From: Chitinophagaceae bacterium
Lineage (GTDB): Bacteria > Bacteroidota > Bacteroidia > Chitinophagales > UBA10324
DNA: 64,000 nucleotides
NCBI GenBank assembly: GCA_016704325.1
Contig: JADJAG010000012.1
Coordinates: 105,500 to 169,499, forward strand
Direction of reading: 5' to 3'
The first letter of the stretch is position 1. Every line of letters starts with the position of its first letter. This document shows positions 1-64,000 of the stretch, piece by piece. The notes below the pieces were generated by a model, which ran no database searches, was not told the DNA's origin, and saw only the letters and a list, made by a program, of their open reading frames with translations. The translations under genes and the position numbers were made by a program.

Positions 1-759
1 TGCCTGCATGTTGGAGACCTGGGTAGTGCAGGTTACTGCTACACGTTGTCCGTAGCGGATCTTTTCGAGTTCCACGTAATCCAAAACTACTTTCCATTCC
101 TGCTCCAGCGTTACATAATTTTCTTTGCATTCATGCAGCATATAGCGCAGCAGTTTAGAAAGCTGCATTACTACGCGCGGTGTTTCCGGATCCTGTTTCC
201 GCGCCAGCGCATAGATACTGTTGAGGGTATTAAACAGGAAATGAGGATGTGTTTGTGCGCGCAGAAAGTTCAGTTCTGATTGTAATTTTTCTTTTATCAA
301 CTGCTGCTCTCTTTTTGCATCAAGCAGTTGTTTTCTCATGAGTGATAAGGTACAAGCTGCTCCGGCAACAGTAAGTATGTCGAGCATGCGCCAGATGAAG
401 CGGGAAATATCTTCCGTTAAAGTCCCGGGCTCGTGCGTTTCATTATGTATAAGCGGTATCACTACTTGCGAAAGCAGGGTATGGTAAAGTAATAATGATA
501 CGAGCATGACTGCAATGGAAGCGGCAGCCAGTTTCCATTTTGACTTTTTCCCCATATCGGGAATCACATAGTACATCAGGAAATATGCCATCAGGATTTT
601 CGGAATCAACAGGATCATTTCAGGCAGCAATGCTTTTGCAATTCGCTCATCCCACGGCAGCTTGAAATACGAGTAGTTAATCAGGAATACATCCATATAT
701 GTTCTCAGGAACAGGTACGTGCCCCAGAATAGAATATGTAATGCAATACGACTTTTCAT
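1..759 (-). CDS. LytS/YehU-type sensor histidine kinase, N-terminal part (3' end runs off the window)
   Basis: The minus-strand frame starts at ATG 759-757 (MKSRIALHILFWGTYLF..., several hydrophobic segments). It continues to ...ELNFLRAQTHPHFLFNTLNSIYALARK...LLRYMLHE, the LytS-family His_kinase signature. It is absent from the ORF track because there is no stop inside the window. Confidence 0.8.
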   Translation of the reverse strand, partial: MKSRIALHILFWGTYLFLRTYMDVFLINYSYFKLPWDERIAKALLPEMILLIPKILMAYFLMYYVIPDMGKKSKWKLAAASIAVMLVSLLLYHTLLSQVVIPLIHNETHEPGTLTEDISRFIWRMLDILTVAGAACTLSLMRKQLLDAKREQQLIKEKLQSELNFLRAQTHPHFLFNTLNSIYALARKQDPETPRVVMQLSKLLRYMLHECKENYVTLEQEWKVVLDYVELEKIRYGQRVAVTCTTQVSNMQA

Positions 760-958
760 GTTTGCAAGGTCGCTGTAAGTTGGTTAAAAGCAGCAGTAAT
801 GAGATGAATGAGCGCTTGAACAAGATAAACAACTTGTTTGGAAGGTTAAAGGACGATAGAAAACGTTGCCTGTTGTCTGTCGTGGTAAATGTGCAGCTGA
901 TCTCATTCATAAAAAGTTGTGGTGCCGGTGATGTTGCTTCGCTGAAAAAATAATTGTT

Positions 959-2707
959 ATGAAAATAAATACCCTGCTCTTTGTCCTGCTTGCCCTACCT
1001 GTAATAAGCTATGGCCAGCTATTTACCAAAGTAACCACCGGCCCTGTGGTGACCACAGGTGGTGATAGCCGTAGTGTAAATTTCACCGACGTGAACAACG
1101 ACGGATGGGATGATATTTTTATTACCAACGGGCCCTCTGCCGGCGGGGTGAATTTTCTCTACCTGAACAATGCTGATGGCACTTTTACCAAGGTTACCGG
1201 TGATGACCTGGTAACCATCGCTTCACAATATGACGGAGCCACTATTGCTGATGCCGATAATGACGGTGATAATGATGTACTGGCAGTTACCTGGTACGAC
1301 AAGCCGGATTACTTTTTCCACAATAACGGAGACGGTACTTTCAGCTATTCCGGTGACAATGAGCTCAGTTCTCATAATGGTTTTTCCGAAACGGCCAGTT
1401 GGGGTGATTATGATAATGATGGCTGGCTGGATGCTTATGTGAGCAACAGTGAAGGAGATTTTAAGAATTTCCTGTATAATAATAATGGCGACGGAACCTT
1501 TGCCCGTATCACATCAGGCATTGCCGTTACTGATGCCGCTACTTCGCGGGGCGTTACCTGGGCCGATTATGACAACGACGGTGATGCAGACTTATATGTA
1601 ACCAATGAATCTGCTGAAGCCAACAACCTGTATAGAAATGATGACGGCATTTTTACGAAGGTAACCACCGGACCTCTGGTAAGCGACAACAGAAGTACCA
1701 TGGGTGCAAGCTGGGGTGATATTGACAATGACGGAGACCTTGATGTGTATACGGTCAACTCAGGTTATTTTGCATCGCAGAAGAACCAGTTGTATATTAA
1801 TGATGGATTGGGAAATTTCACAGAAGTAATTACCGGTGATGCAGTAACGGATGGTGGTTGTTCTTATAGTTCCTCCTTTGCAGATTATGATAATGACGGC
1901 GACCTTGATTTGGCAGTGAGCAATGGTTTTTGCAATGGCACCATCCTGAACTTCTTATATCTTAATGATGGCAATGGTGTTTTCGAGCGTGATGTTAACA
2001 GCATTAGCGACCTGGTTACACCCTGCTCGTATGGAATGGCATGGGGTGATGCCAATAATGATGGTTTTCAGGATCTGCTATTTGCCACGTGCAAGAATAC
2101 CGCAACCGGCAATAACCCGGATGATCTCTTCTTTATGAATAACGGCAATGGAAATAACTGGATCAAATTTTCACTTCAGGGTACTGCCAGCAACAGGTCG
2201 GCAATAGGAGCCAGGGTGAAAGTGAAAGCAACCATCAATGGCAATGCCGTATGGCAGATGCGGGAGGTAACCGCGCAATCGGGCCATTGCAGCCAGAATA
2301 GCCTGACCGTTCATTTCGGTTTGGGTGATGCAACCGTTGCAGACTCTGTAATGGTACTTTTTCCGGCCGGAAATGATACCGTGTTGCTGAATGTTGCGGC
2401 AGACCAGTTGATTGATGTGATTGAATCATCGGTTACTGCTGTGGATGAAGTGAATGAAGCGGTGACAGCCATATCCTGTTATCCCAATCCTGCACATGAT
2501 TCCTTCCTGATTTTGTTGGGGAACAAATTCCTGAATGATGAAAAAAGGATCACCTTGTATGATACAACAGGAAGAATTGTGCATGTGGAAACCTTGCTGC
2601 CCGGAGTTCTTTCATTTGCATGGACTAAGAATTTACCTTCCGGTATCTATATTATTGAAGTAAGTGCGGAAAGGGAAATGGAAAGAATTAAACTGATAGT
2701 TGAATAG
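959..2707 (+). CDS. FG-GAP/VCBS-repeat plus ASPIC/UnbV (CRTAC1-like) secreted protein with T9SS C-terminal domain
   Basis: Signal peptide present. Repeated D.DNDGD.D motifs. UnbV-like NRSAIGARVKV...REV.AQSGHCSQNSLTVHFGLG. C-terminus is CYPNPAHDSF...GIYIIEV. Confidence 0.85.
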   Translation: MKINTLLFVLLALPVISYGQLFTKVTTGPVVTTGGDSRSVNFTDVNNDGWDDIFITNGPSAGGVNFLYLNNADGTFTKVTGDDLVTIASQYDGATIADADNDGDNDVLAVTWYDKPDYFFHNNGDGTFSYSGDNELSSHNGFSETASWGDYDNDGWLDAYVSNSEGDFKNFLYNNNGDGTFARITSGIAVTDAATSRGVTWADYDNDGDADLYVTNESAEANNLYRNDDGIFTKVTTGPLVSDNRSTMGASWGDIDNDGDLDVYTVNSGYFASQKNQLYINDGLGNFTEVITGDAVTDGGCSYSSSFADYDNDGDLDLAVSNGFCNGTILNFLYLNDGNGVFERDVNSISDLVTPCSYGMAWGDANNDGFQDLLFATCKNTATGNNPDDLFFMNNGNGNNWIKFSLQGTASNRSAIGARVKVKATINGNAVWQMREVTAQSGHCSQNSLTVHFGLGDATVADSVMVLFPAGNDTVLLNVAADQLIDVIESSVTAVDEVNEAVTAISCYPNPAHDSFLILLGNKFLNDEKRITLYDTTGRIVHVETLLPGVLSFAWTKNLPSGIYIIEVSAEREMERIKLIVE

Positions 2708-2858
2708 CAAGTTTGCCGCAGTATTAATAGGTACCGGTTACTGATTGGATGCTAATACACCACCCCTGTGTCTGCGCTGCTAAGGATTATGGAAAGCAAG
2801 CGGGATACGGGGGGGGGAATTCCAAGCGGGCAAGCATCAAGGAAAGATGATGGCCTGT

Positions 2859-3323
2859 TCAGTATTTTGTTGAATCAACAGTACATTCCATACTATAAAG
2901 GTCAAAGCCATCTGCCCAATAGTCTTTAATGATTTCTTTGAGTGTAAATCCAAATTTTGCATAATACTGATAGGCCATTTGTGAGGTCCTTACTGCAATC
3001 GTCTTTATGCCTTCCATTTCTTTTATCTTCTGAAGCCTGAATTTGGTCAATGCGCTGCCAATTCCCTTTCCCTGGTAGTTTGGATGTACTATATCCCAGG
3101 ATATTCTTGCCGTGGTGCCATCAGGTGTTAAATTAATTCCGCCGCAGCCAAGAATGTTATTGTCTTCCGTAGCCACATAATAATCGGTTGCATGCTGTCC
3201 CAAGTATTCAAGCAGGTCTGCTTCTTCCGCAGGTGAAAAGAATTGCGGTGTATTTAGACGCAGCAATGTTATAATCTTATCCTTATCTGAAGGATGATAA
3301 TTTCTGATTTTCATATGCATCAT
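2859..3323 (-). CDS. GNAT family N-acetyltransferase
   Basis: Acetyl-CoA motif region VHPNYQGKGIGSAL...FY.KFGF. The track ORF begins with GTG at 3371. The first ATGs are at 3323, 3320 and 3314, so the start is uncertain. Confidence 0.75.
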   Translation of the reverse strand: MMHMKIRNYHPSDKDKIITLLRLNTPQFFSPAEEADLLEYLGQHATDYYVATEDNNILGCGGINLTPDGTTARISWDIVHPNYQGKGIGSALTKFRLQKIKEMEGIKTIAVRTSQMAYQYYAKFGFTLKEIIKDYWADGFDLYSMECTVDSTKY

Positions 3324-3717
3324 TGCACTATGATCGTTTAGCTGATTATGTTTCCAACACGTTTTAACCACAAGAAATACAAATACGCAACAAGATTTAC
3401 ATCATCATGTAACATGGTGCTTTGCATGGGAGGCTTACACACCTCTTCAATTCTTCCCGGCATGTTGATGATTTCGATAGTTGCCTCTTTAAATTGAGCA
3501 GGTTTGGAATTGCATGGTGAATTTACCATTGTTTGAGATAAAAGAACCTGCTGACAAGCATTACCAAAAACTTTTGGAAGGAGAAGTTGATAAAGGAGAA
3601 GCGAGTGTTCACGGAAACTTCCTCGCAAGCTAATCCCTCATGCTTTCTTACCAACGCTTAATTTAATCTCCATATCTCTCTAACCTTGAATATCTTTGCG
3701 GCCTCATCTGCTGCAAC

Positions 3718-5934
3718 ATGAAAAAACTGATCCCCCTTCTTTTCCTTTCTTGTTTTATCTATTCTACTTCCCATGCCCAGATCACCATTGCTACTGCCAG
3801 AACCATGGCAGAAGGTGCTACCGTCACCGTACGTGGTATCGTATTAAATGCAGGGGAACTTGGTGTGATACGCTACCTGCAGGATCCGACAGGAGGCATC
3901 GGTGCTTATGGTTCTTCATTAAGTAACGTGCAACGTGGAGACAGTATTGAAGTGACCGGTGTGCTGGACTTGTACAATAACCTGCTCGAGATTAGTCCGG
4001 TAAGTAGTTTTACGATAATTAGTTCCGGTAATGCACTGCCGGAACCTTTTGAAGTAAATATGTCTACCGGTTTTTCAGAAACCTATGAAGGCAGGCTGGT
4101 GCGGTTCCAGGATGCCGCCTTTATCAGTACCGGTAACTTTCAGACGGCCAGTGCCAATTACACGGCAACAGATGGGAGCGTGACTTCGGCAGAAGTGCGT
4201 ATCAATGCTACCAGCAATATTGCAGGCACTCCTATCCCGGTAGGAAGCATTGACCTCATCGGCATCATGTCGCAATTTTGTTCTTCGCCTGCTAATGGCT
4301 GCTCAACAGGCTACCAGTTGCTTCCACGCGACCTGAATGATTTTATTTTGCCCGGAAATCCACCGGTTTTTACTGCCACACCCGGCCAGATCAATATCAC
4401 ACCCTATTCATTCAATGTAACTTTTCAAACCCTCCATCCGGGCTCCACGTTGCTCTATTACGGCACCACTACCGCTCTGGGATCTGTAGCTTATAATGCA
4501 TCCCTGGTTGTGAACCATGATCTTTCCATCGGCGGATTGCAACCTGCAACCATTTACTTCGTGAAAGCTGCTTCCGTGAGTTCGACGGGCGATACCTCTT
4601 ATGCATCGGTTGTGCCAATGATGACACAATCACTTTCTTCCGGAACCATTACCACCTATTTTACCAGGTCAGTAGATAATTCTGTTGCACAGGGGATTAA
4701 TGCAGTCACCCTTGCACAAACAATGGATGATACGCTGATTGCTTACATGAACCGTACTGTCTATTCCATGGATATAGCCATCTACAACATGGACAACAAC
4801 AATGGCATTGTTGACGCAATTAATGCTGCTTATAACCGTGGCGTGAATGTGAGGGTTATTGGTGATGGCGACAATATGGACGGCAATGCGTGGTCGCAGA
4901 TTGCAATCGGACCAGCTAATAAAAAGCTAAGTCCGACCGGTATCGACTATGGCATCATGCACAACAAGTTCGTGATCATGGATGTGGATGCACCTGATCC
5001 TGATAAGGTTTACCTCTGGACAGGTTCCATGAACTTTACCAATCAGCAGGTTACGAATGATGCCAACAATGTGATCATCTTCCAGGATCAAAGTCTTGCG
5101 AAAGCGTATCAATTAGAGTTCAATGAAATGTGGAGCGGATTATTTGGTCCTGATAAGTTGAATAACACACCAAAAGAATTTAATATCGGCGGAAGCAGGG
5201 TGGAGTTATTTTTTAGTCCGAGTGATGATACGGAAACACAAATAAAGCGCACTGCCACATCAGCAGATCATGATTTGCAGCTTTGCGTGTATGCCGATAC
5301 CCGTTTCAGTATTTCCTATGCAATTGATGACCGTACCAGTGCCGGCGTTTGGGGTGGAGGAATTATTGACGATACGGCCAATGGCAGTTTTGCTTATAGC
5401 ATACTGGCCAGCGATATGGTTGGTAAATTATTCGTGGCGAATCATTCTTATTCCGTACACAACAAATACCTGCTGGTTGACGCCAATGCACCCGGACTGG
5501 ATCCAATTGTGCTAACCGGTTCGCATAACTGGAGTACCTCAGCGCAGTTCAGTAATGATGAGAATACGGTGATTGTCCACAATGCACAGGTGGCTAATCA
5601 GTATTACCAGGAGTGGGTTGCCCGATACAAAGATGAAGGAGGTACCCTGTTGCCCACCTATATTGTAGGCGTGGAAGAAATGACCGGCCTGCTTCAGTGG
5701 CAGTTGTATCCTAACCCGGCATCAGATAAAATAGTAATCAGGCAAAGTGCATTACCCGGCAGTGATTTTACAGTGCGCATTACTGATTTATCAGGAAGAA
5801 CATTCTTTCATCAATCATATGAAAACAGCAATAAGGAGGAGATTAATCTCCATTCATTCCACAGTGGAATTTATCTGGTAATGCTGGAATCAGGGGAGGA
5901 AAGGGCTGTAATTAAATTGCAGGTGTTCAGGTAA
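3718..5934 (+). CDS. Secreted phospholipase-D-superfamily (two HKD motifs, Nuc-like) protein with T9SS CTD
   Basis: Signal peptide present. Two HxK motifs (MHNKFVIMD, VHNKYLLVD; GSMNFT / GSHNWS). C-terminus is LYPNPASDKIVI...GIYLVML. Confidence 0.8.
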   Translation: MKKLIPLLFLSCFIYSTSHAQITIATARTMAEGATVTVRGIVLNAGELGVIRYLQDPTGGIGAYGSSLSNVQRGDSIEVTGVLDLYNNLLEISPVSSFTIISSGNALPEPFEVNMSTGFSETYEGRLVRFQDAAFISTGNFQTASANYTATDGSVTSAEVRINATSNIAGTPIPVGSIDLIGIMSQFCSSPANGCSTGYQLLPRDLNDFILPGNPPVFTATPGQINITPYSFNVTFQTLHPGSTLLYYGTTTALGSVAYNASLVVNHDLSIGGLQPATIYFVKAASVSSTGDTSYASVVPMMTQSLSSGTITTYFTRSVDNSVAQGINAVTLAQTMDDTLIAYMNRTVYSMDIAIYNMDNNNGIVDAINAAYNRGVNVRVIGDGDNMDGNAWSQIAIGPANKKLSPTGIDYGIMHNKFVIMDVDAPDPDKVYLWTGSMNFTNQQVTNDANNVIIFQDQSLAKAYQLEFNEMWSGLFGPDKLNNTPKEFNIGGSRVELFFSPSDDTETQIKRTATSADHDLQLCVYADTRFSISYAIDDRTSAGVWGGGIIDDTANGSFAYSILASDMVGKLFVANHSYSVHNKYLLVDANAPGLDPIVLTGSHNWSTSAQFSNDENTVIVHNAQVANQYYQEWVARYKDEGGTLLPTYIVGVEEMTGLLQWQLYPNPASDKIVIRQSALPGSDFTVRITDLSGRTFFHQSYENSNKEEINLHSFHSGIYLVMLESGEERAVIKLQVFR

Positions 5935-6220
5935 CTGCTGTTGGCACCTTTGCTCCGTTTGCTGATTGTTCGGATTTACGACAAATTGGATATAGATTAT
6001 TGGGTGTTGAAATTGAGTATAAAGTATTTGAGTAAGTGAGCAAAGTAGCGTAGTGAACACAGAATAGCAAGTGATCGGCTTTGCCGCAGCAATTTAACGA
6101 TTTAGCAATTTAACCCACCAACCATTGCTTGACAAGATGAACGAATTGTCGTACACCCGATTGTTTCCTACATGCATGCAGTTATTGTTACATGAGTTAT
6201 CTTTACGGCTAACTTAATTC

Positions 6221-7909
6221 ATGATGAAGGTCTCTCTCCGATTTCTGCTTGTGATTTTATGCCTGCCTGTAGCTGCTTTGTTTGCCCAATCCGCAAGACC
6301 GAATGTAATCATGATCATTGCTGATGACTTGCGCTATGATGCATTCAGTGTTACCGGCGGACCTGATTTCCTGAATACGCCTTCCATTAACAAGATAGCC
6401 AATGAAGGTGCACGCTTTGATAACTATTATTGCGTGTATCCGCTCTGCGTTCCGGCGCGTGCAGCCATGATGACCGGCTTATACCCGCACAGCAATGGGG
6501 CAGTCGATAATTGCACGTACATCAAACCGGGCATCAAGACGCTGGCGCAGGTGCTTGACAGCGCCGGATATCATACCGGCATGATTGGCAAGTACCACAT
6601 TGCCGCCAAGAAACAAAATGGATGGGATTATTGGTTTGCTACTTCACGGAAGATAGAGTATGAGAACCCGACCTTCTTCTTCAATTCCACAGAACAGATA
6701 AAAACCGGGCATGTAGAGAATATCATTTTCGATACCGTGCATAAATACCTGAGCCAGGTTGATACACCGTTCTTTGTTACTATTGGCCATCCGTCTCCAC
6801 ACCGTCCGGTAGTGCCCTTACCGCAGTATGATGGAATCTTTGATGACATTGACATGCCCATACCTGAAAATTTTTACCAGTTCAGTGCATGGTATCCTTC
6901 ATTCCTTTACGAGGATTCCAATAAGATTTATGAAAAGGAAAAAACAATATCTAAAGACTTCCGGAATTATTTTTCAGGAATCCTGGCAGTGGAAGATAAT
7001 GTCACCAACATCTTCAGCATCCTTCAGGACAGGAACCTGTTGAACAATACGATGATCATCTTTACTTCTGACAACGGTGCTAATTATGGCGAGCATGCGT
7101 TGAAAGGTAAGGGCAAAGCTTATGAACCATCTATTCATCTGCCTTTATTTATACGTTATCCGGCCTGGTACCCTGCCAACACGGTGGTGGATGATGATTT
7201 CTTTACGCTGAATATCGATATTATGCCTACCATTCTTCAGGCAGCTAAAATCAATCCTGATAAGTATCATCCTCAGGGAACGTCACTGCAAAAGCAAATT
7301 TCGGGAGAGGTGCAGCGGGATGCTTTTCTTTTTGAAAATATTAAACTTAAGACCGGTACCTGCGATGCCATTGAAGAAAGTGACCGGCCTTCTATGCGGG
7401 GTGTTATTACCAACGACTTTAAGTATGTGAAGAGTCAGTGTGACAAACTCACGGAGGAATTGTATGATCTTAATGCTGATCCGTTGGAGACCACAAACCT
7501 GGTGAAGGAAGCCAACTATCAGACTGTGCTGAATGAAATGCGTGCGCAACTCACTGCTTTGAAGCTGCAATACTTTGATACGTTAAAGAAGGATAAAAAG
7601 ATTGAAGATTGTAACCTTATAAAGAGTAACCCAAATGCTATTACGTACTTCAAAGTAGAAGATAATATGCCTTTGAAGATAAGCCCGAACCCGGTTGATG
7701 AATCTTTAAATTTATATGGCGATTTTAATGCTGCTACTTCAATTACCATTACCAACCTGATGGGCCAGGTTGCATACAACCACGCATTTGTTGAATCTGC
7801 TTCTTCTCAAATTGAAAGTATTAATCTTGCCCACCTTCCATCCGGAATTTACCTGATTACCATAAGACAGGAAGGCAGCCAGGTGGTAAAGACATTTTGG
7901 AAGAATTAG
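6221..7909 (+). CDS. Sulfatase (formylglycine-dependent type) with T9SS CTD
   Basis: N-terminal PNVIMIIADDLRYD, CxPxR motif CVPARAAMMTGLYPHSNG, and later FTSDNG. CTD is ISPNPVDESL...GIYLITI. Confidence 0.9.
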   Translation: MMKVSLRFLLVILCLPVAALFAQSARPNVIMIIADDLRYDAFSVTGGPDFLNTPSINKIANEGARFDNYYCVYPLCVPARAAMMTGLYPHSNGAVDNCTYIKPGIKTLAQVLDSAGYHTGMIGKYHIAAKKQNGWDYWFATSRKIEYENPTFFFNSTEQIKTGHVENIIFDTVHKYLSQVDTPFFVTIGHPSPHRPVVPLPQYDGIFDDIDMPIPENFYQFSAWYPSFLYEDSNKIYEKEKTISKDFRNYFSGILAVEDNVTNIFSILQDRNLLNNTMIIFTSDNGANYGEHALKGKGKAYEPSIHLPLFIRYPAWYPANTVVDDDFFTLNIDIMPTILQAAKINPDKYHPQGTSLQKQISGEVQRDAFLFENIKLKTGTCDAIEESDRPSMRGVITNDFKYVKSQCDKLTEELYDLNADPLETTNLVKEANYQTVLNEMRAQLTALKLQYFDTLKKDKKIEDCNLIKSNPNAITYFKVEDNMPLKISPNPVDESLNLYGDFNAATSITITNLMGQVAYNHAFVESASSQIESINLAHLPSGIYLITIRQEGSQVVKTFWKN

Positions 7910-8012
7910 AAACCAATACTAGCGTGCATCCTCTATCCCCACGCTGAAGCGTGGGGTTATAGGATGAAACCTGTTCCTGGCAGGCTTTAACTCATATTAT
8001 TCGGACAGACAC
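7905..8012. repeat. REP-like multi-hairpin element, copy 1 (truncated at its left end)
   Basis: About 105 nt align to 20118-20228. Hairpin catcctctatccccacgc-tgaa-gcgtggggttataggatg at 7928-7966, then cctg...cagg. Confidence 0.7.
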
Positions 8013-8150
8013 TAGATAAAATCAGATGTGCCATCTAATTCTTGTTTCAGGAATTTTTCAGTTGACAGATAGATCTTGAAATAAGGTCAGCAATACACGT
8101 TTAGTTGAACATTTTGAGATATTGGACAATTTAGTTACCCTGTCCACTTC

Positions 8151-9326
8151 TTATTGTTGATGAAAGACCATTCGATTTCCTGATGTCATGATTTCAATAT
8201 AGATACCGGCAGGTGCTGCTTCAAGTGTAGGATAATAACTACCGTAAATACTATAGTAGCCTTGACTTATAGATTGAACATTTGAATTCTTTATTGCAAT
8301 CACAGGACTATAATCAATCATGCCATCCAGGTTTACATTTCCCGTTCGGTAGTAGAGTGTTTTTGCTGCAGGAAGATACTGGTCGTGAAAGAAATAACTG
8401 GTCTTGTTTAGTGTATTCGTGATTCCCGGGACTTTACCGATTTCCTGCCAGTCAATTGCATTCAGGGATCGTTCAACCACATAATAATCAGTGTTTACTT
8501 CTGTAGCCGTAATCCATTGCAAGACTACTTTTTGGTCTGTAGTAGTACCCCAAAACGCTACAAGATCAATTGGCAGGATGAGGAGGCAGCCATTACAGTT
8601 TTCGGCAAATGGCATATCTTCCTCTTCACCGCTGCAACACCAATTTACGTTAACTGACCAAAAACTTAATGGATCATCCCTGATGTCTCCATCCTGCACT
8701 TCAATATAGCCGGTTCCGAAAAGAGAACCGGTTTCTTTGTTTCTGAAATTGCCATGCAAAATATAAAGACAGGTGTTGTTGAAATTAATGATGCCATCAT
8801 TCTTGAATTCTCCATTCTGAACACTCACTTCAATGTATGGCACCACAAAGGTGAGAATGCCGGTTTCTTTTACTTCAATATCACTTGCTATTACGGTAGT
8901 ATCAACCTGTGAAATGCCTTCTACCCTGAACCGTTCAACACAATCTATGGTTTGGTAAAAATTGCCGATACAGCCCGGCCCAATGTCAATACTTTTGCAA
9001 TCAACCGGTCCAAGAGCAACTATACTTCCTCCATTAAAAAATTCTATTTCGAAGTTGCCTGAAAGTGATCCTGTGCTAGTGATCAGCAGATGGGAATTAA
9101 GGTCAACTTCCAGGTCATTTCCAAGATTGATATCGTGATTAATGATTACAGTATCGTTCACCAAAATATACCCGGGAGTACATCCGCAAGCGCTGCTGCC
9201 ATTCGTTGACCAGACCGTGCTGCTATTATTCCAGTTGCCGTTTGCCAATGAAGTATACGTGGTTTGGCAGAAACCGGTAACAAGATTGGTTAACATAAAC
9301 GATACCAGCAGGAAAGAAATCTTCAT
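8151..9326 (-). CDS. Hypothetical secreted protein
   Basis: Signal peptide MKISFLLVSFMLTNLVTGFCQ from ATG 9326 (the track ORF starts at TTG 9344). No family recognised. The C-terminal part ...YYVVERS..IDWQEIGKV resembles Ig/FN3-like domains common in Bacteroidota cargo. Confidence 0.55.
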   Translation of the reverse strand: MKISFLLVSFMLTNLVTGFCQTTYTSLANGNWNNSSTVWSTNGSSACGCTPGYILVNDTVIINHDINLGNDLEVDLNSHLLITSTGSLSGNFEIEFFNGGSIVALGPVDCKSIDIGPGCIGNFYQTIDCVERFRVEGISQVDTTVIASDIEVKETGILTFVVPYIEVSVQNGEFKNDGIINFNNTCLYILHGNFRNKETGSLFGTGYIEVQDGDIRDDPLSFWSVNVNWCCSGEEEDMPFAENCNGCLLILPIDLVAFWGTTTDQKVVLQWITATEVNTDYYVVERSLNAIDWQEIGKVPGITNTLNKTSYFFHDQYLPAAKTLYYRTGNVNLDGMIDYSPVIAIKNSNVQSISQGYYSIYGSYYPTLEAAPAGIYIEIMTSGNRMVFHQQ

Positions 9327-9420
9327 AAATGGGGGAATACGCAAAGGAAGCTAACAGGTTGCATATTACGCTGTCAAAAAATACTCAATGGGAGAGAATT
9401 GTTGTTGAAAGGAGAACACG
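9300..9420. repeat. Direct repeat copy 1 (promoter/5'UTR plus first codons of the 8151-9326 gene)
   Basis: cttcataaatgggggaatacgcaaaggaagctaacaggttgca... matches 11560-11680 closely. Confidence 0.75.
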
Positions 9421-9480
9421 CGACAGTTCATAAATTGCAGGCGGGGTCGTTTTGCCTTTTGGGTTTGTATAATCTGCTCA

Positions 9481-9513
<33 letters not shown>

Positions 9514-9580
9514 TTGATGCCCGGATCAACTGCAGATTAGTTTCTTATACCTGGCAGCAGTTCGCCACGGAGGCGCCTTG

Positions 9581-9979
9581 TTACTTCTTCATAAATCTGT
9601 TTAGTAATGCACGACCTTGACGCCGAAATATCATTGCAATAAGAAGGCAACAAATTAAAACGATGATAGCGAGGATGAAAAGCTTACCGCCGTCTCCTTT
9701 AGACTCTATTCCGATAATGGTCATATGAGATAAGATGGCTCCTGACATTAAACCTATTCCAAGGAATGAACCAATAAATGCTGTAGCCGGAATCAACAGC
9801 AAGATGCCTGTTATTAATTCTATTATACCGGTTCCAATGCGACCCCAGGGCTCTACACCCAGTTTGGTAAACAGTTCAACGGATTCAGGATGACCGGTAA
9901 ATTTGAAGTAAAGTGTCTGTAAAAGAATTACTGCTGCAATAATTCTTAATAGCCAGGAGATGATAGTGGTTACTTTCAT
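9581..9979 (-). CDS. DoxX family membrane protein
   Basis: From ATG 9979: MKVTTIISWLLRIIAAVILLQTLYFKFTGHPESVELF..GVEPWGR. Four hydrophobic helices typical of DoxX. Confidence 0.75.
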   Translation of the reverse strand: MKVTTIISWLLRIIAAVILLQTLYFKFTGHPESVELFTKLGVEPWGRIGTGIIELITGILLLIPATAFIGSFLGIGLMSGAILSHMTIIGIESKGDGGKLFILAIIVLICCLLIAMIFRRQGRALLNRFMKK

Positions 9980-10004
9980 TATTAATGTATTTCTGTTGGT
10001 TAAA

Positions 10005-10478
10005 TTACTGGTAAATGGTCTGCCAGTTATTATCGGCTTTAATTCTAAGGGTGTTTTCGTTATCATTCCATTTGATCAAAGTATTGTTAGTCCATGAATG
10101 ATAAAACAGGTAAAGCCTGCCATTTGCAATTTTGAATGTTTCAGGGTCGATTGCAACTTTTTCTCCATTTGCTCCCATTGCATACGCACACCATCCACCA
10201 TACTGAGGTTCGTATTTTATGTAATTCTTTAGAAAGAGATCAAGGTTGGAGGAAGAGGCGAATAAATAGGTTACGCCACCAACAACAGCTGAAAATTGTT
10301 TATTACCCTTTACTGCTTTATTCTCAGAGAAGTAAGCGACCGGGTCATATCCTTGAATTGCAATGCCACTTTCCAGGTTGAATTGTTTTGAACGTAAGGC
10401 CTCCTGGGCAAATGATAGGTTACAGAGTAGTACCAATCCAAACACTTTGGCGATTATTTTAATAGTCTTCAATGACAT
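10005..10478 (-). CDS. YHS-domain protein (periplasmic)
   Basis: Signal peptide present. IAIQGYDPVAYF...YLFASSSN...YEPQYGGWCAYAM, the characteristic YHS-domain pattern. This family is often adjacent to DoxX. Confidence 0.8.
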   Translation of the reverse strand: MSLKTIKIIAKVFGLVLLCNLSFAQEALRSKQFNLESGIAIQGYDPVAYFSENKAVKGNKQFSAVVGGVTYLFASSSNLDLFLKNYIKYEPQYGGWCAYAMGANGEKVAIDPETFKIANGRLYLFYHSWTNNTLIKWNDNENTLRIKADNNWQTIYQ

Positions 10479-10675
10479 AAGTTTTCGATCATTTGATCCT
10501 TTGATGAATAATGGCCAATAACCAATGGCTTTCCTGATTTAAACTGCGGAATCAGCTAAACCAATCTCATTTACCTTACCGTTGTAGTTTAGGTATTGAA
10601 TACATCCGGTGAAAGTGCAAAAATGCTTCACGCTTCAATACGAGCAAATGGACAATGTTCCCGAATATTTGGAGA

Positions 10676-11536
10676 TTATTCCCTGGTGCGCTTCAATACA
10701 GCATTTCTTGCTTCCGAAGGATTCTGGCCTGCACAATTTTTATAGAACCTGCTGAAGTGTGCACTATCACTGAATCCCAGAGCATCAGCAATTTCTTTCA
10801 CAGGTTTATCTGTATAATATAGAAGTCGTTTCGCTTCACTTACAATTCTATCTTGTATGATTTGCTGTGGTGTCTTATTGTTGTACAACAAAAAGGTATT
10901 CGAAATGGTCTTTGGAGATTTGTGGAGCAGTCCAGCATAAAACTGAACCTGGTGCTCCTTTCGAAAATGCTGTTCCACCAGAAGGTTGTATTTCCTGACA
11001 AGTTTAAATTTGTCTTCGTCTACTTCAGCGACTGCCAGGTATTGCAGTTTGGCAAGGCGGGTTGTTTTGATGATGAGCCGCACCAGTAACATCCGCAACA
11101 TTTCGCCTTTGATGCCATCATCAGATTCAAACTCTTCTTCAAATACAACCAATAACCGTTCGAGCATCAATACATCTTCGGTATTAAGATTTACAAACAT
11201 GGTGGGCGAGGTGCCATAGAATACAAAACCTACACAACCCACTTCTACATCATGATCTACCACACAATAGAATTCTCTGTTAAACTGCCACGCAATCAAT
11301 ACGTCCGGTTTTTCGAAGCGAAATGACTGGCCCATCATAATCGGTAACAGGCATCCTTTTCCAAATGTGTAGTTTACTTCATCAATCACTACTGTTTGCT
11401 TATCACCCCTGTTCCAGACAATCGTATAAAATTTAGTGTCTTTCTTCTCCGGCAGGTAGCGCCGGTGAAAATCTGACTCGCCTTTTAATAAAAGAAATTT
11501 TCCTTCTCCGTCTTTATGGGAATACTGATATTTCAT
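10676..11536 (-). CDS. AraC family transcriptional regulator
   Basis: C-terminal double HTH (...YAGLLHKSPKTISNTF...IIQDRIVSEAKRLLYYTDKPVKEIADALGFSDSAHFSRFYK). The track start 11545 is TTG. The first ATG gives MKYQYSHK at 11536. Confidence 0.85.
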   Translation of the reverse strand: MKYQYSHKDGEGKFLLLKGESDFHRRYLPEKKDTKFYTIVWNRGDKQTVVIDEVNYTFGKGCLLPIMMGQSFRFEKPDVLIAWQFNREFYCVVDHDVEVGCVGFVFYGTSPTMFVNLNTEDVLMLERLLVVFEEEFESDDGIKGEMLRMLLVRLIIKTTRLAKLQYLAVAEVDEDKFKLVRKYNLLVEQHFRKEHQVQFYAGLLHKSPKTISNTFLLYNNKTPQQIIQDRIVSEAKRLLYYTDKPVKEIADALGFSDSAHFSRFYKNCAGQNPSEARNAVLKRTRE

Positions 11537-11559
11537 AGGGAACAAGATGGGTTAACAAA

Positions 11560-11680
11560 AACAAGATCAGCAGGACAGAAACCTTCATAAATGGGGGATT
11601 ACGCAAAGGAAGCTAACAGGTTGCACACTACAATACCAAAAAAGTACTGAATGGAGGAAAACTACTGTTAAATTGAAAAC
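11560..11680. repeat. Direct repeat copy 2, with an orphan signal-peptide stub
   Basis: Aligns to 9300-9420. The minus-strand ATG at 11588 encodes MKVSVLLILFLL... (compare MKISFLLVSFML) and then diverges into the AraC start region. Confidence 0.7.
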
Positions 11681-11752
11681 CCGCCATGGTTGATTATTTA
11701 CAAGTTGGATTGCATTAGTTCCTATAGCAGCAAAAGGGATCATGGCAGCAGG

Positions 11753-12136
11753 CTATTTTCGACCATCAAAGAAATCCTGTAAGCTTTCCAGAACAGGATT
11801 GGCAATGAAGGTGTTAAAAGCTTTATTGATCATCAATGTTCCATTTACAGGATTTATGATCGCATTTATCCTGGCTGTTAGTTTCTTATACTTCGCTAAA
11901 ACAAGGGTGAAGCCTTCATCCCTATGAATGAGAAAGTCAGGATTTTCAGTTAACAGATAGATGTTTTTCAAGACGGTTTTTTCACGATCATCTTTTTCAA
12001 CGCCGAGATTGAAAACAAATTCACTATAAGCATCAGCAGCAATATAAATGAATGCCATTCCTTCCATTGTGGGCACTTTTACCACAAAGAAAATTATGTA
12101 TTCACCCGGTCGTTTTGCAATTGGTAATTTGCTCAC
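11753..12136 (-). CDS. Hypothetical protein
   Basis: ORF only, with a GTG start in the track. No motif recognised. Confidence 0.3.
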   Translation of the reverse strand: MSKLPIAKRPGEYIIFFVVKVPTMEGMAFIYIAADAYSEFVFNLGVEKDDREKTVLKNIYLLTENPDFLIHRDEGFTLVLAKYKKLTARINAIINPVNGTLMINKAFNTFIANPVLESLQDFFDGRK

Positions 12137-12178
12137 CGCTTTAATTAGTTTAGTAAACTTACCGCAGGTAACTTCTTA

Positions 12179-14248
12179 TTACTCGACAATAGCTTTTTCG
12201 ACATATCGCTGATTTCCGTTTATTACTTCCACCAGATACAAGCCATGTGGCCAATCTTTCACATTTACTTCAGCACTACCTGAACCGGCCAGCCCTGTTT
12301 TGGATTCATAAACCACTCTTCCTAAAGTATTTGAAATCCTGATCAGTGACTCGCCTGATGTAGGAATAGTTATCGTGATAACGGTTGAAGCCGGCACCGG
12401 ATAGATTGAGATGGCCTGCAATTCCGCATTCATATTTTCCGAATCCTTTTGCGGTTTGGTCTTAAATGTTTTGGTTTCTGAAAAAGCGGATGCGATTGCA
12501 CCATCGTTGGTACACAGCGTTTTAACACGCCATTCATATTTTGTAGAAGCTGCTAAACCGGTAAGCTTTAAAATCGTGCGTCCTGTGGTCTTCACCGTCC
12601 AGTCTTGTGAGCCGGCAATCCGGTAGTGTATTTCATACTTTTTGGCACCATTGGCCGCTTGCCATTTCAATGAAACGAGTGTAGGTTTTATTGTAGCGTT
12701 CATTGTATAGCCGGTTATCCTGCTACATGGATTCCATTCATACTTATGAATGCGGTAACTCTTATATCCAATAGAGTCAAAGGTCATTTCCCAGACAATA
12801 TTTTTATCCGGATCTACTTCAGTGAAATTTGGCAATCCCTTGCTGGAAGTAGCCAGTCCCCAGTCAATGAGGGTGTTTCCATTAGGTAGCCGCTGCGCAT
12901 TGCCGGTAGCACCGGAAAATACTTTGTTGCCGTTTACATCAGGATGCTCATAGTACCAGGCCAATGTGGCGATTTTATTTACTTCATCTAAAGCATACTC
13001 CTTGGCACTGGATATTTGTACCGGAAGCTGATTGCCATTATTGTAAATCAGGATATTCCCGTTTGCTAACCGTCTTAAATCATGTTGTGATTGAAAATGC
13101 TGCGGAATATTGTCATTCACAAAAGTAAACTGGTTGTTATCACCACCCATGCGCCATATAATATCACCGGTTTCATGATTGATCTTGGTAAGCTCATTCA
13201 TATTTCTGCAGGAAATCATCAGGTGATTATCAAAATCTTTTTCTATAGAGTTACCATGGCAGTAGTTTACGATTGCATTGGTAAGCGGAGTGTATGCATT
13301 GGCATCTGTTACCAGGAAGTGGTCCCAACTTCTCCATTCAAACACCAGGTTTTTACTGGCGTCGAGTTCCTGGATAACCAAACCATACACAGAAGCATTT
13401 TGTATGCCTCCATAAGGTGTCATGTCCATAATCTGCAGGTTCTTTGCTAATAAGAACACATGGCCATCCGGATACATCATAAAATCATGACTGTCTGTTT
13501 CAATAGCATACCCATTGACGCATTGGAAAGAATCGAGTTTGTTAAAATTGGAATCCATTACTACCCACCAACCGGCAAAATAGTACGTCAGGTAACCGCT
13601 TTCATTGATCTTAAAATCCACCCCGCCATTAGCCTGGTCGCGTGCCCAGACTATGGAACCATCGTTGTTGATGATCGTGGAGAACCAGTTGGAAGTTGAA
13701 TTTTCCTTGTGGCTGGTAAAAAAATGTTGTCCGGGTGCCGGGTTATTATTCACATTAATTGTATAGGAAGGCATGGAGTCGAGCGGGTAGGGATCCTCTT
13801 CTTTAAACACCGGTAATTGAGCATGTTCCGTTTCCATCTTTTGCAGTCCAAGCCTGGCCTGTTCCCTTTGTTCAGCGGAAATTTCATTCATAATACTAAA
13901 TGTGAAACTGGTTCCTTCTACTACTGCTCCGGCTTTCGTACGCAGCCTGGATTGCACCGTCACAAAAACTTTTTCGCCATATGCAAAAGCAGGAAATGGT
14001 TTGATTACAACGGTTCTGTTGTCATCTGATAGTCGCGAAGTCCAGCTATGGGCACCACTCAAAGAGCCATGAATTTCAACGAGGTTTTTATCCAGTACAG
14101 ATATGTTGTCGATAAGCGTACCATGCTTAAGAATGATGGTAGCTTCCGGATGATGCATTGCTGATCCGGGAAGCGGATGAATATAGTTGAGCTGTGCGAA
14201 ACAATAATGGAAGAGCACACTAAGAACTGAAGTAAAAAGTAGTTTCAT
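12179..14248 (-). CDS. Arylsulfotransferase (ASST)-family beta-propeller protein with FN3 domain and T9SS CTD
   Basis: Signal peptide present. ASST-like blocks DSHDFMMYPDGHVFLL...VFEWRSWDHF...YCHGNSIE...LMISCRNMNELTKINHETGDIIWRMGG...QHDLRRLANGNILIYNNG. FN3 region (LKWQAANGAKKYEIHYR). CTD is IYPVPASTVITI...GLYLVEV. Confidence 0.8.
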   Translation of the reverse strand: MKLLFTSVLSVLFHYCFAQLNYIHPLPGSAMHHPEATIILKHGTLIDNISVLDKNLVEIHGSLSGAHSWTSRLSDDNRTVVIKPFPAFAYGEKVFVTVQSRLRTKAGAVVEGTSFTFSIMNEISAEQREQARLGLQKMETEHAQLPVFKEEDPYPLDSMPSYTINVNNNPAPGQHFFTSHKENSTSNWFSTIINNDGSIVWARDQANGGVDFKINESGYLTYYFAGWWVVMDSNFNKLDSFQCVNGYAIETDSHDFMMYPDGHVFLLAKNLQIMDMTPYGGIQNASVYGLVIQELDASKNLVFEWRSWDHFLVTDANAYTPLTNAIVNYCHGNSIEKDFDNHLMISCRNMNELTKINHETGDIIWRMGGDNNQFTFVNDNIPQHFQSQHDLRRLANGNILIYNNGNQLPVQISSAKEYALDEVNKIATLAWYYEHPDVNGNKVFSGATGNAQRLPNGNTLIDWGLATSSKGLPNFTEVDPDKNIVWEMTFDSIGYKSYRIHKYEWNPCSRITGYTMNATIKPTLVSLKWQAANGAKKYEIHYRIAGSQDWTVKTTGRTILKLTGLAASTKYEWRVKTLCTNDGAIASAFSETKTFKTKPQKDSENMNAELQAISIYPVPASTVITITIPTSGESLIRISNTLGRVVYESKTGLAGSGSAEVNVKDWPHGLYLVEVINGNQRYVEKAIVE

Positions 14249-14358
14249 GGGATGGTTGCTATGTTTAGTTTAATGTTGTTAAATCCATATCAACAGGTTC
14301 TATTCACAAAAATAAAAGAATCGGACACTTCCAATGTACCATTCAATAGTTCAAAGAT

Positions 14359-16257
14359 TCATTCCTGCTTTATGAATGTCACATTCGCAGGTACTCCCGA
14401 AGCACTTATTGCATGTATCAGGTACAACCCATCGGGAAGGTGGCTGCAATCAAACGACTCTTTTAAATACTCAATATGACTGCCTATGACAGATCTTAAC
14501 TCAACCTGTAAGAAATTTTCAAATCCTTCCACAGTGATCCTTCCATTTCCGGGATTTGGGTAAATACTTAAAGCATCGTGTTGATTTAATGCTTGTCCAT
14601 TGCGATTGTTATCTACGAGATGGCAATTGAGCAAAGTTCCGGGCAGCGTATCTCCATAATGAGCGGCAAGATCGTTTAGTGATTCACGGTATTCCTGAAT
14701 AACAGATTGCAATGAAGGTTTATTAATGAGGTTTACCAATTCTTGGGGATCATTCTGAAGATTAAAAAAGGCTTCCGTCACCTGCGAGCAGCCGTACTGA
14801 ATAAGTTTGTAGTCTGCATCCCAACCGGTTCTGGAAGATGCCATGTCCTGGAAATTATCCTCTGTAGTATATCCCGTACTACTGTATGCCATGGTGCGTA
14901 GTACGTTTCCATCATACAGGTCTTTGATCGAAATGCCGTCTGAATTTGAATCCGTTATTCCCGCAGCACGAAGGATGGTGGTATACAAATCTATGCTGCT
15001 GGTGAGCAGTTCACTTGTGCCGGAAGGAAACCATTCATTATACCAAATATGAAGCGGTGCAATTACGGACTCATGGTACGGGTGCCGTTTTCCATAAAGC
15101 CCATGCTCATCATTCATGAACCCGTTATCGCTGGTAAATAATAGCAGGGTATGTTCCAGTTTACCGGTTGTACTGAGGGCGTTCAGTAAATCTCCAATCC
15201 GTGAGTCCAGGTAGGCCATGGCCCGATATTGGTTTTTAAGGATTTCTGTCATTTGTGTAGCATCCTTATAGTTTTTGTTCGGTAATTCATAGAGGAAGGA
15301 AGGATAAAGGTTTGAATAGGGTAATGTATTTACTCCGAATGAGATGGTTTCATTATCGTAATAATGATCGAAAGGTACCGGTACTTTGGTGGGAGTATGT
15401 GGATCGCGGAGGGAGAGTAGCAGAAAGAGTGGTTGCGATGTTTGATGAACCAATGCAATAGCGGTATCTATCAGCACTTTTGTAATCACAGAATCATTGC
15501 CGGCTTTTTTTGCCGGGCCTCCATTTCTTGAAAACTTAATAGTGGCAGAACCTTGTGTAGTAACACTTTCATATCGGTAATTCCAGTCAGTTCCGTTGTG
15601 TGCATCAAATACATCATGAAACTTTCCCAATACTGCTGTATAAATACCTGCCTGCTGCAATTGCTCACTGAGGGTTGGTAAAGAAAGGTTGAAATTTTGT
15701 TGTGTGCTATTGTCCTTTACGCCTGTTCTTGCGGGAGCGCGTCCGGTAATCATTACAGCCCGGCTTGGGGCACATAATGAAATGAGGCAGGAATTATTTG
15801 TGAAATTCATTCCGTTCTTGGCTATAAGATCAATATTGGGAGTCTCCACAAAATCAGGCGCACCCGTTGCACCGGTCAGTCCGTTTGGAGCATCGTCAAG
15901 ATAAAGGATGATAATGTTTGGCATTATAGTCGTATCCAGTTTGAAGGTATATGCACCTTGTTGACCGTTACTGCAATAGGGCACTACCCTCAAGTCATAC
16001 GAGGTACCGGGCTGAAGATCTGAAATGGTATAATTGGAAACATTTAGTTGTGGAGATGAAATCCAGATTGCATCTCCTGTCTTCCTGTAACGGACTTTAT
16101 AATAAGCTACAGACTGGCTTAACTTCCATTTAAGAAGTGCACTTTCAGCAGTCATTGTTGATTGAAGGTTTGTAGGAGCCGGTAGGCTGCATTGAGAATA
16201 GACAGGTTGTATGGACATGAGCAGCATCACAAGAGTAGGTAAGGCAAGAAATTTCAT
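14359..16257 (-). CDS. Sulfatase with N-terminal FN3 domain and T9SS CTD
   Basis: Signal peptide present. FN3 region (LLKWKLSQSVAYYKVRYR). PNIIILYLDD, CxPxR motif CAPSRAVMITG, FTSDNG. CTD is IYPNPGNGRITV...GLYLIHA. Confidence 0.9.
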   Translation of the reverse strand: MKFLALPTLVMLLMSIQPVYSQCSLPAPTNLQSTMTAESALLKWKLSQSVAYYKVRYRKTGDAIWISSPQLNVSNYTISDLQPGTSYDLRVVPYCSNGQQGAYTFKLDTTIMPNIIILYLDDAPNGLTGATGAPDFVETPNIDLIAKNGMNFTNNSCLISLCAPSRAVMITGRAPARTGVKDNSTQQNFNLSLPTLSEQLQQAGIYTAVLGKFHDVFDAHNGTDWNYRYESVTTQGSATIKFSRNGGPAKKAGNDSVITKVLIDTAIALVHQTSQPLFLLLSLRDPHTPTKVPVPFDHYYDNETISFGVNTLPYSNLYPSFLYELPNKNYKDATQMTEILKNQYRAMAYLDSRIGDLLNALSTTGKLEHTLLLFTSDNGFMNDEHGLYGKRHPYHESVIAPLHIWYNEWFPSGTSELLTSSIDLYTTILRAAGITDSNSDGISIKDLYDGNVLRTMAYSSTGYTTEDNFQDMASSRTGWDADYKLIQYGCSQVTEAFFNLQNDPQELVNLINKPSLQSVIQEYRESLNDLAAHYGDTLPGTLLNCHLVDNNRNGQALNQHDALSIYPNPGNGRITVEGFENFLQVELRSVIGSHIEYLKESFDCSHLPDGLYLIHAISASGVPANVTFIKQE

Positions 16258-16405
16258 ATTATTATTTTTATGAGAATAGTCTACGGTGATTATTGACTAA
16301 AGTTCACAACGGCCAAGGTATTGTATGCATTTGAGCGCATGATAGCTACCTATAAACTTATAGCTTATTTTTACAAAGCATAGTTGATCACCAAAATCTG
16401 AAAAT

Positions 16406-17404
16406 ATGGCGCATCGGGTTGTCTTTTTCCTTTCACTGCTTTTACATATGCATGTTTCCGATGCACAGATTGTAACTGAAGAAGTTGATTTTGATTATTA
16501 CCTCGACACGGACAACAACGATTTCACCAATCATTTCGATGGCGGCTTTGGCATGTCACAGATTGAAACGGGTGGTATCACGGGTGGTTGCCTGGAGTTA
16601 CCTGATTCTTCATCCTGGGGTAATGACAATGCCATTTATTGCAGTAAGTATAAACCGGTTACCGACGATACTGTATTCACCTCCATTTGTTTTAAGTATG
16701 ATTCGGCATTAGTGCATCCCAACAGTTTTCAAAGGGCGCTATCCATCTTCCTACGTCCACAGGCCGACTTCAATCATTATATCATTGCATCTGTTTCCGG
16801 AAATAAGAAAATTGAACTGTTAACTTATTCATGGAATAACAATCCATATCCACCGCTCATATTGCATACCAATCACTGGTACCGCTATGAGCTGATGGTG
16901 ATATTCTCCACTATTCAGCAACTCAAAGTTATTGCTACTGTTTTTGACCTTGGAACTACAGGAACCTCCACACCCATCCAGGTCAATTCAAGCAGCGGAA
17001 CATTTACTGACGAAGTATTGGCTATGGATACTTCCATACAGGTATCAGTCACTGCTGCCCGTTATGGTGGCGCCACAAACCTCGATAATTTTCATTTTGA
17101 AGGAAGACCCGGTCTTACGGATTGTGTAAATATTGCAACGGGAATTATGCAGGAAATGAATGATCCGGCCATTTCAGTTTACCCGATACCTGCAACTGAC
17201 CAACTGACTATAGCGTGCAAGGAATTTCATACTGAAACCATTCATGCAACTATATACACCCTACAGGGAAGAATCGTTAAACAGTTTGGCATATGGTCTC
17301 CGGAAACTATCGTAGATATTCAGAAACTAAGTGCCGGTTTATATTACCTGAAATTGCAATCAGAAAAATATGCTGAAACGATTTCATTCGCGATTCATAA
17401 ATAA
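16406..17404 (+). CDS. Hypothetical secreted protein with T9SS CTD
   Basis: Signal peptide present. C-terminus is VYPIPATDQLTI...GLYYLKL. N-domain not recognised. Confidence 0.6.
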   Translation: MAHRVVFFLSLLLHMHVSDAQIVTEEVDFDYYLDTDNNDFTNHFDGGFGMSQIETGGITGGCLELPDSSSWGNDNAIYCSKYKPVTDDTVFTSICFKYDSALVHPNSFQRALSIFLRPQADFNHYIIASVSGNKKIELLTYSWNNNPYPPLILHTNHWYRYELMVIFSTIQQLKVIATVFDLGTTGTSTPIQVNSSSGTFTDEVLAMDTSIQVSVTAARYGGATNLDNFHFEGRPGLTDCVNIATGIMQEMNDPAISVYPIPATDQLTIACKEFHTETIHATIYTLQGRIVKQFGIWSPETIVDIQKLSAGLYYLKLQSEKYAETISFAIHK

Positions 17405-17606
17405 TACATATGAATTGACAGCAAGAATAGGTGCCGTAAGTTCTGTTTCCTGAAATAAAATGGGTTCATATTGCCCTTTATGTTATATTTAATCAATATT
17501 TCCCGCCCATGAATATGTTTGGTGAAGAAAAATAAGCAAGCTGAAAGATGAAATTGCGAAGGCACGTTCGTCTAAGCATAAGTGCAGTCTGCTTATTGAT
17601 CTGGCG

Positions 17607-19301
17607 ATGGAACTTCGCAATACTGATCCGGGCAGTTCGCTTATTGAAGCACAGAAGGCACTCGATTTTGCAGAGGAGCTTAACTTTCCATTAGGCAAGG
17701 CCCGTAGTCGGTTTTGTATGGGACTTGCCTGTTTCAATCTTACAGATTACGAGAGTGCATTTATTCATCTTGACCAATCATGGCAGCTATTCAAGGATGC
17801 CGGAGATCTATGGGGAGTAAGCAATGCAATCAATAACATAGGAATCATCTATCTGCGATTGGGCGAATATGCCAAAGCGCTCGAGCACTTCTCTTCTTCT
17901 CTTGAAATAAAAAAAGAGTCGAACGACCTGTTCGGCACTGCCAACGTGATAATTAGCATGGCTGTCATTCATCGTGAAACCGGAAACCTCGAAGAATCTC
18001 AATCCTTATTGGCAGAGAGTTTGAAAATATCCGGAGAACAGGGCTTTCATGCCCTTACCGGAAAAGCAATGACAGAACTTGGCATTACCCTTTTTAAAGC
18101 GGGTAAACTTGCAGAGGCATCGGAAAAATTTTCAACAGCCTTAGCCTTGTTTGAAAAGCAAAAGCACATTACGGGAGTTACGCAGTGCTATCTGCAGCTT
18201 GGTAAAATAGAAGCGGCAACAGGAAATACGCATGCCGCTATTGCCTTATTCCTGCAGGGTCAGGAGATGGCTTCGATGGCAGGTGATAAAAATCATTTCA
18301 CTGTTTTTCTTTTGGAAATTGCCGGAGAAAAGCTGAAAGCCGGTATAATGGAAGAAGCCGTTTTTTTGCTATTGGATGCGAAGAAGATTGCTCAGAAAAC
18401 ACAGGAAAAGCCATTGTTAACTTTAATCAGTCAGCACTTGAGTACCGCATATGAAGCGATGGGTAATCTGAAGGATGCTTTGCTGGAATACAGAAGTTTC
18501 ATCGCACTTAAGGATGAAATTAATTTTGTGGAGACTTCCACCCTTTTAAGAAATCAGCAGATCAGTAACAGGGTTGCAGTGCTGGAAAGAGAGAACCGTT
18601 TGCTGGAAGCGGAACGCATGGCTGCTGTGCACGAACTTAGTGCACAAGCCAGTTTGCAGGAAATAAGAACGTTGAATGCCATGATGGAAGGGCAGGAAAA
18701 GGAAAGGAAACGTATTGCCGCAGATCTTCATGATCGTATTGGAAGTGCGCTATCAGCCATCAAACTTCATCTCAATAGTTTTGCTATTACATTCGATAAT
18801 ACGGAACAAAAGCAAACTGCGTTTGAAAAGGTAGTCGCTATGTTTGACGATACTGTAAAGGAGGTGAGGCAGGTTTCGCATAATTTGGCTTCGGGCGTAT
18901 TGGTGAAGTTCGGATTGGTGCCGGCATTGAAGGATTTGTGTGAGAGCATCGACAGTTCCGGCACCATAAAAGTTACATTGTATACTACCGGATTAACAGC
19001 ACGGTTGGATCAGGCTATGGAAGCATCTGTTTATTCCATCGTACAGGAATTGATCAGCAATATTCTCCGGCATGCACATGCTAATGAAATCAATGTGTAT
19101 CTTAACCAGCAGGCTGAGCAGCTTACGCTGATGGTAGAAGATGACGGTATTGGTTTCGATTCATCTGGTACAAGCGATGGCATTGGCCTGCAGAACATCA
19201 GGTGGCGGACGGCTCAGCTTAGGGGAAAAGCTTTTTTCGATTCACTACCGGGCAAAGGTTGCACGGTTACTATTGAGATTCCAAAAACACCTATTTTATG
19301 A
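17607..19301 (+). CDS. TPR-repeat histidine kinase (HisKA_3/NarX-DegS type), apparently soluble
   Basis: N-terminal TPR-like repeats (..NNIGIIYLRLGEYAKALEHF..). Coiled coil. H-box RKRIAADLHDRIGSAL. HATPase N/G boxes (ELISNILRHA, DDGIGF, GIGLQN). I see no hydrophobic TM segment. The frame is closed upstream by TGA at 17523. Confidence 0.85.
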   Translation: MELRNTDPGSSLIEAQKALDFAEELNFPLGKARSRFCMGLACFNLTDYESAFIHLDQSWQLFKDAGDLWGVSNAINNIGIIYLRLGEYAKALEHFSSSLEIKKESNDLFGTANVIISMAVIHRETGNLEESQSLLAESLKISGEQGFHALTGKAMTELGITLFKAGKLAEASEKFSTALALFEKQKHITGVTQCYLQLGKIEAATGNTHAAIALFLQGQEMASMAGDKNHFTVFLLEIAGEKLKAGIMEEAVFLLLDAKKIAQKTQEKPLLTLISQHLSTAYEAMGNLKDALLEYRSFIALKDEINFVETSTLLRNQQISNRVAVLERENRLLEAERMAAVHELSAQASLQEIRTLNAMMEGQEKERKRIAADLHDRIGSALSAIKLHLNSFAITFDNTEQKQTAFEKVVAMFDDTVKEVRQVSHNLASGVLVKFGLVPALKDLCESIDSSGTIKVTLYTTGLTARLDQAMEASVYSIVQELISNILRHAHANEINVYLNQQAEQLTLMVEDDGIGFDSSGTSDGIGLQNIRWRTAQLRGKAFFDSLPGKGCTVTIEIPKTPIL

Positions 19302-19936
19302 TACGCATCATCATTGCCGACGACCACCAAATGTTTATTGATGGACTGAAACTCATCATCAGTAGTTTTGACAATGTTCAAGTAGCTGGTGAAGCTCAAA
19401 ATGGAGAGGCTGTGCTCGAATTATTGGAGCATACCCGGGCTGACCTGGTAATACTCGACATTAATATGCCGGGTAAAGACGGCATTGAAACCTCCAAAGA
19501 GATCCGGAAGAAATATCCGGATGTCAAAATTCTCATTGTTTCCATGCATAAGCAGAAGGAATTCATAACACGGTTGGTAGCGGCCGGTGTTTCAGGATAC
19601 ATCCTGAAAAATACCGGTGCCGGCGAATTGCATGATGCAATCAGGGTGATTCATGAAGGTGGTGAATTTTTTGGTGAAGAGATCACCAAGGAAATTTTGC
19701 ACAGCATGCGGAACCGTGAAAGCATTCCGGAAGCACCGCCCTTCAGCAAACGAGAGGTGGAAGTATTGCGGCTACTGAATGAAGAACTTACCACGCAGGA
19801 AATTGCCGATAGACTTTTTATCAGTTTTCATACTGTAGAATCGCATCGAAAGAATATGTTGATGAAAGCAGGTGTAAAAAATACAGCGGGGTTGATCAGG
19901 TATGGCATAAATACGGGGTTGATTGGAATGGGTTGA
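19298..19936 (+). CDS. NarL/FixJ-type response regulator (REC plus GerE/LuxR HTH)
   Basis: IIIADDH...LDINMPGKDG receiver domain. C-terminal FSKREVEVLRLL.EELTTQEIADRLFIS.HTVESHRKN. Overlaps the kinase stop by 4 nt (ATGA). Confidence 0.9.
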   Translation: MIRIIIADDHQMFIDGLKLIISSFDNVQVAGEAQNGEAVLELLEHTRADLVILDINMPGKDGIETSKEIRKKYPDVKILIVSMHKQKEFITRLVAAGVSGYILKNTGAGELHDAIRVIHEGGEFFGEEITKEILHSMRNRESIPEAPPFSKREVEVLRLLNEELTTQEIADRLFISFHTVESHRKNMLMKAGVKNTAGLIRYGINTGLIGMG

Positions 19937-19947
19937 TAGGTTGAATG

Positions 19948-20022
19948 GTTAAATTGTTAAATTGTTAAATTGTTAAATTGTTAAATTGTTAAATTGTTAA
20001 ATTGTTAAATTGTTAAATTGTT
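19948..20022. repeat. 8-bp tandem repeat (GTTAAATT) x9 plus a partial unit
   Basis: Nine perfect units at 19948-20019. Degenerate units (ggttgata, ggttgaat) begin at the response-regulator stop codon. Confidence 0.95.
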
Positions 20023-20099
20023 GTACTCGAGTGGGAGTTAAATTTATAAAACTGCTTTATTATTTCAACCACTGTATATATTTTTTAACATTCTTGTTT

Positions 20100-20228
20100 C
20101 ACTAAAGTATTGGGGTTTAAGCTGAAACCCAATACTAGCATGCATCCTATAACCCCACGCTTCAGCGTGGGGTTATAGGATGAAACCCGCACCTGGCGGG
20201 CTTTAGCCCACATTAGTCGGACAATAGT
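20100..20228. repeat. REP-like multi-hairpin element, copy 2 (full length)
   Basis: Three hairpins: agtattggggttt...aaacccaatact (20106-20136), an 18-bp perfect stem catcctataaccccacgc-ttca-gcgtggggttataggatg (20143-20182), and cccgc-acctg-gcggg (20186-20200). Confidence 0.75.
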
Positions 20229-20354
20229 GATTTTTTAAGTTAGCCTGCGTCTTGCGGGGTTTATCTTTTGTAGTCTTTGCAAATTTCAAATTTTTTCCAC
20301 GAAGGTCCTTTGCAGAAACTTCAAACTTCAAACTTAAATCTAAAAGTTGGACCA

Positions 20355-20428
20355 TCCCCGCTTTCAGGGATGTCCATTTTGCCCGAATTCTGTGATGTAC
20401 TTGGCCTCCATACAGTGGCATCTTTGTA
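20355..20428 (+). promoter_or_regulatory. Promoter cassette copy A (degenerate left half-site)
   Basis: tccccgctttcaggga, then 48 nt (..cattttgcccgaattctgtgatg..), then catctttgta at 20419. Confidence 0.6.
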
Positions 20429-20466
20429 TTGTCCTTTAGCAATTATAGGATTTAAAAACAAACACC

Positions 20467-20583
20467 ATGAAAGACAATCACTTCAAACAAATTATTCAGA
20501 ATGCAGTTGTTGAATTAGGTGCATGGGCAATTTCAGGCGCTTTCTTACTGGCTATTATTTGGTTGAAAACCATGTTATTCTAA
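20467..20583 (+). CDS. Small hydrophobic peptide P1 (38 aa), GAW-peptide family
   Basis: MKDNHFKQIIQNAVVELGAWAISGAFLLAIIWLKTMLF. Below the ORF-track size cutoff. Sits 38 nt after the cassette box. Its core is shared with four other copies. Confidence 0.65.
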   Translation: MKDNHFKQIIQNAVVELGAWAISGAFLLAIIWLKTMLF

Positions 20584-20735
20584 GCTCAATAGCGTGTGGA
20601 GGAGCTGCATCCACTGGCGCTCGCAATTAGAAGTGCATATCGCATTTTTCTCTTTCTCCAAAGTGGCGCTGCATTAATAATCAACTATCACTGCCAGATT
20701 CTCTCAAGAAGAATGGTCACTAAAATTTTTGTACA

Positions 20736-22418
20736 ATGAAATCAGGAAGATTGTACTTCACGTTTGTTTGGTCGCTCGTCTGTTTTTTTTCATCTGCACA
20801 ACCTCCGCAATCCCGGCCAAACATTATACTGATTATAGGTGACGACATGCGGTATGATTCATTTGAGCCTAACGGAGGTCCCGCATGGTTCGATTCACCT
20901 GCCATCAATCGCATTGCTGATGAAGGTGCCAACTTTAAGGATTATTTCTGTGTGTACTCACTTTGTACACCTGGGCGCGGCGCTATGCTCACAGGATTGT
21001 ATCCTCACGGCAATGGCGCTATTGACAATAACTCTCCATACTATTCGTACCTACCAACCATTGCCAATATTCTCGATTCTACAGGATATCATACTGCCAT
21101 GATTGGTAAATACCATGCCTATTTTAAACCGCAACCCGGCTGGGATTATTGGATGGCTAGAAGTAAACTTGGAGGCTCCTATATGGATTTAGAATTCAAT
21201 ATTAATGGGGAGTCTAAAATTATTGAAGGACATGTAACACAGATAATAGGCGACTCTTCTGTAAAGATCATTTCAACAATTGATACCCCTTTTTTAGTCA
21301 TGATCGGACATCAGGCCCCGCACCAGCCTGCTTTGCCGCTGCCGGAAGACAGTGGAATTTATGGTAATGAAGAAATGCCGGTACCTTCTTTAGCAAAGTA
21401 TAACAAAAACTATCCTTCCTATTTATATGAGGAGGCTCCACTTTTAACAGAGGAAAATCTTGCGATGAGCATTCAAGCATACTTTGAGTGTGTGAAGGAT
21501 ATTGATGGAAATATAGCCGACATTTTCAATACACTGGAAGAGAGAGGCATTCTGGACAATACCATCCTCATTTTTACCGCCGACAATGGCATGATGAACG
21601 GTGAACACTATCTTAATGGAAAAGGGTTTCCATATGAGCCCTCCATCAGGTTACCGATGTTTATTCGTTATCCGGGATGGTTCGCGCCGAATACAGTAGT
21701 GGATGTACCTATAGGCTTGAATGTTGATGTAGCACCTACTATTCTTGATGCAGCTGGAATAGATCAGGAACCATATCATTTCCACGGACTATCCCTTCAC
21801 AAACTGGCTACCGGGGAGTTAAGCAGGAGTAGAATGATGTATGAAAACATTAAACTGGCTGACGAAAGCGGAGATTCAGGCAAACCTTCTATCCGTTCTA
21901 TACGGAGCAAATATTATAAATACAATTGGTACCGGTGCAGTGAACAAACAGAAGAGTTCTTTGACCTTATTAAAGATCCGGATGAAAGTAAAAACCTGAT
22001 CCTGGATCCTGAATATGCAGCATTGATCGTCACCTACCGGCACACACTCGATAGTTTGCGGTCGGCTTTGCATGATACTTTAGCAGCTGATTCGGTGGTG
22101 AAACCCTGCCACCTGGTAAAGGGCCGGGAGATTAAAGGTATGTATGTGGTAGATAACCCGATACCATTGCTTGATCTCGGCACCAATCCTTTCATTGATA
22201 GGCTAATTGTGAATTTTATGGTCGCAAGTCCGGAGCCTGTTCAAATCAATATTTACAATGCATTAGGCCAGGTGTTAATAAGCAACCGGCTCAAAAATGT
22301 AAATGAAGGAACTTTATCATCCACCGTCTTTGATACTAAGAACCTGCCCGGAGGTATTTATTTGGTGGAGATCATACAGGGTGTAAACCGAAGGTGCGAA
22401 TTTGCAATCAGGGAATAG
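20736..22418 (+). CDS. Sulfatase with T9SS-like CTD
   Basis: PNIILIIGDDMRYD, CxPxR motif CTPGRGAMLTGLYPHGNG, FTADNG. C-terminus is ...GIYLVEIIQG. Confidence 0.9.
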   Translation: MKSGRLYFTFVWSLVCFFSSAQPPQSRPNIILIIGDDMRYDSFEPNGGPAWFDSPAINRIADEGANFKDYFCVYSLCTPGRGAMLTGLYPHGNGAIDNNSPYYSYLPTIANILDSTGYHTAMIGKYHAYFKPQPGWDYWMARSKLGGSYMDLEFNINGESKIIEGHVTQIIGDSSVKIISTIDTPFLVMIGHQAPHQPALPLPEDSGIYGNEEMPVPSLAKYNKNYPSYLYEEAPLLTEENLAMSIQAYFECVKDIDGNIADIFNTLEERGILDNTILIFTADNGMMNGEHYLNGKGFPYEPSIRLPMFIRYPGWFAPNTVVDVPIGLNVDVAPTILDAAGIDQEPYHFHGLSLHKLATGELSRSRMMYENIKLADESGDSGKPSIRSIRSKYYKYNWYRCSEQTEEFFDLIKDPDESKNLILDPEYAALIVTYRHTLDSLRSALHDTLAADSVVKPCHLVKGREIKGMYVVDNPIPLLDLGTNPFIDRLIVNFMVASPEPVQINIYNALGQVLISNRLKNVNEGTLSSTVFDTKNLPGGIYLVEIIQGVNRRCEFAIRE

Positions 22419-22441
22419 AATTCAAATGCGCGTAGTTGGCA

Positions 22442-22515
22442 TCCCTGAATTCAGGGATACGCATTTTACCCGAAACCGGTGATGTAATAGCCTTGCCGGT
22501 AAGGCCATATTTGTA
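22442..22515 (+). promoter_or_regulatory. Promoter cassette copy B
   Basis: Perfect tccctgaattcaggga, then 48 nt (..cattttacccgaaaccggtgatg..), then catatttgta at 22506. Confidence 0.65.
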
Positions 22516-22548
22516 CCAGCAAATGTCACCCACAAAAAAATTACAACC

Positions 22549-22713
22549 ATGTTGAACACTTCCTTCCACACTAATGTTTCAAGCCGGAAATCAGAATCAG
22601 AAAGCGAGCACATCAGCCGTTTAGTGTACAATGTCTTTGTTGAGCTGGGCGCATGGACAGTAGCCGTGGGATTTATCTCCTCCATGCTCCGCATAACAAC
22701 ATCTATTCTATAA
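22549..22713 (+). CDS. Small peptide P2 (54 aa), GAW-peptide family (divergent tail)
   Basis: MLNTSFHTNVSSRKSESESEHISRLVYNVFVELGAWTVAVGFISSMLRITTSIL. Not in the ORF track. Sits 33 nt after the cassette box. Confidence 0.55.
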   Translation: MLNTSFHTNVSSRKSESESEHISRLVYNVFVELGAWTVAVGFISSMLRITTSIL

Positions 22714-23157
22714 AAATCAATAACGGAAATCTCCGCGAAGAAGAGGATCAGTGTGAAGAACTGCAGCAACCTATCAATGTGAATCAGATTTAACAAGTAT
22801 CTGTCAAATATAGCTGCGGTTTTTCACGCATCCTGGTTTAAGGGAAATTAATCATGAATCCCCAAAGAGAACAATATTGTTTTTGTCTATAAAGTAATCG
22901 CACCCGGCCATTTTCACTTTCATCATCATGTATTTGAAACTATGTGTGATTCACAGCAAATTAATCAGCTGCTTAGAAAGGATATCATATCATCGTTTAT
23001 TTTACTGATCCTGATTTTAAGTGCAGCCACAGGTGTATGCCTGTTCCATCCGCTTTCAATTGCTCCGGCAGAAAGTTTATAATAATCTGTCGTATTTCCT
23101 TTTCGGCATTACGCTTTTCATATTCAGAGTACATAGCAGGCAAATCAACTCACCATA

Positions 23158-23223
23158 TTCAGGGAGCACCATTTTACCTGATTTCCATGATGCATTTCCG
23201 TTTGTCATCACCTGATCTTTGTT
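23158..23223 (+). promoter_or_regulatory. Promoter cassette copy H (right half-site only)
   Basis: ttcaggga, then 48 nt (gcacc attttacc tgatttcc atgatg + 21 nt), then gatctttgtt at 23214. The internal phasing is identical to the other copies. Confidence 0.55.
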
Positions 23224-23348
23224 ACACAAAATGTTTTTACGCTAACAAGGTTCAATAGGTTGTTCCGGTTGATCAGGAACTGAAATGAACAGCAGACTGA
23301 ACCTTGATTTTAACATATTCCTATCAACATCATTAAACACCAACTATT

Positions 23349-23543
23349 ATGAAACTTACAAGAAGAGAGCTGCAAGTGCTTACCCTGATTCAGGAAGGAC
23401 TTACGACCAAGGAAGTTGCTTCCAGGCTGCAAATCAGCACGAGAACGGTAGAGACCTACCGGCGCAACATCAATGAAAAATTGCAGGTGCGTAATGTCAC
23501 CGCTGCCCTTTGCGTTGCCCGGCGCCTTTACCTTATTGAGTGA
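23349..23543 (+). CDS. GerE/LuxR-type HTH-only transcriptional regulator (64 aa)
   Basis: MKLTRRELQVLTLIQEGLTTKEVASRLQISTRTVETYRRNINEKL. The HTH domain makes up the whole protein. Confidence 0.8.
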   Translation: MKLTRRELQVLTLIQEGLTTKEVASRLQISTRTVETYRRNINEKLQVRNVTAALCVARRLYLIE

Positions 23544-23758
23544 GATAGGCTACGTAGTTAATGGTATTGACAAGCGGTCACCTGGTGTCGCATCTTTGAC
23601 ATGAATTGCTAACTATTTTTTTAAACCGGTTTCCAGGTTACCGTTTCAGCATACAGAGCCGGAAGATATGTTTAAGAAATAACTGACACACGGCAAAATA
23701 TTGAAGCACCAAACAGTTAACTGTACAAACAACAGCGTTCATCTTAAATCTTCATTTT

Positions 23759-24088
23759 ATGTTAAGCGCCCATATTCAAAGACGGATTATGAATTCCCGC
23801 AGAACGGAAATTCGCGCTTTTTCAAGAAGTTACCTTTTAACCTCCCGGATATTGGGATGGAACAGTGCTATTAATCGTAGCGCGGCAAGATCTGTTGCCA
23901 TGGGCTTAAGAAGTCCTGGCGCCAACAGGGAAAATAAATCTACCGTTACTGCAGTGAAGCCCGTTGCAAGAAAAATCAATCGCATAGAAGTATTTCTTTT
24001 TAATGTGACTGTTGAAGTGGGTGCCTGGTTGCTCTCAATAGGTTTTTTTGCTGCAAGTATTTGGCTGATCAAAAATTTATTTGATTGA
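23759..24088 (+). CDS. GAW-peptide family member P3 (62-109 aa depending on start)
   Basis: C-terminus is ...KINRIEVFLFNVTVEVGAWLLSIGFFAASIWLIKNLFD. The ORF is open from ATG 23759, with an internal ATG at 23900 (62 aa). There is no canonical cassette upstream. Confidence 0.5.
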   Translation: MLSAHIQRRIMNSRRTEIRAFSRSYLLTSRILGWNSAINRSAARSVAMGLRSPGANRENKSTVTAVKPVARKINRIEVFLFNVTVEVGAWLLSIGFFAASIWLIKNLFD

Positions 24089-24158
24089 ATGCTGGAAGTG
24101 ATATAACGCACTTAACTGTTATCAATTTGTTTAAAATACACGATAAAAATATATAATT

Positions 24159-26264
24159 ATGAAATCCATCCATTTTCTAACAAGCGCACTTGCATTCTTT
24201 GCACTATTCATTACCACAAACATGCTTTCTGCCCAGGTATTGCCTGTTAAGGAGTGGGACAAGCGTTTTGGTGGAAGCGGTTCTGACGCACTGTATACGA
24301 TACAGCAAACCACCGATGGGGGCTATCTCCTTGGAGGGGATTCTGATTCACCGGTAGGTGGTGATAAATCTCAAGGCAGTAAGGGCAGCACAGATTTTTG
24401 GATTTTAAAAACAAATGGAGCCGGAGTAAAGGAATGGGATAAAAGCTTTGGTGGAAATCTTGCGGAGAGTATGTATGCAGTAATGCAAACCAACGATGGA
24501 GGTTTTATTCTCGGTGGTGAATCCAAGTCAGGTATTAGTGGAGACAAAACACAAGATGCCCACGGCGGACTGGACTATTGGATTGTAAAAACAGATGCTT
24601 CCGGAACAAAGCAATGGGATGTAAGATTTGGAGGAAGCGCTGATGATGAACTTCGAAGCGTTCAGCAAACCATTGACGGCGGATATATCCTTGCAGGATT
24701 CTCCAGTTCGGGAATCAGTGGTGATAAATCAGAGGCAGGCCGGGGGGCAACTGACTATTGGTTGGTTAAAACGGATGCGAATGGAATCAAACAATGGGAT
24801 GCCAGGTTTGGGGGAGCATCCAATGATGAATTACGTTCTTGCAGTCAGACCATTGATGGAGGTTACATCCTGGCAGGCTTTTCAAAATCGGTTATCAGCG
24901 GAGATAAGACCATCGCATGCAAGGGTTCAACAGACTATTGGATCGTAAAGATAAATGCAGAAGGTGTAAAACAATGGGATGCCGTGTTTGGTGGAAGTGA
25001 CAGTGAATACCTGTATGCTATTCAGCAAACAGCCGATGAAGGTTACATACTCGGCGGATATTCAGAATCGGGAATCACCGGAGATGTAACAGAGCCGTGC
25101 ATAGGTGGTTTTGATTTTTGGATGGTAAAGACAGATACTTCCGGCGGAAAACAATGGGATAAGCGATTCGGAGGAAGCGGTTACGACAAGCAAAAGTTCA
25201 TTCAGCAGACAACAGATGGCGGATACCTTTTAGCAGGTTGGTCCGATTCAGGTATTAGCGGTGATAAAACACAGGCTAATGTGGGAAATGGTGATTACTG
25301 GGTTGTGAAGACGGATGCTACCGGTGTAAAAATGTGGGATGCTGCATTTGGAGGAACCCTGGACGATAAAATTCATTGTGTTCCACAAACCAATGATGGT
25401 GGTTATCTGCTTGGTGGCTATTCTTACTCTAACTCTGGAGGAGATGTTACACAAGCCAGCCAGGGGTTGAATGATTACTGGATCGTAAAAATTTCATCCA
25501 CTACTTCATTACAAAAATATTTTGTTGATGCAGATGGTGATGGGTTTGGGAATCCGGCACATGATACACTTTCTATGTTGCCACCATCCGGATTCGTTAC
25601 TAATAATAAAGATTGTGAAGATAGCCATCCTGAAATACATCCCGGAGCAGATGATCTATGCAATGGCATTGATGACAATTGCAACCTGCTGACAGATGAA
25701 AATGCTATGGCTATACCTAATATTTCACCGGCAGGTAGTATGGCAATATGTCCCGGCACACAGGTAACGTTTGCTACTGAATATACAGATAATGTCTCTT
25801 ACCAATGGATCAAAAACGGAGTTATCCTTTCCGGAGCAACTGGTCTGACTTTTCAAACCGGCAACAACGGAAGTTACGCGGTCGCAGCCACAAATGGATA
25901 TGGATGCAGTGCCATTTCCGCAGTTACGTTGATCAGTAAGCTAACAGGTCCTAACGCCGAAATAATACCATTGGGTGATTTGAATATTTGTCAATCAATG
26001 CAGGTTGCTTTACAAGCCAATGCAGGTTTCGGGTTTAATTATCAATGGCTGAATGGAAACAACAATATTCCCGGAGCAACCAATCAGATCTATGTTGCGA
26101 CCAAGGCTGCATCATACAAAGTAAAAGTTACTAATGGAGACGGTTGCAGCAAGCATTCGCCGGCTGTCCAGGTTACCAAATTATGTAAGGAGATTGCATC
26201 ATCAGAAACGGACAAAGCGGTTCAGCTTTACTTTATCCGAATCCAACGAAAGGAAGATTCATAA
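24159..26264 (+). CDS. Secreted 60-aa-repeat protein (7-8 repeats) plus MopE-like motif plus Ig-like domains; frameshifted before its T9SS CTD
   Basis: Signal peptide present. WD(K/A)(R/S)FGG...QQT.DGGY..(G/A)G...S...GDK........D(Y/F)W.VKT...G repeats with about 60-aa period. DADGDGFGN...DCEDSHPEIHPGADDLCNGIDDNCN. The frame ends at 26264 just where YPNP would begin. Confidence 0.8.
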   Translation: MKSIHFLTSALAFFALFITTNMLSAQVLPVKEWDKRFGGSGSDALYTIQQTTDGGYLLGGDSDSPVGGDKSQGSKGSTDFWILKTNGAGVKEWDKSFGGNLAESMYAVMQTNDGGFILGGESKSGISGDKTQDAHGGLDYWIVKTDASGTKQWDVRFGGSADDELRSVQQTIDGGYILAGFSSSGISGDKSEAGRGATDYWLVKTDANGIKQWDARFGGASNDELRSCSQTIDGGYILAGFSKSVISGDKTIACKGSTDYWIVKINAEGVKQWDAVFGGSDSEYLYAIQQTADEGYILGGYSESGITGDVTEPCIGGFDFWMVKTDTSGGKQWDKRFGGSGYDKQKFIQQTTDGGYLLAGWSDSGISGDKTQANVGNGDYWVVKTDATGVKMWDAAFGGTLDDKIHCVPQTNDGGYLLGGYSYSNSGGDVTQASQGLNDYWIVKISSTTSLQKYFVDADGDGFGNPAHDTLSMLPPSGFVTNNKDCEDSHPEIHPGADDLCNGIDDNCNLLTDENAMAIPNISPAGSMAICPGTQVTFATEYTDNVSYQWIKNGVILSGATGLTFQTGNNGSYAVAATNGYGCSAISAVTLISKLTGPNAEIIPLGDLNICQSMQVALQANAGFGFNYQWLNGNNNIPGATNQIYVATKAASYKVKVTNGDGCSKHSPAVQVTKLCKEIASSETDKAVQLYFIRIQRKEDS

Positions 26265-26269
26265 TAAGG

Positions 26270-26503
26270 TTGCTTTACAAATTAGTTTTGGAAACAGGGA
26301 ATAGCGGATCAGGTAGTTTTGACTCCATCAATTTATTCAATAGTATGGGAAAGCTCGTCTATTCAGAAAGTAGGGCACATTCAATTCCGGAGGAGATTGT
26401 GGAAATCACCTTGCCGGCTACTTGCCTGCCGGGAGTATACTTTGTGAAAGTTACAACAGGAAATATGGAATACTCAGGTAAACTGATGCTCTTAGACCAG
26501 TGA
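26270..26503 (+). pseudogene. T9SS CTD of the 24159 gene, displaced into another frame
   Basis: The +2 frame reads ...LLYPNPTKGRFIIRLLYKL...GVYFVKVTTGNMEYSGKLMLLDQ and is open from 26187. A single-base indel lies between 26187 and 26225. Confidence 0.7.
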
Positions 26504-26517
26504 AATGGCAATAAAAA

Positions 26518-26533
26518 TCCCTGAATTCAGGGA
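26518..26533. promoter_or_regulatory. Palindrome copy F (palindrome only, non-canonical spacing)
   Basis: Perfect tccctgaattcaggga sits 14 nt after the 26503 stop. A catctttgtg box follows after only 23 nt. This could be an operator, a terminator hairpin, or both. Confidence 0.4.
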
Positions 26534-26604
26534 TTGTAATCGCTGCAAATGGCACTCATCTTTGTGCTGATAAAAGGCAGCAACAGAAATGAGTATTGAG
26601 ATTC

Positions 26605-26646
26605 GAGTAATGAGTGGTGAGTAATGAGTAATGAGTGGTGAGTAAG
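26605..26646. repeat. 7-bp tandem repeat (GAGTRRT) x6
   Basis: gagtaat gagtggt gagtaat gagtaat gagtggt gagtaag. Confidence 0.85.
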
Positions 26647-26933
26647 TATTGAATATGGAATGTTTGAATTATTGAAATACAGAATATAAAATATAATTTT
26701 ATTAGATTTCGTAATAAGGGGAAGCCATGAAAAATAATGATTTGTAATGTTTGGTGAAGGATAAGAAATTCTGGTAGTGCTCATTAATTAACGCAACCGG
26801 TTATGTTGAAATAAGAGTAGAATCATCACCTTCTGATCTGCATCCCGGCAATCAGCTTTCAGCCGCCTTGCTCTTTTGAAGCATAGCGGCTTTTCTTTTT
26901 TAAGTAAAAATTATTTATCCAAAAACATACACC

Positions 26934-28300
26934 ATGTTTCACACAAACCTTTACTCAAATAAGTTTGCGAAAACTATTGTTGTCCTTTTTGCAATCCTGC
27001 TCATAGACTTCTGGCAATATTCTCCTGCAAAGCACAAATACCCGGCACATGGACTCTCACCGGTAGCATGAATACGCCCCGTGTCTTCTGCTGCTGTCTT
27101 GTTACAAAGCGGCAAGGTACTTGTTTGTGGAGGTGGGGATGGTAGGTCAGACACTTGCCAGTGCAGAATTGTATGATCCGAATACAGGCATGTGGACGAT
27201 CACAGGTAGCATGGCTTGGCCCGCCCAGGTCATTCTGCCACTCTTCTTCCTGACGGAAGAGTTCTCATCGCGGGCGGATTGGTTTGCTTTATGCCTGTAC
27301 AACCGGAGAGTGCGGAAATCTATGACCCTTTAACAGAGATATGGACGCAATACAGCAAGCATGCAAGGTTCTCGTTGGGCGCATCGCGGCAGTATTGATT
27401 ACATCGGGAACTTTGCTGGCCAAGTTTTAGTAACCGGAGGGTCCTTAAACTCAAGTGAGGCGACTATGGAAATTGCAACATTGGCGATGCGGATTTACAA
27501 ACATCAGAGTTATACGATCCTGTTGCAGGACATTGGTCAGCACATCTAATCTGCCTGTTGGAAGATATTGGGATGGATCCCAGCCAATAGCAACATTACC
27601 TGATGGTAACATACTGATAGTTGGAGGTTGGAATTGCTGTCCATACCAGGCAATTAATGAAGCTGAAATATTTGACCTCACAAATCAATCATGGGTCAAG
27701 CGACAGCTAAAAGCAACTACAGCTAACTATGCTCCGATCGTTCTCAACACTGGCAAAGTGCTGGTTGCAGGGGGTGACAATGGTATACAGCCATCTAACG
27801 TAGATGTTGCAACCGCAGAACTATTTTGATCCGTTTACCGGAACATGGACCGCCACTGGAAATATGACGATTGGTAGAAATAATCATTCTGTTTCGCGAC
27901 TTGCTTAAAATGGACAGGTTCTTGCCTCAGGTGGTCATCATGGCGGGTGGGGAGTATGTTACGACTTGAATAGTTCAGAGCTTTTCGACCCTCATCAGGA
28001 ACCTGGTCACTAACCGGAAGCATGAATGGTCAAGGAGTGGACATACATCTAATGACCTTGTCCAAGCGGGCAAATTCTGGCGGTGGTGGCTCTTATTGGC
28101 TCTCCAGCGCCGAACTCTACACTCCCCCTTGCATAAGCGGTAGTACGATCTATGCTGACACCGATGGTGATTCATACGGAGATGCATCAAACAGTATAAT
28201 CGCCGAATCCTGTGATCTTCCTTTCGGTTACGTACTTAACAATACAGATTGCAACGATGCAGATGCCCTCCATTCATCCCGGCACAGAAGAAGTAATTAA
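26934..28300 (+). pseudogene. Kelch-repeat (galactose-oxidase-like) secreted protein, multiply frameshifted
   Basis: Kelch-like pieces sit in different frames: [18 protein letters not shown] (27121 ORF), [19 protein letters not shown]...[12 protein letters not shown] (27216), GQVLVTGG (27361), TLPDGNILIVGG...AEIFDLTNQSW...GKVLVAGG (27455), SAELYTPP...DTDGDSYGD (28022). Confidence 0.65.
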
Positions 28301-29225
28301 TTGCCTCGATGATAACTGCAACGGAATCATTGATGAAGGTAAGTGGATACAAAAAGCAAACTTCGCGGGTTCTGCCAGAGTCAATGCTGCTTCATTTACT
28401 ATTGGAGATAAGGCCTACCTCGGCACAGGAAAAACTTCAAGTGGTTCTTATCTGAAGGACCTGTGGGAGTATGATCCTGTTACCAATGTCTGGACACAGA
28501 AAGCAGACATGGGTGGAAAAAAAAGGTGCAAGGCAGTAGGATTTGCCATCGGAAACAAAGGTTATATCGGAACAGGATATGACCAGGATGGTTCTTTGAT
28601 AAAAAGCTTTGGGGAATATGACGTGGCTACCAATAGCTGGACGCAGAAGGCCGACTTCGGTGGTAGCGGAAGACAAAACGCTGTGGGCTTTGCTATCAAT
28701 GGCAAAGGATACATCGGCACCGGCGGAAACTTCTTAACACAGCACAATGATTTCTGGGAATATGATCCTGATACTAATCAGTGGACACAGAAAGCCAACG
28801 TGGGAGATACGTTAAGAGAAGCAGCCGTGGGATTTTCCATCGGAGAAAAAGGATACATCGGAACAGGCAGCAACAGCAATGGTTACAAAAATGATTTCTG
28901 GGAATATGATCCCACAACTGATACATGGACAGAGAAATCCGATTTCGCAGGCGGAGCAAGAAGTTCAGCATCCGGATTTTCAAATGACAGCAAGGGATAC
29001 CTGGGAACAGGATGGGATGGAAGCAGTCTTCATAAAGATTACTGGCAGTACGATCCGCTCACCGACACCTGGAATCAGATTGCCGATTTCGGCGGAACAG
29101 CACGCGCTTATGCAACCGGATTTTCAGTAAGTGGTAATTGCTATGTAGCAACCAGGAGGGCGATACATCAGGAAATGCGTACTATGATCTGTGGCAATAT
29201 GATCCTCCTCCCTTTGTTGGGTTAA
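28212..29225 (+). CDS. 'WEYDP' Kelch-like repeat segment (7 repeats), probably the middle part of the same broken gene
   Basis: Repeats of (F/L)WEYDP.T..WTQKADFGG..R..AVGF(A/S)I..KGYIGTG. Preceded by a MopE-like motif. The GTG 'start' is only a track artefact. The frame breaks again near 29140-29230. Confidence 0.6.
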   Translation: MIFLSVTYLTIQIATMQMPSIHPGTEEVINCLDDNCNGIIDEGKWIQKANFAGSARVNAASFTIGDKAYLGTGKTSSGSYLKDLWEYDPVTNVWTQKADMGGKKRCKAVGFAIGNKGYIGTGYDQDGSLIKSFGEYDVATNSWTQKADFGGSGRQNAVGFAINGKGYIGTGGNFLTQHNDFWEYDPDTNQWTQKANVGDTLREAAVGFSIGEKGYIGTGSNSNGYKNDFWEYDPTTDTWTEKSDFAGGARSSASGFSNDSKGYLGTGWDGSSLHKDYWQYDPLTDTWNQIADFGGTARAYATGFSVSGNCYVATRRAIHQEMRTMICGNMILLPLLG

Positions 29226-29231
29226 CGGTAT

Positions 29232-30107
29232 ATGCTGATGCTGATAACGATGGATTCGGTGATGCAGGCAACAGTCTTTTTTATTGCCGACTGTCCGGTA
29301 CCCAATGGATATGTAACAGACAGCACTGATTGTGATGATGCCAATGCAGCCATCAATCCTGCTGCAATAGAAATCTGCGATGGCATCGACAACAACTGTG
29401 ATGGCAATATTGATCCGCTCTTTACATTTTATGCAGATTCAGATGGTGACGGTTATGGCGATAACAATGCTTCCGTAACAGATTGCGCTCCACCTTCCGG
29501 TTATGTAACCAACAATACCGATTGCAATGATGCAAATGCAGCCATACATCCTGGTGCAACAGAAATTTGCAACGACATAGATGACAACTGTAATGCACAA
29601 ACTGATGAAGGCCTGCTCATTACTTTTTATGCCGATAACGACGGTGATCTCTATGGCAATGCAAACAACTCAACCCTTGCCTGCACCTTGCCCAATGGAT
29701 ATGTAACCGACAACACCGATTGCGATGATACCAATGCAAGCGTTTATCCAGACGCACCGGAAATTCTTTTCAACGGCATTGATGATGACTGCGATGGTTA
29801 TCTAGATGAATTTGGAACAGGCATTTTTTCATCAGCAAATACAGCATCTGTTTTCTCTCTCTTTCCCAATCCCACCAATGGTGAGTTTGAAGTTTACTTA
29901 CAACTTAATAATGAATTGAATGCAGAAGGAAAAATCGAAGTGATCAACCTGCTTGGCCAGGTTGTGTACAATAAAACAAGTGTATTGCTGAAAGGAAAGT
30001 TGCAGGCTGTAATTAATCTGAATGATGAAGCTGATGGATTATACTTAGTAAGAGTGAAGGTGGATGAACAGTTGTACTCCGGACTAATTGTTTTTGACAA
30101 GCAATAA
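29232..30107 (+). CDS. MopE-like metal-binding-motif repeats (x4) plus T9SS CTD, the 3' part of the broken gene
   Basis: YAD.DGDGYG....S...C..P.GYV.(D/N).TDC(D/N)D.N..I.P.A.E.C(D/N).IDDNC repeats. CTD is FSLFPNPTNGEFEVYL...GLYLVRV. Confidence 0.7.
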   Translation: MLMLITMDSVMQATVFFIADCPVPNGYVTDSTDCDDANAAINPAAIEICDGIDNNCDGNIDPLFTFYADSDGDGYGDNNASVTDCAPPSGYVTNNTDCNDANAAIHPGATEICNDIDDNCNAQTDEGLLITFYADNDGDLYGNANNSTLACTLPNGYVTDNTDCDDTNASVYPDAPEILFNGIDDDCDGYLDEFGTGIFSSANTASVFSLFPNPTNGEFEVYLQLNNELNAEGKIEVINLLGQVVYNKTSVLLKGKLQAVINLNDEADGLYLVRVKVDEQLYSGLIVFDKQ

Positions 30108-30120
30108 AATTAACGGAGCC

Positions 30121-30800
30121 AGCAATCCCGAAGGGATGAAATGATTATAGAGATAAAATCAAAAGAAGATAGCAGAATCCCGAAGGGATGACAGAATTAC
30201 TGCAACTAAAACAAAGGCAACAATAATCACGAATTGAAAAACTAATCACGAAAGGAATAAAATTTTTTATGGCAGGCACATTTTCACAAATCTACATCCA
30301 GGTTGTTTTTGCTGTGAAAGGAAGGCAAAACCTGATTCAAAAAGCATGGAAAGATGACCTGCACAAATACATGGCAGGAATCATTAAAGGCAAAAAGCAA
30401 AAATCCATTATCGTTAATGGCATGCCTGATCATATCCATGCATTCATTGGATTGAAGCCAGCAATGGCAGTTTCGGATCTGGTGCGAGACATCAAAAACA
30501 ATTCTACCAATTTTATCAATGATCGTAAGCTGGTCAAAGGAAAATTTTCATGGCAGGACGGATACGGTTCATTTTCTTACGGTCATTCACAGATTGATAA
30601 AGTGTACAAATACATTCTGAATCAAGAACAGCACCATCGTAAAAAAACATTTAGGGAAGAATATCTCGACTTCCTTAAAAAATTTGAGGTGCCTTACGAT
30701 GAAAAATATTTGTTTGAATGGATTGAATGATGGTGTCACCCCTACGGGGTTGGTGTGGGTGAAGATTCATTTTCTATAATCCTGGCATCCCTTCGGGATT
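30121..30800 (+). mobile_element. RAYT/IS200-like unit: Y1 transposase flanked by REP-like hairpins
   Basis: atcccgaagggat at 30125-30137 and 30177-30189. The inverted copy atcccttcgggat is at 30787-30799. A further hairpin acccctacggggt is at about 30738-30750. Confidence 0.7.
30269..30730 (+). CDS. IS200/IS605-family Y1 (HUH) transposase, REP-associated (RAYT-like)
   Basis: 153 aa. HUH motif MPDHIHAFIGL. Tyr region SWQDGYGSFSY. Typical size, and a single gene with no TnpB. Confidence 0.8.
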   Translation: MAGTFSQIYIQVVFAVKGRQNLIQKAWKDDLHKYMAGIIKGKKQKSIIVNGMPDHIHAFIGLKPAMAVSDLVRDIKNNSTNFINDRKLVKGKFSWQDGYGSFSYGHSQIDKVYKYILNQEQHHRKKTFREEYLDFLKKFEVPYDEKYLFEWIE

Positions 30801-30982
30801 GGCAGAATGGGGAAATCAATTTGAATGATCGGAAAGTACATGACAAAACAATCGCATTACTAAAAGGAAAATTGGAAGAAGCAATTAAACTGAATGATGT
30901 GATCATAAATGGAATGTACCTGGTAAGAGTAATGGTGAATGATCAGGTGTATTGTAGTCAAATTGTTATTGAAAAGCAGTAG
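30755..30982 (+). pseudogene. Orphan T9SS CTD fragment
   Basis: ...LLKGKLEEAIKLNDVIINGMYLVRVMVNDQVYCSQIVIEKQ aligns to the last ~45 aa of the CTDs ending at 30107, 32854 and 34313. No upstream body; it abuts the RAYT unit. Confidence 0.7.
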
Positions 30983-31082
30983 CATCAACCATAATAAACT
31001 TTTAGTCGTGCAATAAATAATTGGAAGCCATTCTTAAAGAACCTCCTGACAATTTCGCATACACTCTAAAATATAAACGAAC

Positions 31083-32420
31083 ATGAAAAAAGCAAACACA
31101 ATTTTTCTTTATCCTCATCCTCATCCTCTTTTTTATGAAATTCAGCTTCGTGCTCAAAATGCTCCATCAATCGAATGGCAAAAATGTTTTGGTGGAAGCT
31201 CAAATGATTATGCAAGGTCCATTCAGCAAACCATCGATGGCGGATTAATTATTGCGGGCTATTCTTATTCCAATGATGGTGATGTTTCCGGCAATCACGG
31301 TGGTGCCGATTACTGGATCGTTAAAACAGATGAAGTTGGAAATACAATATGGCAAAAATGCTTTGGTGGAACCGGTAACGACTATGCCTATTCCATTCAG
31401 CAAACTACTGATGGAGGTTTCATCGCAACAGGTGTTTCCAAATCAAATGATGGCGATGTATCGGGCAATCATGGGTGGTCTGATATATGGACACTAAAAC
31501 TTGATTCATCCGGAAACATAACCTGGAGTACTTGCTCAGGCGGAAGTTACAATGAAGCAGCTTACTCAGTCAGAGAGACTATTAATGGCGATTATATAAT
31601 AGCCGGTCATACAAACTCTATTGATGGGGATGTGGTTGTTGGAGATGATAATTGGTACACGAATCAATATTGGATTATTCTTCTCGACTCTTCCGGTAAT
31701 CTTAAAGACCAGGGCGGTGGAGGTGACTATACGGCCCATGAACTTGCATACGATATTCAGCCCATTGGAGATGGAGGATATGTTTTTGTCGGGCAGGAGA
31801 ACACCGGGGGAAATTACGAAGATTATTTTTCTATTAATTGGATTGACTCGTCATTAGCTTATGCATGGTCGGGTGTAGGGTTTTTAGGTGAACCTGCCGG
31901 TGCATATGCTGTGGCTCTTACCAGTAATAACGGCTTTGTTATTGCTGGCTATGCTGATACTTATTACTATGGCGATGCGAACTATGCCATCCTGAATCTG
32001 GATTCAAATCAAAACATCAATTGGTTTGCTGAATTGGGCGGAAGTGGGAGCGACATCGCCTGGTCGGTTCAGCAAACTTCAGATAAAGGGTATATTGCTG
32101 CCGGCTATACCGGATCTAATAATGGTGATGTATCCGGAAATCATGGCGGTAATGATTACTGGATTGTGTACCTGGATTCAGCAGGAAACCTAGCCTGGCA
32201 AAAAGCACTAGGTGGGAGTAATAATGATGAAGCCTTTTCCGTTCAGCAAACTGTCGACAATGGATTCATTATAGCTGGAAATGCAAACTCATATGATGGA
32301 AATGTTTCTGGTAGCCATGGGGGCAGTGATTACTGGATCGTGAAACTTTCATGCTATATGTCGCAAGCTTTTATGCCGACAGTGATAATGATGGCTTCGG
32401 CAATGTTGCTGCAAGTGTAA
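31083..32420 (+). CDS. 58-aa-repeat secreted protein, frameshifted before its MopE/CTD module
   Basis: WQKCFGG...SIQQT.DGG.I..G.S.SNDGDVSGNHGG.DYWIVK.D..GN repeats. The signal peptide looks corrupted (MKKANTIFLYPHPHPLF), whereas an alternative frame gives FFFILILILFF. The frame is lost at T-run 32369-32372. Confidence 0.7.
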   Translation: MKKANTIFLYPHPHPLFYEIQLRAQNAPSIEWQKCFGGSSNDYARSIQQTIDGGLIIAGYSYSNDGDVSGNHGGADYWIVKTDEVGNTIWQKCFGGTGNDYAYSIQQTTDGGFIATGVSKSNDGDVSGNHGWSDIWTLKLDSSGNITWSTCSGGSYNEAAYSVRETINGDYIIAGHTNSIDGDVVVGDDNWYTNQYWIILLDSSGNLKDQGGGGDYTAHELAYDIQPIGDGGYVFVGQENTGGNYEDYFSINWIDSSLAYAWSGVGFLGEPAGAYAVALTSNNGFVIAGYADTYYYGDANYAILNLDSNQNINWFAELGGSGSDIAWSVQQTSDKGYIAAGYTGSNNGDVSGNHGGNDYWIVYLDSAGNLAWQKALGGSNNDEAFSVQQTVDNGFIIAGNANSYDGNVSGSHGGSDYWIVKLSCYMSQAFMPTVIMMASAMLLQV

Positions 32421-32854
32421 TTACATCGGACTGCTCTCAACCTGCCGGGTACATTGCTGATACCACCGATTGTGACGATACCAATGAAAACATTAACCCT
32501 GATGCCAATGAAATTCTTTTCAACGGCATTGATGATAACTGCGATGGTTTCATAGACGAATTCGGAACAGATATTTATTCGTCACCAAATACGGTGTCTG
32601 ATTTCTCCCTCTTCCCCAATCCTACTAATGGTGAGTTTGTGGTTCACTTACAACTTAATAATGAACTCAATGCCGAAGCAAAGATCGAAGTGATCAGCCT
32701 GCTGGGCCAGGTAGTGTGTAGTAAAGCAAGTGCAGTGTTGAAAGGAAAATTACAGGACGCAATTAAACTGAATGATGAGGTTGATGGAATATACTTAGTA
32801 AGATTGAGAGTGAATGACGAAGCATATTATTGGCAAATTGTTTATCAGAAATAA
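32351..32854 (+). CDS. MopE-like motif plus T9SS CTD (continuation of the 31083 gene in another frame)
   Basis: SFYADSDNDGFGN...TDCDDTNENINPDANEILFNGIDDNCDGFIDE...FSLFPNPTNGEFVVHL...GIYLVRL. Confidence 0.7.
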   Translation: MLYVASFYADSDNDGFGNVAASVITSDCSQPAGYIADTTDCDDTNENINPDANEILFNGIDDNCDGFIDEFGTDIYSSPNTVSDFSLFPNPTNGEFVVHLQLNNELNAEAKIEVISLLGQVVCSKASAVLKGKLQDAIKLNDEVDGIYLVRLRVNDEAYYWQIVYQK

Positions 32855-33077
32855 TCGCATGCCGTAACCTTGTTTTTTTCGAAATGCAGGGTTGCTGTTT
32901 TCTTCATATATTTCATTCATACCAAAACAAAAAAATCAATATCATGAAAAGGCAAGTTAAGTTAATAGTTGCATAGTAGGCGATGCTGTCTTTACACAGT
33001 CCTTAATTATTCAGCTATAAAATAGTTAAAGTGACACCGCTAAAAATGTTCATAACGCTTGAAAACATTAGAAAGCC

Positions 33078-34313
33078 ATGAAAGAACAACATTCATTTTC
33101 CTCCCGGCTTAAAGATTACTCCTTGATCACATCCGGCATTCTCGCATCTGTTTCTGTTGATGCCCAGATAGTTTATACAGATGTGAACCCTGACTACTAT
33201 GGCTCGTCAACAAATTATGCTATTGACCTAAATAATGATGGTATCACTGAATTGATTCTGAATAGCGAACATTCCTGGACCTCTGATTTTTATTACTCGA
33301 CGGTGCTTGTTGATCCTGAGCCGGAAAATTCTTTTGCATTGTCACCGTATATTGCAGGAACTCAAATTGATTCCAACATAGCTTGGAAAGGGACCGCGGC
33401 AGAAATTGCCGTTTTAGTAACCGCTTACGGTAACTGGACATGGGGAGAGGGTCCATGGCTTGGTCAGTATGAAAAATTTATGCCGGTACGCTTTAAATTG
33501 GCAAATGACCAATATTATGGATGGGTGCGACTTTCAGTAAATCCGGCGGCCAGCGGTTTCACAGTTTATGACTACGCTTATGAATCGACCCCGTTTCAAT
33601 CACTGGCAACTGGAGAAATTCCCTGTACCGTGCTCTATCCTGATGCTGATGGGGACCATTATGGTGATCTGAATTCTACGGGTGTTATCACCTGTTTAAT
33701 TTCAGGATTTACGATTGATCACAGTGATTGTGATGATTCGAACCCATCGGTTTATCCGGGTGCTACTGAAGATTGCAATGGAATTGATGATGATTGCAAC
33801 TCGGTTGCAGACGATGCAATACCCTATGATACCTATTTCGCGGATGACGATAATGATGGTTTTGGTAATGCAAGTAACTCCATTGATTCCTGCGATCAAC
33901 CTGTGGGCTACATCACTGACAACACCGATTGTGATGATACCAATTCAAACGTCAATCCCGACGCAACCGAAATTCTTTTCAATGGCATTGATGACGACTG
34001 CGATGGCTATTTAGATGAATTTGGAACAGGTATTTTTTCATCAGCAAATGCTGCATCTGTTTTTTCTCTCTTCCCCAATCCCACCAATGATGAGTTTGAA
34101 GTTTACTTACAACTTCATAATGAATTGAATGCCGAAGCAAAAATTGAAGTGATCAACCTGCTTGGGCAGGTGGTGTATAATAAAACAAGTTCATTGATAA
34201 GAGGAAAACTGCAGTCAGCAATTAAACTTAATGATGAAGCAGATGGAATATACTTAGTGAGAGTAATAGTGAAAGAGCATATATATTCCCTTCCAATTAT
34301 TTTAGAGAAATAG
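33078..34313 (+). CDS. Secreted protein: unknown N-domain plus MopE-like motifs plus T9SS CTD
   Basis: Intact ORF. PDADGDHYGD...DCDDSNPSVYPGATEDCNGIDDDCN. The CTD is nearly identical to that of 29232-30107. Confidence 0.7.
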   Translation: MKEQHSFSSRLKDYSLITSGILASVSVDAQIVYTDVNPDYYGSSTNYAIDLNNDGITELILNSEHSWTSDFYYSTVLVDPEPENSFALSPYIAGTQIDSNIAWKGTAAEIAVLVTAYGNWTWGEGPWLGQYEKFMPVRFKLANDQYYGWVRLSVNPAASGFTVYDYAYESTPFQSLATGEIPCTVLYPDADGDHYGDLNSTGVITCLISGFTIDHSDCDDSNPSVYPGATEDCNGIDDDCNSVADDAIPYDTYFADDDNDGFGNASNSIDSCDQPVGYITDNTDCDDTNSNVNPDATEILFNGIDDDCDGYLDEFGTGIFSSANAASVFSLFPNPTNDEFEVYLQLHNELNAEAKIEVINLLGQVVYNKTSSLIRGKLQSAIKLNDEADGIYLVRVIVKEHIYSLPIILEK

Positions 34314-34328
34314 CCAAAACAAATTGAG

Positions 34329-34568
34329 ATGAAAAACCTCATTCTTACTCCCATGCTGCTCCTTGTTTCAGCTTCACTATGTGCCCAGACACAGGATTTC
34401 TGGATCCAACGTGCTGATTTTGGCGGAGGGGACTGTCTGGGAGCGTTTGGTTTCAGTATTAGTAATAAGGGATATGTCGGTTGTGGTAATTTCTGGGAAT
34501 ATGATCCACTGCTTGACTCGTGGTCGCAAAAAGCGGATTTTGAGGAGGCTACCGCATGGACCCGGTAG
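34329..34568 (+). CDS. 5' part (signal peptide plus first repeats) of a 'WEYDP' Kelch-like repeat protein, frameshifted
   Basis: MKNLILTPMLLLVSASLCAQ..RADFGGG...GFSISNKGYVG..FWEYDPLLDSWSQKADF. The frame is lost at about 34541-34543 (GG read as G). Confidence 0.65.
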   Translation: MKNLILTPMLLLVSASLCAQTQDFWIQRADFGGGDCLGAFGFSISNKGYVGCGNFWEYDPLLDSWSQKADFEEATAWTR

Positions 34569-35497
34569 GTTTCAGTATTGGTAATAAAGGATATATGGGA
34601 ACCGGACTTGATGATTATTTTAGAAAGGATTTCTGGGAATATGATCCCCTGTTAAATTCATGGACCCAACTGGCAGATTTCGGTGGTGTAGCCCGTGCTG
34701 AAGCCGTTGGTTTCAGCATAGGTAATAAAGGATACATCGGAACTGGATACGACGCAGACTCGCATAATTTAAAAGATTTTTGGGAGTATGATCCTGACTT
34801 GAACAATTGGATTCAAAAAACAGATTTTCTTTCCGTCGCTTATGGTGCTGTTGGATTTTCCATAGGAGGGAAGGGATACATGGGAACGGGAAATAAGAAT
34901 AGCGGCCTTCAGAAAGGATTTGCGGAATATGATCCTGTTACTGATATATGGATAAAAAAAGCAGATTTCGGGGGAACTGCACGCTTTCAAGCTGTTGGCT
35001 TCAGCATTGGCAGCAAGGGATATCTTGGAACGGGATCAGTTACAAAGGATTTCTGGGAATACGATCCTGCCTTGAACACCTGGACACAGAAAGTAGATTT
35101 CGGGGGAATCGCCCGCTCTCAAGCTGTTGGTTTCAGCATTGGCAACAAGGGATATCTTGGAACGGGAGCAATATTATCCGGCGCGCCAACCAGCGATTTC
35201 TGGGAGTATACACCCGAATTTGGAGTTGGGATTTCATCAATTACAATTGACGATGGGATTTTCTCTCTCTTTCCAAATCCTAATGACGGCATGATAACAA
35301 TAACGGCAACCTTCGGGCAGGAAGAAACTCTCACCATAAGAATCATTGATCTTACCGGAAGAGAATTGTTTTCAGAAATCATTGGCAATGTAACCGGCAC
35401 CTTTTCCAAACAACTTGATCTGGGTAATTATTCAAGCGGCACTTACTTCATGCAATTAATTCATGACGGGCAGAAAGAAGTTCACAAAATGCAATGA
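34556..35497 (+). CDS. 'WEYDP' Kelch-like repeat protein with T9SS CTD (continuation of 34329)
   Basis: Six FWEYDP..N.W.QK.DFGG.AR..AVGFSIG.KGY.GTG repeats. CTD is FSLFPNPNDGMITI...GTYFMQL. Confidence 0.75.
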   Translation: MDPVGFSIGNKGYMGTGLDDYFRKDFWEYDPLLNSWTQLADFGGVARAEAVGFSIGNKGYIGTGYDADSHNLKDFWEYDPDLNNWIQKTDFLSVAYGAVGFSIGGKGYMGTGNKNSGLQKGFAEYDPVTDIWIKKADFGGTARFQAVGFSIGSKGYLGTGSVTKDFWEYDPALNTWTQKVDFGGIARSQAVGFSIGNKGYLGTGAILSGAPTSDFWEYTPEFGVGISSITIDDGIFSLFPNPNDGMITITATFGQEETLTIRIIDLTGRELFSEIIGNVTGTFSKQLDLGNYSSGTYFMQLIHDGQKEVHKMQ

Positions 35498-35616
35498 TGG
35501 TAAATGGAAAACGACAACAGGAAATACAACTGGGCGATGTGGCGGAAGGAATCTATTTGGTGAAAGTGATCATTGGTGAACATGCATATACAATACAAAT
35601 TGATGTTCAAAAATAA
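35497..35616 (+). pseudogene. Orphan T9SS CTD tail fragment
   Basis: ...QLGDVAEGIYLVKVIIGEHAYTIQIDVQK starts directly at the stop of the preceding gene and matches only the last ~30 aa of a CTD. Confidence 0.6.
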
Positions 35617-35723
35617 TTTCAATCAAAGACTACAGCCATGAAAAGTTTCACAACGGCCACGTCGAAGAGAAGAAAATAATAATCGATAAATGAAGATGCA
35701 ACTAAATAGAAAAATTCTCCCCA

Positions 35724-38579
35724 ATGAAAAACTATGCACTTGTACTGTTGCTTATTACGGGTTATGTAAAGCTTCATGCGCAAACTATCCCTGCTATTGA
35801 ATGGCAAAAATCATTAGGCGGAACCGACAATGAGAGGGCCTTTTCCATTCAGCCAACGAATGATAACGGGTTGATCATTGCAGGTTATACTGCTTCTGAA
35901 GATGGAGATGTTACAACTCATTATGGAGGTCGTGATTTCTGGATTGTTAAACTGGATGCTGCCGGAGATATGCTTTGGCAGAAAGCATTCGGTGGAACGC
36001 AGGATGAAGAGGCGCGTTCCATTCAGCAAACTACGGACAGCGGATTTATTGTAGCAGGCTTTACTGCATCCAATGATAGTAATGTTACGGGAAACCATGG
36101 CGGAACAGATTATTGGATCGTGAAACTGGACATCGCAGGAAATTTAGAATGGCAGCGATCACTGGGTGGCACGAAGAATGATACTGCATGTTCCATTCAG
36201 CAAACTAACAATGGAGGCTTTATTGTTGCAGGAACTTCTCATTCAAACGATGGTGATGTTACCTATCATCATGGTTCTGTTTTTTCACCCGATATATGGT
36301 TGGTAAAACTCGATGCTTCCGGAAATATAACAAAGGAAAAATCATTCGGAGGAACCGGTAACGACCATGGCCGTTCCATCCGGCAAACCAGTGATAATGG
36401 ATTTATCCTCGTCGGATTTTCGGATTCTGAGAATGGCGATGTAACTGGAAACTATTACAGTCGCGATTACTGGATCGTGAAGCTCACCATTGCAATCAAA
36501 ATCGAATGGGAAAAATGCCTGGGAGGATATGCAACAGATGAAGGTCAGTCAGTAGAAGAAACAGATGATGGTGGATTTATTGTTACAGGTAGCTCGGATT
36601 CAAATGATGGTGATGTATCCGGGAATCATTTTACTTCCTGGTATGGAAGTATTATTAATTCACGTGATATCTGGACAGTAAGATTGACAAAAACCGGGAA
36701 TATCCTTTGGCAAAAAAGTTTGGGAGGTACATTCGGCGAACATGCCTTCTCAACAAAGCAAACCATCGATAAAGGGTTTATAGTAGCAGGAATTTCTTTT
36801 TCAAATGGATGGGATGTTTCGGGAAACAAGGGAAACGGTGATGCATGGATCGTAAAGCTGGATTCATCAGGAGCTATAACATGGCAGCAAACCATCGGAG
36901 GCACTGGTTCCGACATCATTTCTTCCATTATTGAAACTACGGAAGAAGAAATTATCGCCGTTGGTTCTTCCGGTTCTAATGATGGGGATGTTTCCGGTAA
37001 CCATGGATTGGAAGATTACTGGATCGTTAAACTTTCCTGCAATGTTCCACAGATTTTTTTTGAGGATGCTGATGGCGATGGTTTTGGAAATGTCGATGTG
37101 AGCATTACAGTAACTTCATGTATTCCACCATTGGGATATGTTTCAGACACCTTGGATTGCAATGATGCAGCTGCAGCAATCCATCCTCCGGCCTCACCAT
37201 CTCTATTATGGCAAAAATGCCTGGGTGGTACTCAGTTTAATGGTGATTTTGCAGCAGGTATCGAGCAAACTTCTGATGGAGGATATATTATGGCCGGATC
37301 CACCTGGTCGGATGACGGAGATGTTTCAGGAAACAAAGGTGAGTCAGACTACTGGGTGGTAAAGCTTGGTGCTGAAGGAATGATAGAGTGGCAAAAATGT
37401 TTGGGAGGATCCAGCAATGAATATGCACGATCTGTTCAACAAACCACTGATGGAGGATATGTAGTTGCAGGTGAATCTTATTCTACAGATGGTGATGTTT
37501 CAGGTCATCACGGAACTGCCTCCAACTCGGATATTTGGATGGTGAAGCTTGATGCCTCCGGAAATATACAGTGGGAAAAGAGCCTTGGTGGCAGCGAATA
37601 TGAGCAGGACGGATACGTAAAGCAGACTCCAGACGGCGGTTACATTGTGGTAGGAACCTCCGGTTCTAACGATGGCGATGTTTCAGGTCACCACGGACAG
37701 GTTTATTATCCCGACCTCTGGGTGGTTAGACTCAATGCGGTTGGAACTATACTTTGGCAGAAATCTCTCGGAGGTTACGAATCTGAATATGGGAAAAGTG
37801 TATCGTTAGTTGCTGACGGTTCTTATGTTGTTGCAGGCCAGACTGCTTCGAACAATGGAAATGTTTCGGGAAACCACGGTTACTGGGATTCTTGGGTGGT
37901 GAACCTCGATTCTTCCGGGAACATGCTCTGGCAAAAATGCCTGGGGGGCTCGGATGCGGACGCTTTAACATGTATCAGGCAGACCACTGATGGTGGGTTC
38001 ATTGCTCTGGGTAATACAACATCAACCAATGGTGATGTTTCCGGAAACCATGGTTATCTCGATTATTGGATCGTAAAGTTGGATCCTTATGGCAACCTGC
38101 TCTGGCAAAAATGCTTAGGTGAGAGCGGATACGATAATGGTTTTGCTATGTGCCTAACTGCTGAAGGGGGATTCATTGTTGCGGGTTTCTCCGAATCACA
38201 AGAAGGTGATGTGCAAGGACATCATGGAGTTTACGATACCTGGATTGTAAAGCTGAGCTCATCAGGCAACGTAGAATGGATAGAAAGATGCATGGGAGGT
38301 GAGGGCATTGATGCACCAGCGTCCATAGATCAAACTGATGATGGAGGATTTATCGTAGCCGGTTTTTCTGATTCACAGCTTGGAGATGTTACAGGAAATC
38401 ATGGATTTTCATTTGACTGCTGGGTCGTCCGGCTCGCACCCGCCTCAGGTACCGAAATTTTAAACGGGATCGATGATGATTGCGACGGCACTATAGATGG
38501 TATTATAGATAGCGCTCCTTTGGTTGAACAGGTCGAATCTCCAATTTTGTTTATCCCAATCCCACTAATGGAATTGTAA
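35724..38579 (+). CDS. Large 58-aa-repeat secreted protein (about 7 plus 8 repeats split by a MopE-like motif), frameshifted before its CTD
   Basis: Signal peptide MKNYALVLLLITGYVKLHAQ. WQK.LGG...S(I/V).QT.D.G(F/Y)I.AG...S.DGDV.G.HG..D.W.VKLD..GN repeats. The frame is lost at T-run 38545-38548. Confidence 0.8.
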   Translation: MKNYALVLLLITGYVKLHAQTIPAIEWQKSLGGTDNERAFSIQPTNDNGLIIAGYTASEDGDVTTHYGGRDFWIVKLDAAGDMLWQKAFGGTQDEEARSIQQTTDSGFIVAGFTASNDSNVTGNHGGTDYWIVKLDIAGNLEWQRSLGGTKNDTACSIQQTNNGGFIVAGTSHSNDGDVTYHHGSVFSPDIWLVKLDASGNITKEKSFGGTGNDHGRSIRQTSDNGFILVGFSDSENGDVTGNYYSRDYWIVKLTIAIKIEWEKCLGGYATDEGQSVEETDDGGFIVTGSSDSNDGDVSGNHFTSWYGSIINSRDIWTVRLTKTGNILWQKSLGGTFGEHAFSTKQTIDKGFIVAGISFSNGWDVSGNKGNGDAWIVKLDSSGAITWQQTIGGTGSDIISSIIETTEEEIIAVGSSGSNDGDVSGNHGLEDYWIVKLSCNVPQIFFEDADGDGFGNVDVSITVTSCIPPLGYVSDTLDCNDAAAAIHPPASPSLLWQKCLGGTQFNGDFAAGIEQTSDGGYIMAGSTWSDDGDVSGNKGESDYWVVKLGAEGMIEWQKCLGGSSNEYARSVQQTTDGGYVVAGESYSTDGDVSGHHGTASNSDIWMVKLDASGNIQWEKSLGGSEYEQDGYVKQTPDGGYIVVGTSGSNDGDVSGHHGQVYYPDLWVVRLNAVGTILWQKSLGGYESEYGKSVSLVADGSYVVAGQTASNNGNVSGNHGYWDSWVVNLDSSGNMLWQKCLGGSDADALTCIRQTTDGGFIALGNTTSTNGDVSGNHGYLDYWIVKLDPYGNLLWQKCLGESGYDNGFAMCLTAEGGFIVAGFSESQEGDVQGHHGVYDTWIVKLSSSGNVEWIERCMGGEGIDAPASIDQTDDGGFIVAGFSDSQLGDVTGNHGFSFDCWVVRLAPASGTEILNGIDDDCDGTIDGIIDSAPLVEQVESPILFIPIPLMEL

Positions 38580-38788
38580 CCATCGCTGAGTTTTCCAGTC
38601 CAAAACAATCCATCATCATTCGTGTGCTCGATTTCTCAGGAAAAGAATTATACTTGGAAAATATTGGCAACATAACCGGCACCTTTTCCAAACAACTTGA
38701 TCTCAGCAATTTTTCTCAGGGGACTTATTTACTTGAGCTGATTCACAACGGACAACGGGAGGTGAAAAAGCTGGTAATCCAAAAATAA
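38549..38788 (+). pseudogene. T9SS CTD of the 35724 gene, displaced into another frame
   Basis: VYPNPTNGIVTIAEFSSPKQSIIIRVLDFSGKELYLENIGNITGTFSKQLDLSNFSQGTYLLELIHNGQREVKKLVIQK. Paralogous to the CTD ending at 35497. Confidence 0.7.
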
Positions 38789-38902
38789 TCTGAGCACAGG
38801 AAAATCTATCAACAGTATAAGAACTATCCATTCAGCTGAGTACGAATTACAGCGTGATCTTGTATTGCAGGTATTCTGTAACTTCATTCCAATCCAAATC
38901 CA

Positions 38903-38976
38903 TCCCTGAATTCAGGGAGCCTCATTTTACCGGAATTCTGTCATGCAATCGCCTTGTGTATAAAGCCATATTTGTA
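38903..38976 (+). promoter_or_regulatory. Promoter cassette copy C
   Basis: Perfect tccctgaattcaggga, then 48 nt (..cattttaccggaattctgtcatg..), then catatttgta at 38967. Confidence 0.65.
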
Positions 38977-39009
38977 TCAGCAAAGGTCACTATTCTAAAA
39001 CTTAACCTT

Positions 39010-39126
39010 ATGAAAAACAATCACGTCAAACTGTTCCTTCACAATGCCGGAGTTGAATTGGGAGCATGGCTGCTATCAGGCAGCTTTGTTGCGGGCATCG
39101 TTTGGCTGGCAGGAAACCTGTTTTAA
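39010..39126 (+). CDS. Small hydrophobic peptide P4 (38 aa), GAW-peptide family
   Basis: MKNNHVKLFLHNAGVELGAWLLSGSFVAGIVWLAGNLF. The track shows a 90-aa ORF (38854-39126) whose N-terminal part overlies the cassette. The ATG at 39010 is 33 nt after the box. Confidence 0.65.
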   Translation: MKNNHVKLFLHNAGVELGAWLLSGSFVAGIVWLAGNLF

Positions 39127-39369
39127 ATCAAATTGAGCGGAGATCAGTCCGCAAAAAGGTTATTACAGTCGATAAAAGGCTTTTCCCCATTATAACCTCA
39201 AAAGAAGCTGCACAAAAAAATCTCAACCTATAGTTATTTCCTTATGTTATAATTGATTTTTTATGCATATTTATAGAGTAATTTTTACTCGATAAGCCAA
39301 ACATGCTACTTTAAATTTTCTCTAATTCAATATCCCTTTTTTCATTTCATCTTTCATTAAAACAGATCT

Positions 39370-39834
39370 ATGAAAAACTTGGTACAACACGGGTTTCTTT
39401 TTCTGGCTTTTTGCCCTTCTTTGCTGCTACATGCGCAAACTCCTGATATTATCTGGAAAAAATGTTTTGGTGGCAGTAACATTGATGCGGCCTATTCCGC
39501 TGATCTCACCACTGACGGCGGATATATTATTGCCGGTGGCGCTCTCTCAAGTGATGGCGACGTTACAGTAAACAAGGGATCCTTTGATTACTGGATCGTG
39601 AAATCAGATGTTTCAGCTGATTTGCAATGGCAAAAATCTTTGGGTGGAAGCGGCGAGGAAACTGCCTATTCTATTCAGCAAACTGCCGATGGTGGATATA
39701 TTGTTGCTGGATATTCCTATTCGAATGATGGGGATGTTTCGGGAAATCATGGTGGCAGCGATTATTGGATTCTAAAATTAAATGCAGCAGGAGATGTAGA
39801 ATGGCAAAAATGCCTTGGGAGGATCGGCAGATGA
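39370..39834 (+). CDS. 58-aa-repeat secreted protein, 5' part (frameshifted)
   Basis: Signal peptide present. WKKCFGG.., WQKSLGG.., WQKCLG. The frame is lost at G-run 39817-39819 (GGG where GG restores LGGSADD). Confidence 0.75.
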   Translation: MKNLVQHGFLFLAFCPSLLLHAQTPDIIWKKCFGGSNIDAAYSADLTTDGGYIIAGGALSSDGDVTVNKGSFDYWIVKSDVSADLQWQKSLGGSGEETAYSIQQTADGGYIVAGYSYSNDGDVSGNHGGSDYWILKLNAAGDVEWQKCLGRIGR

Positions 39835-40933
39835 TGTGGCTTCTTCCATCCAGCAGACCTCTGATGGCGGATTTATTGTAGCAGGATATTCTTCTTCGAA
39901 TGATTGGGATGTAACAGGTAATCATGGTCTCTCTGATTACTGGATCGTGAAGTTAGATGGCGATGGAAATATATCTTGGCAAAAGTCGCTGGGAGGAGTA
40001 AATGATGATCAGGGAGCTTCCATTCAGGAAATTTCAGGGGGCGGGTTCATAGTTGCTGGGTGGTCTGGTGTTATAGGTGCCGCTGATTATTGGATAATAA
40101 ATTTAGATGCTGATGGAAATATTGTGTGGGAAAAGTCTTATGGCGGAACCGGTAACGACCAGGCAACATCAGTCAGGCAAACCAACGATGGCGGGTTTAT
40201 TGTTGCAGGACATTCTTATTCCACAGACTCGAACATTACCAACCAAGGTGGTGCTGATTATTGGGTAGTGAAATTAGATGCAGCAGGAAATTTAACATGG
40301 CAAAAATCATTTGGGGGATCTGATGAGGATGTTGCGAATGCCATTCAGCAAACTTCAGACGGCGGATTTATTGTTGCAGGAAAATCTGAATCAGATAACG
40401 GTGACGTTAGTCCACTTTATGACAAGCACGATTTCTGGATTGTAAAATTAAGTGCGGCCGGAAGTTTATTATGGCAAAAATCCTTGGGTGGAGACAAGGA
40501 TGATGTTGCATTTTCCATTCACCAAACTTCTGACAATGGTTTTATGGTTGCAGGCTGGTCTATTTCAACGGATGGGGATATTATCGGATCGGAACCTAAT
40601 GGTTCCCGCGACTTTTGGGTAGTAAAATTATCGAGCGATATTGAGTCAGGGATTGCCTCGTTAACAAACTCTTCAATTTCAGTTTACCCCAACCCTGTTC
40701 AAAACGAGCTCATCATTAACTTAACAATACCTGTGCATAAAGTTCGCATGCAGGTATGTGACTTGCAGGGAAGGACGATTAGCATTCCGAACAATTTTCC
40801 CAACTCATCAACTGCACAAAATAATACTGTGAAAATCAATACTGCTGAGTTGTCGAATGGATTTTACACGCTAAGAATTACGGATGAAAAAACCGGTGAA
40901 AGTAAAGTCACTAAATTTGTCAAGATGCAATAG
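39815..40933 (+). CDS. 58-aa-repeat protein with T9SS CTD (continuation of 39370)
   Basis: GGSADDVASSIQQTSDGGFIVAGYSSSNDWDVTGNHGLSDYWIVKLDGDGN... repeats. CTD is VYPNPVQNELII...GFYTLRI. The TTG 'start' is a track artefact. Confidence 0.75.
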   Translation: MGGSADDVASSIQQTSDGGFIVAGYSSSNDWDVTGNHGLSDYWIVKLDGDGNISWQKSLGGVNDDQGASIQEISGGGFIVAGWSGVIGAADYWIINLDADGNIVWEKSYGGTGNDQATSVRQTNDGGFIVAGHSYSTDSNITNQGGADYWVVKLDAAGNLTWQKSFGGSDEDVANAIQQTSDGGFIVAGKSESDNGDVSPLYDKHDFWIVKLSAAGSLLWQKSLGGDKDDVAFSIHQTSDNGFMVAGWSISTDGDIIGSEPNGSRDFWVVKLSSDIESGIASLTNSSISVYPNPVQNELIINLTIPVHKVRMQVCDLQGRTISIPNNFPNSSTAQNNTVKINTAELSNGFYTLRITDEKTGESKVTKFVKMQ

Positions 40934-41351
40934 GAAGACAGCTCTTGCTTAGTTGGTATTGCGCGCCTAACACAAAGGCGCCAGGAAAAACTATAACCTG
41001 TTAGCTGCAAAGTTTTTACTTTTTTGGCGGCTTTGCAGTTTGGCGCTTGTTTTACGGTTAATATTGGAACCACCCATCCTGCCTTGCCCAATGTGTGCTA
41101 CACCAAGTGAAAATTAAATCAGCTTCTGATAGTTCAATTCGTCAGGCCGCACTTACCTGATCAATTCATTGGCAACGGACCATATACGGTAAAGAATCTT
41201 GTGTATGAAGATAATTTCATTACAGGAAATACTTTCTGTCGTATAAGAATAATCCATTCAGCAAGAGTGCGAATTTCATCTTGTTCTTGTATTGCAGGTA
41301 CTTTGTGACATAAAGTATTAATTCATCTTTCCCTGTTCTCTTTCTCCTCCT

Positions 41352-41425
41352 TCCCTGAATACAGGGAAGCACTTTTTAGCGGAATCCTGTGATGTTTACG
41401 GCCTGCACAAGAGGGCATTTTTGTA
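41352..41425 (+). promoter_or_regulatory. Promoter cassette copy E
   Basis: tccctgaatacaggga, then 48 nt (..ctttttagcggaatcctgtgatg..), then catttttgta at 41416. Confidence 0.6.
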
Positions 41426-41472
41426 TGGTAATTTTTCACACAGCACTAAATACTGTACTAAAAACTGTTCTT

Positions 41473-43482
41473 ATGAAAACACGCACCATGCTTCTCGCCA
41501 TCTTATTCGCATTAAGTAATGCTTCTGCAGAGACTGCTCCTCCTTCCATCATTTGGCAAAAACCTTTTGGCGGTAATAAAGCGGAGGAAGCCCGCTTCTT
41601 ACAACTTACACCTGATGGTGGCTGTATCTTCACAGGGTTTGCCCGCTCCATCGATGGCGATTTAACTGATAATAAAGGAGCCGATGATTTATGGGTGGTG
41701 AAGTTGGATTCCAACGGCGCAATCCAATGGCAGAAAACATTTGGCGGAACAGGGGAGGAATGGGGAAGGCATATTCAGCTCACTTCCGATGGCGGATACA
41801 TTGTGGCAGGACATACTACCACTGCAAATGACTATGACGATGTAAAAGGCAACAACGGAGGATTTGATTGCTGGATTCTGAAGCTGACCAGTACCGGAGA
41901 ACCGGAATGGCAAAGATCACTTGGTGGTTCATCGCTCGACCTGGCATACAGGGTGCAGCAAACAGCCAACGGCAATTATATCGTGTTTGGCGGAACAAAA
42001 TCCACTGATGGAGATGTGACCGAAAAAAGTACCACGGATGCAGACTATTGGATGGCGATGTTAGACCCTGCCGGAAATATGCTGTGGCAAAAACGCTACG
42101 GCGGTAGTGACCATGAAGAGGGTAGCTCACTGGAATTGACCTCCGACGGCGGTTTTATCATCTCCGGATTTTCCAATTCAAATAACGGCACAGTTGCAGG
42201 CAATCATGGTGATTTTGATGCCTATATTATTAAAACCGATATGAATGGAGATATTCAATGGTCTAAATGCTATGGCGGAAGTGCTGAAGATGCTGCAAGG
42301 GATGCACGCCAAACAACTGATGGTGGTTATATCATAACCGGTTATACGAAATCAAATGACGGCGATGTAAGTGGAAAGCACGGCGGCCAGGATGCATGGG
42401 TAGTGAAAGTAGATGCCAATGGAGCCATTCAATGGCAAAATTCACTGGGAGGATCTAATTTGGAGTATGCATATTATGTTGAACAGGCTCCCGACAACAG
42501 TGGTTACCTGGTGGCAGGTCACAGCGGTTCTGAAAATGGAGATGCTACCGCCAATCATGGATTGTATGACTGCTGGGTGCTCAAACTAAACCTTGATGGC
42601 AACCTCCTCTGGCAGAAATCACTTGGAGGCGCAGAACAGGATTATGGCAGGGCCATTACCCAAACCTATTCCGGTGATTTTTTTGTGGCAGGGTCAACCA
42701 CTTCTATTGACGGCGATGTATCGGGCAAACACAATGGTCCGGGGTCATATGATGCCTGGATTCTGAAACTAACCGGTAATTGTGTTCAACAGGCTTTTTA
42801 TCTTGATAATGATGGCGACGGATATGGAGATCCTGAAGTTTCCATGCAAGCATGTACCGGGGCGACGGGATATGTTTCCAATCATACAGATTGTGATGAC
42901 AACAACTTTCATATTCACCCATTTGCAAGGGCCATTGAAGACGCATTGGCTTTTGATTGCGATACTGTTGTATTTGAGGATTTGGATGCAATCCTGCAGC
43001 ATTCAACTATTGCATTTAACACAGAATTACCTTTTCCACCGTTTAATGCAATTGTTGATTCTTCTGAATTAATTAATGATACAACAGTAACCGGCAATAG
43101 AAGTGCAGGAAAAAATCAGGGAGTAGTACGTGAATTGAAATCGAAATCGCAAATGGAAAGCGCACCTGGTCAAAATAGGAAGAGCCCCTTCCATCCCGAT
43201 ACGTTGGCATCGAAAGTCGCCTACAGTATGCAGATAACAGAAGTCTATCCGAATCCTTTTACCACATCAGCAACGGTTTCAATTTTAATACCGGTTGCAT
43301 CGCATCTGCAAATAACACTGGCAGACCTGAACGGGAAAGCACTGCAGGTAATAGCCGATGAATACATGGCAGCAGGAAATCATGAGATTATCATTCACCG
43401 TGCTTCAAAGAGTGCAGGCATTTATTTCCTGGTATTAAGAGCGAATGGACAAATGCTGACAAAAAAGTTGGTTATTGAATAG
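41473..43482 (+). CDS. 58-aa-repeat secreted protein plus MopE-like motif plus T9SS CTD (intact)
   Basis: Starts at MKTRTMLLAILFALSNASA (the track start 41389 overlies the cassette). WQK.FGG repeats. YLDNDGDGYGD...DCDDNNFHIHP. CTD is VYPNPFTTSATV...GIYFLVL. Confidence 0.8.
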   Translation: MKTRTMLLAILFALSNASAETAPPSIIWQKPFGGNKAEEARFLQLTPDGGCIFTGFARSIDGDLTDNKGADDLWVVKLDSNGAIQWQKTFGGTGEEWGRHIQLTSDGGYIVAGHTTTANDYDDVKGNNGGFDCWILKLTSTGEPEWQRSLGGSSLDLAYRVQQTANGNYIVFGGTKSTDGDVTEKSTTDADYWMAMLDPAGNMLWQKRYGGSDHEEGSSLELTSDGGFIISGFSNSNNGTVAGNHGDFDAYIIKTDMNGDIQWSKCYGGSAEDAARDARQTTDGGYIITGYTKSNDGDVSGKHGGQDAWVVKVDANGAIQWQNSLGGSNLEYAYYVEQAPDNSGYLVAGHSGSENGDATANHGLYDCWVLKLNLDGNLLWQKSLGGAEQDYGRAITQTYSGDFFVAGSTTSIDGDVSGKHNGPGSYDAWILKLTGNCVQQAFYLDNDGDGYGDPEVSMQACTGATGYVSNHTDCDDNNFHIHPFARAIEDALAFDCDTVVFEDLDAILQHSTIAFNTELPFPPFNAIVDSSELINDTTVTGNRSAGKNQGVVRELKSKSQMESAPGQNRKSPFHPDTLASKVAYSMQITEVYPNPFTTSATVSILIPVASHLQITLADLNGKALQVIADEYMAAGNHEIIIHRASKSAGIYFLVLRANGQMLTKKLVIE

Positions 43483-43570
43483 CAGGAAGCTGCAGCAAGT
43501 GATGTTCTTATATGCATCACTTGCTGACTTTGCTTTAAACATTATACTTCAAATTTGAGGTTGAGACTAA

Positions 43571-43644
43571 TCCCTGAATTCAGGGATGCTCATTTTAGCC
43601 GGAATCAGTGATGTAATCAGGCCCCTTGTAACGTCATATTTGTA
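43571..43644 (+). promoter_or_regulatory. Promoter cassette copy D
   Basis: Perfect tccctgaattcaggga, then 48 nt (..cattttagccggaatcagtgatg..), then catatttgta at 43635. Confidence 0.65.
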
Positions 43645-43684
43645 TCGTCAAATGTTAATTAAATCATTCTAAAAACTAACCGTT

Positions 43685-43849
43685 ATGAAGAACTCCGGCA
43701 ACAATGCAATCGAAATGAATACTCGTTTTTCAGTTGATAGCAATTATGTTAAACAGTTTCTTCTTAATGCCGGAATTGAAACCGGAGCCTGGTTGCTTTC
43801 TGCCGGCTTCTTTGCAGGTATTTCCTGGCTGGCTGCAAGTATGTTTTAG
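43685..43849 (+). CDS. Small peptide P5 (54 aa), GAW-peptide family
   Basis: MKNSGNNAIEMNTRFSVDSNYVKQFLLNAGIETGAWLLSAGFFAGISWLAASMF. Not in the ORF track. Sits 40 nt after the box. Confidence 0.6.
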   Translation: MKNSGNNAIEMNTRFSVDSNYVKQFLLNAGIETGAWLLSAGFFAGISWLAASMF

Positions 43850-44067
43850 CTCAAAGCAAACGCAGCGCTCCATAAACACGATACAATGCCAGTTAGTACA
43901 ATCAAAGCACGAATTCACAAAATTATATTGATCTATTAAGTCCGATATGGATCCTAACTATTATATCACCGGTACAGAAAAAGTCAAAGCATATTTCTAT
44001 TACCCTATTTTATAGTTGACTTTTTTTGTACTTACTCAATTACCATAAAGTGTTTCAGCAGACGAGT

Positions 44068-45330
44068 CTATTGCAAAACAATGTTTCCGTCTGCATCGGT
44101 TTTTATCAGGCACATCGTAAAAATGAAGGTGCCGGAATGTTCATACCCGCCAATCAGATACCCGCCATCTTTTGTTTGTTCGACGGACACTGCGGTAAAT
44201 GCATTGAATCCTTTGAATTCTCTGTGCCATTCTTCATTAAGATCCTTACCCAGTTTAAGCAGGTACATATGGTTGCTGCTTACCAGGTAGATATCTATCA
44301 TTTCGTTGGTGGTAGCCGACATAATGTAGCCTCCATCACTGGTCTCTGCCAGTCCTCCGGCATGTCCCAAGTTCATGAAATCGGAGTAAGATCCTGATGT
44401 ATCTGATAGATTCCCCTCCATATCAAGCTGCTGTGTGTACAATGTGCCAATCAGGTCACTGATATTCGTATTAGCATACGTGCTTTTTCCTCTGGAACCA
44501 AAGAGGATGATGGAGGATTCGGATTCGGTGACGATCATTCCTTTGGTACTTATAGATTCTTTTGTATCAGTCAAAAAGGTATGCCACAGCTCATCATAAT
44601 TATTATCTAACCTTAAACAAAAACTAATGACGGGATCGGTTTCCGTAACGTCTGCATTATAGGTGGAACCACTGATCGTATAACCTTTATTGTCTTTGCA
44701 GAGGCCTCTGGTCATAATCAGTTTCCAACCCGGTATATTAAAGTCAAATACGATAGGGCTCTTAGCAACTCCATTTTCTTCAACAGGTAATACAAAGGGA
44801 TAATATTCCTTTTTATCCTTGTTCTCGATGGTTCCGGCAATCAGCAAACTACCGGATTCCGCCCTCTCGAAAAGTGGAGGCATCAGTGGACCCGATACTA
44901 AATCAGGCACGGTATAATTCTTCAGACTACCCTCGATCACTATTCCTGACGAAGCATTAATCCTGCATACGCTGATTACAGAAGCAGCGGTACCTGTTGT
45001 ACCCACAGCCATCAGGATGGAATCTGATATTGATATTGATTTCACTGTACAATAGTGAAAAGCGGGAGAAAGTGGATTTTTCCAAATGATAGTTCCTTTA
45101 CTATCACACTTAATAATGAGTGGAGGATAGCTGTTATTTTCAGGAGGAAATCCATAGACCACAAAATTACCGTCTGCTAATTGGAAAGCGCCTCCGGTTT
45201 GATAGCTGGTGTCGGATGGAAACATACGCAGGAACACGTTGGAAGGGGAAGTGAGATCAGTTGATTTGTTGCAACCCGTGGAAAGGATGCAGCATACAAG
45301 AGCAGGTAGCAGCCAGGGATAAAATTTCAT
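44068..45330 (-). CDS. Lipoprotein with degenerate 'DGGY' beta-propeller-like repeats (last gene of the STAND operon)
   Basis: Lipobox LSTGC. C-terminal ...ETSDGGYIMSATT...YLLKLGKDLNEEW...VEQTKDGGYLIGGYE...LIKTDADGNIV echoes the 58-aa repeat. Sits 3 nt from the upstream gene. Confidence 0.7.
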   Translation of the reverse strand: MKFYPWLLPALVCCILSTGCNKSTDLTSPSNVFLRMFPSDTSYQTGGAFQLADGNFVVYGFPPENNSYPPLIIKCDSKGTIIWKNPLSPAFHYCTVKSISISDSILMAVGTTGTAASVISVCRINASSGIVIEGSLKNYTVPDLVSGPLMPPLFERAESGSLLIAGTIENKDKKEYYPFVLPVEENGVAKSPIVFDFNIPGWKLIMTRGLCKDNKGYTISGSTYNADVTETDPVISFCLRLDNNYDELWHTFLTDTKESISTKGMIVTESESSIILFGSRGKSTYANTNISDLIGTLYTQQLDMEGNLSDTSGSYSDFMNLGHAGGLAETSDGGYIMSATTNEMIDIYLVSSNHMYLLKLGKDLNEEWHREFKGFNAFTAVSVEQTKDGGYLIGGYEHSGTFIFTMCLIKTDADGNIVLQ

Positions 45331-45333
45331 GGG

Positions 45334-46608
45334 TCAAAAATTTCCGTTTTTATTAGTCTTAATGATTTCAAGATAGAAATGATCGTTGCCGAAACTCTGT
45401 ATCATCGTTTGAATAGCATAATGTCCATCCGGCATAGCACAAAGGGAACCCAGGTAATCGTAATAATGATTCTGAACGAAGGAGACCGATTGAACCGTAA
45501 GATCCGGGTTAAGGCGTGCAATAAAAGAGCTTTGTTTGCCTACATAAAAGGTGCCGACTAATCGTATCGGGTTGAATCCAATCAGCAAGCCACCGTCAGT
45601 TGTCAGTACCAGGTCGGCGGCCATATTTTGGAAATCGTGTTTCAACCGTTCATAATCAATAACCTCACCGTCAGCATTAATCTTCAGAATGCGTGCACTG
45701 TTATCGTCATCTGAGTAAGCAGGAAGACCGTTTATATTGGGTAAATTATATTTTTGATTGTATGCACAGGCATAAAAATTATTATCTGCACTTGAAATGA
45801 TGTCGCTTGTAAAACAGTAATAGCCATGGTAGGTACCACTGTCTGGTCCTGTTGAAGTGTAACTGCTCGTTTCATGTACTTTGGTCCATAATGAATCCCC
45901 AAATTCATTCACCCTCAACAAGAAGAAGGAACTGATTAGCGGAACTTTTTCCTGGATACTGCCAATCATTATATAACCTGATCCGTGATCAACTTCAGCA
46001 CATCCGGTAACAGTAATTTCAGGGCCTTCCGGAAAATCGTAATGCTGCATCCAGATTTTTTGACCATCTTCTTTATTGATCTCGATTAAAAAGGCCATGC
46101 TTACTCTTTCACCGTTTTTTCTGTAAAAGACTGTTCCGCTGATCATATAGTTTCCGGCTGAATTTTTAAAGAGTTTCACTCCGAGCAAGTCTCTGAATTC
46201 CCCGGAAATAATACGTAACGGATAGGAACCGAACATTACGTTATTGGTATCCATAGTAAGCGTGATCATCCCATTTGAATAGGAGACCATCAGTATCCTG
46301 TTTTCGTCGGTGATCAGAAAATCATAGATGGTAAAATGAGTAAATTCTTTTCGCCAGATCAATTTGCCGTTTTTATCAAGCTTGATCAGTGCCGAACTGC
46401 TGTCTGCTTTATAGTCTGTGTAATTATAGGAACAATACAGATTATTGTCCTGATCAGGTCTGATTTTTCCCGGTAAGCGAGCAGGTGTATCGGAAATTAC
46501 CTTTATCCATTCTGCATCACCTGTATTTTGCCCTATGGGATCTTTTTTGCAGGAAATAAATATCAAAAATGGAATTGCAAAAAGGAACAGGATAATTAGA
46601 CGTCTCAT
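45334..46608 (-). CDS. Lipoprotein, beta-propeller-like
   Basis: Lipobox FISC. Motifs ..LIKLDKNGKLIW.., ..TTDGGLLIG... Sits 5 nt from the upstream gene. Confidence 0.65.
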   Translation of the reverse strand: MRRLIILFLFAIPFLIFISCKKDPIGQNTGDAEWIKVISDTPARLPGKIRPDQDNNLYCSYNYTDYKADSSSALIKLDKNGKLIWRKEFTHFTIYDFLITDENRILMVSYSNGMITLTMDTNNVMFGSYPLRIISGEFRDLLGVKLFKNSAGNYMISGTVFYRKNGERVSMAFLIEINKEDGQKIWMQHYDFPEGPEITVTGCAEVDHGSGYIMIGSIQEKVPLISSFFLLRVNEFGDSLWTKVHETSSYTSTGPDSGTYHGYYCFTSDIISSADNNFYACAYNQKYNLPNINGLPAYSDDDNSARILKINADGEVIDYERLKHDFQNMAADLVLTTDGGLLIGFNPIRLVGTFYVGKQSSFIARLNPDLTVQSVSFVQNHYYDYLGSLCAMPDGHYAIQTMIQSFGNDHFYLEIIKTNKNGNF

Positions 46609-46613
46609 GTTGT

Positions 46614-47627
46614 TTATTTTTTAGTCCTGTAAGCAAGCGTATAATAGGCCCCTGCATTTATTTGCAGGTTGTCCATTCTGAAATCATCGTCAATATAATA
46701 GTACTTGTAGAGGTTAATGTCATCCGCATACCTCGTTCCTTCTTTATTTACCAGGTCGGGAAAATAAGTGTACCGGACATTTGCAAATACGCCAAATGCT
46801 TTAATAGCATAACTCACACCGGCTGTTCCGAAGTAGCCGATATTGGTAGTGTTTCGCAAAGCCGTTCTGTTTACCAGATCAGTCTGATCATCACGGGTGG
46901 TAGTACTCAAGGCCTGTCCCAGAAAAGAAAAATCAACACCTGCCTGCAGGTAAGGCTTCAGGGAGCCTTGTAAAAAATAATACTTCAGCGATAGCGGCAA
47001 ATCAAAGTACGTGAGTTTTTCTTTGTATTGTACGGTGCTGTTGTTGATGCTGTCAAGCGTATGCGTGTACCTGGTTGTTCGCAGGCCGAATTCAAGTTCA
47101 ATCCACAAGTCTTTGTAGGCTCGTTTTTCTATTCCAATACCAAACTGGTAACCGGGGTTGGATTTATAACTTGCCAGTCCGGGTGCATCATCAGCGTGAA
47201 CCACAGAATACGTTTGCACCACATCAATGATGGGCCAGTTTATGCCACCGTTGATACCCAAAGCGAGGGTAGGTTCTGGCCTGAACTTTTCAAACAAAGA
47301 GGACAGCCTTGGATCATCCTTAAATTTATCAGGCGTATAGTTTGGGTTGACTTTCATTACGTCCATAGCGGAAGCATCAGCCGCTTCCAGGTTGTCAATG
47401 GATAGATAAGATAGTATCAGTAACTTGCCTGCTTCTATCCTGTCTTGCTTTGAAAGCGGACAACCTGCCAGTGTAGCATTCAATACCTTGATAGCGCGAT
47501 CAAAATTTCCGTCATCGTAATCGACTCCCGCACTTTTTAAATTCGCTATGCAGGTATCTGTTTGTGCCCGTGCGAAATTATAGTGCAATACCAGTATAAT
47601 AATTAGTAGTGAAGCTACCCGAAGCAT
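46614..47627 (-). CDS. Outer-membrane beta-barrel protein with N-terminal TPR-like helical region
   Basis: Signal peptide MLRVASLLIIILVLHYNFARAQ from ATG 47627. Helical N-domain. Then alternating-hydrophobic strands (LALGINGGI, YQFGIGIEK, WIELEFGLR, YLQAGVDFSF, GYFGTAGVSYAI, GVFANVRYTYF, LQINAGAYYTLAY). Confidence 0.6.
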   Translation of the reverse strand: MLRVASLLIIILVLHYNFARAQTDTCIANLKSAGVDYDDGNFDRAIKVLNATLAGCPLSKQDRIEAGKLLILSYLSIDNLEAADASAMDVMKVNPNYTPDKFKDDPRLSSLFEKFRPEPTLALGINGGINWPIIDVVQTYSVVHADDAPGLASYKSNPGYQFGIGIEKRAYKDLWIELEFGLRTTRYTHTLDSINNSTVQYKEKLTYFDLPLSLKYYFLQGSLKPYLQAGVDFSFLGQALSTTTRDDQTDLVNRTALRNTTNIGYFGTAGVSYAIKAFGVFANVRYTYFPDLVNKEGTRYADDINLYKYYYIDDDFRMDNLQINAGAYYTLAYRTKK

Positions 47628-47829
47628 GAAGGAGCCACAAGCCGTATACCTTATATACAATACTGAAATATTTTGACTTGTATGGTCCATATCGTATTTC
47701 AAGATTTGCTAATGATCAATTATATCCTTCAGTTTTTAGTAATCTCTAAAAACCGGCTCATTTACTACTTCCTCATTCTTTTCTCCTATCGGTTAAGAAT
47801 GAAGATTTTTTGGAGCTGCTTAAATTAAA

Positions 47830-50679
47830 CTATTGCAGTTCAGGTTTTAATTTTTTGTAAGGTTCATTCGATCCGATATACGTGTTCCATTCTTCCGTAG
47901 TGAAGTTGCGGGTGATTTCATTCAGCAACAGGGTGCTGAGGTGTTCTGTTTTTAAATCAAATTGCCTGATGGCGTTATCAGCGCATGCAACAAAGACCTT
48001 TCCATCAGGAGAAAGCGTAAGTGCCAGCACTTGCCGGTTGATATCCTTTATTACAATAGGTTTCAAAGCAAGGTTGGCAAGATTATAGACATAGATTGAC
48101 CGGTTGCCAGATACAGAAACCAATACATTCAGGGTTTCATCAATGGCTATGAAATCGACACTATTAGTATTATCGGTAAGAATTTTTACGAGGTCTCCTT
48201 TGTGATTATAGAGATGAATTTTTCCATCAGAACTTCCGAAACCGAGAAAGTTACCATTGGTACTGTAGGTACCAGACTGTATTCTTGCCGGTCCATTATT
48301 TCCGATCAATTTCTTTGAACTGGAAGGAATGTGTTGCAAGTACATTTTGCCATCCTCGGTGCCAACAGCCAGTGTGTTTTTATCGTTGCTCATTCCAAGT
48401 GATTTAATACGGGTCTCAAATGGATATTTTTGCAGCGCTGTATTTTGTGACCAAACAATAACGGTGCTGTCACGTCCTCCCGTTGCAAACAGGCTTTCAT
48501 CATGGCTAAAGGCAGCATCACGCACCAAACCGCGATGACCCGTTAGGCGCGGAGAAACAATCTGCTTTTCTGAATCATAGAAGAGAATAGAATGATCTTC
48601 ATAAGCAGCAATGGCCAACTTTCCGTGTTGACAGAGATAGCCCGTATTCAACATCATGTTATTACCCGGTATTTGCAATGTCTTTTGCAAAGAATATTCG
48701 GTGGAAGAATACCGGGATAATGATCCGTCGATGCACAAAACAGCAATGCTCTTGCCTTCGTTATCAAAGGCAATGGTTTTCACTTCTTTTCTAGCCTGGA
48801 TAATAATCGGTTGAAAGCCCGTATCCATTTTTTTCAGGTTTTCATAAAGTGCACTATAAAGTTCAGGATCCTGTGTATTCCCGCCGTTTGCTTCACTCAG
48901 CAAATAGGATTCGCACGCTAACAATGCGGCAAGTTGTTTATCATTGGTAGCTTGAAGCGATTGAAAAGCAAGTGCCTGGCTTAATGCAAGCTGGCGCAGG
49001 CGATTTGCTTCCGACTGTGCGGAGTCTGCTTTCTGCCGTTGCACTTCTGCTTCACGTGTCTTCTGTTCGGCCACCTGCTTCTCCTGTAAAGCAATTTGTT
49101 GCTGGGCGATGGCAAACTCCGACTGCTCACTTGCTTTTAATGCTTCTTGCTCTGCAATTATTTTCTGTTCTCCGGCAATCTTTGATTGTTGCTCCGCATA
49201 TAGTTTAGCTTCTACAGCCTGTTTTGATGAAAGCAGTGCCAGTTCGTTTGATTTTTCCGCAAGGTCTTTTTGATTAAGGGCTTCCTGTGTTTTTTGACTG
49301 GCAATTTCCGTTTGTATCATAGCTTCATTACGTTGCCTGATGGAAAAAACTGTGAAGCCCGAGAGAATGATGATCAATGCAAGGCTTGCTCCCAGCGCCA
49401 CATTTCTTCGACGGTTTCTTTTTCTGCGAACGGTGCGTTTGCTTTTATCAATGAACTGTTTCTGTTCCGGATTTAGAAACAGCTTGTTTTCAAATGGTGC
49501 CAGGTATTGCAGGTCAGCATCGCCCAGCAGGATGGAACGTTTCTGAAAATCGTTGTAGCGGTTGATGATAAAGTGGCGCACTTCCAGCAACTGTTTTTCC
49601 ACCCAACTTATTTGGTCATAGATTTTTGCAGCCAATGCATCATGCCGTAATTCATACTTGCCGTTGTCATCCATTTCTTTAAGGATGCGAAGGTCAACGA
49701 ATTGACGAAGTTCCGGTTCTATGTCCTCCTGCGTCAGCTCTTTACCTAATGCCCTGGTAAAATCGATAATCTCAGAAAGAGACATCTGTTTTTTAGTGCC
49801 TTCATCAGAAACAAAAGATTTCAGGATGGCAAGGGTATTTTCCGGGCTTTTTGTTTTTGCAATTTGTTCATCCAGGAATTCCGCAAGCACATCAGTAATC
49901 TGTCCCGTGCGTTCCAGTAATGCTTCATTGAAAACAGGATGCGCAGGATCGGAAATCACAGCCTCTTTATAAAGTTTATCAAGATATACCTGCAGGTAGG
50001 TAAGCTCCACCGCCGATTTTTCACTGCCTAACCGTTCCAATACTTTTTCCGGAAAATTGTCAGCTACTTCCAGGTTGAAAAGGCCGGCTGGTTCGGTAAT
50101 CACACGCTTTGCATTGGCGCGTGTCATGCGTTCGATGTGAATACGGTTATTGAAAAAGTCAGGTATTTGATCTTCAAACCTGGCAATATGTTCAAGATAT
50201 TCCCCGCGAATGACAAATATGAATTTGCAGCTTAGTCCACTTCCCAATGCCTCATGAAGTGCTTTTACAAACTGTTCCATTTCGGCATCGGATCCGAAAA
50301 TGAATAACTCTTCAAACTGATCGAACAATAAGTAAACAGGTTTGAAGTAATCGAGGTAAACGGATTTGATATTTTGAGAGAGGGAATTCTTTTCTGACAA
50401 AGGCACCAGGGATAAGCCCACCAATGCTTTTCTTAAAGAATCGTTGATGTTGGCGCCACGCCTGATTAGAACCGGCATCCAGTCGGCATCCTGGAACTTT
50501 CCTGCGAGTCCGCACTGAATCAGGCTGGTCTTTCCTGTTCCGCTGGATCCGTATACCAGCAACAGGTTACTGTCGAATGTTTTGTAGTATAGTTCTTCCA
50601 CTTCCCGTTCGCGGCCGAAGAAGATATCGCGATCTTCGCTGGTATAAGAGTCGAGAAATTTGAAGGGGGTTTTCGCCAT
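47830..50679 (-). CDS. Membrane-anchored P-loop (STAND-like) NTPase, then TM helix, coiled coil and WD40 repeats
   Basis: N-terminus is PFKFLDSYTSEDRDIFFGREREVEELY. Walker A GSSGTGKTS (nt 50527-50553). Walker B VYLLFDQFEE. Basic stretch RRKRNRRRN followed by VALGASLALIIILSGFTVFSI (nt ~49339-49401). Q/E/A-rich coiled coil. C-terminal WD40-like repeats (..GHRGLVRDAAFSHDESLFATGGRDSTVIVW..). Confidence 0.8.
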   Translation of the reverse strand: MAKTPFKFLDSYTSEDRDIFFGREREVEELYYKTFDSNLLLVYGSSGTGKTSLIQCGLAGKFQDADWMPVLIRRGANINDSLRKALVGLSLVPLSEKNSLSQNIKSVYLDYFKPVYLLFDQFEELFIFGSDAEMEQFVKALHEALGSGLSCKFIFVIRGEYLEHIARFEDQIPDFFNNRIHIERMTRANAKRVITEPAGLFNLEVADNFPEKVLERLGSEKSAVELTYLQVYLDKLYKEAVISDPAHPVFNEALLERTGQITDVLAEFLDEQIAKTKSPENTLAILKSFVSDEGTKKQMSLSEIIDFTRALGKELTQEDIEPELRQFVDLRILKEMDDNGKYELRHDALAAKIYDQISWVEKQLLEVRHFIINRYNDFQKRSILLGDADLQYLAPFENKLFLNPEQKQFIDKSKRTVRRKRNRRRNVALGASLALIIILSGFTVFSIRQRNEAMIQTEIASQKTQEALNQKDLAEKSNELALLSSKQAVEAKLYAEQQSKIAGEQKIIAEQEALKASEQSEFAIAQQQIALQEKQVAEQKTREAEVQRQKADSAQSEANRLRQLALSQALAFQSLQATNDKQLAALLACESYLLSEANGGNTQDPELYSALYENLKKMDTGFQPIIIQARKEVKTIAFDNEGKSIAVLCIDGSLSRYSSTEYSLQKTLQIPGNNMMLNTGYLCQHGKLAIAAYEDHSILFYDSEKQIVSPRLTGHRGLVRDAAFSHDESLFATGGRDSTVIVWSQNTALQKYPFETRIKSLGMSNDKNTLAVGTEDGKMYLQHIPSSSKKLIGNNGPARIQSGTYSTNGNFLGFGSSDGKIHLYNHKGDLVKILTDNTNSVDFIAIDETLNVLVSVSGNRSIYVYNLANLALKPIVIKDINRQVLALTLSPDGKVFVACADNAIRQFDLKTEHLSTLLLNEITRNFTTEEWNTYIGSNEPYKKLKPELQ

Positions 50680-50685
50680 TTTTCA

Positions 50686-51720
50686 TCATGCTGTAACACG
50701 CGGAGAATCAAGAATGCTATTGATCATATCATTAAACTGCTGCAAAAGATCCGGGTAACTGCTTAATTGGGACAAGTCACATTTCTCCGTTACTTCTGTG
50801 CCTACATAATGCAGTTTTCCATATTGAAATTTGGTGTAAAGAAAAATGTCTTTCTTGATAGAAAACTTTTCCTTCTGGTCGATCACTTCTGTTCTTGTGT
50901 CAATTATAAGCGGCGAGAGATTCAGGTATTCATGAGGCTCATTAATGTCCTTGAGTAATAGCACGGCATTGCTGTCTGCAAATATTCCATGTTGAACTTC
51001 TGTGCCTTTAAAGTCAGAATCGGAACTATTCAATAAGTCCATCAGGTGATTGAAAGATGCATTGCGGTGTTTCTTTTTCAAAACATTGATCTGCCGAACT
51101 GTAACCAGTTTATAGTTGATGAAAAAGGAAATATGCTGCAGGATAGACGAAAGTTTTTCCTGGTATTCCACACAGCGCTTTTCAATCTCATCAGTAGTAA
51201 GGTTGATCTGGTAATGGCCGATTTCATTTCTTTCCGGTACCCAGAAATCAAGCAGTTCAAAGAAGTTATTGCTGAAGCAGGTACTCTTGCCCGTAAAGTG
51301 TGACGTTTGTGATTCTGTGAATACTTTGCAGATTGCCCTGATCAGCCATGAATAACTTCCGAGTGTGAGTTGGTTAAACCTGTTTTGAAACTGCAACATG
51401 AAGTCATCAGACAAAACAACCTTATTTTTCAACCGCTCTTCCCATAACTGCGCGACCAATACGAAGGAAAGGAATTGCATGGTTCGTTCAATGGTTTTAA
51501 ACACCTGGTCCAGTCTCCCGCGATCGAGGTTGCGCATGGAACCAGAAAATAGCCGGCGTAACTCCACACCAATTGGCCAGGGCAGATTACGAATGATGAG
51601 GTCGCCAAGTATCCTGGTATCCACTTCTTCATCCACTTCGTCAGCAATCAGGTATTTCTGTAATATAGGTTTGTGTTCAGCCATCCTGGAGAATACATCC
51701 CTGATGAGTAGCTCATTCAT
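50686..51720 (-). CDS. Hypothetical alpha-helical protein with Rx4H (HEPN-like) motif, first gene of the STAND operon
   Basis: The ATG at 51720 gives MNELLIRDVF (the track start 51753 is TTG). ERNEIGHY is at nt 51214-51231. Its stop is 6 nt from the NTPase start. Confidence 0.6.
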   Translation of the reverse strand: MNELLIRDVFSRMAEHKPILQKYLIADEVDEEVDTRILGDLIIRNLPWPIGVELRRLFSGSMRNLDRGRLDQVFKTIERTMQFLSFVLVAQLWEERLKNKVVLSDDFMLQFQNRFNQLTLGSYSWLIRAICKVFTESQTSHFTGKSTCFSNNFFELLDFWVPERNEIGHYQINLTTDEIEKRCVEYQEKLSSILQHISFFINYKLVTVRQINVLKKKHRNASFNHLMDLLNSSDSDFKGTEVQHGIFADSNAVLLLKDINEPHEYLNLSPLIIDTRTEVIDQKEKFSIKKDIFLYTKFQYGKLHYVGTEVTEKCDLSQLSSYPDLLQQFNDMINSILDSPRVTA

Positions 51721-51809
51721 AGGTTGATCCGATAATCCAAATGATGCAACCAATTTAGTAATAATATTTAGTATTTATTCTCAAAAGTTGACTGAATTAA
51801 AACTGGTTA

Positions 51810-51882
51810 GCCAAAAGTATAGCGGCGTTGCCAATAGGTTATCCCTGAATACCGGTATTTTGGTTATCCCTGAAATCAGGGA
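51810..51882 (-). promoter_or_regulatory. Promoter cassette copy G, oriented toward the minus-strand STAND operon
   Basis: Read on the minus strand: tccctgatttcaggga, then 47 nt (taacc aaaatacc ggtattca gggata ...), then tacttttg (plus-strand 51812-51819, a perfect TAnnTTTG). The spacer is 15/22 identical to the attttaccggaattctgtgatg block of the plus-strand copies. Confidence 0.6.
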
Positions 51883-52350
51883 TGAGCAAACCAATAGTAA
51901 AGTCTGTTTTTAAACATCCTGGTATATGTTTGCAGGTACAGCTGAATTATAAACGATGCCAGCCCGGTTGCGTGTTGCACTTGATAGTTTGCGTTATATT
52001 TTATCAGATCAGGATTTTACTTAATTGCTGTCAAAAATGTTTGCGTAACACGATTCCCACACTGTAGATATTGATTCTCATACAACATCACCACACAAAG
52101 CTTTCTGCCTGTGTTGATGAAGGGAATGATTTTTTCTGTATTCAGTTCTTGAATTAGTGTTGCTGATTTTACACCTGAACAGGAATGTTGCAATGGAGTC
52201 TGTGCTGATATCAAGTTGTGATATGCTCATAACTCCTGATGTTTCAGTTACACCAATCAGATTTTCTTGCATTACAGGATAGCAGGTATTCTGAAGACTT
52301 ATGTAAGAAGGATCCGGAAAACATAAAGCATAAAGGAAAACGGATGACAA

Positions 52351-54336
52351 ATGAGAATGTTTACAATACTGTTTGCATTATTAGTTGCTACTCATACTAT
52401 TTCAGGGCAGACAACAGCACCTGCCATACTTTGGCAAAAACTTCTTGGAGGAAATCTCGGCGAAGAGGCCCGTTATATACAATTAACTCCCGATGGTGGT
52501 TGTGTATTCACCGGCTTTGCACGATCTGCCAATGGTGATGTGACAGTTAACAAAGGAGATGATGATTTATGGGTTGTGAAATTAGATGAGAATGGTGGAA
52601 TACAATGGCAGCATACATTTGGCGGTACCGGCCAGGAGTGGGGCAGACACATTCAGCTAACTGCTGATGGCGGTTATATCCTGGCGGGACACAATACTAC
52701 CGCAAATGAAAATGGAGATGTACATGGCAACCAGGGAGGTTTTGATTTCTGGATTTTGAAATTGAGCAACTCCGGGCAATTGGAATGGCAGCAATCACTT
52801 GGTGGCTCATCCCTCGACCTGGCATACAGGATACAACAAACCGCAGACGGTAATTATGTAGTATTTGGCGGAACAAAATCTATTGATGGAGACGTAACAG
52901 GAAAGATTACTTCGGATGCAGATTATTGGTTGGTAAAGCTGGATCCGGAAGGTAACATCTTGTGGGAAAAGACAATCGGGGGTATTGGACATGAAGAAGG
53001 AAGCTCTATTGAATTAACCTATGATGGAGGCTTCATACTCTCTGGTTTTTCTGATTCCAAAAATGGCGATGTAACAGGCAATCACGGCGATTTTGATGCA
53101 CACCTGGTAAAGACAGATAGTGACGGAAACATACAATGGTCTAAGTGTTATGGTGGAATATACAATGATGCAGCAAGGGATGCCCGGCAGACTGCAGACG
53201 GTGGTTATATTATGGCCGGTTACACGAATTCCGATGATGGTGAGGTGATTGGCAATCATGGCGGACAGGATGCATGGGTGGTGAAATTGGATGCAGATGG
53301 ATTTATTCAATGGCAGAAACCACTTGGCGGCAGTTCATTGGAATATGCATATTATGCTGAGCAGGCACGCGATAATAGTGGTTATTTAATAGTCGGACAC
53401 AACGGATCTGATGATGGTGATGTTACCGGCAATCATGGATTATATGATTGCTGGGTCGTGAAACTTGACGCGGAGGGTAATCTGATTTGGCAAAAATCCC
53501 TGGGAGGATCGGACCAGGATTATGGCAGGGCCGTCACCCAGACCTATACTGGCGATTATTTGATATCCGGTTATGCAAGTTCAATTGATGGAGATGTTTG
53601 TGGCAAGCATGGAGGGCCGGGATCAAAGGACGCCTGGATTGTTAAACTGCAGGGTAATTGCTTACTTCAACCCTATTACCGGGACAATGATGGTGACAGC
53701 TATGGGGATCCGGCTGTTTCAACAAATAGCTGTGTACCCCCTCCGGAATTCGTGTCTAATAGTTCAGACTGCAATGATGACAGTACCCATATTCATCCCA
53801 ATGCAGATGAACTTTTCAATGGAATTGACGATGATTGTGATGTTGACATTGATGAAGGATGGCGTACTCCAATTAATAGCAGTGTACCTGTTCCTGGTAT
53901 AGAAAACATACAGATGTATAGTAATTCTATTGTTAATTTATTTGGAGCTGTTATGGATTCTGTGGATAGGAATGAAAAACAAGCACTTTCCGGTGTAGAA
54001 GAAAATAAAACGGATAACTCACCGAATCATTTTTTCGACAATTCCAGCTTGACCGAAATAATGAATGCGGTAGTACTGCAATCAATAAACATCTATCCCA
54101 ACCCGGTAACCACAATAATGCTGCTGTCCTTTTTCTTAGATAAGCCAATAGTTGTTGAAATAGCGCTCTTGAATGCCATTGGCAAACCAATAGCTACTAT
54201 CACAAAGGCTGAGTTTGCTGCAGGCAACCATGAATTTAACTTTAATCGCGGATCACTTGATACGGGAATCTATTTCCTGCAACTGAGAACTCATGACGGT
54301 GCAATTATGAAGAAAATAATTTTGGCACAGTACTAA
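52351..54336 (+). CDS. 58-aa-repeat secreted protein plus MopE-like motif plus T9SS CTD (paralog of 41473-43482)
   Basis: Signal peptide present. Collinear with the 41473 protein (ILWQKLLGGNLGEEARYIQLTPDGGCVFTGFARS...). YRDNDGDSYGD...DCNDDSTHIHP. CTD is IYPNPVTTIMLL...GIYFLQL. Confidence 0.85.
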   Translation: MRMFTILFALLVATHTISGQTTAPAILWQKLLGGNLGEEARYIQLTPDGGCVFTGFARSANGDVTVNKGDDDLWVVKLDENGGIQWQHTFGGTGQEWGRHIQLTADGGYILAGHNTTANENGDVHGNQGGFDFWILKLSNSGQLEWQQSLGGSSLDLAYRIQQTADGNYVVFGGTKSIDGDVTGKITSDADYWLVKLDPEGNILWEKTIGGIGHEEGSSIELTYDGGFILSGFSDSKNGDVTGNHGDFDAHLVKTDSDGNIQWSKCYGGIYNDAARDARQTADGGYIMAGYTNSDDGEVIGNHGGQDAWVVKLDADGFIQWQKPLGGSSLEYAYYAEQARDNSGYLIVGHNGSDDGDVTGNHGLYDCWVVKLDAEGNLIWQKSLGGSDQDYGRAVTQTYTGDYLISGYASSIDGDVCGKHGGPGSKDAWIVKLQGNCLLQPYYRDNDGDSYGDPAVSTNSCVPPPEFVSNSSDCNDDSTHIHPNADELFNGIDDDCDVDIDEGWRTPINSSVPVPGIENIQMYSNSIVNLFGAVMDSVDRNEKQALSGVEENKTDNSPNHFFDNSSLTEIMNAVVLQSINIYPNPVTTIMLLSFFLDKPIVVEIALLNAIGKPIATITKAEFAAGNHEFNFNRGSLDTGIYFLQLRTHDGAIMKKIILAQY

Positions 54337-54651
54337 ATAGTGCTATGGTCAACTACTAAATTAGAGACCATAAGCATTTTTTAAATCGTTGTTCTGAAAT
54401 TCACGGCCATACTGTTTCATGTTCAGAGAAGACATGGTATTTTGAAGATCACTTTTCATATTTACGCCTCAGAAAGTAGCATAGGCAAATTATCTGTGTT
54501 ATAGCTGATATTAATCATAGCTGTAACAGGGATAGGTTGATTATTTTAGCTCCGTATATTGATTGAAATAAATGTAATTCATATGCTGATGCTGATTCTG
54601 AGAGAGAAGTGATTCATTTGATTGGCAGAAGTGTATATAAAATGAGATTTT

Positions 54652-56049
54652 ATGAAACAATCATTGCTGGAACACTTTCACTCTAAACAGGAAAGCATCG
54701 AAGATAGAATTGATAAGGGAAAGGCGTTGCGTAAGAAGATTCCCCGTTTGCTGCATGCTGATTATAAGCCTTCATCGGACCGAAGGGATCCGGTGTCCAT
54801 TTTGGAGAAGCAGGCCGAAACAAGGCTTCCTGACCTGGTGCCCATTCGCCATGCGCGTATGCTCACCTCCCCATTTGCTTTTTTGCGTGGCGCAGCAGCT
54901 ATCATGGCAGGCGACCTGGCAACCGGAGTTAACACCGGAATCACAGTGCAAGCTTGTGGTGATATGCATGTAGCTAATTTTGGCGTATTCGCTTCGGCAG
55001 AGCATAACCTGGTTTTTGGGATCAATGATTTTGATGAAACACTTCCGGGCCCGTGGGAATGGGATTTAAAACGCCTGGCGACAAGTGTAGTAACATCCGG
55101 GAAATTCCTGGGCGCAAATAAGCAATTGTGTAAAGACGCGGTGATGGAGACGGTGAGGTCCTACCGGGAACGTATTCGCAAATACGCATCGAAAGGAAAC
55201 CTGGAACTATGGTATTCAACTATTGGTGAAAAAGATATCCTTGATGCATTGTCACCCTCTGCCCGGGAAGGTGCTGTTAGGATGATCAGTAAAGCGCGCG
55301 GCGCAACTCATATGCAGGTGTTGGGTAAACTCACCGACCTGGTCGATGATCAGTTCCGGTTACGGGTAAATGCACCGTTTATTGTCAGGGAAGCACATAC
55401 GCAGGCAGGCAGGCCGATCAATGAGGCCCTGGAAATGTTTTTAGCGGCTTACTTTAAGTCACTTTCTGATGACCGGAAGCATCTGTTGAAACACTATCGT
55501 ATTGAAGATGTTGCCCGTAAAATTGTAGGAGTTGGCAGCGTAGGTACCCGTTGCTGGATAATTTTTCTTACCGGCACTGATGAAAATGATCCTTTTTTCC
55601 TTCAATTGAAGGAGGCACAGCCTTCCGTACTTGAACCATATCTTTCAAAAACGATTTACGAAAACCAGGGACGCCGTGTCGTGGAAGGCCAGCGGCTGAT
55701 ACAGGGAGCTCCCGATATTTTTCTCGGATGGGGGGAAATTGACGGCATACATTTTTATGTGCGTCAGCTAAGAGATATGAAAGGAGGTGTAGACTTTGAT
55801 CCGGAAAAGGTAAAAGTGAAAAACCTGCCGCAATATGGTGCCCTTTGCGGGTGGGCGCTGGCATTGGCACATGCAAAATCAGGAGATGCAGCATTGCTTT
55901 CCGGTTATTTGGGTAGCTCAGATGAAATTGATGAAGCAATAACTCAATACGCATTCGCATATGATGAACAGAATGAGAAGGACTTCAAAGTCTTCAATGA
56001 GGCCGTCTCCAGTGGAAGATTGAAAGCATCTATTGCGGAAGCGCAGTGA
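54652..56049 (+). CDS. DUF2252 family protein
   Basis: DRRDPVSILEKQAETRLPDLVPIRHARMLTSPFAFLRGAAAIMAGDLA...VQACGDMHVANFG. I recall this pattern as DUF2252. Confidence 0.75.
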   Translation: MKQSLLEHFHSKQESIEDRIDKGKALRKKIPRLLHADYKPSSDRRDPVSILEKQAETRLPDLVPIRHARMLTSPFAFLRGAAAIMAGDLATGVNTGITVQACGDMHVANFGVFASAEHNLVFGINDFDETLPGPWEWDLKRLATSVVTSGKFLGANKQLCKDAVMETVRSYRERIRKYASKGNLELWYSTIGEKDILDALSPSAREGAVRMISKARGATHMQVLGKLTDLVDDQFRLRVNAPFIVREAHTQAGRPINEALEMFLAAYFKSLSDDRKHLLKHYRIEDVARKIVGVGSVGTRCWIIFLTGTDENDPFFLQLKEAQPSVLEPYLSKTIYENQGRRVVEGQRLIQGAPDIFLGWGEIDGIHFYVRQLRDMKGGVDFDPEKVKVKNLPQYGALCGWALALAHAKSGDAALLSGYLGSSDEIDEAITQYAFAYDEQNEKDFKVFNEAVSSGRLKASIAEAQ

Positions 56050-56504
56050 GCAGGTAATGAGTTGATTTTCTTTCAACACTATGTTTCTGTAAGAGATAGA
56101 ACCTTTCAAAAAAGAATAAACGCGAAGTCGCTAAGTCGTCAGGTTTTTTTGGAAGCATTGATAACTCATTGCTTGTCGCTTATGATCAATTAGTGTAGTT
56201 AATCCGTACTCGCGCTCCCTCAACGTTTTATTTTTTTTGTAGTATTACAAGTACTTATAATTTGTGATGTGAACCATATTAACTACTGAAGGTTTCTCAG
56301 CATACAAATTTATTAATACGGCAACTATCGAGGCGATATTCACTTTAATGGAGAAGCTTTTATTCCACGAAGTTGTATGATTCATCCTATGTCTTATGAT
56401 GGAGGTCATTGCTACAGTTGATGCCGATCACATTTTATCGGAAAGGCCTCGGTTAATTTTGCCTGTTACCTTATAACAAGGTGAACTTAAAAAAAACTAT
56501 AGTT

Positions 56505-58595
56505 ATGAAAACGATGATAACAAGAAGTGTAATGGCAGTACTGATACTGTTTACATCCTTTATCAGGTTGAATGCACAAGTAACTTTTGAAAAGACATTT
56601 GACATCAGCGGTGATGATGTGGCAAACGATGTAAGACAAACGAGTGATGGTGGATTTATTATTTGCGGATCAGTTGATTATTCAGCTATGTCGAGTGGAG
56701 ATGTTATACTCATCAGGACAAATGCAAATGGTGACACCTTATGGACTAAAATTTATGGCGGAATAGGTGCTGATGCAGGTAATTCAGTGCTTCAAACCAG
56801 TGATGGGGGATTTATTGTTGCCGGCAGCACCAACAGCTGGGGAGCCGGTTCCACGGATGCCTATCTCATTAAAACAGATGCCTCCGGTAATGTACAATGG
56901 AGCAAAACAATCGGTACACCTTCCGGTGATGCTGCTTATGGTATTATTCAAAAAGCAGATGGTGGCTATGTTTTTTCAGGTTATGAGAATTCTTTCCTGT
57001 TGAATGGACAATCGCATCTGGTAAGTACGGATGCATTAGGAAATGTATTATGGTCGAAAACATATGGCATTTCAACGAGAACAAATTTCAGCTTTGCCCT
57101 GGAATCAACAGATGAAGGTGGTTATGTATTAGGCGGATATGAGAATCAGTTTTTATCTAATAATTATGAATACAGCTTGATTAAAACAGATGCATCCGGA
57201 AATTTAATTTGGTACAAAACAATCGGAGATGTTGATGTAGACAGGAACTTCACCCTGGCACGAAGCAATGACGGCGGTTTTGTTGTGGCAGGTACCAACT
57301 TCACGGTATCAAGCAGTGAGATCAATCTTGTAAAAGTGGATGCCAATGGTGTGGTGGTATGGACAAAAAAATATGGTGGCATTTACAATGAGTTTGCATT
57401 TGCACTTACTGCTATGTCAGATGGTGGTTTTGTTTTTGGAGGATTTTCTGCCAGTTTCTCTCCTAACAATAATAACAACGCCTATTTCGGTAAAACGGAT
57501 GCTGCAGGCAATCTCTTATGGAGTAAGGTGATGGATGGAACAGGATATGATATAATCTATGCCATCAGAGAAGCCAGTGATGGTGGATTGGTTTTGGTAG
57601 GCGTAAAGGATGAAGTAGCAGGTGTCAGCGGCAATTTGTATTTCGCTAAAACAGATGCTGACGGCAATACCGGTTGTAATCTTACGGTTAATTCCATAGT
57701 TTCCATTCCACCAACCATCGTGGGCCCGGTAACTGCCAATGGCACTTCCATTCCAACAGTTACAAACATTACACCCATAGTTTACGGAGGAGCTGACATT
57801 AACACGATTTGTGCTTCCTGCTCCATTACCGCAACTATTACACCTTCCGGAGATGTTTCATTCTGCTCCGGAACTTCACTTACCCTGCTTGCGAATGCCG
57901 GAACCGGTATCAGCTATCAATGGTATAGAAACGGTGCAATTATCACCGGTGCAACTGACCAGGCTTTTACAACCAAGAAGGGTGGAAAATTCAGTGTTAC
58001 AGAATACAGCAGTCTGGGATGCAGTGCCAGTTCAGAAAAAGTAGTTGTTACCAAACTGGAAAGCCCTGTAGCTACGATTACACCATTAGGAGATCTTGAT
58101 ATCTGTGCAACCGGTTTTGTAGACCTCCAGGCAAATGCAGGAATGGGTTACAGTTATCAGTGGCTGAAAGGAAGTAATCTTATTGCCGGTGAAACAAACC
58201 AAATTTATACTGCGACAATAAAAGGAAGTTTTAAAGTATCGGTTAAGGCCGACAATGGTTGTGCAAGCTTGTCGAAAGCAGTAAAGGTTACGAAGTCTTG
58301 TAAGGAATCAGACTTATCGGATATGCAGGCTGAAAGCATTTTGCAGTGTTACCCCAATCCATCCAACGGGCAATTCACCCTGGATGTTAAAATGGACAAT
58401 GGTGTAACCGGCAATGCAACGCTGGAGATTGTGAATGTACTGAATCAGCGTGTTTATGCACAACAGGTTTTTCTGGCAGATGGCATGCTGAATACAGAAG
58501 TTGATGCTGTTTCTTTTTTGGAGGATGGCATTTATTTAGTCAGGTTAACAACCGGTAACCAGGTTTTCTCTGAACGCCTGATGATCGTACGATAA
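56505..58595 (+). CDS. Secreted protein with divergent 'DGG(F/Y)' repeats plus Ig-like domains plus T9SS CTD
   Basis: Starts at MKTMITRSVMAVLILF.. (the track start is GTG 56481). Repeats of ..Q(T/K).DGG(F/Y)(I/V)..G......D..LIKTDA.GN..W.K. Three Ig-like units (YQWYRNG..ITGAT). CTD is CYPNPSNGQFTL...GIYLVRL. Confidence 0.8.
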   Translation: MKTMITRSVMAVLILFTSFIRLNAQVTFEKTFDISGDDVANDVRQTSDGGFIICGSVDYSAMSSGDVILIRTNANGDTLWTKIYGGIGADAGNSVLQTSDGGFIVAGSTNSWGAGSTDAYLIKTDASGNVQWSKTIGTPSGDAAYGIIQKADGGYVFSGYENSFLLNGQSHLVSTDALGNVLWSKTYGISTRTNFSFALESTDEGGYVLGGYENQFLSNNYEYSLIKTDASGNLIWYKTIGDVDVDRNFTLARSNDGGFVVAGTNFTVSSSEINLVKVDANGVVVWTKKYGGIYNEFAFALTAMSDGGFVFGGFSASFSPNNNNNAYFGKTDAAGNLLWSKVMDGTGYDIIYAIREASDGGLVLVGVKDEVAGVSGNLYFAKTDADGNTGCNLTVNSIVSIPPTIVGPVTANGTSIPTVTNITPIVYGGADINTICASCSITATITPSGDVSFCSGTSLTLLANAGTGISYQWYRNGAIITGATDQAFTTKKGGKFSVTEYSSLGCSASSEKVVVTKLESPVATITPLGDLDICATGFVDLQANAGMGYSYQWLKGSNLIAGETNQIYTATIKGSFKVSVKADNGCASLSKAVKVTKSCKESDLSDMQAESILQCYPNPSNGQFTLDVKMDNGVTGNATLEIVNVLNQRVYAQQVFLADGMLNTEVDAVSFLEDGIYLVRLTTGNQVFSERLMIVR

Positions 58596-58619
58596 TTTCT
58601 TAAATAGTATAAGAGGAAC

Positions 58620-58654
58620 ACAGGTGCAGGTAGTTTATCTGCACCTGTTTTTTT
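58620..58654 (+). terminator. Rho-independent terminator
   Basis: acaggtgcag-gtagtttat-ctgcacctgt followed by a T7 run, 25 nt after the stop at 58595. Confidence 0.8.
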
Positions 58655-58961
58655 ACAGGCTAAACTCTGTTTAAATCGGTTCAGCACAATAACCAATATT
58701 GAATGATTTTCTTTAACCAAAGCTGTGTTGGTCAATGATAAATGCGCACGCCCTGTTTTTTCAATCCTGAATATTTACCGTTCAGTAACGATTTCCACCC
58801 ATTGAGTTTATTAGTGGTACTATTTGCATAGTACGAGTGACTATAGTCATTTTATACTGCATTATTTGACAGTTACTTTGGCCTGCGCCTTTTTTGAATT
58901 TTACTTTCTGTAATCTTCTTTTGAACGGCAATTAATTCTTTTAACATTAAAAAAGTAAAAC

Positions 58962-60956
58962 ATGAAAAAGATAATTTTAGGACTTATCAGTATGGTGTTC
59001 ATTGGACTCGCAGCCAGTGCCCAATGGACCATTGATTCAGTAAACACCGTTGGAGTTTATCCTTACAAAGGAACCACTTCCGGTCAGGCCGTTTTCAGTA
59101 ATGGAACAGAATGGAATGTTTTTGATGCAAACACCAATGTGCACACCTTTGGTAACTTATCCATCTCCAGGAATTATGCAGATGTGGTGAGTTATGGTGA
59201 TAAAGTTTATTTCGGCGGTGGAAAGTTTGGAAGCAATGCAGATCCGCAGTACACCAATATGGTTGATGTGTATGATGGCACCACCAATACCTGGTCTACG
59301 CTCACGCTTTCCAAAAAAAGACAAGTGGGAGGAGGAGGCGCTGCAGGGAATAAACTTGTATTTGGAGGAGGCATTGGACGCACAGATATCTCAGGCCCGG
59401 TTTACCTGTATGCTACTGCCGATATTTTTGATATCACTACGGGAGTTCGTACAACAGGTAAACTGTCCAAAGCACGCTCCAATATTTCTGTTGGCGCAGC
59501 CGGAAACAAGATCGTTTTTGCCGGCGGATGGTTCTGGGACATGAGCTACAATATTATTAATTCCAATGCAGTTGATATTTATGATGTCACTACAGGATTA
59601 TGGACCAAAACTACACTTTCGATTAAAAGAGAAAGTATGGCGGTTGCAGTAGTGGGCGATGAAATAATTTTTGCAGGTGGCGCAACCAATAACGGCGGCA
59701 CAGTAAAGAATGTTGACATTTACAATGTGTCAAATGATACCTGGACGACCACTAATCTGCCGACAGCACGTTATGGTCTTAAGGCAGTAGTGGTAGGAAC
59801 CAATGCCTATTTTGCCGGAGGTTTATTTGATGCGATAGAGAATGAAGTAGATATTTATAACACCGCAGCAGATTCGTGGAGTACCATTTATATTCCGGTT
59901 TCGCTCAGTGCATTTTCTATGAGCGTCATCAATGATAAAATTTATTTTGCAGGTGGCTATATTTCCGGAACGAGTACCTATTCCAACCTGGTACAGATTT
60001 ATGATCCTGCTACCTCAACCTGGTCAACGGAGTATTTATCCATTGGCAGAAGAGATGTAGCAGCATTGACTGTTGTAAACAAAGGATATTTTGCCGGAGG
60101 CGTTTATGCTTATGGATATCCTGTTGCACTTACCACCAAACGTGTTGACATACTTTCCACCTCAAGCCCGGTTGCTGATTTTACAGCAAGTGCCACCACA
60201 ATAATTGCAGGTGGTACTGTTGATTTTAGTGATCAGAGTAACAATAACCCGACTTCCTGGATGTGGACATTCGATGGAGGAGTACCCTCCACATCCACTG
60301 TTCAAAATCCAACTGGCATTCAGTATAGCAATGCAGGTATTTTTGATGTGACGTTAGTAGCAACCAATACCGAAGGTTCAAGTACGATTACCAAAACCGG
60401 TTACATCACGGTGAATGCAGCGCCTTGCGCAGTACCTGCCGGTTTAAGTACAACCGGAATAGCTGCTACATCAGCAACATTCAGCTGGGATGCAGTAAGT
60501 GGAGCTACCAAATTCAAGGTTTCCTGGAAAGTGGCCGGAAATAATCCATGGACCACAACCACCACCACTTCCACATCAAAAATGGTAACAGGCCTTTTAG
60601 TTAATACCGCTTACAGCTGGAAAGTGAAAACAGTTTGCAGTAATGGTATTTCATCCGCATTCTCTGCCAATCAGAACTTTACCACTGCTCCTGCAAAGCA
60701 AGGTGACTTTGTTACCTCCGGGCTCGCTGCTTATCCGAATCCGGTAACCGACCAGTTTCGCCTTTCTGTTTCATCATCTATGCAGTTACCGGTTACTTGC
60801 ACCGTCTTTAACATGCAAGGAAGTATTGTAAAGGAATTTGTGTTGAGTGATTATAGCCAGATGGTAAGTGTTTCCGATTGGTCAGCAGGCAACTATTACA
60901 TCAGAATCGTTGATACCCAATTAAACAGTGCAGGATTGAAACTGACAAAACAGTAA
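58962..60956 (+). CDS. Kelch-repeat beta-propeller plus PKD plus FN3 protein with T9SS CTD
   Basis: Signal peptide present. Repeats of V(D/Q)IYD..T..W(S/T)...L...R......(G/N).K..FAGG. PKD region (VADFTAS...VDFSDQS...TFDGG). FN3 region (FSWDAVSGATKFKVSWK). CTD is AYPNPVTDQFRL...GNYYIRI. Confidence 0.8.
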   Translation: MKKIILGLISMVFIGLAASAQWTIDSVNTVGVYPYKGTTSGQAVFSNGTEWNVFDANTNVHTFGNLSISRNYADVVSYGDKVYFGGGKFGSNADPQYTNMVDVYDGTTNTWSTLTLSKKRQVGGGGAAGNKLVFGGGIGRTDISGPVYLYATADIFDITTGVRTTGKLSKARSNISVGAAGNKIVFAGGWFWDMSYNIINSNAVDIYDVTTGLWTKTTLSIKRESMAVAVVGDEIIFAGGATNNGGTVKNVDIYNVSNDTWTTTNLPTARYGLKAVVVGTNAYFAGGLFDAIENEVDIYNTAADSWSTIYIPVSLSAFSMSVINDKIYFAGGYISGTSTYSNLVQIYDPATSTWSTEYLSIGRRDVAALTVVNKGYFAGGVYAYGYPVALTTKRVDILSTSSPVADFTASATTIIAGGTVDFSDQSNNNPTSWMWTFDGGVPSTSTVQNPTGIQYSNAGIFDVTLVATNTEGSSTITKTGYITVNAAPCAVPAGLSTTGIAATSATFSWDAVSGATKFKVSWKVAGNNPWTTTTTTSTSKMVTGLLVNTAYSWKVKTVCSNGISSAFSANQNFTTAPAKQGDFVTSGLAAYPNPVTDQFRLSVSSSMQLPVTCTVFNMQGSIVKEFVLSDYSQMVSVSDWSAGNYYIRIVDTQLNSAGLKLTKQ

Positions 60957-61003
60957 ACTTCTGTACGGATAAACATTATTTGCGATTAGATTTCTGTTTT
61001 TTT

Positions 61004-61034
61004 AGCCGTGTCTTAAAAAAGGCACGGCTTTTTT
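61004..61034 (+). terminator. Rho-independent terminator
   Basis: agccgtg-tcttaaaaaagg-cacggct followed by a T6 run. Confidence 0.75.
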
Positions 61035-61224
61035 AGTTCAATGCATCATCTTTCCGTCAAATGATTTTTTCACCTGCAACAGACCTTTTTATTGGTAGTT
61101 TTAACCAATGTTTTACAGATAACAGGATTCTGTATTTTCTTATAAGGAAACATACAGCCTCCGTACGTTGAAATTGCTTGCTGATCTTTGATTCCTTAAA
61201 ACCTGACCAGTAAATAGTAAAAAC

Positions 61225-62418
61225 ATGTGTATTCGAAAAGCAGGTGCGCTACTTTTTTGTTGTATGGTTTTGCATTTTACGATGTATGCGCAAACCGTCA
61301 AACGGCTGGATAAAAGCAGCATCTCATTCGCAGCATTGGACGATAGCATACAGTCATTAATGAAAGCCGCGAATGTGCAGGGCCTGGCCATCAGCGTTTT
61401 CAATCACAATCAACCCATCTATAAAAAAGCTTTTGGCTATAAACGGTTCGATACGAAAGAACCACTCAAAACAAGTACAAATATTTATGGTGCTTCGTTA
61501 AGCAAAGCAGTATTTGCTGTATTGGTCATGCAATTGGTGGAAGAAGGTATCATTGACCTGGATAAACCATTACAGGATTATTTACCTAAACCTATTTATG
61601 AATACACGCCCTCTAAAAAATGGCATGATGATTACAGCGACTTGCGAAATGATACTTTGTATAGAAAGATTACTGCAAGGATGTGCCTCGATCATACATC
61701 CGGTTTTCCGAATTGGCGCTGGTATGAACCGGATCAAAAGCTCAGGGTGAATTTTACACCGGGATTAAAGTATAGTTATTCCGGAGAAGGGTTGGTATAT
61801 CTGCAGGTGGTGCTTGAATATATGCTGGGCAAAACATTAGAGACCATGATGCAGGAGAAGCTGTTTGTACCGTTGGGGATGAAGCATTCTTCCTATACCT
61901 GGCAACCTGAATTTGAAAGTGATTATGCAATCGGCCATACCACTACCGGTGAGCTGTATGAAAAGGATAAGGATAATGAAGCGCGGTCGGCCAGTACCCT
62001 CGAAACCACAGCCGATGACTACGCACTTTTTGTGGAGGCTGTTTTGAAGAGCAGCTTACTTAAGCCTGCAACAACAAAGGAAATGTTCACCCCGCAGATT
62101 AGGATCCGCACTGTGCAGCAGTTTGGTCCGCTGGAGCTGCGTGACTCCACCTTGAATGATGCAATTGAATTAAGTTATGGCCTGGGTTGGGTATTGTTGC
62201 AGTCGCCCTATGGCACAGGCGCTTTCAAGGAAGGGCATGGCGATGGCTTTCAGCACTATTGCATCCTTTTTCCGGAGAAGAGAATTGCTGTAGTGATGAT
62301 GAGTAACAGCGACAATGCAGAAGGTATATTCAAGCAATTACTGGAACTCACCATTGCTGATACTTTTACTCCTTGGTATTGGGAGAATTATATTCCTTAT
62401 AATGAAAGGGGGAATTGA
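61225..62418 (+). CDS. Serine hydrolase, beta-lactamase (class C/PBP4-like) family
   Basis: SxxK motif YGASLSKAVFA. YSYSGEG (Y-x-N position). C-terminal HGDGFQHY region. Confidence 0.75.
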   Translation: MCIRKAGALLFCCMVLHFTMYAQTVKRLDKSSISFAALDDSIQSLMKAANVQGLAISVFNHNQPIYKKAFGYKRFDTKEPLKTSTNIYGASLSKAVFAVLVMQLVEEGIIDLDKPLQDYLPKPIYEYTPSKKWHDDYSDLRNDTLYRKITARMCLDHTSGFPNWRWYEPDQKLRVNFTPGLKYSYSGEGLVYLQVVLEYMLGKTLETMMQEKLFVPLGMKHSSYTWQPEFESDYAIGHTTTGELYEKDKDNEARSASTLETTADDYALFVEAVLKSSLLKPATTKEMFTPQIRIRTVQQFGPLELRDSTLNDAIELSYGLGWVLLQSPYGTGAFKEGHGDGFQHYCILFPEKRIAVVMMSNSDNAEGIFKQLLELTIADTFTPWYWENYIPYNERGN

Positions 62419-62433
62419 AAAAATGATTGTAAC

Positions 62434-63147
62434 ATGATGAATTTCTTAACCGCCAAATGGCAAAACCTGATCATGGCTAACTATGCTGTTGATCCGGAAG
62501 TATTGAAGGCTTACCTGCCCAAAGGGGTGGAGTTGGATTTCTATGAAGGCAATACCTATGTCAGCCTTGTTGGATTTTTGTTTAAGTCAACGAAGCTATT
62601 CGGAGTGCCTGTTCCCTTCTTTGGCACCTTTGAAGAAGTGAATCTCAGGTTCTACGTAAAACGGAAAGACGGAACTGAATGGAAAAGAGGGGTCGTATTC
62701 ATTAATGAAACCGTTCCACATAAAGCAGTGGCATGGATGGCCAACAGGTTATACAAAGAACACTATACTGCAATTCCGACAAGTCATTCCTGGAAAATTA
62801 CAAATGAAAGCAAGCATATTACATATCAGTGGAAGGTTAAGGGACAATGGAATACGATGGAGGTTACAGCTGAAATAGCAGCACGAAATATGGTTCATGG
62901 TAGTTTTGAGCAATTCATTTTTGAACATTATTATGGATTCACCAGGGTAAGTACAGAAAGAACGGAAGAGTACCGGGTGGAGCACCCTTCCTGGCTGACC
63001 CATGAAGTGAATACATACACGATCCATTGCGATTTCGGAACTTCCTTTGGCAACGACTTTCAATTGCTGAATGATAGCGAACCGCAATCCGTGATGCTGG
63101 CCGCCGGTTCTCCGGTAGGAGTGAAGTGGAAAAGAAAGCGCTTTTGA
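62434..63147 (+). CDS. DUF2071 (YqjF-like) family protein
   Basis: MNFLTAKWQNLIMANYAVDPEVLKAYLPKGVELDFYEGNTYVSLVGFLF. I recall this N-terminal pattern as DUF2071. Confidence 0.7.
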   Translation: MMNFLTAKWQNLIMANYAVDPEVLKAYLPKGVELDFYEGNTYVSLVGFLFKSTKLFGVPVPFFGTFEEVNLRFYVKRKDGTEWKRGVVFINETVPHKAVAWMANRLYKEHYTAIPTSHSWKITNESKHITYQWKVKGQWNTMEVTAEIAARNMVHGSFEQFIFEHYYGFTRVSTERTEEYRVEHPSWLTHEVNTYTIHCDFGTSFGNDFQLLNDSEPQSVMLAAGSPVGVKWKRKRF

Positions 63148-63188
63148 AAATATGCCGGATGCGATGTGATTGCTAACCGAGCTATTTA

Positions 63189-63842
63189 TTACAACTTCCT
63201 TGCATTGAATTCTTTCGTCGTATTGGAATGCGGGTAAGGTTGTTGTGGAACGGGCACCTTTAAAAAGCGGCATAAGGGTTCCCATCCGTCTCTGGCATCA
63301 AAGACGAGCATTTTCTCTTTAGGTATATATTCAAGCACTTTCCTGTTCCATTCATTAAAGGCGATAATGGTTTTCTCTTTATCGGCAAACCCTGCAGGTA
63401 GGAATTGCTTTAGAAATTTTCCGGCGAATTTGAACACCCTGAGTTGTCCACGCATTTTGGCAGAGAAAGGCAGTTGTATTGACATCGCAAGAATCTGTCC
63501 GATGGAAGGCTTCGATTGTTTAATGATGGTATCACCAAAACTCTTATACCAGCTATCCGGATCGCGGGTGGTGTGAATGAATAAGGCTTCAGGATACTGA
63601 AGCATAAGTTCTTTATAAAAAATGAAAGCGGGAATATCTACTGCTGCCTGGTAACCTGAAAATAGTTCATCCCAGTTAACCGCTTTTCCGGCATAGGCAT
63701 CTTCCCAATAGGTGATATCAGACGGATGATTCACGAGTTCTTCCATATGATAACATTTGGAAAAGCCAAGTTCTTCGAGGGCGAGCTTTAAGGAATGTGT
63801 TCCGGTGCGGCCCATGCCGGTGCCTATGATTTTTAGTGCCAT
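63189..63842 (-). CDS. Sulfotransferase family protein
   Basis: From ATG 63842: MALKIIGTGMGRTGTHSLKLALEELGF..CYHM, a PAPS-binding P-loop-like motif of the small soluble sulfotransferase family. Confidence 0.65.
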   Translation of the reverse strand: MALKIIGTGMGRTGTHSLKLALEELGFSKCYHMEELVNHPSDITYWEDAYAGKAVNWDELFSGYQAAVDIPAFIFYKELMLQYPEALFIHTTRDPDSWYKSFGDTIIKQSKPSIGQILAMSIQLPFSAKMRGQLRVFKFAGKFLKQFLPAGFADKEKTIIAFNEWNRKVLEYIPKEKMLVFDARDGWEPLCRFLKVPVPQQPYPHSNTTKEFNARKL

Positions 63843-64000
63843 GTTTGCCAGCAGTATTTGAAATGCAATATATAAATTTGAAATGCATCCTGTTATAGTC
63901 AGTACTTTCTTTTTACCTTTTTGCCAGGAAGCACGACGCATTATTTAAGTACTTATCTGAGGTAAAACCTGAATCCTGTACTAATCACCAATCCATTGGA

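Follow-up and report, generated by a model that had tools for sequence, protein, structure and literature searches.

Lux-box and tra-box promoters have no upstream element of their own; a palindrome overlaps the -35 position and is bound by a dimer of a LuxR-type helix-turn-helix (HTH) protein, i.e. LuxR or TraR. GerE of Bacillus subtilis is a LuxR-type regulator that lacks a receiver domain. In E. coli, dimers of the NarL output domain bind 7-2-7 sites, and napF and yeaR are activated from sites of this type located near -40 to -49 (PMC4549865). Promoters read by the primary sigma factor of Bacteroidetes carry TAnnTTTG at -7 and TTTG near -33 (PMC7366714), and nSTAND1 NTPases with a C-terminal repeat sensor are known from conflict systems (Kaur et al. 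2021, PMC8195603).

Here we analyse the promoter region of a five-gene operon (g1-g5) in a Chitinophagaceae genome. The window, i.e. the whole stretch of DNA that was analysed, is 64,000 nt long. Upstream of the operon stand two inverted repeats, S1 and S2, followed by a TAnnTTTG box. Like the NarL/NarP sites of napF and yeaR, S1 is a 16-bp inverted repeat of two heptamers 2 bp apart (PMC4549865), S2 would lie, by its inferred position, in the -40s upstream of the start as those sites do, and the two-component system of the window resembles NarL in joining a receiver and GerE regulator with a HisKA_3 kinase partner. By contrast, the heptamer is TCCCTGA here and TACYYMT in the NarL consensus, with only the left half of S2 beginning TACC; there are two sites at a fixed 25-bp spacing, for which dimer binding is a prediction; the TPR kinase is probably soluble; and the host belongs to the Bacteroidota, with a primary sigma factor reading TAnnTTTG.

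The likeness to the lux box and tra box is that S2, if bound as predicted, would likewise replace the upstream promoter element, but the regulator has a phospho-receiver in place of an autoinducer-binding domain and there is always another, stronger box further upstream. The perfect TAnnTTTG of Bacteroidetes primary-sigma promoters is shared by the operon copy, whereas the cassettes have S2 in the place of a phased -33 TTTG. The second operon gene, g2, shares the nSTAND1 NTPase and a C-terminal repeat sensor (WD40) with the conflict systems, yet it has no fused effector or adaptor domain, and its linked genes encode an outer-membrane barrel and lipoproteins. Finally, a 64-aa protein of the window is, like GerE of B. 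subtilis, a stand-alone GerE-domain protein; it lies in the regulon on which it may act and is one of two candidate binders, in a different organism with a different sigma factor.

Results

Architecture of the operon cassette

The first-pass annotation had placed a palindrome (its palindrome G) at 51882-51867 on the minus strand, followed by a spacer homologous to those of plus-strand copies (15/22 identical) and by a perfect TAnnTTTG upstream of two candidate starts. Coordinates, identity count and distances were all correct on recounting: 47 nt separate the end of S1 from TACTTTTG, and from the last base (G) of that box it is 58 nt to TTG 51753 and 91 nt to ATG 51720. The identity over the 22 nt is real, but the stretch is a second, weaker copy of the palindrome, S2, rather than a spacer (Table 1).

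S1 is built of the heptamers TCCCTGA and TCAGGGA, inverted around tt, and agrees with the family consensus TCCCtGAATTCAGGGA at 15 of 16 positions (25.2 bits). Its centre lies exactly 25 bp from that of S2, as in every other cassette. At this spacing two dimers would sit on different faces of the helix, which counts against the mechanism proposed below, as does the difference of the S1 heptamer from the NarL consensus. The gap between S2 and the box is 22 nt, compared with a family value of 23; 22 nt is also found in L001b and in the second cassette of L095. Counted from a start inferred from the box, the centre of S1 would fall near -70 and that of S2 near -45, the place that a -33 element would otherwise take. 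We find no phased TTTG near -33 in the cassettes, the operon copy included, and the 3' end of S2 covers this position. Sites that overlap -33 fit repression equally well.

Table 1. Positions of the operon cassette, operon genes, candidate regulators and other cassettes in the window
Feature	Position	Strand	Description
S1, distal palindrome	51867..51882	-	TCCCTGATTTCAGGGA; perfect, 16 bp, 7-2-7 inverted heptamers
S1-S2 spacer	51858..51866	-	taaccaaaa, 9 nt; length invariant in all cassettes
S2, proximal palindrome	51842..51857	-	TACCGGTATTCAGGGA; weaker copy, 16.8 bits against S2 columns
-7 box	51812..51819	-	TACTTTTG; perfect TAnnTTTG, 22 nt past S2
Second -7-like box in leader	51782..51789	-	AACTTTTG; 7/8 matches
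Proximal promoter-like element	51750..51757	-	TAAATTGG; 7/8 matches, about 30 nt upstream of ATG
Plus-strand box	51925..51932	+	TATGTTTG; perfect TAnnTTTG, 42 nt from S1
g1	50686..51720	-	Cytoplasmic protein, 344 aa; no known family; motif R164-NEIG-H169
g2	47830..50679	-	nSTAND1 NTPase, then WD40 beta-propeller; 949 aa
g3	46614..47702	-	Outer-membrane beta-barrel protein (OMP_b-brl_2)
g4	45334..46608	-	Predicted lipoprotein with propeller-like repeats
g5	44068..45330	-	Predicted lipoprotein with propeller-like repeats
Histidine kinase	17607..19301	+	TPR, HisKA_3, HATPase_c
Response regulator	19298..19936	+	NarL/FixJ type; receiver (Response_reg) and GerE HTH
GerE solo protein	23349..23543	+	GerE/LuxR HTH, 64 aa, no receiver domain; cassette-driven layout; alternative or auxiliary candidate binder
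Cassette A	20355..20426	+	Then 38-aa peptide gene 20467-20583, then sulfatase with T9SS tail
Cassette B	22442..22513	+	Then 54-aa peptide gene 22549-22713
Cassette C	23150..23221	+	Then GerE solo gene, peptide gene, cargo gene
Cassette D	26518..26564	+	One perfect palindrome at S2 position, 23 nt, then CATCTTTG
Cassette E	38903..38974	+	Then 38-aa peptide gene 39010-39126, then cargo gene
Cassette F	41352..41423	+	T9SS repeat-protein cargo gene directly after (to 43482)
Cassette G	43571..43642	+	Then 54-aa peptide gene 43685-43849

The operon copy diverges from the rest of its family. Specifically, it has GATA where the family carries a nearly invariant GATG at the end of S2, exactly 21 nt upstream of the box; ctaTAC where a 'gcCAT' prefix leads into the TTTG of the box; and a perfect TAnnTTTG where other cassettes have cATnTTTG. 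Its S2-to-box spacer scores -24.6 bits in the weight matrix and its box only 1.9 bits, and with 20.9 bits in total it is the weakest full cassette (63-95 bits in the others).

That the same cassette, inverted, sits before the operon, as had been claimed, is borne out by models that exclude this copy. An nhmmer profile from five plus-strand cassettes matches 51888-51841 on the minus strand (E = 5.2e-6), and the total of 20.9 bits comes from a weight matrix trained without any operon cassette, with a maximum of -1.9 over 200 Markov-1 random windows. The 16-mer, with up to 3 mismatches, occurs nine times against 2.1 expected, a count that none of 100 shuffles reaches. Perfect TAnnTTTG boxes number only 45 per 128,000 strand positions, so that a box in phase within 1 nt has a chance of about 0.1%. 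An orientation toward the operon is favoured by about 22 bits: S1, spacer, S2 and box together reach 45.5 bits on the minus strand, but no more than 24 when the plus strand is read.

Cassette family and its distribution

Seven other promoters in the window (A-G) share the layout 16 + 9 + 16 + 23 + box, and across 23 cassettes from at least six genomes the layout 16 + 9 + 16 + 23(22) + 8 is constant. S1 is the most constrained block of these 23 (1.60 bits per position), followed by the box (1.43) and S2 (1.26), while the spacers carry 0.80 and 0.52 bits per position. In cassette C the left half of S1 is degenerate. Unrelated genes have cassettes in front of them: besides the GerE solo gene these are g1, g3 and the genes for a sulfatase and a Peptidase_S74 protein. 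The genes behind A, B, E, F and G are paralogues, so that part of the similarity among these cassettes is inherited. The peptide gene behind cassette G converges on the end of the operon.

Among relatives, the operon cassette is kept in L081 and L101 (g1 98-100% identical), where homology with the window starts exactly at S1. A second species (L001/L088/L090; g1 79% identical) has a full-length cassette of 60.9 bits before the operon and an extra one before g3; between g2 and g3 of the window we found none. Whether homologous STAND operons carry the same palindrome, a question raised by the first-pass annotation, is thus answered with yes for these genomes; in the close relatives L008 (82%), L082, L083 and L087, and in L095 as well, the operon is not preceded by one. 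Of 80 other Bacteroidota loci, together about 1.2 Mb, 79 likewise have no cassette, and a look for palindromes of a different sequence before g1 in 13 other lineages showed nothing shared. A metagenome scan returned nine stretches, five of them parts of an unrelated repeat-bearing element and four true cassettes, which come from the same two organisms or from organisms close to them; this confirms that the distribution is narrow.

Candidate regulators and proposed mechanism

The window encodes a two-component system, the kinase of which is probably cytoplasmic because no transmembrane segment was found in it. Orthologues of the response regulator (at least 76% identical) have cassettes within about 700 nt downstream in 6 of 6 distinct contig contexts, L097 and L099 being counted out as repeats of L096 and L098. 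The two-component system and operon genes are also neighbours in four lineages. For example, the system is divergent from and adjoins g1-g5 in L095, and it adjoins g3-g5 homologues in L091/L093 and L100. Judged by its domains and its neighbourhood, the response regulator is the prime candidate for the cassette-binding factor. The first-pass annotation had united the operon with the peptide and cargo genes in one putative regulon, and this proposal gains support from the cassette before the orthologous operon, the linkage of regulator and cassettes, and the adjacency of two-component system and operon. The operon, the small membrane peptides and the secreted proteins probably answer to one two-component system.

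We propose, with a probability of about 0.6, that the cassette is a regulator-dependent promoter, that the response regulator acts on it as an activator, and that the operon is co-switched with the other cassette genes. The element at 51882-51812 would be a member of a lineage-specific family of such promoters, in which a LuxR/NarL-type HTH dimer would bind the two 16-bp inverted repeats, i.e. a strong S1 and a weaker S2, with S2 standing in for the -33 element that these promoters lack. By binding cooperatively, the dimers would bring RNA polymerase with the Bacteroidetes primary sigma factor to the TAnnTTTG box at -7. The binder would most probably be the response regulator in its phosphorylated form, as partner of the TPR kinase. 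At the operon, the cassette would be a regulated promoter added upstream of a conserved basal promoter-like element, and g1, the nSTAND1-WD40 protein, the barrel and the two lipoproteins would be switched together with membrane peptides, T9SS-secreted repeat proteins and the receiver-less GerE protein.

The same sites and protein family could instead serve repression, in which binding at S2 would cover -33 and block RNA polymerase, S1 would be a high-affinity helper, and the regulon would be de-repressed. NarL represses frdA through a 7-2-7 site (PMC4549865), the family's GATG stands where a weak -33-like element would sit, and the receiver-less GerE protein in the regulon could be a constitutive operator binder. 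However, GATG matches TTTG poorly, and the operon copy has GATA. The site centres near -45 and -70, away from the -7 box and the start, show the usual geometry of LuxR-type activators, and a strong distal site with a weak proximal one suits recruitment. For these reasons, we consider a repressor unlikely.

Activation by the response regulator has also to be weighed against another binder. The 64-aa GerE solo protein, itself cassette-driven, or some unlinked factor might bind the sites, and the two-component system would then be a mere neighbour. The recognition helices of the solo protein, TVET(Y/H)RRN, and of the regulator, TVESHRKN, are alike; the solo orthologue in L096, a 96-aa GerE protein, is also preceded by a cassette; and no cassette lies upstream of the two-component operon of the window. 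Such a binder is nonetheless doubtful. Of the 6 regulator-linked contexts, no more than 2 were found to have the solo protein, while in every context examined the regulator orthologue lies beside cassettes; moreover, if a factor is made solely from the promoter that it targets, a further protein has to set the circuit going. As for the origin of the solo gene, a remnant of a second response regulator can be rejected: there is no receiver-domain remnant upstream, and L096 has the 96-aa orthologue instead.

Leader and divergent side

The leader between cassette and g1 holds further promoter-like elements. The second -7-like box is mostly kept in L081 as AGCTTTTG, with 6/8 matches to TAnnTTTG, and TAAATTGG is conserved in close relatives with or without a cassette. 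In more distant homologues, perfect TAnnTTTG boxes stand 25-40 nt from the ATG. Given the conservation of TAAATTGG, basal transcription of the operon may not depend on the cassette. Of the two starts suggested for g1 by the first-pass annotation, ATG 51720 is upheld by homologues that begin MNE there; TTG 51753 lies inside TAAATTGG and is unlikely to be the start codon.

On the divergent side, gene 52351 had been described as lacking a phased box at a distance of about 470 nt. Its start is indeed 469 nt beyond the palindrome and no box is in phase, but a perfect TAnnTTTG, TATGTTTG, does exist on the plus strand close to S1. This box does not fit the phase of the cassettes and has no conserved counterpart in L081 (98% relative). 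The gene's own cassette looks decayed, and we found no hidden plus-strand peptide gene between the palindrome and 52351.

Could the operon copy be an inactive or marginal relic, with transcription from TAAATTGG (51757-51750) and palindromes that are idle or serve the divergent gene 52351? The conservation of TAAATTGG irrespective of the cassette and the boxes of distant homologues are in line with such a relic, as are the low score and missing family flanks of the operon copy, the plus-strand box and the decayed-looking cassette of 52351. We think it distinctly unlikely, however, because the second species has a high-scoring full cassette before the same operon and another before g3, and because a perfect box in phase is so rarely expected by chance. 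Moreover, L081 keeps the minus-strand cassette but not the plus-strand box, and 52351 is far off with no peptide gene in between.

A terminator or RNA element was considered for the cassette and ruled out: nothing in the whole window matches an Rfam family, the 86-nt leader has no folding advantage over its shuffles (z = 0.34), and the gene upstream of cassette G has a strong terminator of its own, with a 13-bp stem. Scans for sigma-70-type promoters are not informative for this phylum. It is scarcely credible that the repeats are non-regulatory and merely travelled with duplicating peptide and cargo modules, whether as terminator hairpins or as a small sequence that is mobile or was duplicated: paralogous genes do follow five of the cassettes, S1 with its T-rich tail was flagged as terminator-like at 43570-43587 and synteny with L081 breaks exactly at S1, but the spacers drift and only S1, S2 and the box are conserved, unrelated genes are also preceded by cassettes, a separate terminator already serves the gene upstream of cassette G, and the repeats have no terminal repeats, target duplications or Rfam match.

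Genes of the operon

The first gene, g1, had been labelled HEPN-like. What stands of this label is the motif R164-N-E-I-G-H169, an R-x4-H form of the R-x4-6-H pattern in which R164 and H169 are invariant in 30 homologues; sequence-family and fold searches give no match. Pfam yielded no HEPN domain at any E value up to 10, nor did NCBIfam, PADLOC or PDB sequences, and these sources offered no other family either. The AlphaFold2 model has a mean pLDDT of 72 and a helical N-terminal half, and a Foldseek search of it against PDB found no match at E <= 0.001, the motif region being modelled at low confidence. The identity of g1 across Bacteroidota orders is 57-83%, unlike that of fast-evolving defence genes, and g1 has no PADLOC match; PADLOC models gave only two marginal matches among all operon proteins (E about 0.01). 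The conservation of g1 is far stronger than a defence gene would lead one to expect, and no described family includes it.

The NTPase of g2 matches PF20703 with E = 7.8e-41 and 141.4 bits (gathering cut-off 27.1), and WD40 repeats follow. The order g1 then g2 is found in 70 of 80 genome loci, and the g1-nSTAND1-WD40 pair is present in at least 70 of the 80 sampled Bacteroidota loci. The true start of g3 is probably an internal Met that precedes the signal peptide.

Discussion

An operator common to several promoters is in itself an ordinary regulatory principle. At its widest, the cassette regulon might be an undescribed envelope-remodelling circuit of Chitinophagales, in which a soluble TPR kinase and a NarL-type regulator would together switch on membrane peptides of 38-62 aa from a lineage-specific family, T9SS-secreted propeller-repeat proteins and a Bacteroidota-wide, non-defence STAND module made up of g1, the nSTAND1-WD40 protein, the barrel and the lipoproteins. 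The highly conserved g1-STAND pair would then be a housekeeping intracellular switch for the cell surface rather than an immune sensor. We regard this extension, taken as a whole, as rather improbable.

If the regulon proposed in the Results is real, it would give an uncultured Chitinophagales lineage a concrete, testable set of genes under a single two-component system and a defined operator, in which T9SS cargo and tiny membrane peptides are coupled to a STAND NTPase operon. The findings draw attention to the g1-nSTAND1-WD40 pair, and the cassette would offer a handle for finding the condition in which the STAND module is used.

An inverted cassette upstream of the STAND operon

The first-pass annotation had described an inverted cassette in front of the minus-strand operon g1–g5 (44068–51720), and its figures (15/22 identical bases, 47 nt, 58–91 nt, and about 470 nt) are right. 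The resemblance that it took for a homologous spacer is real, but the segment is a second copy of the binding site, S2, and not a spacer. S1, S2, and a perfect match to TAnnTTTG, the Bacteroidetes −7 consensus (PMC7366714), follow one another toward the operon.

Both the layout and the statistics, which go beyond chance, indicate that this cassette is real. An nhmmer profile built only from cassettes A, B, E, F, and G matches 51888–51841 on the minus strand (E = 5.2e-6), compared with E = 4.7e-3 when the same palindromes are read on the plus strand. A weight matrix derived from 20 cassettes, none of them an operon copy, gives the operon copy 20.9 bits vs a top score of −1.9 in 200 composition-matched random windows. 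Block by block, the minus-strand reading (S1 25.2, spacer 1.6, S2 16.8, and box 1.9 bits) outscores the plus-strand reading (12.7, −4.7, 16.4, and at best −0.6), and thus an orientation toward the operon is favored. The copy is atypical: between S2 and the box its score falls to −24.6 bits, it has neither the gcCAT that leads into the box nor the GATG that almost always follows S2, and the other full copies in the window reach 63–95 bits.

Coordinates of the cassettes, promoter-like elements, and genes
Feature	Position	Strand	Remarks
S1, operon copy	51882–51867	minus	TCCCTGATTTCAGGGA, perfect 16-bp palindrome
Spacer S1–S2, operon copy		minus	nine bases
S2, operon copy	51857–51842	minus	TACCGGTATTCAGGGA, imperfect
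−7 box, operon copy	51819–51812	minus	TACTTTTG, 22 bases after S2
−7-like box	51789–51782	minus	AACTTTTG, operon leader
−7-like box	51757–51750	minus	TAAATTGG, about 30 nt from g1 ATG
Cassette A	20355	plus	
Cassette B	22442	plus	
Cassette C	23150	plus	S1 left half degenerate
Cassette D	26518	plus	one perfect palindrome only, at S2 position
Cassette E	38903	plus	
Cassette F	41352	plus	
Cassette G	43571	plus	
Peptide genes	20467–20583, 22549–22713, ~23951–24088, 39010–39126, 43685–43849	plus	
Histidine kinase, TPR-HisKA_3	17607–19301	plus	directly upstream of cassette A, with regulator
Regulator, receiver + GerE	19298–19936	plus	directly upstream of cassette A
GerE/LuxR HTH solo	23349–23543	plus	64 aa, no receiver domain, behind cassette C
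g1	50686–51720	minus	start ATG 51720, 344 aa
g2			nSTAND1 NTPase, WD40 repeats
g3			outer-membrane barrel protein
g4, g5			predicted lipoproteins, propeller-like repeats
L001 cassette 1		towards g1	full-length, 60.9 bits; TTCCTGAATTCAGGGA, 9 nt, TACCTGATTTCAGGGA, 23 nt, CATCTTTG
L001 cassette 2			between STAND and outer-membrane genes
L001 cassette 3			before 62-aa peptide paralogue, then T9SS cargo gene, both converging on operon's end

The cassette family and its downstream genes

Seven further copies with the same layout (A–G) are found in the window, all on the plus strand, where S1 (16 nt), 9 nt, S2 (16 nt), 23 nt, and cATnTTTG succeed one another. In an alignment of 23 cassettes from the window and related contigs, information per position amounts to 1.60 bits in S1, 1.26 in S2, and 1.43 in the box, and to just 0.80 and 0.52 in the two spacers. 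Because the information is concentrated in S1, S2, and the box, the cassette reads as binding sites for a protein combined with a promoter element rather than as a recently copied repeat.

The genes behind the cassettes are of four kinds: small peptides, T9SS-tailed repeat proteins and a sulfatase, the GerE/LuxR solo, and the operon. The five peptides, 38–54 aa long, each have a single hydrophobic helix and conserve a VE-GAW motif. They belong to a family of 38–62 aa in which the core N..VE.GAW is followed by a hydrophobic helix at the C-terminus. Among 5.8 billion proteins, this family makes up only 22 clusters; every named one is from Chitinophagales, and a functional name is given to none. 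Peptide family and cassette are both as narrowly spread as the regulator orthologues. Kelch-/propeller-repeat T9SS genes at 26934–30107 and 39370–40933 are split into several overlapping ORFs, reflecting either frameshifts (pseudogenes) or assembly errors.

Several other repeats occur in the same DNA. Two 40-nt self-complementary copies (7927–7966 and 20143–20182; 95% identical, CATCCTATAACCCCACGC..GCGTGGGGTTATAGGATG) each lie just past a gene end, the second between the regulator gene and cassette A, and are likely REP-like elements or terminator hairpins. Starting at the regulator's stop codon, the 8-nt GTTAAATT is repeated about 12 times in tandem (19924–20035), and an IS200-like Y1 transposase gene (30269–30730) sits between inverted repeats bearing AATCCCGAAGGGATG hairpins (30123–30801). 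Five metagenome contigs (L102, L104, L105, L107, and L108) share a recurring element unrelated to the cassette, which opens with TCCCTGAATTCAGGGATAGCAATTTTACCC and continues with several iteron-resembling TCCC(T/C)(G/A)AAAAC(G/A)GGGA-like repeats.

Conservation in relatives and promoters of the leader

Among 80 g1 genome loci (about 1.2 Mb) scanned with the cassette profile, only one has matches: L001, a Chitinophagales MAG with 79% identity in g1, which bears three cassettes, one of them about 280 nt upstream of the g1 ATG. The cassette is also kept in L081 (g1 98% identical), where sequence alignable with the window begins exactly at S1, and in L101 (g1 identical). By contrast, no cassette precedes the operon in L008, L082, L083, and L087 (76–83% identity), and in L085 half a site at most is left. 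Whether the operon belongs to the regulon, as judged from cassette presence, therefore depends on the lineage, though such membership is seen in two distinct species.

The proximal leader box at 51757–51750 is conserved in relatives that lack the cassette, and more distant g1 homologues have perfect boxes at the same distance from the ATG; the cassette thus most likely adds a regulated promoter on top of a basal one. The alternative start proposed earlier, TTG 51753, falls inside this element, and g1 starts at ATG 51720, because its homologues begin with MNE.

On the plus strand, 42 nt from S1 and out of phase, there is a perfect TAnnTTTG (51925–51932), a possible divergent promoter. L081 has not conserved it, and no peptide gene was found after it. 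Just upstream of the cargo gene 52351, positions 52262–52304 (plus strand) align weakly with cassette F, which lies upstream of that gene's paralogue at 41425. The region contains no recognizable box and resembles a copy of cassette F that has decayed.

Candidate regulators and mode of action

The response regulator of the NarL/FixJ type encoded upstream of cassette A is the likely cassette-binding factor. Its orthologue group is sharply bounded (66–98% identity, the next dropping to 56%), and in all 6 further contexts (L091/L093, L095, L096 with the short contig L097, L098/L099, and L100) cassettes follow the regulator gene at a distance of no more than about 700 nt. L091/L093 lies on the 98-kb contig that also carries the L001 operon. 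Next to the two-component system of L095, and divergent from it, is a complete g1–g5 operon; in L091/L093 and L100, g3–g5 homologues lie beside the system. The copy in the second species (L091 17055–20630; L093 13728–17352) is an extra set of barrel and two lipoproteins without g1–g2, divergent from a cassette-driven peptide gene. The signal sensed by the kinase is probably cytoplasmic, since no transmembrane segment is predicted.

The GerE solo, itself driven by a cassette, is another candidate for the binding factor: it resembles the regulator in its recognition helix, and its orthologue in L096 (96 aa) likewise lies downstream of a cassette and peptide gene.

S1 has the 7-2-7 geometry bound by NarL output-domain dimers, although its heptamer sequence departs from the NarL consensus. 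Sites of this geometry in the −40s activate napF and yeaR (PMC4549865). With the last G of TAnnTTTG placed near −7, the centers of S2 and S1 would fall near −45 and −70, respectively. A TTTG −33 element in phase is absent from the cassettes, its place being taken by the 3′ end of S2. In the simplest reading of this layout, a LuxR-type dimer would bind the strong distal S1 and help another dimer to occupy the weak proximal S2; this second dimer would stand in for the missing −33 contact and thereby recruit polymerase. The same two sites may instead serve repression.

The operon and its place in the regulon

The g1 family has more than 1,100 Bacteroidota homologues (57–83% identical across orders), with no named member among them, and an nSTAND1-WD40 gene follows g1 in 70 of 80 genome loci. 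For a protein associated with STAND, conservation this strong is unusual. As to the term "HEPN-like", the invariant R-N-E-I-G-H of g1 fits the HEPN pattern R-x4-6-H; the protein has no match in Pfam, NCBIfam, PADLOC, or PDB, and its AlphaFold2 model (mean pLDDT 72) has no fold neighbor, so the label is kept as a hypothesis. "Envelope" is a fair description of g3–g5. Proteins with nSTAND1 are known from conflict systems (PMC8195603). A typical defence island would fit poorly with the very strong conservation of g1 and with a gene order that is fixed.

With the operon cassette present in two species and cassettes downstream of the regulator orthologues, the single regulon proposed by the first-pass annotation, operon included, is the best-supported reading of these sequences. 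The kind of system is already familiar, i.e. an operator common to several promoters for a LuxR/NarL-type regulator. The cassette would thereby connect a STAND module that is widespread but uncharacterised with a signal pathway that can be defined.
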